Origin: Chloroflexota bacterium
Lineage (GTDB): Bacteria > Chloroflexota > Anaerolineae > B4-G1 > SLSP01
Reading direction: 5' to 3'
Assembly: GCA_009908585.1 (NCBI GenBank)
Contig: JAAAOZ010000004.1
Coordinates: 1 to 32,496 of the forward strand
DNA: 32,496 nt
The number at the start of each line of letters is the position of its first letter. Position 1 is the stretch's first letter. The notes below the pieces were generated by a model that made no database searches, was not told the origin of the DNA, and worked only from the letters and a program-made list of their open reading frames with translations. This document shows, in pieces, positions 1-32,496 of the stretch. The translations under genes were made by a program, and so were the position numbers.

Positions 1-17
1 GCAATCCTCAAAAACCG

Positions 18-26
18 TGCTATAAT
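18..26 (+). promoter_or_regulatory. extended -10 promoter element TGcTATAAT (-35 at or beyond the window edge)
   Basis: TG at 18-19 and TATAAT at 21-26. The same TGnTAnnnT layout recurs in front of operons at 4131, 9641 and 11833. Confidence 0.45.
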
Positions 27-32
27 AGAGAT

Positions 33-216
33 AGTGGCGGAGGGACTGGCAATCCCGGCGAGGCCCGAACTTTGACAGCAAGGCAACCGGTATCATAGAA
101 GCGCTCTCTTCTTGGGAGCGGTTTGTAGCGGTTTAGCGTGCAGGAATGCCAACCTGTGCGCACCAAAACCGGTTGCCGACCGCCAGACCGTTCCCAAGAG
201 TAGAGTGCTTTTTTGT
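33..216 (+). ncRNA. structured leader RNA (candidate riboswitch/attenuator, sRNA or cis-antiterminator RNA)
   Basis: Nested helices 82-90/169-177 (9 bp perfect) and 36-40/180-184. Hairpins at 102-108/114-120 and 136-144/153-161. An alternative helix 99-117/192-210 runs into T-run 209-214. No plausible ORF on the + strand. Confidence 0.4.
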
Positions 217-244
217 TACCAATTAGCCATAGGAGGGTAAGAAT

Positions 245-442
245 ATGATAACGGTTAAGGAATTGATCGCGCAACTTTTAGAGTTTGACGGCGAAACGCC
301 GGTTGTTGTTGATGGCTACGAGGGCGGATACGACGACGCTCTTCACACCCGAAACCTACGGGGCCTCAAGCGAGGAGGCACCCTACTCAGTGGAAGGCAT
401 CGAGAAAGCAATAACGGGGAAGATGCTATTTTGATCTCGTAA
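245..442 (+). CDS. hypothetical small protein (65 aa)
   Basis: ATG preceded by GGAGG at 232-236. The ORF sits between two T-run elements. No recognisable motif. Confidence 0.7.
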   Translation: MITVKELIAQLLEFDGETPVVVDGYEGGYDDALHTRNLRGLKRGGTLLSGRHRESNNGEDAILIS

Positions 443-458
443 GACGGGCGCTTTTTTG
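436..458 (+). terminator. weak candidate intrinsic terminator/attenuator
   Basis: Short hairpin CTCGT-AAG-ACGGG (436-448) followed by CGCTTTTTTG. It overlaps the stop codon at 440-442. Confidence 0.3.
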
Positions 459-480
459 TTACCACAAATAGGAGGATGCT

Positions 481-1419
481 ATGAATGTTGCCGTGAAGTT
501 TCACAAAGTCGCATCCATCTTTCCTATGATGGACGAAGATCAATTAGCAGAGTTGTCCGCCGATATTGAGAAGAACGGCTTGATTGATGCAATCTGGACT
601 TACAAGGGCGAGATCGTAGACGGTCGAAACCGTTACCTTGCTTGCCAGCGCGTAGGCGAAACGCCACGTTACCAGGAGTGGGGCGGCGGCAGCCATGAAC
701 AGCTCGTGGCTTTCGTAGTTGCTCTAAACCTAAAGCGCCGCCACCTTACCAGTTCCCAGCGCGCGACAGTTGCACTGGCAATTGAAAAAGTCTTAGCAGA
801 AGAAGCCAAAGAGAGACAAAATAAACTTGCCGGGACAAGGCCAAATCTCAATCCAGACCTTGTGGAAGAAATTCCACAAGGTCAAAAGGGCAAATCACGC
901 GACCAAGCCGCCGAAATCGCAGGCACAAATCCTCGTTACGTACAGGACGCTAAGAAAATCGAATCCGAAGCACCTGACCTACTTGAAAAGGTTGCCGATG
1001 GAAGCATGAGCATCCCCAAGGCCAAGAAGGAATTGCGCAAGCGCGAACGCGAAGCCGAGCGCGATGTAATACTGAAAATATTTGATGACACGGGTATGCG
1101 TGCCGCCGGCGTCGCCATCCGGGTGGCCTACCCGGATGCGCAAACTGACCGAGACCTCCCCGACCGCTACATCTACCAAGAGGACGAGGACGCCGACCAA
1201 ACCCTGGCCCTGGAATTGTACCGGGAAACTGGTAGCGAGGAACTGGGGCATGCCATAGCGAGGCAATGGCCGGGAACAGAACTTCCCGCGCCGAGGAAGA
1301 CGATCTGGACGTACACATGCGCATGCGGGCAGGAAAACGAAGTGCGAGCGCACACACTGGAAACGACGTCGCACTTTTGCCCAAGGTGCGGAAGGATGAA
1401 TAAGAAGGAGGAGCTATGA
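481..1419 (+). CDS. ParB/Srx-like N-terminal domain DNA-binding protein with C-terminal zinc ribbon
   Basis: AGGAGG RBS. N-terminus FPMMDEDQLAELSADIEKNGLIDAIWTYKGEIVDGRNRYLAC matches the ParB-like nuclease-domain pattern (DGxxR). Central HTH-like KSRDQAAEIAGTNPRYV. C-terminal CxC...CPRC. Confidence 0.85.
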   Translation: MNVAVKFHKVASIFPMMDEDQLAELSADIEKNGLIDAIWTYKGEIVDGRNRYLACQRVGETPRYQEWGGGSHEQLVAFVVALNLKRRHLTSSQRATVALAIEKVLAEEAKERQNKLAGTRPNLNPDLVEEIPQGQKGKSRDQAAEIAGTNPRYVQDAKKIESEAPDLLEKVADGSMSIPKAKKELRKREREAERDVILKIFDDTGMRAAGVAIRVAYPDAQTDRDLPDRYIYQEDEDADQTLALELYRETGSEELGHAIARQWPGTELPAPRKTIWTYTCACGQENEVRAHTLETTSHFCPRCGRMNKKEEL

Positions 1420-1511
1420 CGATCAGAGATGGAGAAATGATGGTGCTTTTAGTAGAAGAGGAAGAAGTATACATTCATATAAAAGATAGCCTAGAAGGAC
1501 TGACAGAATGA
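1416..1511 (+). CDS. 31-aa micro-ORF coupled at both ends
   Basis: ATGA overlap with the ParB-like stop (1416-1419) and with the next start (1508-1511). AAGGAGGAG RBS at 1404-1412. Below the 60-aa cutoff of the ORF track. Confidence 0.45.
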   Translation: MTIRDGEMMVLLVEEEEVYIHIKDSLEGLTE

Positions 1512-2683
1512 GTAACCCGGAGACATTCAAATTCGCACTGGCGCGAGTGCTAACAGATCGCCCTATAGCCTATCATCCAGAACTGGCCAGCATCGGAGGC
1601 GGAGCCGCTGCTGGAATTTTCTTATCCCAACTTCTCTACTGGACACCGCGCGGAAAATTACCCGATGGCTGGATATGGAAGTCCGCAAAAGAATGGGAGG
1701 AGGAGACCGGCCTAACACCAACAGAGCAACGCCGCGCACGGCGAAAGCTAAAAGAGCGCGAGTTGATAAACGAGGACTTGGCCGGCGTCCCCGCTACCTT
1801 ACATTTTCAAGTCGACCTCGACCGCCTCGCGGAGCTATTGACCGGCGAAGGATTCCCTCAGGACAATGATCCCCTCCCTCGCGACGAGCATGGAAGATTC
1901 ATCAGCGAGGAAGAAACACCCAGTTTACCGGAAACCGGCAAACTGAACGAAGCGCCTCCCAGTTTACCGAAAACCGGCAAACTAGATCACCGAAAACCGG
2001 AAAACAAGCATGCCGGAAATCGGAAAACTAGTTCTCCGGAAACCGGGCAACTATCCAGAGATTACCCAGAGACTACCCCAGAGATTCCAGATATTATCTC
2101 GAATGAACCACAACCAACCTCGGAAGAGTCTACAACCAGCGCAGAAGAGCAATTCACTTCCCTTTTTGGACCAGACCCGGAACCAACAAAACCAAAAGAG
2201 AAGATCGACTGGACAAACGAGGAGGAAAGAAACCGCCGCCTGCGCAATGCCTCCCGGCGCTACGGAGAACGAACAGGAGCCACAGGCGCAGACCCCGACC
2301 GAAGACGCATCCACGCCCGCGATGGGATCTCCGCAGAAAACCTTTACAGCGTCCACAGAACCCTGCGTGACGCCGGCATCCCCACACCAGGCAGCGACGC
2401 CCGATGGCGACGATGGCGTCCCATGCTGGTTGCGCTTTACCAGGAAAGCAATGGCGACCTGGAGAGAGTTAAGGCCGCCGCCGAACTCCTGAAAGAGAAA
2501 ATGCGCGAAGGGTACGCAAAGGGGATCGGCAAATGGAGCGACTACATCGGAGAAGCGCAGATGCTCCGCCAGAAGAAAGGCGGCGCGAAGAAATACACTC
2601 ACCCCGATGACAACCAACCCGGCGAGATCGACGAACTCGCCGACCGTGATATGCAGAGAATCTTAAAGCTGGAGGAAGCATGA
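1508..2683 (+). CDS. putative replication initiator/replisome organizer (lambda-O-like logic)
   Basis: 391-aa ORF immediately upstream of, and overlapping, a DnaC-like loader. N-terminal winged-helix-like region. The central low-complexity linker is encoded by iteron-like DNA repeats. Confidence 0.7.
   Translation: MSNPETFKFALARVLTDRPIAYHPELASIGGGAAAGIFLSQLLYWTPRGKLPDGWIWKSAKEWEEETGLTPTEQRRARRKLKERELINEDLAGVPATLHFQVDLDRLAELLTGEGFPQDNDPLPRDEHGRFISEEETPSLPETGKLNEAPPSLPKTGKLDHRKPENKHAGNRKTSSPETGQLSRDYPETTPEIPDIISNEPQPTSEESTTSAEEQFTSLFGPDPEPTKPKEKIDWTNEEERNRRLRNASRRYGERTGATGADPDRRRIHARDGISAENLYSVHRTLRDAGIPTPGSDARWRRWRPMLVALYQESNGDLERVKAAAELLKEKMREGYAKGIGKWSDYIGEAQMLRQKKGGAKKYTHPDDNQPGEIDELADRDMQRILKLEEA
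1921..2052. repeat. five iteron-like direct repeats, consensus CCGRAAAYCGG(G)MAA(A)CT
   Basis: Copies at 1921-1944, 1960-1983 (24 nt, one mismatch to the first), 1989-2005, 2012-2029 and 2035-2052. Confidence 0.7.
2055..2088. repeat. three tandem 11-12 bp repeats CCAGAGAYTMC next to the iterons
   Basis: ccagagattac / ccagagactac / cccagagattcc, followed by the AT-richer gatattatctcgaatgaa. Confidence 0.6.
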
Positions 2684-3513
2684 CCACACAGGAACCAAAG
2701 CACGTCGGAGACATCGCCCGCGCTATAAGGGATCAGGCAATCCGCAAGCACCCGCAAATCGCAACCGCACCACGAAAGCCACCCACCGACAATCTGGGTC
2801 TTGGCGATCCGGAATGCGAGCTATGCGGAGGAGTTGGGTTTGTACGTCTTGAAGTAGAGCGAGATCATCCAAAATTTGGCAAACTCCTGGTCTGCCCAGA
2901 GTGCCGCGCCGACTACCAGCAAGAACTCGCCCGGCGCGCCTACGAACGCCACGTGGCCACCATCGAACAGTACAGCATCATCCCGCGCCCCGACGCGACC
3001 TTCGAGGAATTCAACCACTCAAACCGAACCGCCAACATTCACGCGGCTAAGATCGCCGCGCGGCGCTTTGCTCAAGGAGAAGCAAAGAACCCCTGGCTTG
3101 TCCTTTACGGCGAAGTCGGAACCGGGAAGACGCACCTGGCCATGGCCGTTACCCACGTCCTCCGCGAACGCCAGGAATCCGTGCTCTTCGCCAGCGCGCC
3201 GGATCTCCTCGACTTACTGAGGCCAGGAGATGACAAGTACACCGATGAGCTATTATCCATAGCTCGCGAGGTCTCATATTTGATCATCGATGACCTCGGA
3301 ACTGAAAACCGGACGACGTGGGCATTCGAAAAACTGTATCAATTGATCAATCACCGCTACAACACGCTAACCCACCTCATGCTAACCCTTAACGACTCCC
3401 CCCGCGACTTACCCGACCGCCTCGGATCGCGTATCGAAGGCCCACAAACCACACTAATTCGTGTGGAAGACACAGACTATAGAAAGAAAATGAGGAGAGA
3501 AAAACATGCCTAA
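2680..3513 (+). CDS. DnaC/IstB-like AAA+ helicase loader with N-terminal zinc finger
   Basis: Walker A GEVGTGKTHLA, Walker B LIIDDLG, N-terminal CELCGG...CPEC. ATGA overlap with the upstream gene and a GGAGGA RBS. Confidence 0.9.
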   Translation: MTTQEPKHVGDIARAIRDQAIRKHPQIATAPRKPPTDNLGLGDPECELCGGVGFVRLEVERDHPKFGKLLVCPECRADYQQELARRAYERHVATIEQYSIIPRPDATFEEFNHSNRTANIHAAKIAARRFAQGEAKNPWLVLYGEVGTGKTHLAMAVTHVLRERQESVLFASAPDLLDLLRPGDDKYTDELLSIAREVSYLIIDDLGTENRTTWAFEKLYQLINHRYNTLTHLMLTLNDSPRDLPDRLGSRIEGPQTTLIRVEDTDYRKKMRREKHA

Positions 3514-3715
3514 TGTCATAGTTGGAGAATATCCCGGAACTCGCCGCGCCGCTTGCATGACCTGCGGGTCCGAGAGGATTATGGCCTGCCCCATTAACGC
3601 GGACGCCACAGCCATCGAGTGCTTAGCATGCGGATCGATCCGGTTTGTACCGGCGCGCATCATACCCGCGACGCGGCAGGACGTCGCCGCTTTGCAGATC
3701 GAGGAGGGAACTTAA
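3506..3715 (+). CDS. small zinc-ribbon protein (69 aa)
   Basis: CMTCG...CLACG pairs. Start overlaps the end of the loader gene. GAGGAG RBS. Confidence 0.65.
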   Translation: MPNVIVGEYPGTRRAACMTCGSERIMACPINADATAIECLACGSIRFVPARIIPATRQDVAALQIEEGT

Positions 3716-3717
3716 CC

Positions 3718-4098
3718 ATGATCAAAACTAACAAAGGCGAGGAACGCGAGCGCGCCCTCCTTGGCCTTCTCCGGGTCTCACAGCGCACGCAGGATCTCCC
3801 CACCGTACCAACGCCAGATCGCCACCTTGACGCCGAGGATAGTCAACTCAAGGTCGCCGGCCTCAAATTCGACTTCGCATGGATCAAGGCCGGCGTTCTG
3901 TTGGAGTTGGACGGCGGCCAATGGTTACCCGGCGGCGGACGCCATGGCAGCGACAATGACCGCTGGAAAACTATGCAGGCCGTGGCCCAGGGATGGCGCG
4001 TGATTCACATCTCCCCGGCGATGGTTGAGAGCGAGCCGGCGCGAATGCTGGAATTGCTCAAAAGCGCCCTTGACACAGACAAAACGACGCCTTTCTAA
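3718..4098 (+). CDS. PD-(D/E)XK-type nuclease, Vsr/DUF559-like (126 aa)
   Basis: Start moved to the ATG at 3718 behind GAGGAGGGA. FDFAW...LELDGGQW...GRHGS...WRVIHI resembles the Vsr/DUF559 endonuclease fold pattern. Confidence 0.65.
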   Translation: MIKTNKGEERERALLGLLRVSQRTQDLPTVPTPDRHLDAEDSQLKVAGLKFDFAWIKAGVLLELDGGQWLPGGGRHGSDNDRWKTMQAVAQGWRVIHISPAMVESEPARMLELLKSALDTDKTTPF

Positions 4099-4123
4099 GG
4101 GATTCACGTCTTAGATGTGACAT

Positions 4124-4156
4124 TTGACACTGGTATCATTTCCGGGGAAATGATAC
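4124..4156 (+). promoter_or_regulatory. promoter (TTGACA 4124-4129; extended -10 TGgTATCAT 4131-4139) overlapped by a 24-bp perfect palindrome
   Basis: GTATCATTTCC-GG-GGAAATGATAC at 4133-4156. This is the only sizeable intergenic gap between 481 and 7347. Confidence 0.5.
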
Positions 4157-4194
4157 GATTAGGGCAGGATAGAGAAAACGATGGAGGAAACGAG

Positions 4195-4413
4195 ATGATA
4201 ATTAAACGCGCTAAGACGGCCTGGCAAAAGATCAAATGGCGCGCCCGCGCCGCCTGGTGGTGGGCAGACGAGCAATTACCCGTGCTTTGCGATTGTGGGC
4301 ACGTAGTAAAAAAGAAATCCATCAGATATGAAACCACGACCTGGGGGAAAGTGGTCTTGTTTTGCCCCAGGTGTCACGACGAGAGATTTGGAGGATCAAA
4401 TGAGCTTCGGTAA
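4195..4413 (+). CDS. small zinc-ribbon protein (72 aa)
   Basis: ATG at 4195 behind GGAGGA (4183-4188). CDCGH...CPRCH. Confidence 0.6.
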   Translation: MIIKRAKTAWQKIKWRARAAWWWADEQLPVLCDCGHVVKKKSIRYETTTWGKVVLFCPRCHDERFGGSNELR

Positions 4414-4789
4414 AGTCATCATAGAAGCAGCGCGTCAGATTGAGGAAGAGGAAGGCCCGCTTCCTAGGAGAAATAGACCGAAAAGGCGGACGGCGCATTC
4501 ATGCCGCTACTGCTACACCTTAATCCCGGAAGACGCCACGTTTTGCGAAGATTGTCGACAAGAGCTTAACCAGGGATTCGCCGTTCGCAGTCTGGCAGGC
4601 AGATGCGCCAACGGAGCAGAGCGAGACCATGGCCGCTTGCACCACGCTTTACCATTTACCCGCGACGGAATTTCTCACAAGGCCCTTTGTGGGGCAACGC
4701 CTGGACCCCGAAGCGCCGGATGGAGTACCTGGGGGCAGGGAGAGAAGGTGACCTGCGAGCGCTGCCTGCGGAAGATGAAGAACCAATGA
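4400..4789 (+). CDS. Cys-rich hypothetical protein (129 aa)
   Basis: ATG at 4400 behind GGAGGA. CRYC...CEDC and CERC motifs. Confidence 0.65.
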   Translation: MSFGKVIIEAARQIEEEEGPLPRRNRPKRRTAHSCRYCYTLIPEDATFCEDCRQELNQGFAVRSLAGRCANGAERDHGRLHHALPFTRDGISHKALCGATPGPRSAGWSTWGQGEKVTCERCLRKMKNQ

Positions 4790-5085
4790 AGCGCCGATGG
4801 TGGCCCCACCTCAAAAACAAGCGACGCGAACCACCGCAGACGCAGGCGGAAGCACGCCGGCGCGAGGCCAAGCTAAATACAGACGCCTACCGCCGCTATC
4901 TGAGATCTCCGCGCTGGCATGTCAAGCGCCTGCGCGTACTCATTCGGGACGGCGGGAGATGCCAGATGTGCGGACGCTACGGACGCGACGTCCACCATTT
5001 GACATACAAGCGAATTTTCAGAGAGCCACTATTTGACCTGGTGACGCTTTGCCGAGAATGCCATACCACACTACACGGGAAGTAA
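4786..5085 (+). CDS. HNH-family endonuclease-like protein (99 aa)
   Basis: ATGA overlap with the upstream gene. CQMCG...VHHLTY...LCRECH..LH is the HNH beta-beta-alpha metal finger pattern. Confidence 0.8.
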   Translation: MKRRWWPHLKNKRREPPQTQAEARRREAKLNTDAYRRYLRSPRWHVKRLRVLIRDGGRCQMCGRYGRDVHHLTYKRIFREPLFDLVTLCRECHTTLHGK

Positions 5086-5093
5086 CAAACAAT

Positions 5094-5345
5094 ATGAAAA
5101 TTAGAGACTTGACACAATGCGAATGGCAGCGAGCGCTCCGGGAAGATGACGTGGAGACACTCGACATGACCTGGTACAACTGGGATCGCGAGACCCCGGA
5201 GCTACACGACGCCACACCAGATGACCTCCGGCCCTACGTCCCGCCAGGCGACCGCTATCTCTACGACCAGGCCATCGCTGCCGGATTGAGTCAGGAAGAG
5301 GCAATGAAGCGCACCGAGGACATTGGAGTTCCACATGAAGATTAG
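5094..5345 (+). CDS. hypothetical protein, paralog A (83 aa)
   Basis: MKIRDLTQCEWQRALREDD... The first ~55 residues are clearly homologous to the next gene. Confidence 0.65.
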   Translation: MKIRDLTQCEWQRALREDDVETLDMTWYNWDRETPELHDATPDDLRPYVPPGDRYLYDQAIAAGLSQEEAMKRTEDIGVPHED

Positions 5346-5622
5346 AGACTTAACGCACACAGAATGGAAACGCGCACTTCGGGAAGACGATGCCCAGACG
5401 CTCGACCGCTGCTGGTTTAACTTTGACCGCGACACCCCAGAACTACACGACCGCACCCCCGCCGACTTGCGCCCCTACCTCCCAACGGACGCGCGCCGAG
5501 CTTACGCAACGGCCATCGTCTTGTTAGGGATGACCGCGCTCGACGCCTGGGACATAGCTATATCCGGCGTGATTTGCGAGCAGTTGGAACGCGCAGAAGA
5601 ACTCGGCCTGCTGAACAACTGA
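5335..5622 (+). CDS. hypothetical protein, paralog B (95 aa)
   Basis: MKIRDLTHTEWKRALREDD... GGAG RBS. Overlaps the end of paralog A. Confidence 0.65.
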   Translation: MKIRDLTHTEWKRALREDDAQTLDRCWFNFDRDTPELHDRTPADLRPYLPTDARRAYATAIVLLGMTALDAWDIAISGVICEQLERAEELGLLNN

Positions 5623-5626
5623 AACC

Positions 5627-6352
5627 ATGATGATTCCCCCTTTAGTCTATTGTGCAAACGGCAACAAAAGACTAGCCAGAATCGCCGTAGACGCCGGCTG
5701 GTTATACGGAGCACAACTCCCCGGCACAGTCTACACAGAAGAAGTCGCGCCGTTGTGGTTTGCGGATCAGGACTGGAAAACCCCACGGCGTGAAGAATAC
5801 GTAAAAGCGATAGCAAAGCATCACCCCGAGCAGGCTACTGTGTTGGATTTGGAGCGCGAGGAGCAGATCACGGAGGTCATTGATTGGGCAGAGGAAATCG
5901 CACCCTATGTAGATCGCGTTATTATCATACCTAAGGTGTTCGGAATTATACCGGAAATACCAAAGCGAATCGAAGGGGCGGATGTCATTCTGGGATATAG
6001 TGTGCCAACCAGATACGCAGGAACCGAGGTGCCCATTTGGGAATTCGGGCATCGCCCAATCCACCTGCTGGGCGGAAGTCCGCAGAAACAACTATCACTT
6101 CGGAGATACCTTAACGTAGTAAGTGCAGATGGTAACTATGCGATGAAAATGGCGATGCGCTATTGTCAATTCTGGGTACCAGGAACGGCGCGGTATGCTA
6201 AAAATCGCTGGTGGCCTACGATGCGAGAAGCAAACGACGGAGAATTATGGCCTGGCGAGGATGCGCCTTACGAGGCATTCCGGCGAAGTTGTAAAAATAT
6301 AATAGATGCATGGAAACCAATCAAAACGCAAAAACCAGAGGAGGAAGCATGA
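5627..6352 (+). CDS. hypothetical TIM-barrel-like protein; possible TGT/DpdA-like transglycosylase (low-confidence function)
   Basis: 241-aa ORF with alternating beta-strand-like hydrophobic runs. HLLGGSPQKQ(...)VVSADGNYAMKMA resembles the LMGVGxPxD...DMFDCVxPTR segment of tRNA-guanine transglycosylases as I recall it. Confidence 0.7.
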   Translation: MMIPPLVYCANGNKRLARIAVDAGWLYGAQLPGTVYTEEVAPLWFADQDWKTPRREEYVKAIAKHHPEQATVLDLEREEQITEVIDWAEEIAPYVDRVIIIPKVFGIIPEIPKRIEGADVILGYSVPTRYAGTEVPIWEFGHRPIHLLGGSPQKQLSLRRYLNVVSADGNYAMKMAMRYCQFWVPGTARYAKNRWWPTMREANDGELWPGEDAPYEAFRRSCKNIIDAWKPIKTQKPEEEA

Positions 6353-7347
6353 CCACCATAAACGCAGGAATTGATGTAGGATATGGCAGCACGAAAACCG
6401 TCGTCCATAACAGGCGCCGATCCACTACCCCCTCGATCATCGGCCCCGCCGTTCGTATGGAGTACCAGACAGGATTCCACAACAACGGCGCCGGCGATAT
6501 GCTCATGGAGATCGGCGGGCAGAAACTCTTCGTAGGCGACCTGGCGCGTCGCCAGAGCAACGCCCCGCGATCCCCTCTCGGCCGCGAGCGCGACCTGGAA
6601 TTCGTCAAGGTCATGGCCCTGGCCGGGCTATTCTCCGTCGGGATTCACAATGCGAACGTGAACCTGGTGACCGGCCTGCCCGTCGCATGGTACACAGATC
6701 ACGACGCCCTCGAGGACGCCCTGGCCGGCGCGCATAGCTACGCCGTCAACGGCGAGCCATGCGAGATCGACATCCAGAGTGTACGCACAATCCCGCAACC
6801 TTTCGGGACGCTCTACCGCGAGATGATACAGGATGGCATCGCAACCGATCCGCACGGCTACGCACACGCGACCGTGGCCATCGTAGATATTGGCGATGGC
6901 ACGACTGACTTTGTGGTGAGCAAGGCCCTGGAGTACATGCAACACGATAGCGGGCTATCCGGGAGCATCGACGTGGCCGCCGCTGAAATCTACCGCCACG
7001 TCCAGCAGCAACTCCGCGAGCATCACCAGGCGGAGTATGCACGCCGGGAGATTGAGGCCCTCCTGCACACCCGCAGCAGCGTAAGGATCGCCGGCGAAGA
7101 GGTGAGCCTTACAGAATTCGTCGCGCCGGCCCTGGACTTTGTAGCTCACCAGATTTTGGACTGGATGAGTGAGCACTGGGGCAACGCGCGCCAATTCGAG
7201 TACCTAATCATTACCGGCGGCGGCGCGAACCTCCTCGCCAAAGATATCCGCGAGGCTTACCCGTTCTCTACCAGAACGGGAAGCCCGCAGATCGCCAACG
7301 CAGCCGGCATGGCCGAGCTCGCGGCCCTTCATGCACGCAACGCATAA
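6349..7347 (+). CDS. ParM/StbA-type actin-like segregation ATPase
   Basis: Actin-fold motifs GIDVGYGSTK (phosphate 1), VAIVDIGDGTTDF (phosphate 2) and LIITGGGANLL (adenosine). ATG at 6349 behind GAGGAGGAA, with ATGA overlap. Confidence 0.85.
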   Translation: MTTINAGIDVGYGSTKTVVHNRRRSTTPSIIGPAVRMEYQTGFHNNGAGDMLMEIGGQKLFVGDLARRQSNAPRSPLGRERDLEFVKVMALAGLFSVGIHNANVNLVTGLPVAWYTDHDALEDALAGAHSYAVNGEPCEIDIQSVRTIPQPFGTLYREMIQDGIATDPHGYAHATVAIVDIGDGTTDFVVSKALEYMQHDSGLSGSIDVAAAEIYRHVQQQLREHHQAEYARREIEALLHTRSSVRIAGEEVSLTEFVAPALDFVAHQILDWMSEHWGNARQFEYLIITGGGANLLAKDIREAYPFSTRTGSPQIANAAGMAELAALHARNA

Positions 7348-7389
7348 CGCCCCCAATAACGGCATTAGTGCCGTGCATAGTGAGGTTAT

Positions 7390-7695
7390 ATGCCATATCT
7401 GAGAATTTACATCGGCGACGACGACGCCGACATCATGGAAATCTGGGACGGCTTGCCACCAAACGGGAAGAGCGCCTGGGTGAAAGACGCCATCCGAGAG
7501 AAAGCAGATCGAGAGAAATTAGGCGCAAGCGACGAGGAAGTGGTAACGCAAATTTTGACCGCTGAGGATCTGCGCGCGGTCATTCGCGAGGAGTTGGCCG
7601 GACTACAAATCGCAACGACGAAAGCGCAGGATGAGAGCGAATCGGAAGTCTCGGAGGATCGGGACGCCGCTAACAAGATTTTAGGGATGTTTTGA
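7390..7695 (+). CDS. small acidic protein with RHH-like N-terminus; possible ParR-like adaptor
   Basis: Lies directly downstream of the ParM-like gene. LRIYIG (strand) followed by DADIMEIWDGL and KSAWVKDAIREK (helices). Confidence 0.65.
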   Translation: MPYLRIYIGDDDADIMEIWDGLPPNGKSAWVKDAIREKADREKLGASDEEVVTQILTAEDLRAVIREELAGLQIATTKAQDESESEVSEDRDAANKILGMF

Positions 7696-7704
7696 GGTGA
7701 GGAA

Positions 7705-7877
7705 ATGACCGAGAAAAAGACCCCATACACAACCAGAATGAATCCGAATCAAGGTGAGGAGCGTGCTATTTCCCAGGAAATACCGCGCCGGATGCCAGAA
7801 AGCAAGTGGGAGATGATAGTCAAGATCGCACGCTGGCTTTCTCGCCAGCAAACCGAAACGAGGGAGGATACCGCATG
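7705..7877 (+). CDS. 57-aa hypothetical protein
   Basis: ATG at 7705 behind GAGGTGAGGA. Ends in an ATGA overlap with the next gene. Below the ORF-track cutoff. Contains the ATTTCCCAGGAAAT site. Confidence 0.4.
7768..7781. promoter_or_regulatory. palindromic site ATTTCC-CA-GGAAAT (copy 2 of 4)
   Basis: Shares 17 nt (atttcccaggaaatacc) with the copy at 19314-19330. Confidence 0.4.
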
Positions 7878-8279
7878 ATCGCCGCTTTATTGATCGCCGC
7901 TTTATTGATTGCCGTTGTGTTCTTGAGCTACCTGCTGGTCCAAAGCAGCGCCACCGCCGAGCAAGCCACGGAGGCCGCCGTGCTGATGGCACGCCAGAGT
8001 CAAGGAGATCAAGTCATCATTATGAGCTTGTTGGCCTTGCTATCCTTGGCCGTGATCGTCATCCTAATCATGGCCTGGAGGTTGCGCAGTAAGAAGCAAG
8101 CAACCCCAGAACGCCCGACGCGCATCTTCTCCGGAAAACAGAACCGCGCCGGGATACAACAGCAGAACGCCGATCCCATGCAGTCGTTGATCCAGTTGGA
8201 GGTGATGCGCTACCTCCGCGAACGCCCGCAACCGCGCGCCCTCCCCCACGAAAACGAAACCGAGGACTGGCCCTGGTGA
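7875..8279 (+). CDS. membrane protein (134 aa, two hydrophobic segments)
   Basis: ATG at 7875 behind GGGAGGA. IAALLIAALLIAVVFLSYLLV and IIMSLLALLSLAVIVILIMAW. Confidence 0.65.
   Translation: MIAALLIAALLIAVVFLSYLLVQSSATAEQATEAAVLMARQSQGDQVIIMSLLALLSLAVIVILIMAWRLRSKKQATPERPTRIFSGKQNRAGIQQQNADPMQSLIQLEVMRYLRERPQPRALPHENETEDWPW
7878..7916 (+). repeat. 15-bp tandem repeat (about 2.6 copies) encoding IAALL-IAALL-IAV
   Basis: atcgccgctttattg occurs at 7878-7892 and 7893-7907, with a partial third copy. Confidence 0.8.
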
Positions 8280-9385
8280 CGACGCGAGAGCGACGCACGA
8301 AGGCCGGCCTTTTGATCGGCCTGATACTCATAATCAGCCTGGCCTGCGCAGACCAGAGTGCCATGACAACGCAGGCCATCGCGCCGGTCGTCACGTCATC
8401 AGCCCTCCAACCAACAATTGAGGCCATGGAGGTGCAGCGATACGCTGACGGCATTCGCGCCGAGAACAACGCCCGCGACGCCCAGGCGACCATCACGGCC
8501 CTGGGAGCACAGGCAACCGCCACAGCCTCGGCCATCGATGCACAATACACCGCCGTGGCCAGCGCCGCCACCCTCACAGCGGCAGCGCATCAGTCAACCG
8601 CCACCGCCGAGGCACAACGGCGCGTCGATCAGGAAGCGCGCCTCCATGCGACCGCCACAGCAGAAACCAAACAGATCGCAGCCACCGCCACGGCCCAGAT
8701 CGCCAACGCCAACGCCACCGCCACCAGCACCGCCGGCCGCGCGACCTCTACAGTCGAGGCCGCCAACTGGAGCCATAACGCCACCGCGACCGTTGCGGCT
8801 TGGAGCATCCAGGCCACCGCCACCGTAGAAGCCCACAACGCCTGGATCACCATCCAGGCCGCCGAGGCGCGCCGCGCCGAACTCGACCTGCACAGGGAGG
8901 AGACCATCGCCCCCTTGCGCACCTACGGGCCATGGATCGCCGGGTCGGCTTTCATGATCCTTATCATTGCCGTGATCGCCGGCGTCGTTACGTCATTTTT
9001 GAAAGTTTACGAAATTCAGAACTCGGCCATCCAACGGGACGAGCGCGGAGACGCCCCCCTGCTCCTGATTGATCCAAAACGCGGATGGCAGATCGCCGAT
9101 CCCGATCTTGCCCAGTGGCCCATCCTGACCGGCGCAGAGTCGCAACCCCGCGCCGACGAGGAAACCCAGGCCGCGATCAAGCGACGCGACCAGATGCTCG
9201 ACATCGGCACACGCGGAAGTACTGGCCGGCGCGCACGCGGGAGCGCACGCCAGACGGCCATCCAGGAGATGTCGCGCACCCCAGGATTCCAGGTTTTAAA
9301 GCGCGGCACAGCGCCCCCCCAAGCCCTGATCGATAGAAAGACAATGCTGGCCCTTGAGGACCAGTGGAAAGAGGAGAAAAGATGA
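8276..9385 (+). CDS. membrane-anchored Ala/Thr-rich protein (369 aa), possible signal or lipoprotein N-terminus
   Basis: GTG start in a GTGA overlap. N-terminus LLIGLILIISLAC. Long ATATA-type low-complexity region. Second TM segment WIAGSAFMILIIAVIAGVVTSF. Confidence 0.7.
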   Translation: MTTRERRTKAGLLIGLILIISLACADQSAMTTQAIAPVVTSSALQPTIEAMEVQRYADGIRAENNARDAQATITALGAQATATASAIDAQYTAVASAATLTAAAHQSTATAEAQRRVDQEARLHATATAETKQIAATATAQIANANATATSTAGRATSTVEAANWSHNATATVAAWSIQATATVEAHNAWITIQAAEARRAELDLHREETIAPLRTYGPWIAGSAFMILIIAVIAGVVTSFLKVYEIQNSAIQRDERGDAPLLLIDPKRGWQIADPDLAQWPILTGAESQPRADEETQAAIKRRDQMLDIGTRGSTGRRARGSARQTAIQEMSRTPGFQVLKRGTAPPQALIDRKTMLALEDQWKEEKR

Positions 9386-9582
9386 GCATCTATTTCTACA
9401 TTCTCATTCTTGATTATTTTTTCGGAGCCATCGCCGTCTTGCTATCGATGACCGTTTTTTCGAGAAATGACACGGATCGTAGCTCGGTATATATTGTAAC
9501 CGTCACTGTCATGTGGCCTATATTTGGGTTGCTGTGGGTGTTATTTACGTCATATTTTGCAATTAGTGAGGCTGAAAATTGA
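9382..9582 (+). CDS. small two-TM membrane protein (66 aa), visibly AT-richer than its neighbours
   Basis: ATGA overlap. YFYILILDYFFGAIAVLLSMTVF and VMWPIFGLLWVLFTSYFAI. Confidence 0.65.
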   Translation: MSIYFYILILDYFFGAIAVLLSMTVFSRNDTDRSSVYIVTVTVMWPIFGLLWVLFTSYFAISEAEN

Positions 9583-9640
9583 CAGGAGGAATGTCACTAT
9601 TGAAACGTGTCATTCGACACATCCATTCCTCATGATTGTT
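9574..9640 (+). repeat. structured direct repeat, copy A
   Basis: Starts at the last codons and stop of the upstream gene. Outer stem 9586-9593/9624-9631, inner hairpin GTGTC-ATTC-GACAC at 9607-9620. Homologous to 10982-11045. Confidence 0.75.
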
Positions 9641-9649
9641 TGGTATCAT
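9641..9649 (+). promoter_or_regulatory. extended -10 promoter TGgTATCAT
   Basis: Identical 9-mer to the one at 4131-4139, located 47 nt upstream of the RBS-backed start at 9696. Confidence 0.4.
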
Positions 9650-9695
9650 GAGGATAGTTAAGGATAAGAAACCGAACACCAAAATGGAGGAAGAC

Positions 9696-10991
9696 ATGAC
9701 GCAGCTAACGGCAAAAGTTCAGGCGATCACCACCACGCCAGAAGAGCGCGCGACGCAGCACATCGCCGCGCGCCTCTGGCGCTTTCTCCAGCAGCGTAAC
9801 CACGTGCCGGAAGTCCCGACGCGCCCGGCATTTTACGCTTGCCCACTACCGGATCGCGCCCTCATGGTCTTTGATCTGGAGGCCGGCCGCGATCTTGAGC
9901 GATTGCTAACCAGAAAGGAGCAGGCCAGCCTGGAACGCGTGCTCGGCGGCCGGCCCGTCTTGGCCTACGATCATGGCGGGCTATACCTGCAAATAGCCTA
10001 CCGCCCCGCGCCACCCCCCACGCCCCCACAATCCAAACCCCTGGACCTCACAAGGCAACCCTCCCCCCTGGCCCTACCTTGCGGTGAGACGAAAAACGGC
10101 CCGCTTTGGCTACCACTTGCCGACGCAGACAGTATCCTGGTGGCCGGCGCCCGCCAGATGGGCAAAACGACCCTCCTCCATGCCTGGATTCAAGCTCTCA
10201 TCGCGGGAGAAAAAGCCCACCTTACGCTTTGGGATGGCAAGGCCGGGTCGGAGTTCGCGCGCTACGAAAGCCAACGCGCCACTCACGCCACGCAGATCGA
10301 GGATGCCCTGGCGCGCATCACGGAGACGATGCACGCCAGGCAGGATGCATATAAGACGTCTGGAGCACGAAACTTCCGCGACCACGCCAAGATCACCGGC
10401 GACGAGACCACGCCGGAAGTGATCATCGTAGATGAGGCCATCGAACTGCCCGACACCGCGATGGAGGCATTCGAGCACCTCATCCGGCTTGGTGGCGGCT
10501 ATGCGATTCACCCCATCCTCGGTACGCAACACCCCAGCGCTGGCACCGTCACGTCGTTGGTCCGCGCCAACCTCAAAACGCGGATCGCCCTGCCCGTTGC
10601 GACCGCCAGAGAGAGCGTCGCAATTCTCGGGCATGGCGGAGCAGAGAAACTGCCCAAGCAGCCCGGCCATCTATTGATAGAATGGAGAGGGGAAATGATA
10701 CAGGCAGTAAGCAATCAAGTCGACGTGCCGGCCCCCACGCCCACCGCCGCGCCGCTCATTACGCAACCAGAGCGCCGCCTGGCCGAGATCGCCATCCGCG
10801 AACTTGGTGGATGGTTTCACATCGTCCCACTCTCTGAGGAATCAGGGGAAAGCAAGGATTTTGTGAACGATCTCGCCAAGAGATGGCAGGCCATGGGACT
10901 TCTAACCGAAGTCCAGCGCGACGAGCATGGCTATATTTGCGGTCGAGAGGTGAAACCACGCCTCAGAGAGATAGTAGAGGCGAAAAACTGA
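9696..10991 (+). CDS. FtsK/SpoIIIE-family DNA-translocase-like ATPase with C-terminal winged-helix-like domain
   Basis: Walker A GARQMGKTT and Walker B VIIVDEA. GTQHPSAGTVTSLVRANLKTRIALPVATARESVAILG matches the FtsK motor signature (TQRPS...N...RIA). Start at 9696 behind GGAGGAAG. No TM segment. Confidence 0.85.
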   Translation: MTQLTAKVQAITTTPEERATQHIAARLWRFLQQRNHVPEVPTRPAFYACPLPDRALMVFDLEAGRDLERLLTRKEQASLERVLGGRPVLAYDHGGLYLQIAYRPAPPPTPPQSKPLDLTRQPSPLALPCGETKNGPLWLPLADADSILVAGARQMGKTTLLHAWIQALIAGEKAHLTLWDGKAGSEFARYESQRATHATQIEDALARITETMHARQDAYKTSGARNFRDHAKITGDETTPEVIIVDEAIELPDTAMEAFEHLIRLGGGYAIHPILGTQHPSAGTVTSLVRANLKTRIALPVATARESVAILGHGGAEKLPKQPGHLLIEWRGEMIQAVSNQVDVPAPTPTAAPLITQPERRLAEIAIRELGGWFHIVPLSEESGESKDFVNDLAKRWQAMGLLTEVQRDEHGYICGREVKPRLREIVEAKN

Positions 10992-11045
10992 CAGGAAGAA
11001 TGTCACGCCGGAAACGTGTCACATGACACATCCATTCTCATTAAG
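10982..11045 (+). repeat. structured direct repeat, copy B
   Basis: Again begins at the last codons and stop of the upstream gene. Outer stem 10997-11002/11033-11038, inner hairpin GTGTC-ACAT-GACAC at 11016-11029. Confidence 0.75.
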
Positions 11046-11084
11046 ATACATTAAATGAAAATCAAGCATCAGAAAAGGAGCATC

Positions 11085-11228
11085 ATGAGCAAGATCAAGC
11101 AGGTATTGAAGAAAGTCGCAAGAGCTATCAACCCCACAGCACCGCGCCGTATCAATACATCGCGTATTCCGATTGATCACGCCGTCAAGAAAGTCGGTAA
11201 GATCGGCGCGCCGAAGGGGAGATCATGA
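11085..11228 (+). CDS. 47-aa basic micro-protein
   Basis: AAAAGGAGC RBS. ATGA overlap with the HAD gene. Below the ORF-track cutoff. Confidence 0.5.
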   Translation: MSKIKQVLKKVARAINPTAPRRINTSRIPIDHAVKKVGKIGAPKGRS

Positions 11229-11794
11229 ACCACAAAAATCGGAAGCTCTTCATATTTGACCTTGATGGCACCCTGATTGAGCGCGTCCAGGAACCCGACG
11301 GAGGAACGCGCCCGGCCAACACGCCGGACGAGGTGAAGCTTCTACCTGGCGTCAAGAAGAAAATAGCAGAACTGCGCGAACAGAGGCATATTGTCGCCAT
11401 CGCGACAAATCAAGGCGGCGTCGCTTGGGGATTCACGACAGAAGAGAATGTTTGGAGCGTGTTAAACGAGGTGGACAAGCAGTGCGGTCGTCAGTTTTGC
11501 TCCCGAAAAGCTTGTTTTTACGATCCCAGCGCAAGACATGGTTTACTAGACACGCGGCCAGAATACGCAAGTCACACCATCTTCCGCAAGCCATGGCCCG
11601 GAATGCTCTTTCAAATTATGATGGAGTTAGATTTTGACCAGGACGACGTGTTTTACATCGGCGACCAACCAAGCGACCTTGAGACCGCGAACCGCGCCGG
11701 CGTGAAGTTCCGCAACGCGGAATTCTTCTTTAAGCCAACACCCCCTGACGCCGGAATAGGCAGAAGAGGAGAACAGGCAGAACAGGAGGAATAG
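11225..11794 (+). CDS. HAD-IIIA phosphatase (GmhB / polynucleotide 3'-phosphatase-like)
   Basis: Motif I FDLDGTL, motif II IATNQGG, RKPWPGM, motif IV YIGDQPSDLETANRAGV. Confidence 0.85.
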   Translation: MNHKNRKLFIFDLDGTLIERVQEPDGGTRPANTPDEVKLLPGVKKKIAELREQRHIVAIATNQGGVAWGFTTEENVWSVLNEVDKQCGRQFCSRKACFYDPSARHGLLDTRPEYASHTIFRKPWPGMLFQIMMELDFDQDDVFYIGDQPSDLETANRAGVKFRNAEFFFKPTPPDAGIGRRGEQAEQEE

Positions 11795-11811
11795 GGAAAA
11801 AACTAAACTAT

Positions 11812-11841
11812 TTGACAATACCAGCAAGCCTGTGCTATACT
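11812..11841 (+). promoter_or_regulatory. near-consensus sigma70-type promoter (late operon)
   Basis: TTGACA at 11812-11817, 18-nt spacer, TG at 11833-11834, TATACT at 11836-11841, with an A-rich upstream tract. Confidence 0.65.
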
Positions 11842-11859
11842 GACATGTAACACAGGCTT
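11826..11859. promoter_or_regulatory. 9-bp inverted repeat AAGCCTGTG/CACAGGCTT bracketing the -10 and start site (operator-like)
   Basis: Arms at 11826-11834 and 11851-11859, both perfect. Confidence 0.5.
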
Positions 11860-11872
11860 GACCGAGCCATAA

Positions 11873-11915
11873 GGCCGGAGCACTGCGAAAGCAGTCGCTC
11901 CGGCCTTTTTTGTTT
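11873..11915 (+). terminator. strong intrinsic terminator between the late promoter and the first late gene
   Basis: GGCCGGAGCACTGC-GAAA-GCAGT(C)GCTCCGGCC followed by TTTTTTGTTTT. 14 bp of stem with a GNRA loop. Confidence 0.8.
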
Positions 11916-11935
11916 TCCAAACAAAGGAGCAACAC

Positions 11936-13027
11936 ATGCCAAAAAACGCGCAACGCGACGGTCGAAACGCGCAAATCTACACCACACAACTCGACGGGAA
12001 CCAAGTCGCGCGCAAGGCCCTGGCCGGAGAGCCAATCCTGGTGTACCCCAAGGGCACCCACCATCGCGAGATGTGGGGAGGAAAAATCAAAACGTGGGAG
12101 GTCGACGACGACATCATCACCGACCTGGTGGAGAATTACACCCACCGCCTGGAGCGCGGCATCCGCCAGGGACTACTACCCGTGAACGAAGACCACAACG
12201 GGAGTCGCGCCCTGGGTTATTTTGACCAGGTCGCCGCCACGCCGGAAGGCTTGGCCGCCTCGTTTACGTGGAACCCCAAAGGCCGCGAAGCCCTGGAAAA
12301 CGGGGAGTTCGCATACTTTTCCCTGGAAATATACGATGAGATGGTAGATCGCGTTACCGGCGAAACGGTCAAAAACCAGATCTCCGGCGGCGCTTTGACG
12401 AATTACCCATTTTTTGGAGAGGCCGCCGCATTGATGAGCCGCTCCGCACAATCAAAGGAGGCACCTATGCCGACCGAAGTGCAGCACCAAGACGCACCGC
12501 AGGACGTCGCCTGGTACAGAGGCCTGGTCGACAAATTGACCGGCCAATTCACCACCGGCGCCCCCGCGCAGAACGGCTCGCCGATCCAAGACCGCAAAGG
12601 CGAGGATCTGCGCGCCGAATTTGACCGTCGCATCCAGGAGATCGAAACGCAGATGGAGAGTCGCATCGCGGACGTAGAAAGCGAGCGCGACGCTTACGCA
12701 CGTCAGATCGATGACCTGCGTGGCCAGCTTTCCCAGACCGAAGACGCGAGAGGTTCTCCCGCATGGCCGCCGGCTTTTCCCACGTCCCCGCCAAAACCTC
12801 CGACCTGGCTGAGCATCTCCGCTGGTTGCATGGGATCGACAGCGACGGCGAGCACGCGGCCTTCTTCACCCGCATGCTCTCGAAGACCGACGACGCCTTC
12901 AGAGAACAATTCAAGGCCAAGCAACTCCGCCACGATCACAGCCTGGACTCCGCAGAGAACCGCATCCACGCCCTCGCCGCTCAATACGAGGCCGAGCACC
13001 CCGACACAAATTACACACAGGCATTGA
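11936..13027 (+). CDS. Mu-I-like prohead protease / scaffold; reading frame appears broken near 12715-12765
   Basis: PVNEDHN, LGYFDQV...GLAASFTWNP, FAYFSLEI and GALTNYPFF match the Mu-like protease family pattern, followed by a coiled-coil. After about 12745 this frame gives a Pro/Ser/Thr-rich tail typical of out-of-frame reading. Confidence 0.75.
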   Translation: MPKNAQRDGRNAQIYTTQLDGNQVARKALAGEPILVYPKGTHHREMWGGKIKTWEVDDDIITDLVENYTHRLERGIRQGLLPVNEDHNGSRALGYFDQVAATPEGLAASFTWNPKGREALENGEFAYFSLEIYDEMVDRVTGETVKNQISGGALTNYPFFGEAAALMSRSAQSKEAPMPTEVQHQDAPQDVAWYRGLVDKLTGQFTTGAPAQNGSPIQDRKGEDLRAEFDRRIQEIETQMESRIADVESERDAYARQIDDLRGQLSQTEDARGSPAWPPAFPTSPPKPPTWLSISAGCMGSTATASTRPSSPACSRRPTTPSENNSRPSNSATITAWTPQRTASTPSPLNTRPSTPTQITHRH

Positions 13028-13101
13028 GTAAGGTCCTGGCCGATCATCCAGACCTGGCCCAGGCTTATCAGCAGGAGGTGCAAGATGAACGCCGTTCCTA
13101 A
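12763..13101 (+). CDS. scaffold C-terminal region in the -1 frame (separate start or frameshift continuation)
   Basis: This frame is open from 12715. It gives a protein-like helical sequence (FSHVPAKTSDLAEHLRWLH...AQAYQQEVQ). ATG at 12763 lies 9 nt after GAGAGG. Confidence 0.5.
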   Translation: MAAGFSHVPAKTSDLAEHLRWLHGIDSDGEHAAFFTRMLSKTDDAFREQFKAKQLRHDHSLDSAENRIHALAAQYEAEHPDTNYTQALSKVLADHPDLAQAYQQEVQDERRS

Positions 13102-13477
13102 CATGGCAATTTACGCAGAAACCCTCCCCGCCGGCGAAGACCTCTCGGAGGCGCAGTACCGCTTTGTGAAGCGCGACGACGACACTTACGTGGCCATCAC
13201 GGCCAACACCGACCAACCCGACGGCGTTCTCCAGAACGAACCGGACGTCGGTGAGCCATGTCATGTCATTGCGTTTGGCGGAAGCAAACTGGCCGCCAGC
13301 GAGGCCCTGGTCGTAGGCAACATGGTAGGTCCTTCGGCTAACGGACGCGCCGAGGTCCGGACCCAAGACCAGACCAACACCCTCTACATCGCGGCCCGCA
13401 TTCGCAGCGCGGTAAGCAACGCTAACGAGATCGCCGCCGCTCTGGTCAACTGCATCACGCCGACGATGGGCGTCTAA
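13085..13477 (+). CDS. DUF2190-like head protein (decoration/cement-type), 130 aa
   Basis: Size and position between protease/scaffold and major capsid. AGGAGG RBS 7 nt upstream. Confidence 0.7.
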   Translation: MNAVPNMAIYAETLPAGEDLSEAQYRFVKRDDDTYVAITANTDQPDGVLQNEPDVGEPCHVIAFGGSKLAASEALVVGNMVGPSANGRAEVRTQDQTNTLYIAARIRSAVSNANEIAAALVNCITPTMGV

Positions 13478-13518
13478 CCAATCAGTAGCTAAATCAGCAG
13501 CTAAAAAGGAGTAGAAAA

Positions 13519-14499
13519 ATGCCAAACATTCAGCCTGGCGTAGGAGACGTCCATGTTCGAAAATTACTGACGAACATCAGCGTCCAATATAAAAATGACA
13601 ACTACATCGCGGATCGCATCGCTCCCCCCGTTCCCGTTGACAAACAGGCCGACTTGATCCCGGTCTATACAAAGGAATACTGGGCCAGAAGCGTCGCTGA
13701 GGAACTGGCCTATATGCAAGCCCCGCCGGTCGGAGGTTATGAGGTTGAAACCGATTCCTACATGTGTCGCATGTACGGCATCGCCGATGCCATCCCGGAT
13801 GAGCAGAACGAAAACCAGGATCTCCCCTTTAACGCGGCACGCGACGCCAGCGAGTGGGTAACCGATCAACTGATGCTCAAGCGGGAGATCGACTTCCTGA
13901 CCAACTTCTGGACGACGGGAGTCTGGGGCACCGACGCGGTCGGAGACGGCGGCGGCGCAGATGACTTTGTGAAGTGGAGCGACTACACCACCTCCACCCC
14001 GCTCGCCGATCTCCGAGGATACGCGCGCACCATTCGCCACAACACCATGGGACGCAACCCCAACGTGCTGGTCTTGGGCGATCTCACCTTTGACGTGCTG
14101 GCCGATCACCCCGACGTTATGGAGACGATCAAATACAGCGCCTCGGCGGAAAGCCCCGCGCGCGTTACCCCCAACCTCCTGGCCCAGTTGTTAGGCCTCG
14201 ATGAGGTATTGATCGGCACCGTGGTCTACACCACCACGCCGGAAGGCGGAGATGCAACCTATACCAACGGCTACGGAGACGACGCCCTCCTGGTCTACCG
14301 TGAAAACGCCCCCTCATTGCGACGCCCCTCGGCCCTCTACACCTTCTTCTGGACGAGCGTCCTCGGTACAAACCAGTATATCCGGCAGCGCCGCGACCCC
14401 AACTCCGACCGAGGATGGTTGATCGAGGCTATGAGCTACTGGCACATCAAGGGCTTGTCCTCGGACGCCGGTGTTTTCATGTCCGACGCCGTAGACTAA
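13519..14499 (+). CDS. major capsid protein (HK97-fold type)
   Basis: 326 aa immediately after protease, scaffold and the DUF2190-like gene. The N-terminal IADRIAPPVPVDKQADLIPVY pattern is common in this capsid family. AAGGAG RBS. Confidence 0.8.
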   Translation: MPNIQPGVGDVHVRKLLTNISVQYKNDNYIADRIAPPVPVDKQADLIPVYTKEYWARSVAEELAYMQAPPVGGYEVETDSYMCRMYGIADAIPDEQNENQDLPFNAARDASEWVTDQLMLKREIDFLTNFWTTGVWGTDAVGDGGGADDFVKWSDYTTSTPLADLRGYARTIRHNTMGRNPNVLVLGDLTFDVLADHPDVMETIKYSASAESPARVTPNLLAQLLGLDEVLIGTVVYTTTPEGGDATYTNGYGDDALLVYRENAPSLRRPSALYTFFWTSVLGTNQYIRQRRDPNSDRGWLIEAMSYWHIKGLSSDAGVFMSDAVD

Positions 14500-14502
14500 A
14501 CC

Positions 14503-14802
14503 ATGTACGTTATAGCGGCCAAGGATATGGGATACAACGGGAAGCGCGTCATGCGCGGCCAAATTTTCGAGCTAAAAGGCTTCCGAAACGATGGCTTAAT
14601 GCTCAAGCACCGCACACTGCGCCCGTTGAAACCGGCGCCAAAAAGCAAGAGCGACCTCAAGAAATACCCCAGATGCGGCGAGTGCGGTCGCTATTTCGCC
14701 GCCACCACACACCGCGACCGATGCGGCCAACGACATGAGCTATCACAGGCCTCCGTTCGAGATCGTCGCCGCCGTGACGCCCGCCAGAGGATGAGCGACT
14801 AA
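14503..14802 (+). CDS. hypothetical basic protein with CxxC (99 aa)
   Basis: Tightly packed after the capsid gene. CGECG. Confidence 0.65.
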   Translation: MYVIAAKDMGYNGKRVMRGQIFELKGFRNDGLMLKHRTLRPLKPAPKSKSDLKKYPRCGECGRYFAATTHRDRCGQRHELSQASVRDRRRRDARQRMSD

Positions 14803-15368
14803 TGACCATCGATGACCTGGCCTGGCTACGTTTAGCGATTCAAGATCGTTACCGCATCTCCCTGGAGGAGATCATCGGTCTAGGCAACGGCGCGCGCACG
14901 CGCTACCAGACGGGCATGGCCCCCGTGGTATCAGAGAGCGAGGAAATCCGAGTTGATACCACGGTCAAGGCCCGAGATGTGGACTATACCATCGACACCG
15001 ACACCGGCCTGGTTACTATGACAGCAGCACCGAGCGACGCCGCCGAGATCATAGCTTCATATCAATGGAGCGCGTTCTCAGACGCCGAGCTAAACGACCT
15101 CCTCGACCGCTACAACACCGTCACCAACGCCGCCATCGCCGCATTGAAGGCCATCCTGGCCGACAATGACCGCTTCTTAAAATACACCTTCGGGCAGGAG
15201 TCAGTAGACCGCACGGCAGCCCGCGACGCCATCTCTGACCTGATCGACATGCTGAAGGGCGACATCGGAGGAACGGCGCGCCTGGTCAAGGCTGACACGG
15301 ACGCTAGAAGGAAACTTATCAAGCCTTACATGGTCAGTCCGTACAACGATAACGAGATAACGGACTAG
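14802..15368 (+). CDS. putative head-tail connector/adaptor region protein (188 aa)
   Basis: TAATG overlap. Assigned by position only. Confidence 0.65.
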   Translation: MTIDDLAWLRLAIQDRYRISLEEIIGLGNGARTRYQTGMAPVVSESEEIRVDTTVKARDVDYTIDTDTGLVTMTAAPSDAAEIIASYQWSAFSDAELNDLLDRYNTVTNAAIAALKAILADNDRFLKYTFGQESVDRTAARDAISDLIDMLKGDIGGTARLVKADTDARRKLIKPYMVSPYNDNEITD

Positions 15369-15370
15369 CC

Positions 15371-15715
15371 ATGAGTCACGGACGATTCCCGACGCCGACC
15401 GCACGACGCGACCGGCAGTCCATTAGAGACGACAAATTCGAGACCCTGACAATCATGCGAGGCCGACGCGGAGCAGAAGAGCGCATCGCGGCCTTTCAGG
15501 GACGGATTGCCGGTACGTCGTCCAGCAGCCTGGGGCGTGATCACCAGAAAGACATCGCCTCCACCAGTTCTAGGATCGTTGTTATTACGGCCCCCATGTG
15601 GTTAAGCGTGAGGCGCGGGGACGAGATCTGGACGAAAGACGAAATCCGGTACAGGATCATATCAGTTGACGAGTACCCTGGACAAATTCAAATCATAGCG
15701 GAGATGCTACAATAG
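15371..15715 (+). CDS. putative head-closure / head-tail joining protein (114 aa)
   Basis: Position and size. The C-terminal RRGDEIW...IRYRIISVD pattern is typical of the head-tail joining family. Confidence 0.65.
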   Translation: MSHGRFPTPTARRDRQSIRDDKFETLTIMRGRRGAEERIAAFQGRIAGTSSSSLGRDHQKDIASTSSRIVVITAPMWLSVRRGDEIWTKDEIRYRIISVDEYPGQIQIIAEMLQ

Positions 15716-15735
15716 CATCCCGCGAAGGAGCGACT

Positions 15736-16263
15736 ATGAAACACCAAACCAAAACCTTTCTAACGTTGGCGATTTTGACCTGCATCCTCTTTGCGGCCCT
15801 GGCCATCAGCGCCCGCGCGCCGGCGGAGATCGACGCGGCCAGCATCACATCTTCCCAAACCATCACAGTGGACGACGGCGCGACCGCCTACACTACCACC
15901 GCCACCAGCGACCCCATCTTCTCCGAGTACTACGGCGACCTAACGATCTACGTGAGCAACGACATCTCCGGCACCAGCACCACAACCGACACATACGCTA
16001 TCACCATCACCGTCCAGGCCGCCATTCAACCCGTCGCATGCGCCAACGTGACGGAATGGACGACATCCACCATTGCCAGCGTCTATGAAACCAGCAGCAC
16101 CGCCAGCCTGCAAAACGCGCCGGCCCAAGACGTAATCGAAGAAGATGACGCCGTGATCTTCACCGTACCGGCCCAAGGCCGATGCACACGCCTGCGCTAT
16201 GACTTGGCGACTTCCACCACCTACACCCCCACGGCCTACATTCGCCTGGTGAATTCGCAATGA
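15736..16263 (+). CDS. secreted or membrane Thr/Ser-rich protein with Sec-type signal peptide (175 aa)
   Basis: N-terminus MKHQTKTFLTLAILTCILFAALAISARAPAE. GAAGGAG RBS. Confidence 0.7.
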   Translation: MKHQTKTFLTLAILTCILFAALAISARAPAEIDAASITSSQTITVDDGATAYTTTATSDPIFSEYYGDLTIYVSNDISGTSTTTDTYAITITVQAAIQPVACANVTEWTTSTIASVYETSSTASLQNAPAQDVIEEDDAVIFTVPAQGRCTRLRYDLATSTTYTPTAYIRLVNSQ

Positions 16264-16745
16264 CAACTCCGAAAGTGCGCGTGATTTGGAGAAATCAGGA
16301 GGTCTGGCGATTCCACGCGCGGAGCATTGATCGCGCGACCGCAGAGATCGAAACCCAACGCCACCTCGGCCATCCACCTGCCCCCGTTGGAAGCCACGTT
16401 TACTTCGGCGAGGAGCTACTGGGCATCATTCGCTGTGTCAAGCGCCAACCGTTCAACCGCTACCGCCTGGTCTACGATCCCCCACGGGAAGAACGGGAAG
16501 AAACGGAGGAAACGGAGGCCGAAACGGCAGAATCGCCGAAAGAGTCCTCGGAACCCGCCGGTCCTTACCTACTGGCATCCCTTGATCTCGATGACCGCAT
16601 TCTGGCCGCATTGACCGAGTACTTCGGCGGCCCCGCGAGCACAAGCGAAGTAAGCGCCGCAACCGACGAGGAACTGCTGGCCATTAAGGGCATCGGCCCC
16701 GCCAGCTTGCAGGACATCAGAAACGCCATCGCAGGCCTTGACTGA
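16260..16745 (+). CDS. protein with C-terminal helix-hairpin-helix domain resembling RNAP alpha-CTD (161 aa)
   Basis: LDLDDRILAALTEY...TDEELLAIKGIGPASLQDIRNAI preceded by an acidic linker. ATGA overlap. Confidence 0.7.
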   Translation: MTTPKVRVIWRNQEVWRFHARSIDRATAEIETQRHLGHPPAPVGSHVYFGEELLGIIRCVKRQPFNRYRLVYDPPREEREETEETEAETAESPKESSEPAGPYLLASLDLDDRILAALTEYFGGPASTSEVSAATDEELLAIKGIGPASLQDIRNAIAGLD

Positions 16746-17200
16746 TGGACGAGTACGCCGACCTCGGAGCATGGGCATTCGCCAGACTACAGGCCGACAC
16801 CGATGTGGTGGCCAGCGTCATGCCGGACATGATCTTCGAGGCCGGTGACCTGCGCGCCGAGGACATCAACGCAGCCCAGGCGAAGCGTAAGCGCGAGGAA
16901 CTAACCGACCGAGTACTGGCCATTGTAGTAATCGACAGCGGACAAGACGGGCAGAATTGCTCATTCAGCGTGTTGATCTATGACCGCTACGGCTACACCA
17001 ACATCCGCACCGCGCGCCAGGCCGTGATCGCCGCGCTTATCAATTGCCCGGCCAAACTACCTAGGGCTGCGACAATCAGCGAAGTAAAATTCACGGGCCG
17101 GTCTGGCTTTGGCTTTTCGATTGACCCCAAGGTCGACATGGACTTTGAGCGCGTCGACTTCGAGGGTCGCATATTTGCAGAGACTGACACCTATTTCTAA
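16745..17200 (+). CDS. putative tail completion / neck protein (151 aa)
   Basis: Position immediately upstream of the tube gene, and size. Confidence 0.65.
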   Translation: MDEYADLGAWAFARLQADTDVVASVMPDMIFEAGDLRAEDINAAQAKRKREELTDRVLAIVVIDSGQDGQNCSFSVLIYDRYGYTNIRTARQAVIAALINCPAKLPRAATISEVKFTGRSGFGFSIDPKVDMDFERVDFEGRIFAETDTYF

Positions 17201-17221
17201 CAACTAAAAAGGAGCCTAATC

Positions 17222-18073
17222 ATGGTGAAACGAGCAGCACATGGTGGCATGCGCCACCTCGGAGTGTACCAACTTGGCGACGACGGCCTGCCGTTCGTAT
17301 CAGCGGCCGGCGCCGATCCCTATTCTGGCCTTTGGATGAACATGGCCCAGAGTTTCGTGCCCCAGTGGGTCGACGGGCAGATCATCCAATTCGAGGGGGA
17401 TGACCAGAGCCAAGGCCAGATCGACCTCGGCCCTAACGAAATGAGCAGCATCCAGATCGCCACCAGCGTCAACAACCTCACGGTCGACGCGCTCCTGGCC
17501 AACACCAGCGTGTTCCAGTTGGGCGGCAGCGACGCATTAGGCCGCGAGACCGACCGCGACAACTGCCTCCCCACCGTCATGCTACTGGCCTATTCTCAAG
17601 GTATTGACCGAGAACCCGACAGCCTCACTTTTGGTAACACGATCTATCGCTACTACCTGGTCATGCAAGCGATGGTCCGCGCCATGCCCGGCGGACATGA
17701 AAGCGGAAATCCGGCTACAACCGAGTACACCGCCTATCCTCGCAAGGTCGAGAAAATTCTCGGCTTTGACTTTGACGTGGCGACCCACGGCTTTGCCGAA
17801 GCCGCGTACATCGACGGGCACATGCCCGGGCCCCCCGTGCTCGACGCCTTCCTAATCGATGCTAGTCCAACTCTGACCCTGAACCTGAGCGAGACTCCTT
17901 ACAGCGAGACCGCCTATTTCCAGGCGTTCCTGGTGGCCGCCGCCGACGGATCTGGGACCGACATCACCTCCGACGCGACGGTCGACGCCGACGCCGGCAC
18001 CATCACCTTCACAACTCCGGTCGAGGATGACCAGGTCTTCGTGTTGTACGCAAAATCCGGCGGGTGCAGCTAA
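17222..18073 (+). CDS. major tail (tube) protein with C-terminal Ig-like extension
   Basis: 283 aa directly upstream of the G/GT chaperone pair. AAAGGAG RBS. Confidence 0.75.
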   Translation: MVKRAAHGGMRHLGVYQLGDDGLPFVSAAGADPYSGLWMNMAQSFVPQWVDGQIIQFEGDDQSQGQIDLGPNEMSSIQIATSVNNLTVDALLANTSVFQLGGSDALGRETDRDNCLPTVMLLAYSQGIDREPDSLTFGNTIYRYYLVMQAMVRAMPGGHESGNPATTEYTAYPRKVEKILGFDFDVATHGFAEAAYIDGHMPGPPVLDAFLIDASPTLTLNLSETPYSETAYFQAFLVAAADGSGTDITSDATVDADAGTITFTTPVEDDQVFVLYAKSGGCS

Positions 18074-18525
18074 TGCCGCGCCGTAAAGAACTGAGCTTCT
18101 CCGATGACCAGATCAATGTCGATCTGGTCATCGTTGAGGCTACCGCCATGACCGCCATGAAGCGCGCTGTATACGCTGGCCGCGCGGAAGCCTACGTCAA
18201 AGCACTGAACACCACCATAGAGGAGGACGGCCCCGCCGCAGCAGGAGGTCTGGTCGCCGTCCAGGCCAAGATCATGTTAGTCCGCATCTTCTACCCCGAC
18301 CTGTTGGCATCGGCGCAGGAAATCACCGGCCTCGACCCCGACATGAAGGTCGAGGAGTTTCTCGACCTCCCCCAGGCACTCACAGACGCCTGGCAAAACC
18401 TAACCTACGAACTCAACCCCCACTGGAATCCGTTCAGAGGTGAGGAAGACGAGACCGAGGACGAGCAAAAAAAAGACGAGAGCGAGAACGCCGAGAGCAG
18501 CAGCGAAGCATCCGCATCCAACTAA
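18073..18525 (+). CDS. tail assembly chaperone (gpG-like), acidic C-terminus
   Basis: TAATG overlap. Sits between the tube and tape measure genes. Contains the slip site. Confidence 0.75.
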   Translation: MPRRKELSFSDDQINVDLVIVEATAMTAMKRAVYAGRAEAYVKALNTTIEEDGPAAAGGLVAVQAKIMLVRIFYPDLLASAQEITGLDPDMKVEEFLDLPQALTDAWQNLTYELNPHWNPFRGEEDETEDEQKKDESENAESSSEASASN

Positions 18526-18761
18526 TCGAGTACAACCGCGCGCTCAACGAGTCAAGCGCCGGCGACTTTGAGGACGATGGGCAATGGGAGCTATATAAGC
18601 CAGAGCTTTCCATGCGCCTTTGGAAGCTATGGCGTTCTTTCGGTGACAAGGAGCCGCTTTTCCCCGGCGGCCTTGTCAACTGGCCGGACTGGGTGATCCA
18701 CGACTTCCGAATTTTGGAATGGCAGCATCGCATCATCAAACAAGAGTTTGAAACCGATTGA
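18073..18761 (+). CDS. tail assembly chaperone, -1 frameshift-extended form (gpGT-like)
   Basis: A_AAA_AAA at 18468-18474 is aligned to the zero frame (CAA AAA AAA). The -1 frame is open from 18444 to the TGA at 18759-18761. Confidence 0.55.
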
Positions 18762-18772
18762 GGAGGCGCCCC

Positions 18773-19312
18773 ATGCGCATCACCGCCGGCCTGGTTCAAG
18801 ATGACGAGTATAACGATTTTTGGCACAACTTGGCCGGGATAGGCGACCTCGGCGCGCGCGAAACGGAGATCATTGCCGATACGGCACGCCGAGGCATTCA
18901 CGAAAACTTCAAGCGCGAGCAGTCTCCTGACGGAACACCATGGACACCCCTGGCCCCCTACACCCAACAGCAACGCCGCGCCGGCATCGATGAGCGCGGC
19001 ATCCCTTTTTCAACCGGCGCAGAACACCCCATCCTGCGCCGCACCGATGACCTCCTCCTTTCGTTTGTGAACCCCCGTCACCCGCGCAACATCACCATTG
19101 CAGATCATGACGGATGGAATACCCGTATCACACTCGGAGCCGTTGACGACCCGCAGACCCCCAACCGCATCGCAACCCTACACGCCGGCGGAACCACGGC
19201 CACAGGACGCATCGTTCCCCCGCGTCCATTTGTTGGGCTTGGAACCAAGGCCATCCGGCAACTCGAAGCCCAGGCCCTGGCAATCCTAACGCAGCGCGTG
19301 AAAAACCTCTAA
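18773..19312 (+). CDS. Mu gpG-like virion morphogenesis / tail completion protein (179 aa)
   Basis: FKREQSPDGTPWTPLAP...ILRRTDDLLLS...HAGG...IVPPRPFVG matches the phage virion morphogenesis family pattern. GAGGAGG RBS. Confidence 0.7.
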   Translation: MRITAGLVQDDEYNDFWHNLAGIGDLGARETEIIADTARRGIHENFKREQSPDGTPWTPLAPYTQQQRRAGIDERGIPFSTGAEHPILRRTDDLLLSFVNPRHPRNITIADHDGWNTRITLGAVDDPQTPNRIATLHAGGTTATGRIVPPRPFVGLGTKAIRQLEAQALAILTQRVKNL

Positions 19313-19313
19313 C

Positions 19314-19327
19314 ATTTCCCAGGAAAT
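19314..19327. promoter_or_regulatory. palindromic site ATTTCC-CA-GGAAAT (copy 3 of 4), overlapping the tape-measure RBS
   Basis: It lies within a 19-nt exact repeat (19310-19328, also found at 26243-26261) that starts at a TAA stop codon. Confidence 0.45.
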
Positions 19328-19330
19328 ACC

Positions 19331-22300
19331 ATGACAACAGATTTTAAAATCAAGATCACCATAGACGGCCAAGACGCGGCCCAACAGGCCGGCGACGTCC
19401 GCAAGGCCATCGAAAAGGAACTCGGCGCGATCACGTTCCAGACCAAGATGGACAAGAGCACCGCCAACGCCCTGAAGCGCATGTTCTCCTATGCCGGCAA
19501 GGAGGCCAAGAATCTGGAACGCGCCGCCGCCGCCTTGCAGCAGATCGGGGAGGTTGACCCCGACAGCCTGGAAGGCCTACACCGCGCCATGCTCTCCATC
19601 AAGCAGGACGCCAAGGGCATCGGCAAAGCGATGGCCGACGGCATGCAGGAGAACTGGGGGAGATTAGAAACGACCCTCACGGCCATTCAGAGCCAGATCT
19701 CCGGGATCGTGGCGCGCGGCCCGGCGAGTGCTTTTGGCGAGATGACCGGGGAGATACAAGGACTTGACGACGCCCTGGACGCCGGCACCACTAAGGCCGT
19801 CTCCGCAATGCAGAAAATCAAAGAACTCGAAGGCCGCATCCAAGGCGCGACCGAGGAAATAGGCCGCTTGGGATCACAGCGCTTTCAACCCCTCTCCGGC
19901 GCGACGACGACCACCATGGATGCGCTATTTGAGGGATTCGCTTCCAGCGGCTACAAGTCATATATTTCCAGGATTAAAAACAAGATCACCCGCGAGCTTG
20001 AGGAGATGCAGGTCGAGGTCGCCGGGAAAATGGCCAATGTTCAAGACCATATCGCGCGCCGGGTGGAGATCGGAACCCGCATGCGCGATATGGTCATCGG
20101 CGGCGGACTGTCAGAGGATGAAGTCGAGGAAGTACAATCTCACTACGACCGCCTTGGCGTCGCTATCACCGTAAGCGCCGAAGGCCTCGCGCAAAACATG
20201 GAAGAAGTCCGACAGGCCATTAGAGAGCACATGGCCATTGAGCCGCCAGAAGGATCGCCAGAGCTTGCGCAGTGGAAAGAGCAGATGGAAACCCTTTCAG
20301 CGATCAAGATTGACATTGACCGCGAGATCGGGGAAGCGCGATCCTCCGTCTATGATCAAGAGACCGTGGCCCTGATGAGCAAGATGGACGCGCGAGAACG
20401 CGAGCTTAGAGAAGAGCATGCCGGCAATATTGAGCTTTGGGAAGAATTCGGCATGGAGTCGATAGAGGAGGTCAAGCAGGCCCTGGAACGCGAAGGGCAG
20501 CAGGCCGCCGCCAACACCATCGCGTCCATGGTCAAACTCCAAGAGCGCGTCAACCGCCTCCAGCAGAAACAAAAAGCTCAAGTCTCGAAGCTTCAAAAAG
20601 GCGCGACGGCGCAGCTTCCAAAGGGAGCGCAAGGCACCCTGGTCGACTTCATCAACGCTCAGAAAGCGATGGGCGATGCAGTCACTGGTACAATAGAAAT
20701 CATCAACGAGCAAGCAGACGCATTCGACAATCTAGTCGAGGCCATGGACGCGGCAGCGAAGGCCTCCGAAGGGATGAATTACATCGAGCGCCGCGCATCT
20801 CAGGAGCTTGAAGCAGCAGCACGGCGCGAGCTAACCAAACGCACCAGAGCCAGCGTGCCCCTTGACCAAGCGGCAGAAAACAGCCGCGACGTTCTAACCC
20901 GCCTGGCCGGTCATGTTGCATCACTACGAACCGCCATCGAAACACCCATGGACGAGATGGCCCAGGCAACCGACGAGGCCGCCGACGGCGTAGAAAGCGA
21001 CGTCTCGCAGCTCCGCCAGAAACTAACCGAACTCCAAACCCAGGCCATGAAGGAGATCGAAAGCTTACCAAGACGCGGCGTCGGGATAGAGAAAGCCACC
21101 GAGCAATCGCGCGCCGTTCTTCTCCGTCTGGCCCAAGAGATCGAGGCCCTCCAACAAACCGCCGCCAAACCCGCCGAGGACGCAGCAGAAGCGACCCAGG
21201 ACACAGCCAAACAAGTGGCCAGCAGCGTCGACAAGATCGAGCGCGAACTGGCCAGCGATCCCACAGAACCCGCCAAAGAACAAGCGAAAGGCCTTGTCAA
21301 AGTTTGGCAATGGGTATCAGACAAGCTTGTCGGCCATTCGATAGTGCCTGAGATGGTCGCCGGGATAAACGCAGAGCTTCGCAAGATCGACACGCGCCCC
21401 ATCGCTGACGTGAAGAGCGCAGCAACGCCCGGCCCCACAGCCTCCGACCTACAAGGCGTGGCCCTCTACAACGAGACCGGCCAGAACCGCGCAGTCGGAA
21501 AAGCGATGCAACGCCAGCACTCCACAGCATGGTGGGCAGCCTACACAAATGCCTTCACAGCTTCACAAGAAGGAATGGCCGCCGTCGCGCAAAAGACCGA
21601 GCAGGACATCGCCGCCGCCACCGACCACCAGCAAGCGATTCGCAACACACAAACCGCCGCGCGCGCGATCTTGGACGAGTGGCGACAGGTATACGAGGAG
21701 CTTGTCGGTCACTCGATCATCCCCGACATGGTGAGGGAAATAAACGCATGGCTTGCAAAAGTTGACCCTGAATATTTCGGGTCAGAAGCCTTAGTCGGGA
21801 TGGCAGAGTCTACAGCGCAGGAAGTGAGCGAGGTCCTCACCGCAGCCACGGAAGGCCTACCCATCGAAAACATCACGGCGCGCCTGGCCGACCTGGAAGC
21901 GGAGCGCAAGTCGCTAAACAGGGAGATGGCCGAGATGACCCTGCGCGGCGGCCTTCAACCGTCAAAGCAGGCCGGCCCCCGCTACCGCGCCATGATGGAC
22001 GAGATGTACAGCGACATGGACAAGATGCGCGGCGAGATCGGCGGGGAAGGGTGGGGATCGGACGAGGAAGCCGCCATGCGAGCCATGGGTTACATGCCGA
22101 AAGGCTGGTCCCCGCACCAAGGCGAGCGAATGACCGAAGGATCGGAAGACGAATTCGTCCGCGCCCTCAACACTGACGCGGAATTTAAAACCAGATTCAC
22201 CGCCGAGGAAGAGGCCCGCCTTGAAGGCGTCATGGAGAAGTTGGCCGCCGTTGAAGTCCAGTATGCAACGCTGGCCCAGTCACTTATCAAACGCCGCGAT

Positions 22301-25300
22301 GCTCTCCTGGCCCAATTCGAGGCCATCACCGAAGACGAAGGCGCATCTCCGGAAGAATTCGAGCGCGTTTACACTCAATTGCAGGAAACCGAGCAGGCCC
22401 TGGAACAGCTTGACCAACAGATGCGCGAAGGAGACGTGGCGGCCAAAATACAGGAGGCCCAAGACCTCTCCGATGTGTCCACGGAACTCGAACAGGATCG
22501 CGAGCAGGCGCGCACCCTTGAGGAGCAACGCGCTTTCAACCGTTCGCCGGAAGCAACACGCCAGAAAGAGATCGAACGCCGCAAAACAGAGGCTAAAAAG
22601 TCTAGCATCCGTCTTCAAGAACAAGAAGAGAAGCTCATTCGTAAGGCGCAGCAGCTTACCGCCGAACTTGGGGAGAACTGGGAAAGCATCCAGGCTAACA
22701 TGGAGTCTTCCGGTCAAAGTGCCGCCGAACTCGTCGGAAGCCTTACCCGCCAGAAGCAAGAGCAAAAACAACTAAGGAAGGCCCAACAACTGGCCGCCGA
22801 ACTTGGCGAGGACTGGGAGAGCATCCAATCTAACATGGAAGCTTCCGGCCAAAGCGCCGCCGAGATCGTCGGAAGCCTTACCCGCCAGAAAAAGGAAGCG
22901 AGGGAACTGGCCCAAGCGGAAGCCCGCGCCCAGAAAGAGGCCCGCCAGCGCGAGGTACTGAGCGAGCGAGCGCAGCAAATGACCACCAAGATCGGCGTTT
23001 CCTGGCGCGCCGTAGAGGACGCCGCCGACGCTACCGGATTGAGCATCGAAGAGATCGTCCGCGAACTTGAAACTGTGGCCAATAACCAGCAGCGGATCAA
23101 CCGCCACGCGGATCGATTGCGAGAGAACTACACGGGCATTGGCGGAACGATTAAGCTGTTCCGCGACGAGATCAACGCCGCCGCCAAAGAAAGCGAAGGG
23201 CTAACACAACTTGGACGCAATCTTGAGCAGGTGGCGAATAACCTGGGACGCACGTCCATGGTGATCGGCGGAAGTTTAATCAAGGCGGGGAAAGATTACC
23301 GCGACTTCATCTCGCAGACCGACATGGCCGCGCGCGCCGTGGGACTTAACCAGCAAATGACCCAAGGCCTCCGCGCCGACGTAATGGCCATGTCTACAGA
23401 AACCGGCATCGACCCCCGCGAAATCTCGCGCGGCCTCACAGCTTGGGCACAAGATGCCAACGTCACCATCGAAACCCAGGAGGAGCTAAACGCCCTCTTG
23501 GAAAACACAATCCCCATCCAGGAAGCCGTGGCCCTTACCGGCGTCGACATGGCAACCATGTCGCAGGCCGCCGCCGCCGCTATAAATCAGTACGGCAAAG
23601 AGATGGAGGATGTGGAAGAAATAACGGCCATTTTTAACAAGGTGGCCAACGAGACCTTAGCCAGCGTCTCGGACGTAGCCGGATCGTTCAAGATGGCAAG
23701 CGCTACAGCAGAACGCGCCGGCGAGAGCCTGGAAGACACCGCCGCCGTCTTTACCCTCCTCGGCGAGAACGGCATCAAGGCAACCCAGGCCGGCACTGGT
23801 TACCAGCAGATGCTTGACAATCTCCTGGTGCCAACCTCAGAAAAGGCCAAGGAAGTCCTGGTCGACCTTTTTGGAGATGAAGAGGCTTTCTTTGATCAAG
23901 AAGGGAACTTCGTCGGCACCGCCAAAGCCATCGAGATGATAGCAGAAGCAACGCGAGGCCTGACCGATCAGCAACGCGAAGCGGCCATGGGAGCACTTTT
24001 TACTCAAAACGCTTCGCGAGTTGCGGCGATCCTTGTCCGCGAGCAGATGGAGGCCGGCGCGCAAGGCATAAACACGCTGAAAGAAAAGGCATCAGAGCTA
24101 TCCGCCGATTCACTCCAGGAATGGGAACAACAACGCGAAGACCTCGAAAGCAGCGAAACGCAACGCATCGCCCGTTTGGAACAGGAATGGCGCCGCCTTT
24201 GGCTTACCATAGGACAACAGGGGATGGAGCTTGTCCTCCCCACGGTTGAAGCGACGTCTCAAGCCTTAGAAAAAGTAAGCGCGTTCGCCGGACAATACCC
24301 ACAGGTAGTAAAAGCCTTCGCGGTTTTGGCCGGCGGAGGATTTGCAATCAGTCGCCTGCTGGCCGCAACGGGAACCGCACTTCAAACTATCAACATGGCC
24401 AGCAACCTGGCCAAGGGGACATGGGGCGTCTTAGAATTCAAGTCCGCCGTAGTTACCTCGGCTGAAACTTTTCGCGAGATCGTAACCGAGGCCGCCGCAA
24501 CAGCAGCGACAACGGAGACGGAGGGAGCCAAGGCGGAAGGCGTCATCGAGGCCGAAAGCGCAGTCGATGAGAAAGTCATCGAGGCCAGCAGCGCAGAAGC
24601 TGAAGGAGTCATTGAGGCAAAAAGCGCGGTCGATGAGGAAGTCATTGAGGCCAAAGGCGCAGAAATCGAAGGAGCATTAGAGGCCAAAAGCGCAATCGAT
24701 GAGGAGGTCATTGAGGTTACAGGAGCAAAAACAGAGACCGCCATCGAGACCGCATCCGCCGGCGGCCTGGCCGCCGCGCTTGGAACTGCCGCCGCCGGCA
24801 TATCAGCGCTGGCAACGGCAGTCCTTGTCCCCCTTGCTGGTATCTTTGGCGGCGCGAAAATATACGATGAATTTATAGCCGACAAAATAGGGGGAGCTTC
24901 TCTAGAGCAATTCGGAGCCGTCACCGCCTATGCAGTAGGCGAGGCCCTAGAAAAAATCGGGCTTGGAGAGGATCTGGGAGAACGATGGTTTAGCCGTCGC
25001 GCCGGCCTTGAGCAGGAGCAACCCAACCCCGCATCCTACCTCCCCGGTCCAAACCTAAGAACGACCGGCCCGTCCGGTGATGACATGCTGCGGGAGTTTG
25101 GCATCATGCTCCCTGGAACAGGGATCGACGGGATCAAAGACCTCGACGGCGCGATCAAGGATCTGGGCGACACGGCAACCGATGCGAGCTATGAAATCTA
25201 CGATGCCCAACGTCAACAAGAAGACGCCTACGATCTCTCCGAAGAACAGGAGAAAGCAGTCGATCTGTACGTAGAGCTTCTTCAGAAGCAAAAAACGGCC

Positions 25301-26245
25301 CTCGACGACCTAAACGCCAGCATCGCGGAAGCTAACGCCGATCTCCAGACCGACTTAGCAAAAATGGAAGACGACTACAACCAAAACCGCCGCGACGCCG
25401 CCGAGGACTTCCGGCAATCCGAGGCCGAGCAGGAGCGCCAGCACCAAGAGAAACGAGCACGCGCCCTCGAAGAGCATAACAAGCGCATGCGGCGCATGCG
25501 AGAGGATCACGAAGCGCGCGTCTTTGACCTCGAATTGGCCCGCGACGCCGCCGGTCTGTTCAAAGAAAAGCGAAACTACGAAAAGGAGAAGTCGCGCGCC
25601 GAGGAGGACTTCGCGGATCAGCAGCAACAACAGGCCGAGCAATACCAGCGGGAGCGCGCCAAGCGCGCCCAACAACACCAGCAGCGCATGGTCGACATCG
25701 AAACCGAGTATCAGCGCCGGCGCACCGAGCGCATCCAACAAAACACGGAGCGCGTCGCAGAGATGAGGCAGCAACACCAGGAAGAAATGGCCCGCTTGGA
25801 ACGTGAGTATTTCGACAAGATCAATGCAGAATTAAACTATTTCACGCAATCAAAGGCCCAACGCGAGGCCTACTATCAAGCAATGATACAGGATACTGAG
25901 AGATTCCTGGCCGCCAACCGCAACATTTGGGCCCGACACATCGCCAACTTGCCCACGCCATCCGGCGTCTCGATACCAGCAGGTGGCCTCCGCGCCCGCG
26001 CGGCCGGTGGCTACATCCGCAACACCGAACCGCACATGATGCACGCCGGGGAATTCGTCATGTCACCAGGCACCACGCGGCAAGTTGAAGCGGCGATGGG
26101 TACCCGACTAAACCAACAGAACGTCCGGCGTGGCGGCGGCGTAAACATCTCCGCCACCTTCACCGGGATGGGCACCGCAGATCGCACCTGGTACGAGGCA
26201 AAACTTCAGGAATTCGAGCGCGAGATCACCGACGCGATTCTGTAA
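19331..26245 (+). CDS. tape measure protein (2304 aa)
   Basis: Size, coiled-coil composition, a TP901-type core region (SDVAGSFKMASATAERAGESLEDTAAVFTLLGENGIKATQAGTGYQQML), hydrophobic segments near 24.3-24.9 kb, and position after G/GT. Confidence 0.95.
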   Translation: MTTDFKIKITIDGQDAAQQAGDVRKAIEKELGAITFQTKMDKSTANALKRMFSYAGKEAKNLERAAAALQQIGEVDPDSLEGLHRAMLSIKQDAKGIGKAMADGMQENWGRLETTLTAIQSQISGIVARGPASAFGEMTGEIQGLDDALDAGTTKAVSAMQKIKELEGRIQGATEEIGRLGSQRFQPLSGATTTTMDALFEGFASSGYKSYISRIKNKITRELEEMQVEVAGKMANVQDHIARRVEIGTRMRDMVIGGGLSEDEVEEVQSHYDRLGVAITVSAEGLAQNMEEVRQAIREHMAIEPPEGSPELAQWKEQMETLSAIKIDIDREIGEARSSVYDQETVALMSKMDARERELREEHAGNIELWEEFGMESIEEVKQALEREGQQAAANTIASMVKLQERVNRLQQKQKAQVSKLQKGATAQLPKGAQGTLVDFINAQKAMGDAVTGTIEIINEQADAFDNLVEAMDAAAKASEGMNYIERRASQELEAAARRELTKRTRASVPLDQAAENSRDVLTRLAGHVASLRTAIETPMDEMAQATDEAADGVESDVSQLRQKLTELQTQAMKEIESLPRRGVGIEKATEQSRAVLLRLAQEIEALQQTAAKPAEDAAEATQDTAKQVASSVDKIERELASDPTEPAKEQAKGLVKVWQWVSDKLVGHSIVPEMVAGINAELRKIDTRPIADVKSAATPGPTASDLQGVALYNETGQNRAVGKAMQRQHSTAWWAAYTNAFTASQEGMAAVAQKTEQDIAAATDHQQAIRNTQTAARAILDEWRQVYEELVGHSIIPDMVREINAWLAKVDPEYFGSEALVGMAESTAQEVSEVLTAATEGLPIENITARLADLEAERKSLNREMAEMTLRGGLQPSKQAGPRYRAMMDEMYSDMDKMRGEIGGEGWGSDEEAAMRAMGYMPKGWSPHQGERMTEGSEDEFVRALNTDAEFKTRFTAEEEARLEGVMEKLAAVEVQYATLAQSLIKRRDALLAQFEAITEDEGASPEEFERVYTQLQETEQALEQLDQQMREGDVAAKIQEAQDLSDVSTELEQDREQARTLEEQRAFNRSPEATRQKEIERRKTEAKKSSIRLQEQEEKLIRKAQQLTAELGENWESIQANMESSGQSAAELVGSLTRQKQEQKQLRKAQQLAAELGEDWESIQSNMEASGQSAAEIVGSLTRQKKEARELAQAEARAQKEARQREVLSERAQQMTTKIGVSWRAVEDAADATGLSIEEIVRELETVANNQQRINRHADRLRENYTGIGGTIKLFRDEINAAAKESEGLTQLGRNLEQVANNLGRTSMVIGGSLIKAGKDYRDFISQTDMAARAVGLNQQMTQGLRADVMAMSTETGIDPREISRGLTAWAQDANVTIETQEELNALLENTIPIQEAVALTGVDMATMSQAAAAAINQYGKEMEDVEEITAIFNKVANETLASVSDVAGSFKMASATAERAGESLEDTAAVFTLLGENGIKATQAGTGYQQMLDNLLVPTSEKAKEVLVDLFGDEEAFFDQEGNFVGTAKAIEMIAEATRGLTDQQREAAMGALFTQNASRVAAILVREQMEAGAQGINTLKEKASELSADSLQEWEQQREDLESSETQRIARLEQEWRRLWLTIGQQGMELVLPTVEATSQALEKVSAFAGQYPQVVKAFAVLAGGGFAISRLLAATGTALQTINMASNLAKGTWGVLEFKSAVVTSAETFREIVTEAAATAATTETEGAKAEGVIEAESAVDEKVIEASSAEAEGVIEAKSAVDEEVIEAKGAEIEGALEAKSAIDEEVIEVTGAKTETAIETASAGGLAAALGTAAAGISALATAVLVPLAGIFGGAKIYDEFIADKIGGASLEQFGAVTAYAVGEALEKIGLGEDLGERWFSRRAGLEQEQPNPASYLPGPNLRTTGPSGDDMLREFGIMLPGTGIDGIKDLDGAIKDLGDTATDASYEIYDAQRQQEDAYDLSEEQEKAVDLYVELLQKQKTALDDLNASIAEANADLQTDLAKMEDDYNQNRRDAAEDFRQSEAEQERQHQEKRARALEEHNKRMRRMREDHEARVFDLELARDAAGLFKEKRNYEKEKSRAEEDFADQQQQQAEQYQRERAKRAQQHQQRMVDIETEYQRRRTERIQQNTERVAEMRQQHQEEMARLEREYFDKINAELNYFTQSKAQREAYYQAMIQDTERFLAANRNIWARHIANLPTPSGVSIPAGGLRARAAGGYIRNTEPHMMHAGEFVMSPGTTRQVEAAMGTRLNQQNVRRGGGVNISATFTGMGTADRTWYEAKLQEFEREITDAIL
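22640..22909 (+). repeat. 135-bp (45-aa) tandem duplication inside the tape measure gene
   Basis: RKAQQLTAELGENWESIQANMESSGQSAAELVGSLTRQK aligns with RKAQQLAAELGEDWESIQSNMEASGQSAAEIVGSLTRQK. Confidence 0.85.
24533..24730 (+). repeat. three 66-bp (22-aa) tandem repeats inside the tape measure gene
   Basis: AEGVIEAESAVDEKVIEASS / AEGVIEAKSAVDEEVIEAKG / IEGALEAKSAIDEEVIEVTG. Confidence 0.8.
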
Positions 26246-26246
26246 C

Positions 26247-26260
26247 ATTTCCCAGGAAAT
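26247..26260. promoter_or_regulatory. palindromic site ATTTCC-CA-GGAAAT (copy 4 of 4)
   Basis: Within the 19-nt exact repeat 26243-26261, immediately after the tape-measure stop codon. Confidence 0.45.
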
Positions 26261-26274
26261 AACCAAGGAGCAAT

Positions 26275-26655
26275 ATGGGCAATTACCGGATCAGCAATAC
26301 CCACCCCTTTGACGATGACGATCTCTGCACAGCGCGCTTTGAGTTTGACCCGCGCAGCAGCTACACGCCGGGTGCAGAGCGCGTAACGACGTTGGCCGGC
26401 ACAACTGAGGATGTGGGATACCAACGCAGCATCTGGACATTCTCGGCGCTTTCGATAGCGCAATGGTCAGCGCTCAAAAGCCTCGTCGGAGGGGAAAGCG
26501 GAGAGGTCTACATCGAAACAAGAAACGATGTGGACACATGGGCAGAATACCGCGCCCTGGCCAGACTGCCAAACCCCGGAGACCTAACGCGCGCCGGCGG
26601 CTATTATGAATCCGTGACCGTAACGCTCCTGCTTTTGGAGGATGTTACCCCATGA
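26275..26655 (+). CDS. minor tail protein (126 aa; distal-tail or gpM-like by position)
   Basis: First gene after the tape measure. AAGGAG RBS. Confidence 0.7.
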   Translation: MGNYRISNTHPFDDDDLCTARFEFDPRSSYTPGAERVTTLAGTTEDVGYQRSIWTFSALSIAQWSALKSLVGGESGEVYIETRNDVDTWAEYRALARLPNPGDLTRAGGYYESVTVTLLLLEDVTP

Positions 26656-29450
26656 ATTTGAATAGCGCGCGCCTTGCTCTGCTACTAGCCCCCAATACCC
26701 CGCTATGGATCGGTACGGTGACCGGCTACGATAATAGCACCTACGAGCTATCCACCAGCACCGATAGCGGAACGATCCCCGGCAACGTCGAGAATTTGCT
26801 TTTGATCCGCGAGGGAGTAGAGATCGCCCGTGTGCGCAGTGTGACAGGGACGACGTACACGCTGGGCGAGACTCCGATCTCCTACACCAGCGGAGACGAG
26901 GTCGCGCTTTACGATGTGCGCTTACCATGGCCGCGCTATCAGCGCATCGATGACGGCACGGTTTACAAGGATTTTGACATCCCTTTCCCCGCCACTTGGC
27001 AAGAAGAACTCCCCCCCACGCCCGTGGCCCTTGCTCGTCGAGGAACCAACGAGTGGCAAGAGGCCGTCTTTTGCGAACCCGGAGAAACCATAAACCTGGA
27101 CGCCAGCGGATCATTCGGCAATCTGGACGATGCCGCGCCACTAACCTACACCTGGGACGCCGGCGCTGGCGGAACTATCACCGGCAGCGGCGCGACCGTA
27201 ACCGCCAGTTACACAACGTCCGGCTTTCGATACCTGACCTTGACGGTAACGGACGCCCATGGCAGCACCTGCAACCGCTACATCCCCGTCTGGATCGGAG
27301 ACGCCGCCGCCGAGAACAACGTAACCCGCTGCAGCGGGCGATGGGACGTGAAACAAGGATGGACGGTCGATATCGAGATCGACGCGGAGATCGACATGCT
27401 GCAATACACCCCCGCCGCCGTGGTAGATATTGAAACCCAGGAAGTGATATTTTTTGGCTTTATCATTCCCAGCGCGCAAACAGAAACATTCGAGCGCATC
27501 ACGAAAACTCTAACCCTCCAGAGCGCCATGGCTTTCTCGCGTTACATTCACGCCTACCCTTTCCTGGTTACAGAGGTGACCGGCACAGACACACCCTCCG
27601 AGTGGGCGGATCTTTATGAACCCACACTATCCCGCGCTTTGTGGTTTTTGCTGTTTTGGCACAGCACGCTCCCGGAGGTGGCCAACGTTGACCTGGGCGA
27701 CGCCCCAACACGCGCCATTGCTGGGCAGGAATTCACTCTCGGCACCCTTCCCCAACAGACCGACGCTATTCTAAAGTCGGCCTTCTGGCACGCCAGATGC
27801 AACCGCGCCGGCGGATTCATTGTCAAGCCTGACCCCCTTTACCTTGACGATAGCGACTGGGCGGCACTCCCCGTCCGCGACCTTTCTGACCCCGCCGACC
27901 TACGAGAAAGCATCCGCACCACTTACGCAGAGCCAACCGTCAACCAGGTGAGATTCGGCGGCGTATACCAGGATACCGGCGGGTCGTTTGAGCCGGCACT
28001 CGCACAGGCCCCCGTGGCCCCCGGCCCGTGGGGAAGCCCGTCAGAGGTGAATAACCTGGCCCCCGCGACCGCCGCCGAACTGCGCACGTGGGCAGCCCGT
28101 CACATCGCCATTGAGAACACAGCGGACGAGATCGAAGTCACACCCGGCGCGGCGATTGACCCCGCCGGCTATCAAATAGCAGAACTCCCCGCCACAATCA
28201 AGATGGCCATCGAGAAAGCAAGTCTTGAATTTAATACAGACGCCATGCGGTGGCGGATTACCATCGGCGGCAGAACCTACGGACGCACAGCCAACGCGGT
28301 CGATGTACCCGTTCCGCCAGAAACCGAATTCCCCACACCCAGTCCACCGCCGGCCCTGCCGCCGATCTGGGACCCGATCCCCGACGATCCCGGCCTATAC
28401 GCACTGGTCGCCACGTCAAAGGGACTCTATCGATCCGACGACATCGAACTGGACGCCGCCGGAGATCCGGTTTGGTACGTCTGGGGTGATGAGCTTCACA
28501 TCCGCAGCGCGGCCTTTGATCCAGACAACCCGCAGGCATTGCAGCTTGGGATCTCCTCAGCAACGCCCGGCGACCCAACCACAGACGAACTTTACATCCG
28601 CCGGCCCAGCGTTACGGGAACCAACTGGCAGCAGATACTAACCATGGCCCAAGCCCTATCCTTAATAGGCTTTTCCTCTACGGGAAAAGAGCGATTTCGT
28701 TACTCGGCCTTTGACCCGCTTAACGAGATCGTATACCTAACGATGCAACGCAAGCTCACAGGCGGTAAATTTCTTTTCAAATCTACCGACTACGGCAGTA
28801 GTTGGACGGCAGTTGATCAAAGCGTGAGGTACAAAATCGGAGACGTGGTCGTCTTTTCGGATGGAACAGTTTTCATGGCCGTATCAGACGGCCTCGGAGG
28901 ACTTGGTCAAATTTGGGAGTCTGGCAATCAAGGCGTCGACTTCTCTCTTGCCTACGATGGACGAGGAGGAAACTGGTACCCGCACATGTTTGTAGATCGA
29001 GTCGCTGATGTTTTATACGCTGGCGCATTCACGCTTGACAACGACTATCGCCTATTGAGCGACGCGGCAGCCTATGAGTACATCGACACGACGACCTATA
29101 AGGCCGGCATCATTGATACAGTTAGGGGATGTGGTTATGGCCTCTCTGACTACCTCCGCACCGCGCGCGACGACACGCTTTTCTACACCAACGATGGAGC
29201 GACGACGTGGGGGAGCGTAACGCTCAGCGTTGCGGCCAGCAGAGCCATGGACGGTGATGCGGACGGAAACATCCTCCTGGCCAGAAGAGACGCGACAGCA
29301 ATCAATCCACACCTGATCTTCGCTACCTACAACGGATCCCCTCTGTACAACAAGGGCGGCGCAAACGCCGACCAAACAGACGGCGGAGGGGATAGTGTCC
29401 CCTACAGCGCCATCGTGGCCGACAAAGGCGTCGCCATAGGGTTATTGTAA
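26652..29450 (+). CDS. tail tip/baseplate protein with PKD domain and BNR (Asp-box) repeats (932 aa)
   Basis: PKD-like LDASGSF...LTYTWDAG...YLTLTVTDAHGS. Asp-boxes STDYGSSW and TNDGATTW in the C-terminal half. ATGA overlap. Confidence 0.85.
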   Translation: MNLNSARLALLLAPNTPLWIGTVTGYDNSTYELSTSTDSGTIPGNVENLLLIREGVEIARVRSVTGTTYTLGETPISYTSGDEVALYDVRLPWPRYQRIDDGTVYKDFDIPFPATWQEELPPTPVALARRGTNEWQEAVFCEPGETINLDASGSFGNLDDAAPLTYTWDAGAGGTITGSGATVTASYTTSGFRYLTLTVTDAHGSTCNRYIPVWIGDAAAENNVTRCSGRWDVKQGWTVDIEIDAEIDMLQYTPAAVVDIETQEVIFFGFIIPSAQTETFERITKTLTLQSAMAFSRYIHAYPFLVTEVTGTDTPSEWADLYEPTLSRALWFLLFWHSTLPEVANVDLGDAPTRAIAGQEFTLGTLPQQTDAILKSAFWHARCNRAGGFIVKPDPLYLDDSDWAALPVRDLSDPADLRESIRTTYAEPTVNQVRFGGVYQDTGGSFEPALAQAPVAPGPWGSPSEVNNLAPATAAELRTWAARHIAIENTADEIEVTPGAAIDPAGYQIAELPATIKMAIEKASLEFNTDAMRWRITIGGRTYGRTANAVDVPVPPETEFPTPSPPPALPPIWDPIPDDPGLYALVATSKGLYRSDDIELDAAGDPVWYVWGDELHIRSAAFDPDNPQALQLGISSATPGDPTTDELYIRRPSVTGTNWQQILTMAQALSLIGFSSTGKERFRYSAFDPLNEIVYLTMQRKLTGGKFLFKSTDYGSSWTAVDQSVRYKIGDVVVFSDGTVFMAVSDGLGGLGQIWESGNQGVDFSLAYDGRGGNWYPHMFVDRVADVLYAGAFTLDNDYRLLSDAAAYEYIDTTTYKAGIIDTVRGCGYGLSDYLRTARDDTLFYTNDGATTWGSVTLSVAASRAMDGDADGNILLARRDATAINPHLIFATYNGSPLYNKGGANADQTDGGGDSVPYSAIVADKGVAIGLL

Positions 29451-31369
29451 TGGTATCAAAAAGATTCATCAGAGCAGCGCGAAATATACGAAAGAAAGGC
29501 CCGTTCCAACGTGGCCTACTTGGAAACGCCGCTGGTGACATTCAAGTCGCAGATCGCCCCGGCTATTACTACGTAAGGGTAGAAAAGCCCGGTGGCTACG
29601 AGGAAGGCGTCTTTCCAGGTCGCGTGCCCCCTTACCTCAATCTACCCGTGAGAATCGAAACCCACCCGATCACAGACATCCAGTACATCGCCGGCGTTGA
29701 CGACGAAACGTTAAGATACGGAGGTCAAGACCCCGCCAATGTGCCAGACGTTGACCCCCACGCCGAAACCCACGAATGGGGAGGCGCGGACATGCTCATG
29801 TGGCTACACACCTCCCAAATTTTTCCCTTACGATGCCAAGCCCATGCGAGTGACACGGAAAGCGTAACGATCCAGGGAGGAACCTACTTCGCAGAAGGTG
29901 AGTTTTGCGCCTTGACCGCCACGCAGGATGTAGACCTATCAAGCTATTACCCGGTAAGCGGAAGAAAGTACATTCTCCTGTACCTGATGAGCGACGGAGT
30001 GGCCGCCGTACAGGATGACGGCGCGCCAACATTGACATCGATGGAACCCGCACCACCCGGCGCTTTTTGGTTGGCCGCCGTTCGCTTGCAGGCCGGCCAA
30101 CCCGTGACCTGGCAAGATATAGTGGATCTCCGTTTCCTTAACGCCGGCGTCATCGGCGGCAGCATGATCGCCCTCGGCGCCAATTACATCACCATTGGCG
30201 ACGACTACCCCGACTTGACCGGAGAATGGATGCAGATCGGAACCCAGGGAGACAACTGGGTCGGATGCCGCGACGTTGATACCGAGGTCTATGGCACAAC
30301 CGCCGTGAAGGCAGAAAACGGAATCGGCATGCTCTTAGAGGATGTGGCCGGCGTTGTAGATCGCGCCTTATTGACCTGGGGCGGAAACTACGAAATCCCC
30401 ATGGTGATTCGCCGCTGCGACGGCGACACCGGCGCCTTGGATGTAATGAGCATCGACTGGAACGGAGACATCTCCGTCTTGGCCGGGAGTTTGATCATGG
30501 CCGCCGGGGAGACCGTGGACACCGTGGACGTCTCAGAGCACACCCACGACGGGAGCGCCGGCGATGCCCCCGCCTTGCCATTCCTAAATTTGAGCGACAC
30601 ACCGTCAATCTACACCGGGCAGGCCGGGAAAATCGCCACTGTCAACCCTACCGAGGACGGATTGATCTTCGATGACGGTGGAGGTGGAGGGGGAGCAGAA
30701 AGCGGGATCACATTCCAAGCCAAATACTGGACGATTGACGGCCCCCTAGCCGCGGCGGACGAGGTCGGCGGCGTCTGGCGAGTTGCAGAAAATTTTATAA
30801 TCAGTACAATAACCATATACCTGCGGGATGCCGGCGATACGGGGAACACAATCATCGACGTAGAGCGCAGCGACGACGGGGGCCAGACCTGGACATCCCT
30901 ATTCCCGACATCGCCGAAACCAACGCTTCCCGGCGGGCAACTCGACCGCAGAGCATCCGCGATCCCAGACACAGCCCTTGTTTTTCAGAATGACCTATTG
31001 AGAGTCAACATAGACAACGTCGCGACCGCCGATCCAGGCTATGGCGCGCGCGGCCTTTCGGTACAAATTGACGGGGAGGTGCATCAGATGACACCAACGA
31101 CCTACGTCGTCACGCTGACGACGGCAGACACAGAATATAGCCAGGCATTGCCAACCGGCGTTCGCGCCGTATCATTCCGCGCGCGCGACGGGAGCACAGA
31201 AGTTAGATTCGCCTGGGAAACCGGGAAAGTTGCAACCCCGACCGATCCATACCAAACCCTCCAACCGGGCCGCGAATACTTCAAGGAAAACATCATCGCG
31301 GCAAGCGAGACGCTTTACCTGGCCAGCAGCACCGCTGGCACCGAGGTCGAGATCGAGGTGTGGGCATGA
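29450..31369 (+). CDS. tail fibre / receptor-binding-type structural protein (639 aa)
   Basis: TAATG overlap. HxH-type motifs (HAETHEW, SEHTHDG), a Gly6 hinge, and a beta-rich C-terminus. Confidence 0.8.
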   Translation: MVSKRFIRAARNIRKKGPFQRGLLGNAAGDIQVADRPGYYYVRVEKPGGYEEGVFPGRVPPYLNLPVRIETHPITDIQYIAGVDDETLRYGGQDPANVPDVDPHAETHEWGGADMLMWLHTSQIFPLRCQAHASDTESVTIQGGTYFAEGEFCALTATQDVDLSSYYPVSGRKYILLYLMSDGVAAVQDDGAPTLTSMEPAPPGAFWLAAVRLQAGQPVTWQDIVDLRFLNAGVIGGSMIALGANYITIGDDYPDLTGEWMQIGTQGDNWVGCRDVDTEVYGTTAVKAENGIGMLLEDVAGVVDRALLTWGGNYEIPMVIRRCDGDTGALDVMSIDWNGDISVLAGSLIMAAGETVDTVDVSEHTHDGSAGDAPALPFLNLSDTPSIYTGQAGKIATVNPTEDGLIFDDGGGGGGAESGITFQAKYWTIDGPLAAADEVGGVWRVAENFIISTITIYLRDAGDTGNTIIDVERSDDGGQTWTSLFPTSPKPTLPGGQLDRRASAIPDTALVFQNDLLRVNIDNVATADPGYGARGLSVQIDGEVHQMTPTTYVVTLTTADTEYSQALPTGVRAVSFRARDGSTEVRFAWETGKVATPTDPYQTLQPGREYFKENIIAASETLYLASSTAGTEVEIEVWA

Positions 31370-31437
31370 ACGCAGGGGAAAAAGCAGTCCGTTTGTTCTT
31401 GGCGTTTTTACCAATTCTGATGACAGGAGGATCGACC

Positions 31438-31890
31438 ATGCCGACCATTCAAGGCCCAGCGTATCCAGGAGGTTTTTTTGTTTCCCCGATAGTCGCGATA
31501 GATTCTGGTACAGGCGACTTGTCACATAATACAGCAGGATATGTCTATCTTGACCAAGCAAACATCTCGAAAACCCACGTCCAGACGACACTCCCTAGAA
31601 AGTTTTCAACCCTGAAAGCCGTCTTTGCAGATGGTATCATGAACACCGGTGATGTCGTGCTTTCCGCGACAATCATCAAAGTCGACGCAAGCGGAAACAC
31701 AGTTTTGAAAACTATAACGGATGAGGTGGTGGCTATACCCTCCGGCCTTGGCCGCACCTACGGGCTTGAATTTGACGTGAGCGACATCGACCCATCCGAC
31801 GTGCTACTGATCAAGATCGAACGCGACCCCACCAACGGAAGCGACACTTTCTCCGCACTCCTCAGCTTTGACGGATGGTTATTTGAATGA
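31438..31890 (+). CDS. hypothetical small beta-rich tail-region protein (150 aa; alternative start 31366)
   Basis: ATG at 31438 lies 6 nt after AGGAGGA. The alternative ATG at 31366 is in an ATGA overlap with the upstream stop. The region is visibly AT-richer. Confidence 0.6.
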   Translation: MPTIQGPAYPGGFFVSPIVAIDSGTGDLSHNTAGYVYLDQANISKTHVQTTLPRKFSTLKAVFADGIMNTGDVVLSATIIKVDASGNTVLKTITDEVVAIPSGLGRTYGLEFDVSDIDPSDVLLIKIERDPTNGSDTFSALLSFDGWLFE

Positions 31891-32496
31891 TCCATGATGG
31901 CCGTGTTTTAGGCTTACCGCTCGTTAATTACAGCGGTACAAAAGATGGGATCGAAGCCCTCTCCCTGACCAGTGATGATGCCGGCGCCCTCGCCTACGCA
32001 GAAGATGATGGCGAGTTAGGCGTCTACAACGGAACGACATGGGAGTGGGGAGCACTCGCCGACTACCTGACAGCGGCGGAACACACGGCCATCGGGGATG
32101 CATCACCACATCACGTGCGCTACAGCGACGCCGAGGCGTCGGCAGCGGCCCCCGTGCAATCAGTAGATGGAGCGACCGGCGCGGTCGATCTCTCCGGTAG
32201 CTACGAGACCCTGGGCGCGGTTGCAACCCACGCGGCCATCACGGACGCACATCACGACCCCGTGACACTGGCCGGGGCCTACGATTACCTTAGCATCGCA
32301 GGCCAGCAGATCACGCTGGGCCAGATTGACCTCACGACCGATGTAACAGGCCAGCTTCCGGCGGCCAACATCGGCGCGCACGCCTCCACGCACGAAAGCG
32401 GCGGCGCGGATACCATCGACCACGACAACCTGGTAGGATTCGCAGCGAATGAGCACATAGATCATACGAGCGTCACGCTGACGGCGGGCGACGGAC
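31887..32496 (+). CDS. tail fibre protein, 5' part (open at window end)
   Basis: ATGA overlap at 31887-31890. The frame stays open to the window end and is not in the ORF track because it has no stop. Repeated His motifs (SPHHV, DAHHDP, HASTHE, NEHIDH) are typical of fibre shafts and tips. Confidence 0.7.
   Translation, partial: MIHDGRVLGLPLVNYSGTKDGIEALSLTSDDAGALAYAEDDGELGVYNGTTWEWGALADYLTAAEHTAIGDASPHHVRYSDAEASAAAPVQSVDGATGAVDLSGSYETLGAVATHAAITDAHHDPVTLAGAYDYLSIAGQQITLGQIDLTTDVTGQLPAANIGAHASTHESGGADTIDHDNLVGFAANEHIDHTSVTLTAGDG

Follow-up and report, generated by a model that had tools for sequence, protein, structure and literature searches.

A conserved DNA element, duplicated around an FtsK-like gene of a Chloroflexota phage-plasmid, is a candidate translocase site

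In the present study, we analysed a stretch of 32,496 nucleotides (the window) from a Chloroflexota phage-plasmid of the tailed type, in which two direct repeats lie on either side of an FtsK-like gene. The results indicated that the two repeats, copies A and B of an element named R, are paralogues of one conserved cis element of double-stranded DNA, which is native to the 3' end of the FtsK-like gene. Three roles had been proposed for the repeats in a preliminary description, and the leading hypothesis is that of a recognition site for the enclosed translocase, which is viable.

A repeat search of the window aligned positions 9568-9628 with 10977-11037 at 82% identity over 61 nt, gap-free, which confirmed the two direct copies at the positions first given. 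The core of copy A spans 9562 to 9634 and copy B spans 10971 to 11042, both on the forward strand. The core patterns GAAACGTGTCANNNGACACATCCATTC and TGACAGGARGAATGTCAC each had two exact matches in the window, where shuffles expected 0.00 and 0.05, respectively, and a covariance model run with filters off found no third copy there. A second case of a repeat at a gene junction was seen in the window around the tape-measure gene. As described previously, both copies of R open within the final codons and TGA of the preceding open reading frame (ORF): copy A begins in ...ISEAEN* of a small ORF (stop at 9580-9582), and copy B overlaps the end of the FtsK-like gene, ...IVEAKN* (stop at 10989-10991). 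The statement that the repeats precisely bracket the gene held at its 3' side only, as a gap of about 60 nt separates the end of copy A from the most likely start.

Both copies contain clustered TGACA/TGTCA words. In copy A, these are TGACA (9580-9584), TGTCA (9592-9596), TGTCA (9608-9612), and the variant cGACA (9615-9619), and the invariant block GACACATCCA follows at 9616-9625. In copy B, they are TGACA (10989-10993), TGTCA (11001-11005), TGTCA (11017-11021), and TGACA (11024-11028), with GACACATCCA at 11025-11034. The words are of mixed orientation (forward, reverse, reverse, forward) and non-tandem, and the inverted TGACA-N7-TGTCA words and the GTGTC-N4-GACAC arms reported earlier were found in both copies. 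It was observed that TGACA/TGTCA words are nowhere in the window clustered more densely than in copies B and A (P=0.004 for four words in 50 nt) and that the differences between the two copies fall mostly in the spacers between words.

The closest relative, locus L003 (55% amino acid identity), carries one homologous element, which lies downstream of its FtsK-like gene. With copy A as the sole query, L003 was matched at 7432-7522 (E=1.1e-5 in 1 Mb); the element lies 25 nt past the FtsK-like stop and shares 62 identities in about 92 columns (67%). The third codon positions of the adjacent FtsK genes were only 30.7% identical between the window and L003. The excess of identity in R over these sites indicates, at the sequence level, that R is under purifying selection. 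No other intergenic region of the window aligned with L003, except a parM-parR palindrome. The densest word cluster of L003 also lies at the FtsK stop and includes extra words that do not align to the window, which suggests a turnover of words in R. The known copies number three, of which A and B are paralogues and the third is that of L003. Neither of the two genes downstream of the L003 element had a Pfam or PHROG match. A blastn search with 8000-13000 against 50,697 phage records gave no match; a protein-seeded scan of viral contigs gave nothing with the single FtsK-like protein and distant relatives only with an alignment. Matches to the R-core patterns in viral and metagenome contigs were dismissed as chance, as they stood in unrelated, mostly coding contexts and nhmmer found none homologous. 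Also discarded were a small ORF starting from GGAGGAATG inside R (14 aa in copy A, 8 aa in copy B), whose start context is unconserved in L003, and sigma-ECF-like (TGAAAC-N16) and dif/Xer-like readings, neither motif being conserved by eye across the three copies.

The gene block around R starts with a 157-aa membrane protein gene (7806 to 8279, forward strand), followed by the gene of a 369-aa membrane protein, p369 (8276 to 9385, forward strand), a conserved partner that precedes the FtsK-like gene. A gene for a membrane protein of about 360 aa and the FtsK-like gene form a conserved pair in at least 15 loci, and the p369 homologue and the FtsK-like gene overlap or abut in L003, L004, and L005. 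The FtsK-like gene was present in all relatives, beside its 360-aa partner. The proposal that the repeats are the cassette boundaries of an inserted FtsK module was thus wrong in detail, given this conserved pair and the single, downstream copy in L003. Because the relatives' genes overlap and the L003 element is downstream, the inserted material would instead be copy A together with an orphan small ORF (9382 to 9582, forward strand), which has 66 codons from ATG 9382 or 72 from GTG 9364. This ORF is AT-rich and hydrophobic, and its final codons are part of copy A. Its ATG and the TGA of the gene before it overlap as ATGA, exactly at the start position of the FtsK-like gene in L003, and a homologue search returned only the ORF itself. 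It is probably a remnant or replacement of a first FtsK copy. On the other side, copy B is followed by a lower-GC, lineage-specific segment (11043 to 11794, forward strand) in place of the ancestral extension, which contains an ORF of 47 codons (11085-11228) and a HAD-IIIA phosphatase gene (11225-11794). Judged by comparison with the relatives, the lineage-specific DNA in the window is the orphan ORF with copy A, and the 47-codon ORF with the HAD gene.

Copy A opens with ATTAGTGAGGCTGAAAATTGA, which is a degenerate version of the 3' end of FtsK (IVEAKN*), and carries ATTAGTGAG, which is similar to the FtsK IVE codons ATAGTAGAG. It continues into an extension and leader (9634 to 9695, forward strand) that begins GATTGTTTGGTATCATGAGGATAGTTAAGG; the extension is common to L003 (7491-7522) and absent from copy B, and the position of copy B is orthologous to that of the L003 element. 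The extension contains a palindrome (CCTCATGAT at 9628-9636 and ATCATGAGG at 9645-9653) and an extended -10-like TGGTATCAT at 9641-9649, and the leader ends with a GGAGGA ribosome-binding site before ATG 9696. The comparison showed that copy A arose when the final codons of FtsK, together with R and the leader behind it, were copied to a place 5' of the gene. Most probably, FtsK and R were duplicated in tandem, and the first of the two FtsK copies then shrank to the 66-codon orphan ORF.

The enclosed gene (9696 to 10991, forward strand) encodes an FtsK/TraB/TcpA-like ATPase of 431 aa with a PF01580 match and an FtsK/TcpA-like fold; ATG 9696, with GGAGGA upstream, is its likeliest start. The protein has no transmembrane segment of its own, and no hydrophobic helix occurs in its N-terminal 110 residues. 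Its AF2 model had a pLDDT of 92.9, and the top Foldseek matches were the TcpA coupling protein and FtsK motors. An exact-protein look-up found nothing on record, and an assignment to a known defence system was rejected, PADLOC having returned generic ATPase-domain matches only. In the model, residues ~350-431 form H-b-H-H-b-b, and this C-terminal domain (pLDDT 93.4) matched MarR/ArsR/AspA winged helices with TM scores of 0.7-0.76; FtsK gamma was absent from its top 50 structural matches. The FtsK-like protein is thus predicted to end in a winged helix-turn-helix domain. The putative recognition helix reads KDFVNDLAKRW in the window and RDWINTLAKKW in L003, and it is nearly identical to that of relatives with CGGATnnGG arrays; therefore, no specificity switch is visible.

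To a large extent, the relatives carry arrays of short words at the same place. According to Tandem Repeats Finder (TRF), 26 of 33 Chloroflexota loci have an array of period 7-12, in most cases 9, no farther than 200 nt from the FtsK-like stop on either side, and this zone held 36 of the 91 arrays in 4.6% of the sequence. In distant relatives, arrays of 8-10-bp words stand at the position of R, and the 9-bp arrays lie inside the FtsK coding 3' end. The arrays of relatives include GTGGATTA x9 in L042 and CCTGATCCG x8-11 in L004. The GGCGGAT-type arrays that are usual in the family were found in neither the window nor L003, and both also lack a true period-9 array. In 12 relatives, the arrays lie immediately upstream of a ParM-like gene, and in one (L009) of a ParA-like gene; they could therefore be partition centromeres. 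At least seven array loci have no ParM- or ParA-like gene in their 2.4-9 kb flanks; one of them is the integrative element L005, which has a serine recombinase and no partition family recorded for its called genes.

[quoted passage not shown] By its position and family context, R may be a clt-like loading site built from TGACA words, a candidate reading whose chances we put somewhat below even. According to this model, the two membrane proteins encoded upstream would anchor the hexameric motor to the membrane or septum, and the C-terminal winged helices of the motor would recognise, on the phage-plasmid DNA, the cluster of TGACA/TGTCA words and the invariant GACACATCCA block. The motor would then pump the double-stranded element across the septum into a daughter cell or a neighbouring cell of the filament. 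The extension of copy A probably doubles as an FtsK promoter and leader, which would have been needed once translational coupling to the upstream gene was broken. Several observations count against the clt-like model: R is not a tandem array, its words are of mixed orientation with a short 5-bp core, and its most conserved blocks (ACAGGA and CATCCA) lie partly outside the words. The near-identical recognition helix in relatives with CGGATnnGG arrays and the arrays upstream of ParM-/ParA-like genes also count against it. A broader reading, in which R and the relatives' 9-bp arrays are together the loading site of a previously undescribed module of two membrane proteins and a soluble winged-helix FtsK-like motor, is doubtful, and so is its corollary that the module occurs widely among the plasmid-like, integrative, and phage-plasmid elements of Chloroflexota.

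If R is a translocase cis site, its approximately 70 bp would provide a concrete DNA target for an uncharacterised Chloroflexota FtsK/TraB-like system, and such sites could be predicted from sequence by the family-wide rule that the translocase gene has R or a short-word array at its 3' end. In that case, a phage-plasmid that forms virions would also be connected with a DNA pump of the conjugation-like or septum-crossing kind. Under the module reading, double-stranded mobile DNA of filamentous Chloroflexota would pass from cell to cell or through septa in a Streptomyces-like manner, and the machinery for this would here be carried by a tailed phage. A literature search found no genetic tools or transfer mechanisms for Chloroflexota.

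The main alternative, which we consider unlikely, is that R and its extension form a promoter/operator of the next gene, namely FtsK for copy A, the 47-codon ORF for copy B, and a 124-aa gene in L003. The palindromes TGACA-N7-TGTCA and TGTCA-N2/3-TGACA would be operators for a dimeric repressor, and the duplication would have been kept as FtsK's own promoter, so that R would reflect an ordinary regulatory duplication. This explanation is consistent with the location of R in the sole intergenic gaps of appreciable size within a block whose genes otherwise overlap, with palindromic half-sites typical of operators, and with the conservation of sequence but not of pairing. In addition, the extension common to copy A and L003 has a TATCAT -10-like hexamer (within TGGTATCAT in copy A), and copy B has a weak promoter-like match, ATGACA-18-TACATT, at 11023-11052. 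However, promoter scan scores were weak (9/12 in copy B and none in copy A), the four promoter-like matches in the region against 2.2 expected were not above shuffles, and a reading of the sequence showed no -35 element properly spaced from TATCAT in either copy A or L003. A near-consensus promoter elsewhere in the window (11812-11841) indicated that host promoters look canonical. Moreover, no candidate repressor was identified, and a promoter/operator would leave the 9-bp arrays inside the FtsK coding 3' end of distant relatives unexplained.

It is improbable that the second copy is functionless, a passive scar of duplication or illegitimate recombination that brackets the gene by chance. The duplication history is well supported, L003 has one copy only, and the copies have already diverged to 82%, all of which would fit a scar; however, R is clearly constrained relative to third codon positions (67% against 31%), the A/B differences spare the words for the most part, and copy A retains the whole ancestral extension and supplies the ribosome-binding leader of FtsK.

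Quite improbable, too, is the possibility that R and the relatives' arrays are a parC-like centromere of a ParM/ParR partition system, bound not by the translocase but by the small ParR-like protein (gene at 7390-7695). The ParM-like gene (6310-7347), which is overlapped by its upstream gene, and the small gene downstream of it are conserved with L003 and L004; none of the three loci has a repeat array upstream of parM, and the par-associated arrays of the 12 relatives and L009 agree with such a function. On the other hand, arrays persist at the FtsK 3' end in the loci (at least seven, L005 among them) without a ParM- or ParA-like gene in the flanks, R lies 2.2-3.6 kb downstream of the par genes in the window, and it has no regular 10-11-bp iterons.

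The preliminary description had favoured selection on RNA structure, stating that both copies fold the same way. We found that copies A and B differ in their best folds: the outer stem appeared in the minimum-energy fold of copy A in isolation only, was lost when 30 more nt were included, and was absent from the fold of copy B. The fold z-scores against shuffles were -1.19 and -1.98 for the two cores and -2.66 for copy A with its extension. The G-C versus A-T difference between the outer stems exists as described, but its compensatory nature is doubtful, as it adjoins a 1-nt indel (CATTCCTC versus CATTCTC), so that a deletion would explain it equally well. When the three known copies, two of them paralogues, were folded jointly with RNAalifold, only two 5-bp hairpins without the outer stem were retained at -6.6 kcal/mol, and no covariation was detected (term +0.78, penalising). 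Two outer-stem positions vary on both sides across the three sequences (G-C, A-U, and U-A in columns 17/58; G-C, G-C, and A-U in columns 18/57), as they do in 33 of 500 shuffles. In L003, both hairpins and the outer stem contain uncompensated mismatches (three of eight outer-stem pairs), whereas the unpaired blocks ACAGGA and GACACATCCA are invariant across copies A, B, and L003. The covariance search that had been recommended, with a model built on the proposed structure, retrieved no further copy in the window or 47 loci. Neither a U-tract nor a called terminator-like site was found inside R, and no Rfam match at E<=1 within 9000-12200; with ordinary fold energies, the proposed RNA processing or terminator element was unsupported. 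Accordingly, a structured RNA (a processing site, stabiliser, or translational control element) is very improbable, for the perfect outer stem of copy A (GAGGAATG/CATTCCTC), the two varying column pairs, and the z-score of the extended copy A are set against the folding results above and a third hairpin whose loop is conserved as much as its stem.

Among known systems, the Streptomyces TraB/clt pair resembles the putative loading site in its layout: a non-coding locus that runs from the last codons of an FtsK/SpoIIIE-family gene to 50-160 bp downstream, contains several copies of a short word together with inverted repeats, and belongs to a translocase gene whose product carries a C-terminal winged helix, here predicted by the AF2 model. 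The differences are that the host here is a member of the Chloroflexota and the element a tailed phage-plasmid, that the motor has no N-terminal membrane anchor of its own and membrane proteins are encoded separately (7806-8279 and 8276-9385), and that R has mixed-orientation rather than tandem words, is present in two copies, and has a putative loading role. In FtsK gamma with KOPS and SpoIIIE with SRS, too, an FtsK-type motor carries a C-terminal winged helix that recognises short DNA words for loading, as is proposed here; their words, however, are strand-biased 8-mers dispersed over chromosomes, whereas R is a local cluster beside the gene. The parC site of type II ParMRC systems shares the clustering of short repeats by an actin-like partition gene on an extrachromosomal replicon. 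In contrast to parC, R is located downstream of the FtsK-like gene, 2.2 and 3.6 kb past the end of parM rather than upstream of it, lacks regular 11-bp iterons, and has array counterparts that persist in relatives without par genes in their flanks. Finally, mosaic phage genomes contain conserved boundary sequences and moron junctions, short repeats that mark the joins of modules. R is similar to these in being a short sequence repeated at gene junctions, but R itself is conserved across elements whose neutral sites are saturated and is therefore more than a recombination scar.

All genes of the window lie on the + strand. The maintenance and replication genes include a ParB-like gene (481-1419) and a DnaC-like loader gene placed after the replication-initiator gene (1508-2683), and a ParM-like partition gene is located at 6310-7347. 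Five 23-bp iterons (AGTTTACCGGAAACCGGCAAACT) at 1922-2052, within the initiator gene, are the likely replication origin. Because the iterons occur alongside ParB-like and ParM-like genes, the window, which also carries virion genes (Mu-type head protease, scaffold protein, major capsid protein and a 2304-aa tape-measure protein), reads as a tailed phage-plasmid; for positions 8000-13000, no DNA-level match was found among 50,697 phage records. Two tandem paralogous ORFs of ~98 aa (5049-5345 and 5323-5622) both match one gene (3096-3440) of L003, the contig of the closest relative; here a gene has been duplicated locally within the lineage of the window. Genes for a 157-aa membrane protein (7806-8279) and a 369-aa membrane protein, p369 (8276-9385), are followed by a small ORF (9364/9382-9582) and the FtsK-like gene, whose frame is open from 9636 to its end at 10991 and whose start is most likely the ATG at 9696, with GGAGGA just before it. 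Next come orf47, a 47-codon ORF, and a HAD-IIIA phosphatase gene (11225-11794) that resembles GmhB or polynucleotide 3'-phosphatase. Relatives lack the phosphatase gene, which has the look of a moron; the segment that holds it is lower in GC and separates the maintenance genes from the late operon.

The preliminary description had reported a repeat, here termed R, on either side of the FtsK-like gene. The two direct copies are real: copy A (9568-9628) and copy B (10977-11037) share 82% identity over 61 nt with zero gaps. As described, both open within the final codons and TGA of the ORF before them, and the inverted words and hairpin arms are present. The R core patterns occur exactly twice in the window, against ~0 expected, and a covariance model with filters off revealed no third copy there. 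Within the window, TGACA/TGTCA words cluster most densely in R, with 4 and 3 words per 50 nt (P(>=4) = 0.004); the densest cluster of L003 is likewise at R, with additional words upstream of the aligned part. As the most likely role, we tentatively propose that R is a protein-binding DNA site linked to the FtsK/TraB-like module, similar to clt, the DNA-recognition locus of Streptomyces TraB. The second-ranked reading, a promoter/operator of the following gene, is less likely yet plausible, but promoter scans at R were weak. A near-consensus promoter (TTGACA-18-TATACT, 11/12) was observed elsewhere, in 11812-11922, with a very strong intrinsic terminator (-37.7 kcal/mol, z = -6.5, U-tract) at most ~75 nt past it. 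This arrangement, immediately ahead of the genes for head protease, scaffold and capsid, recalls lambda pR'-tR' late-gene antitermination; alternatively, it could be a small RNA, and Rfam gave no match at 11812-11922. A 22-nt repeat (CTnTAACATTTCCCAGGAAATA) flanks the tape-measure gene (19307-19328 and 26240-26261), with weaker copies at 7761-7782 and 12310-12331. Each copy opens at the final codon and TAA of the gene before it and includes the palindrome ATTTCC-CA-GGAAAT; the predicted RNA hairpin is weak. This pair has the geometry of the R pair, with a repeat at the stop codon on either side of a gene.

In metagenomes, 42 relatives of the FtsK-like protein were found; separately, the relatives from genome collections come nearly all from MAGs labelled Chloroflexota, chiefly Anaerolineae. 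The nearest relative, P0002 on L003, shares 55-56% identity, and L003 is collinear with the window (replication genes, ParM, ParR-like gene, p369, FtsK). At least 15 loci have the p369 homologue just 5' of the FtsK-like gene, and in L003 and two further Chloroflexota loci, L004 and L005, it overlaps or abuts the FtsK-like start. This placement indicates that p369 and FtsK form a conserved unit; thus the novelty is the window's 310 nt between them, which comprise the small ORF and copy A. A search of 5.8 billion proteins gave no homologue of the small ORF, which is AT-rich. Its start codon forms an ATGA overlap with the stop of p369, at exactly the position that the FtsK start has in L003. A single R homologue was detected in L003, 25 nt past the FtsK stop. 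Copy A alone as the query matched L003 7432-7522 (E = 1.1e-5 in 1 Mb of sequence), and the match continues through a 30-nt extension (GATTGTnTnGTATCATG..TAG.TTAA) that is present in copy A and not in copy B.

These comparisons suggest that the L003 element has its positional orthologue in copy B, and that copy A represents a stretch of final FtsK codons, R, extension and leader that was copied to the front of FtsK; copy A opens with ATTAGTGAG, versus ATAGTAGAG (IVE codons) in FtsK. By the simplest route, FtsK and R would have been duplicated in tandem, after which the first FtsK copy would have shrunk to its start codon and last ~7 codons, yielding an orphan ORF. The extension 3' of copy B would have been replaced by the lower-GC orf47/HAD segment. 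Residues 1-13 of the window FtsK have no counterpart in relatives and might conceivably derive from the gene following R in L003. The proposal that the repeats are cassette borders was not borne out, since the bracket geometry stems from duplication and L003 keeps the gene with a single downstream copy. That the second copy is a passive scar appears improbable, and this reading ranks after the promoter/operator.

Between the window and L003, the third codon positions of FtsK are 30.7% identical, indicating that neutral sites are saturated. R and its extension retain 62 identities in ~92 columns (67%), and no other intergenic region aligned except a palindrome. With neutral sites saturated and other intergenic sequence unalignable, this conservation indicates that R is a functional non-coding element. 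The palindrome, ACGGCA-TTAG-TGCCGT, lies between the ParM-like and ParR-like genes (window 7348-7389, L003 4444-4488) and matches on both strands.

In 26/33 loci of Chloroflexota relatives, TRF detected a short-period array (mostly 9 bp) no more than 200 nt to either side of the FtsK-like stop; these zones cover 4.6% of the sequence, yet hold 36/91 arrays. When exact 7-mers were counted, the locus-wide top cluster fell in the stop zone in 9/33 loci, versus 7.7% expected. The array words are lineage-specific and 8-10 bp long (CGGATnnGG, CCTGATCCG, GATTTGGAA, GAATCTGG, GTGGATTA, GTGTTTTAAGG, GCGGAACAA and TGTCAAAG). CGGATnnGG arrays often lie within the coding 3' end and encode an acidic ADxAD tail. 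The array word of L004 recurs in other loci, where its orientation is reversed. No such array was found anywhere in the window or L003, where R occupies the spot instead. In the relative L029 (6290-6560), a GCGGAACAA array 3' of the FtsK-like gene is followed by long inverted CATTTGTCA/TGACAAATG arrays flanking a ~70-nt sequence that is also conserved in L027 (~6360-6560); this region may be an origin or RNA gene. A centromere role would agree with arrays directly upstream of a ParM-like gene in 12 relatives and of a ParA-like gene in L009. However, arrays occur without a flanking partition gene in at least seven loci, one of which is the integrative element L005 with its serine recombinase. 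We regard a centromere role as improbable, just behind the passive scar.

Both copies had also been said to fold alike under selection on structure. The outer stem occurs in the best fold of isolated copy A only, and it is lost once the next 30 nt are added because a perfect 9-bp hairpin (CCTCATGAT/ATCATGAGG) competes; the best fold of copy B lacks it. The fold z-scores of the copies were -1.19 and -1.98, compared with -6.5 for a genuine terminator (11871-11915). In L003, uncompensated changes disrupt both small hairpins and a third one, whose loop is conserved to the same degree as its stem. Two-sided changes are confined to the outer stem (columns 17/58: G-C, A-U, U-A; columns 18/57: G-C, G-C, A-U), in which 3/8 pairs are mismatched in L003, and their score was matched by 33/500 shuffles. 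RNAalifold yielded two 5-bp hairpins only (-6.6 kcal/mol, covariation term +0.78), and R had no Rfam match. Given these z-scores, differing folds, uncompensated changes and covariation term, there is no support for selection on RNA structure, and a structured RNA is the least probable reading of all. The conservation pattern points to DNA or protein recognition: the invariant blocks (ACAGGA, GTCAC, ACGTG and GACACATCCA) take in unpaired positions.

The AF2 model of the FtsK-like protein (pLDDT 92.9) revealed an FtsK-type motor, and the top Foldseek matches were the TcpA coupling protein of pCW3 and FtsK motor domains. The C-terminal 82 residues are predicted to fold as a winged helix-turn-helix (pLDDT 93.4), similar to MarR/ArsR/AspA domains (TM 0.7-0.76, rmsd ~2 Å). 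No transmembrane segment was found in the protein, and membrane proteins are encoded immediately upstream. In their putative recognition helix, the window and L003 proteins are near-identical to relatives with CGGATnnGG arrays, so that a shift to TGACA words would have no counterpart in the protein. Our literature search found no paper on a TraB/clt-like system in Chloroflexota. Streptomyces TraB is an FtsK-like hexamer whose C-terminal winged helix recognises repeated 8-bp words (PMC4447253). The clt of pWTY27 comprises 16 bp in the tra gene 3' end and the 159 bp that follow; it contains four TGACACC words as well as inverted repeats, and the translocase gives a footprint on it (PMC3583192). 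By analogy, the FtsK-like gene and R would share the architecture of Streptomyces TraB and clt.

Follow-up and report, generated by a model that had tools for sequence, protein, structure and literature searches.

The window, i.e., the whole 32.5-kb contig that was analysed, carries a phage tape measure gene that is bracketed by two copies of a short repeat, with related palindromes lying farther upstream. The genes and sites on which the argument rests are, in order of position:

481..1419, + strand: divergent ParB-fold protein of 312 amino acids, with matches to ParB-like PHROGs, a GxxR box, a segment resembling a helix-turn-helix (HTH) and a C-terminal zinc ribbon
4133..4156, no strand assigned: fourth putative site, the 24-bp palindrome GTATCATTTCC-GG-GGAAATGATAC, core at 4138-4151
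6310..7347, + strand: actin-like ATPase (ParM / PRTRC protein D-like; PF17989, PF21522; TIGR03739 PRTRC_D at 2.4e-27, which is below the cut-off)
7767..7782, no strand assigned: third putative site, TATTTCCCAGGAAATA, with 15 of its 16 positions in agreement with the NBS consensus
18773..19312, + strand: tail completion / virion morphogenesis gene (Mu gpG / P2 S-like; phrog_26, PF05069)
19310..19328, no strand assigned: putative NBS-like site of the ParB type, with the 16-bp sequence CATTTCCCAGGAAATA at 19313-19328 and its core at 19314-19327
19331..26245, + strand: tape measure gene encoding 2304 amino acids (tape-measure PHROGs, PF10145), with a site on either side
26243..26261, no strand assigned: second, identical NBS-like copy, made up of the tape-measure TAA stop and the 16-bp site at 26246-26261

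The likeliest start of the gene ahead of the tape measure is the ATG at 18773, which follows GAGGAGG, rather than the TTG at 18758; its product, the tail-completion protein, was the query by which relatives were found. Because neither a terminase nor a portal gene is present, the contig is clearly an incomplete genome. It has no terminal overlap, and the source-like run, at about 5x depth, yields fragmented Logan contigs that contain no extension of it. A microbial-mat run contains 78% of the words of the window. No near-identical phage genome was found in INPHARED, the IMG/VR searches with the window proteins 18758-19312 and 481-1419 gave no relatives, the exact look-up of the window protein 26275-26655 returned no record, and the first motif-bearing IMG/VR loci have no protein in common with the window.

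The 19-mer TAACATTTCCCAGGAAATA occurs in two exact copies on the + strand, and the TAA with which it opens is a stop codon in both, namely that of the tail-completion gene at 19310-19328 and that of the tape measure gene at 26243-26261, as had been stated in a preliminary description of this DNA. Its view that such a match is not due to chance agrees with the outcome of dinucleotide-preserving shuffling, where none of 100 shuffles contained any match to the 19-mer with up to three mismatches allowed. Both palindromes that it had related to the repeat were also recovered: the copy at 7768-7784 has the 17 nt ATTTCCCAGGAAATACC in common with 19314-19330, and the palindrome at 4133-4156, with arms of 11 nt, contains half-sites identical to those of the other copies. 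The core ATTTCC-NN-GGAAAT (ATTTCCNNGGAAAT) is present exactly four times in the window, at 4138, 7768, 19314, and 26247. With up to two mismatches, five matches are obtained versus 1.27 expected; the fifth, at 12317, is counted as chance because it has one mismatch and lies within a conserved protease coding sequence that is shared with the relative L011.

The site at 19313-19328 is preceded by the TAA of the tail-completion gene and ends 2 nt ahead of the tape-measure ATG (19331), and the one at 26246-26261 is followed by AAGGAG and then by the next gene, which starts with the ATG at 26275. The site at 7767-7782 is located 3' of the actin-like gene and its 101-amino acid neighbour, within a doubtful ORF of 57 amino acids (7705-7878). 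The 4133-4156 palindrome occupies the only long non-coding gap of the window (4099-4194), 3 nt 3' of a TTGACA hexamer (4124-4129) and 5' of the operon that includes the actin-like gene.

Noc and its NBS sites are known from nucleoid occlusion in Bacillus subtilis (PMC7383237; 10.1101/2021.02.11.430593), and the published consensus sequences are TATTTCCC-GGGAAATA for NBS and TGTTTCAC-GTGAAACA for parS (PMC7383237). The repeated sequence is a 16-bp palindrome in the frame of the ParB family, TnTTTCnC-GnGAAAnA, and belongs to its NBS variant. Written as (C/T)ATTTCC-CA-GGAAATA, the window sites equal the NBS consensus with one central base changed, the agreement amounting to 15/16 at 7767-7782 and to 14/16 at 19313-19328 and 26246-26261; the core at 4137-4152 has the same half-sites in this NBS-type frame. 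The central step is mostly CA or TG, unlike the CG in the NBS of Bacillus; this predominance, seen in 67 of the 75 unique sites counted among phage contigs, is partly caused by ascertainment bias of the search pattern. As part of the best explanation as a whole, it is likely that the 19-mer is composed of a 16-bp palindromic ParB/Noc-type DNA site and an abutting TAA stop codon. By their sequence, the repeated palindromes would probably be landing sites for a phage-encoded ParB-like clamp and not a switch of tape-measure translation.

Such a switch had been proposed in the preliminary description, where a bound factor might gate translation because the right arm is the Shine-Dalgarno (SD) sequence of the tape measure gene, and where processing points were another option. 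At the RNA level, the palindrome would accordingly be a hairpin that gates translation by being bound or by folding, or a processing site of the late polycistronic mRNA. AGGAAA (19321-19326) is indeed the sole SD-like sequence ahead of the tape-measure ATG, as was noted there, the same holds for the relatives L258 and L010, and the majority of sites are found on the coding strand, shortly before a start. However, the hairpin at both tape-measure copies reaches -2.2 kcal/mol in the local fold, with z = +0.25 and +1.03 relative to shuffled sequences, and is insignificant; the Rfam and tRNA scans of the window gave no match. The hairpin values and the lack of an Rfam match also led to the rejection of an intrinsic terminator or other structured RNA element. 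In relatives, the distance between motif and start codon is 3-20 nt or more, a separate strong SD usually follows the motif, and both orientations are found. Sites also occur next to terminators and promoters, before genes of the opposite strand and inside a coding linker, and the sequence is strictly conserved, without compensatory changes. Taken together, an element acting at the RNA level is highly improbable, and the gating of tape-measure translation is not upheld. The internal promoter that had been suggested as another function fares no better. A sigma-70 scan of positions 3900-8100, which covers two of the four sites, gave no + strand match with -35 and -10 hexamers 16-18 nt apart at 4138 or 7768, and at 19314 the motif lies 2 nt from the ATG and leaves no room for a promoter before it. 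As regards processing, no RNA-seq run with this sequence was found. What is retained from that description is the general idea of a factor bound to the palindromes.

Relatives with as little as about 57% protein identity keep the motif 5' of the tape measure gene. L258, a relative with 76% amino acid identity, contains the identical 19-mer at the same junction, though its TAA does not serve as the stop codon; the motif also occupies this junction in L011 and, with a flipped centre, in L008, and the flanks diverge in all three. In L010 and L018 the site has degenerated, and L015-L017 no longer have it. At the 3' junction of the tape measure gene, none of the relatives L008, L011, and L015-L018 has a site. 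The 26243 site is therefore specific to this lineage, as it is absent from that junction in every relative examined, and it possibly arose by recent copying of the 19310 site. The bracketing emphasized in the preliminary description is not a conserved feature, as relatives share the upstream site alone. Elsewhere, the motif is present at the TerL-portal junction of relatives and, in five of them, inside the hypervariable linker of a tail protein, where the encoded ISQE is the only conserved element of the linker.

A search of IMG/VR with the 16-mer retrieved 96 stretches; the highest number, 10 copies, was reached in a contig of 53.9 kb, and one of 56.8 kb has 7. The carriers are a broad set of high-GC phage contigs in which the sites are mostly intergenic; in a separate count, less strictly deduplicated than that of the 75 unique sites, DNA called as non-coding (16.5% of bases) holds 56 of 83 sites. 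Both centre orientations, CA and TG, are found upstream of genes. Many sites of the relatives directly precede an SD sequence or separate a terminator from the gene that follows it, which hints at a transcription-linked role beyond that of simple loading sites. In an 18-mer scan of genome contigs, the matches listed were chance or unrelated ones from low-GC Firmicutes and Bacteroidetes and carried no information on the host.

A candidate for the protein that reads these sites is provided by the motif-bearing phages themselves, which encode a ParB-family protein of 450-750 amino acids. It passes TIGR00180, its best NCBIfam match is nucleoid_noc and its best PDB matches are the Noc structures 7NG0/7NFU. 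It combines the ParB N-terminal nucleotide-binding boxes and the canonical ParB HTH with C-terminal zinc ribbons; its boxes read GHRRxRAF, ENxxR, and NPxQxR. A site is located 20-60 nt 5' of the gene in L235, L237, L238, L240, and L270, and in two contigs (L009 with L260, L013 with L270) structural relatives of the window carry tail-region sites together with the ParB gene. Examples of the gene are L260:10001-11590 (Ga0209605_1000490) and L238:10001-11488. In the numbering of Caulobacter ParB, Q173 and R201 correspond to the residues that in Noc contact the two NBS-specific base pairs. Both are present in 31 of the 33 long family members scored, several of which are exactly QKKR as in Noc. At positions 179 and 184, residues other than Lys or Arg are frequent, unlike in Noc. 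Exact sites number 20 in 158 kb from eight Q173 loci versus none in 237 kb from 15 other ParB-like loci. Loci of sister ParB clades with R173 carry G-type palindromes (TGTTGGCGCGCCAACA, TGTTCGCGCGCGAACA or TGTTCC-N4-GGAACA), and the L247 protein, which combines R173 with R201, is accompanied by the site TGTTTCCCGGGAAACA, a parS/NBS hybrid as predicted by the code. Residue and base covary, i.e., Q173 occurs with A and R173 with G at site position 2, and R201 with C at position 7. Phylogeny accounts for part of this covariation, since the Q173 proteins belong to a single clade. A rough NJ tree places this phage clade apart from cellular Noc and nested with R173 phage ParBs, which suggests that Noc-type specificity was acquired independently.

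In the window itself, tblastn and a family HMM (maximum sensitivity, six frames) detected no long Noc-like member of the ParB family. The sole ParB-like gene there is 481..1419, whose product has no match in Pfam, NCBIfam or PDB. L245, which has no NBS-like site, encodes a 48% homologue whose recognition helix is almost the same, and the 481..1419 protein is for this reason probably not the binder. A ParB gene of L270, likewise of 312 amino acids, is not homologous to it and was dropped as a synteny argument. In relatives, the Q173/R201 proteins share contigs with the sites, and the cognate ParB would be encoded in the unsampled part of this incomplete phage genome. A different explanation would be that the sites are relics or are bound by a ParB/Noc-type protein of the host, the phage having no cognate ParB. 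Such a scenario would account for the absence of a canonical ParB gene from the contig and for an early region that is not syntenic with the ParB-bearing relatives. It is nevertheless unlikely: the contig is incomplete, a ParB gene of their own is present in all relatives for which enough sequence is available, and the four perfect 14-bp cores, including the newly gained one after the tape measure gene, point to ongoing selection. Furthermore, noc has been reported from Firmicutes only (PMC7383237), whereas two related contigs are binned with Anaerolineae.

The palindromes could also be operators of another dimeric regulator of phage or host, a repressor that would block or tune transcription at the main promoter (4138) and, in the manner of roadblocks, at the late-operon junctions. 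The 4138 site, with the TTGACA hexamer on one side and the first operon gene on the other, would fit, as would the sites of relatives that precede -35 boxes, follow -10 boxes or lie in divergent gaps. The stoperators of the L5-like (cluster A) mycobacteriophages, which are bound by the immunity repressor, are comparable in that a short motif is scattered over gene junctions throughout the genome with one copy at a promoter. Those stoperators are, however, asymmetric 13-bp sequences that act in an orientation-dependent manner, while the present sites are palindromic, orientation-independent and of the ParB type. In addition, the sequence is that of the NBS consensus and covaries with HTH residues of the ParB protein, and the two structurally unrelated groups of motif-bearing phages share no other DNA-binding protein. 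Operators of another regulator are thus rather improbable, and the stoperator/repressor model was placed below ParB because of the NBS match and the covariation. Stoperators of the L5 gp71 type were rejected, since the site is a palindrome of which both centre orientations are found ahead of genes.

The actin-like gene was the reason for weighing a type II (ParMRC) centromere, parC. In relatives, a site lies directly upstream of the actin-like gene at L071:1426 (= L240:3860) and at L247:8282. The parC reading was rejected, as the sites are single palindromes that match ParB-type sites and not direct-repeat arrays; no ParR family was recognised in 7390-7695.

Judging from the sequence, the sites are probably ParB/Noc-type loading sites that are spread over the phage genome and would be read by the Q173/R201 ParB-family protein. 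In the manner of ParB, Noc, KorB, and BisD, this protein would nucleate on each site as a dimer, shut as a CTP-dependent clamp and spread along the adjacent DNA; with sites every few kilobases, the whole phage genome would be loaded. The purpose may be the segregation of an episomal prophage, long-range control of transcription as with KorB and BisD, or both. The sites would lie at gene junctions because a 16-bp palindrome is tolerated there in a compact genome. The tape measure gene would be bracketed because its 6.9 kb contain no internal junction, and the bracketing is most likely incidental.

Noc and NBS are the closest known counterparts, with 14-15 of 16 palindrome positions identical, the same HTH frame with base-reading Q173 and R201 (in some proteins the full QKKR), and many sites per replicon, some of them in coding DNA. 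Unlike Noc, which has about 280 amino acids, the phage proteins are encoded on phage contigs, are far longer and end in zinc-ribbon regions; noc has been reported from Firmicutes only, whereas related contigs are binned with Anaerolineae. Their listed N-termini begin at the ParB N-domain, without an extension for a membrane-targeting helix, their clade is separate, and their scores of 79-101 bits are well below the Noc family cut-off of 315 (TIGR04285), so that they were not classified as Noc proper. With chromosomal and plasmid ParB-parS systems, including P1 ParB, the phage system shares the palindromic frame, several dispersed sites and, putatively, nucleation and spreading by a CTPase clamp; moreover, the element encodes an actin-like ATPase and is possibly an episomal prophage. 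Dispersed centromere sites are also found with SopB of N15. It differs from ParB-parS in that site positions 2 and 7 are of the NBS type, no ParA gene is seen in the L270 neighbourhood and the listed N-termini lack a ParA-binding extension. On mobile elements, transcription is regulated by the ParB-like CTPase clamps of KorB-OB (RK2), BisD-bisS (ICEclc), and VirB-virS (PMC11790492, PMC12409273, PMC10770331). Like these, the phages have multiple palindromic sites across the element in varied positions relative to promoters and a site upstream of the protein's own gene, and a sliding clamp would explain action at a distance; unlike these, the site sequence is a different one and no equivalent of KorA or BisC was identified for the phage protein.

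In a wider, tentative proposal, a phage lineage of ParB-CTPases would have gained Noc-type specificity apart from Firmicute Noc, and the NBS-like sites at gene junctions would constitute a genome-wide loading code which, coupled to the actin-like ATPase and to a cassette of the PRTRC / prokaryotic ubiquitin-like kind, would control the inheritance and/or expression of the phage genome. For annotation, this means that a short palindrome at a late-gene junction is not necessarily a promoter, a terminator or an operator of translation. Research on the ParB-fold CTPase clamps of mobile elements, such as KorB, BisD, and VirB, is moving fast, and the phage system would offer a tractable handle on the roles of ParB-like proteins in phages, its NBS-like sites being a first candidate cis-element for PRTRC-type cassettes. 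The switch from parS to NBS is a textbook case of the evolution of DNA specificity, so far comprising one event in Firmicutes. If the wider proposal is true, an NBS-type system would for the first time be known from a virus and from beyond the Firmicutes, and the switch would have a natural replicate. The phage family, with its Noc-like readers, dozens of NBS-like sites, and intermediate R173/R201 proteins with hybrid sites, would provide an independent natural test of the four-residue code.

The 19-mer TAACATTTCCCAGGAAATA is present in two exact copies, at 19310-19328 and 26243-26261, i.e., at the tape-measure junctions where the preliminary description had placed it, and 100 dinucleotide-preserving shuffles contained no match, even with 3 mismatches allowed. 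The sequence context reported there was recovered as well: the TAA of both copies is a stop codon, 17 nt are common to the copies at 7768 and 19314, and the copy at 4138 forms the middle of a 24-bp palindrome, located in the one long gap of the window without coding sequence. The site proper is a 16-bp palindrome with the 14-bp core ATTTCC-NN-GGAAAT, which is found exactly four times (4138, 7768, 19314, and 26247); the three extra identical bases of the 19-mer are the stop codons abutting both copies. A fifth core match with one mismatch, at 12317, lies inside protease coding sequence that is also conserved in the related locus L011 and is therefore treated as chance. All genes of the window are encoded on the + strand:

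481-1419, + strand, divergent ParB-fold protein
1508-3513, + strand, O-like and DnaC-like replication genes
4603-5085, + strand, HNH endonuclease
5627-6352, + strand, DUF6610
6310-7347, + strand, actin-like ATPase (ParM/Alp7A/PRTRC-D-like)
9636-10991, + strand, FtsK-like (FtsK/HerA-like) ATPase
11225-11794, + strand, HAD/PNK-phosphatase-like gene
11936-13027, + strand, Mu-like protease
13085-14499, + strand, scaffold and capsid
18773-19312, + strand, tail-completion gene (Mu gpG/P2 S-like)
19331-26245, + strand, tape measure, 2304 aa
26275 onward, + strand, distal tail genes

Neither a terminase nor a portal gene nor a terminal overlap is found in the window, which is the whole 32,496-nt record; the phage genome is therefore incomplete. 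Upstream of the protease, where relatives encode TerL and a Mu-like portal, the window carries, at 7876-11794, unknown genes, the FtsK/HerA-like ATPase, and the HAD/PNK-phosphatase-like gene. At 5627-7695, the DUF6610 gene overlaps that of the actin-like ATPase and a 101-aa protein without known function follows, which could be an adaptor for the ATPase; this arrangement suggests plasmid-like maintenance. An ORF at 18064-18525, followed by a -1-frame ORF reaching to 18761, resembles the tail-chaperone G/GT arrangement, and the location of the tail-completion gene between these ORFs and the tape measure gene is an unusual order (18064-19312). Known tape-measure families match only residues ~1065-2285 of the 2304-aa protein, with no family match for the N-terminal ~1000 aa. 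At the left end, the 15-nt direct repeat GCTTTTTTGTTACCA occurs twice (206-222 and 448-465), in front of consecutive small genes and each time ~10-15 nt ahead of their Shine-Dalgarno sequences.

Relatives (L008-L018 and L258) were found via homologues of the tail-completion protein with 51-76% identity, and the site ahead of the tape measure gene is kept in L258, L011, and L008. The closest of them, L258 (76%), has the identical 19-mer, with a TAA that is not a stop codon; TATTTCCCAGGAAATAAT occupies the same junction in L011 and L008, the centre being flipped to TG in the latter. Decay of the site is seen in L010 and L018, and L015-L017 lack it. The same motif is carried by the TerL-portal junction of L008, L011, and L018, and in five relatives it also lies within a tail-protein gene, in a hypervariable linker of which its translation, ISQE, is the sole conserved element, which suggests selection at the level of the DNA. 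Downstream of the tape measure gene a site was found in no relative. The bracketing of that gene, on which the preliminary description had centred, is therefore peculiar to this window, and the copy at 26243 may have arisen from the upstream one by a recent duplication. In relatives, a small reverse-strand gene of 45-68 aa (L008:10543-10743; L013:10546-10743; L015:9990-10127; L018:10549-10755) is inserted between the genes for tail completion and tape measure; its product appears, as read from the sequence, rich in hydrophobic residues; in L008, an NBS-like site (NBS, Noc-binding site) lies in a 46-nt divergent gap, 3 nt from the GGAGG of this gene. Short tandem repeats adjoin sites or junctions at L008:760-805, L011:790-828, and L013:10750-10809; in the L008/L011 entries, TAACTCC/TAACTCG (four times) and AAAATCT (three times) directly precede the TerL-portal site, and GGCAAAT/TTACAAA repeats are located at the contig end of L013.

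The 16-mer TATTTCCCAGGAAATA was found in 96 stretches in IMG/VR. Contigs with a single copy are low in GC, and these matches are chance or unrelated; contigs with several copies have a GC content of 53-65%, one of 53.9 kb having 10 and others 7, 6, and 5. The window variant ACATTTCCCAGGAAATA occurs twice in another contig of 30.7 kb, among whose captured genes no similarity to the window was found. A separate lower-GC IMG/VR set (GC 0.45-0.47; L038, L041, L057, L063, L065, and about 10 more, many from sample 3300045988) contains the 16-mer with flanks ATATTTCCCAGGAAATAG once per contig, probably as a gene segment conserved within an unrelated family of phages. The high-GC loci comprise 75 unique sites. 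In a count based on a crude gene caller and deduplicated less strictly, non-coding DNA, 16.5% of the bases, contained 56 of 83 sites, and several sites scored as coding are in fact located just upstream of the true start codon. Sites are found before or after terminator hairpins, upstream or downstream of clear TTGACA-N17-TACAAT promoters, within divergent gaps, and 2-18 nt ahead of separate strong Shine-Dalgarno sequences, and the centre faces the gene in either orientation. At the tape-measure copies, folding of the RNA hairpin contributes -2.2 kcal/mol, no better than in shuffled sequence. From these varied positions, both orientations, and the insignificant hairpin it follows that the motif is a symmetric DNA site, neither an RNA element nor a promoter. 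The model of the preliminary description, according to which the right arm serves as ribosome-binding sequence of the tape measure gene and a bound factor would gate its translation, is an unlikely rival, against which stand the hairpin energy, the free orientation, and the separate Shine-Dalgarno sequences elsewhere; the suggestion of internal late promoters is opposed by the scatter of sites around promoters and terminators and in divergent gaps. A family of 59-82 aa proteins with the motif GHWGEV(T/I/V)FR, possibly YezD/DUF2292-like, is encoded downstream of promoters adjoining sites in at least 5 contigs of both phage groups (L023:1842-2036, L078:1117-1176, L033:8865-9113).

The DNA motif is nearly the Noc-binding site, for which the consensus TATTTCCC-GGGAAATA has been reported, that of parS being TGTTTCAC-GTGAAACA (PMC7383237). 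With CG at the centre, as in the Bacillus NBS, CCGG/CCCGGG restriction sites would result; the phage sites mostly have the asymmetric CA/TG (67 of 75 sites across all motif-bearing loci, with CG in 4 and CC/GG in 4); CA/TG also prevails in loci fetched by protein. Genes recurrently located directly downstream of a site include an actin-like gene and a gene for a ParB-like protein of 490-530 aa, which has the N-domain and HTH canonical for ParB and in which the N-domain boxes GHRRxRAF, ENxxR, and NPxQxR are invariant. This protein passes TIGR00180 (ParB/RepB/Spo0J model); its best NCBIfam match is nucleoid_noc, far under the cut-off of that family, and its best PDB matches are the Noc structures 7NG0 and 7NFU. 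Site specificity is set by residues 173, 179, 184, and 201 (Caulobacter ParB numbering), which are R, T, A, and G in ParB and Q, K, K, and R in Noc (PMC7383237). Aligned to Noc with HMMER, the phage protein carries Q at the position of Q158/173 and R at that of R186/201; Q173 and R201 occur together in 31 of the 33 long family members scored, several being exactly QKKR.

Loci fetched by the ParB-like protein, and thus unbiased for the motif, show covariation of site and specificity residues. The eight Q173 loci of the IMG/VR scan together (158 kb) contain 20 exact 14-mers, against none in the fifteen more distant ParB-like loci (237 kb). Q173 proteins with sites are also found in the metagenome loci L260-L262, L264, and L265 and in contig L270; no site was found in L263, which is a 2.6-kb fragment encoding a near-identical Q173 protein. 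The distant loci bear repeated palindromes of their own:

L244, R173 and R201, palindrome TGTTGGCGCGCCAACA
L245, R173 and R201, palindrome TGTTCGCGCGCGAACA
L267, R173 with 201 not assignable, palindrome TGTTCC-N4-GGAACA
L266, G173 and G201, palindrome TGTTTC-N4-GAAACA
L247, R173 and R201, palindrome TGTTTCCCGGGAAACA

The published code predicts a parS/NBS hybrid for R173 with R201, and the palindrome of L247 is this hybrid. Position 2 of the site is A with Q173 and G with R173; position 7 is C in every R201 locus scored and T in the sole G201 locus, L266. All Q173 proteins fall into one clade of a rough NJ tree, nested among R173 phage ParBs and apart from cellular ParB and Noc; part of the residue-site association is therefore due to phylogeny. 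The tree also suggests an independent origin of the Noc-like specificity. A rival reading, an operator or stoperator-like system bound by a protein other than ParB, is less likely.

The phage ParB family is absent from the window, as judged by tblastn and the family HMM at maximum sensitivity. The ParB-fold protein at 481-1419 is an unlikely binder, since its 48% homologue in L245, with a nearly identical recognition helix, is accompanied by no NBS-like site in that locus. That the sites are bound by a host protein, or are relics, is a further, less likely reading; in two structural relatives, Ga0209605_1000490 (L009 and L260) and SRR26786784_16412 (L013 and L270), tail-region sites and the large ParB gene share one contig, with a site ~35-45 nt upstream of the gene in both. 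We infer that this phage encodes its cognate ParB in a part of the genome outside the contig. A weak hint at the host is that two related contigs were binned with Anaerolineae; the matches listed by a scan of genome contigs were chance or unrelated ones in low-GC Firmicutes and Bacteroidetes. On the L270 phage contig, the ParB-like gene heads a cassette (1975-7509) continuing with Prok_Ub, a 314-aa gene, Prok-E2 (Prok-E2_D), Prok-JAB, and ThiF, i.e., a PRTRC/prokaryotic ubiquitin-like system; a second, canonical ParB of 312 aa is encoded at L270:10730-11668. Another contig with the motif encodes a PRTRC ThiF that scores above its cut-off, and the actin-like protein of the window resembles PRTRC protein D, below cut-off.

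Summarizing, the repeat is a real, conserved cis-element. In the best-supported reading, a phage ParB/Noc-like CTPase clamp would nucleate at each site and then spread over the phage genome, by analogy with ParB, Noc, KorB, and BisD, for which nucleation and spreading have been shown (10.1101/2021.02.11.430593; PMC11790492; PMC12409273). The clamp would serve to segregate an episomal prophage, to control transcription over long distances, or both; the sites upstream of the protein's own gene and of actin-like genes, and the 4138 copy within a promoter region of the window, recall KorB-type regulation. The simplest explanation of the junction positions, and of sites flanking the 6.9-kb tape measure gene, is that a compact genome has room for a 16-bp palindrome there. 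The element would be ordinary in kind, most likely a ParB-type site on a mobile element; what is unusual is the occurrence on phages of Noc-type specificity, apparently acquired independently.
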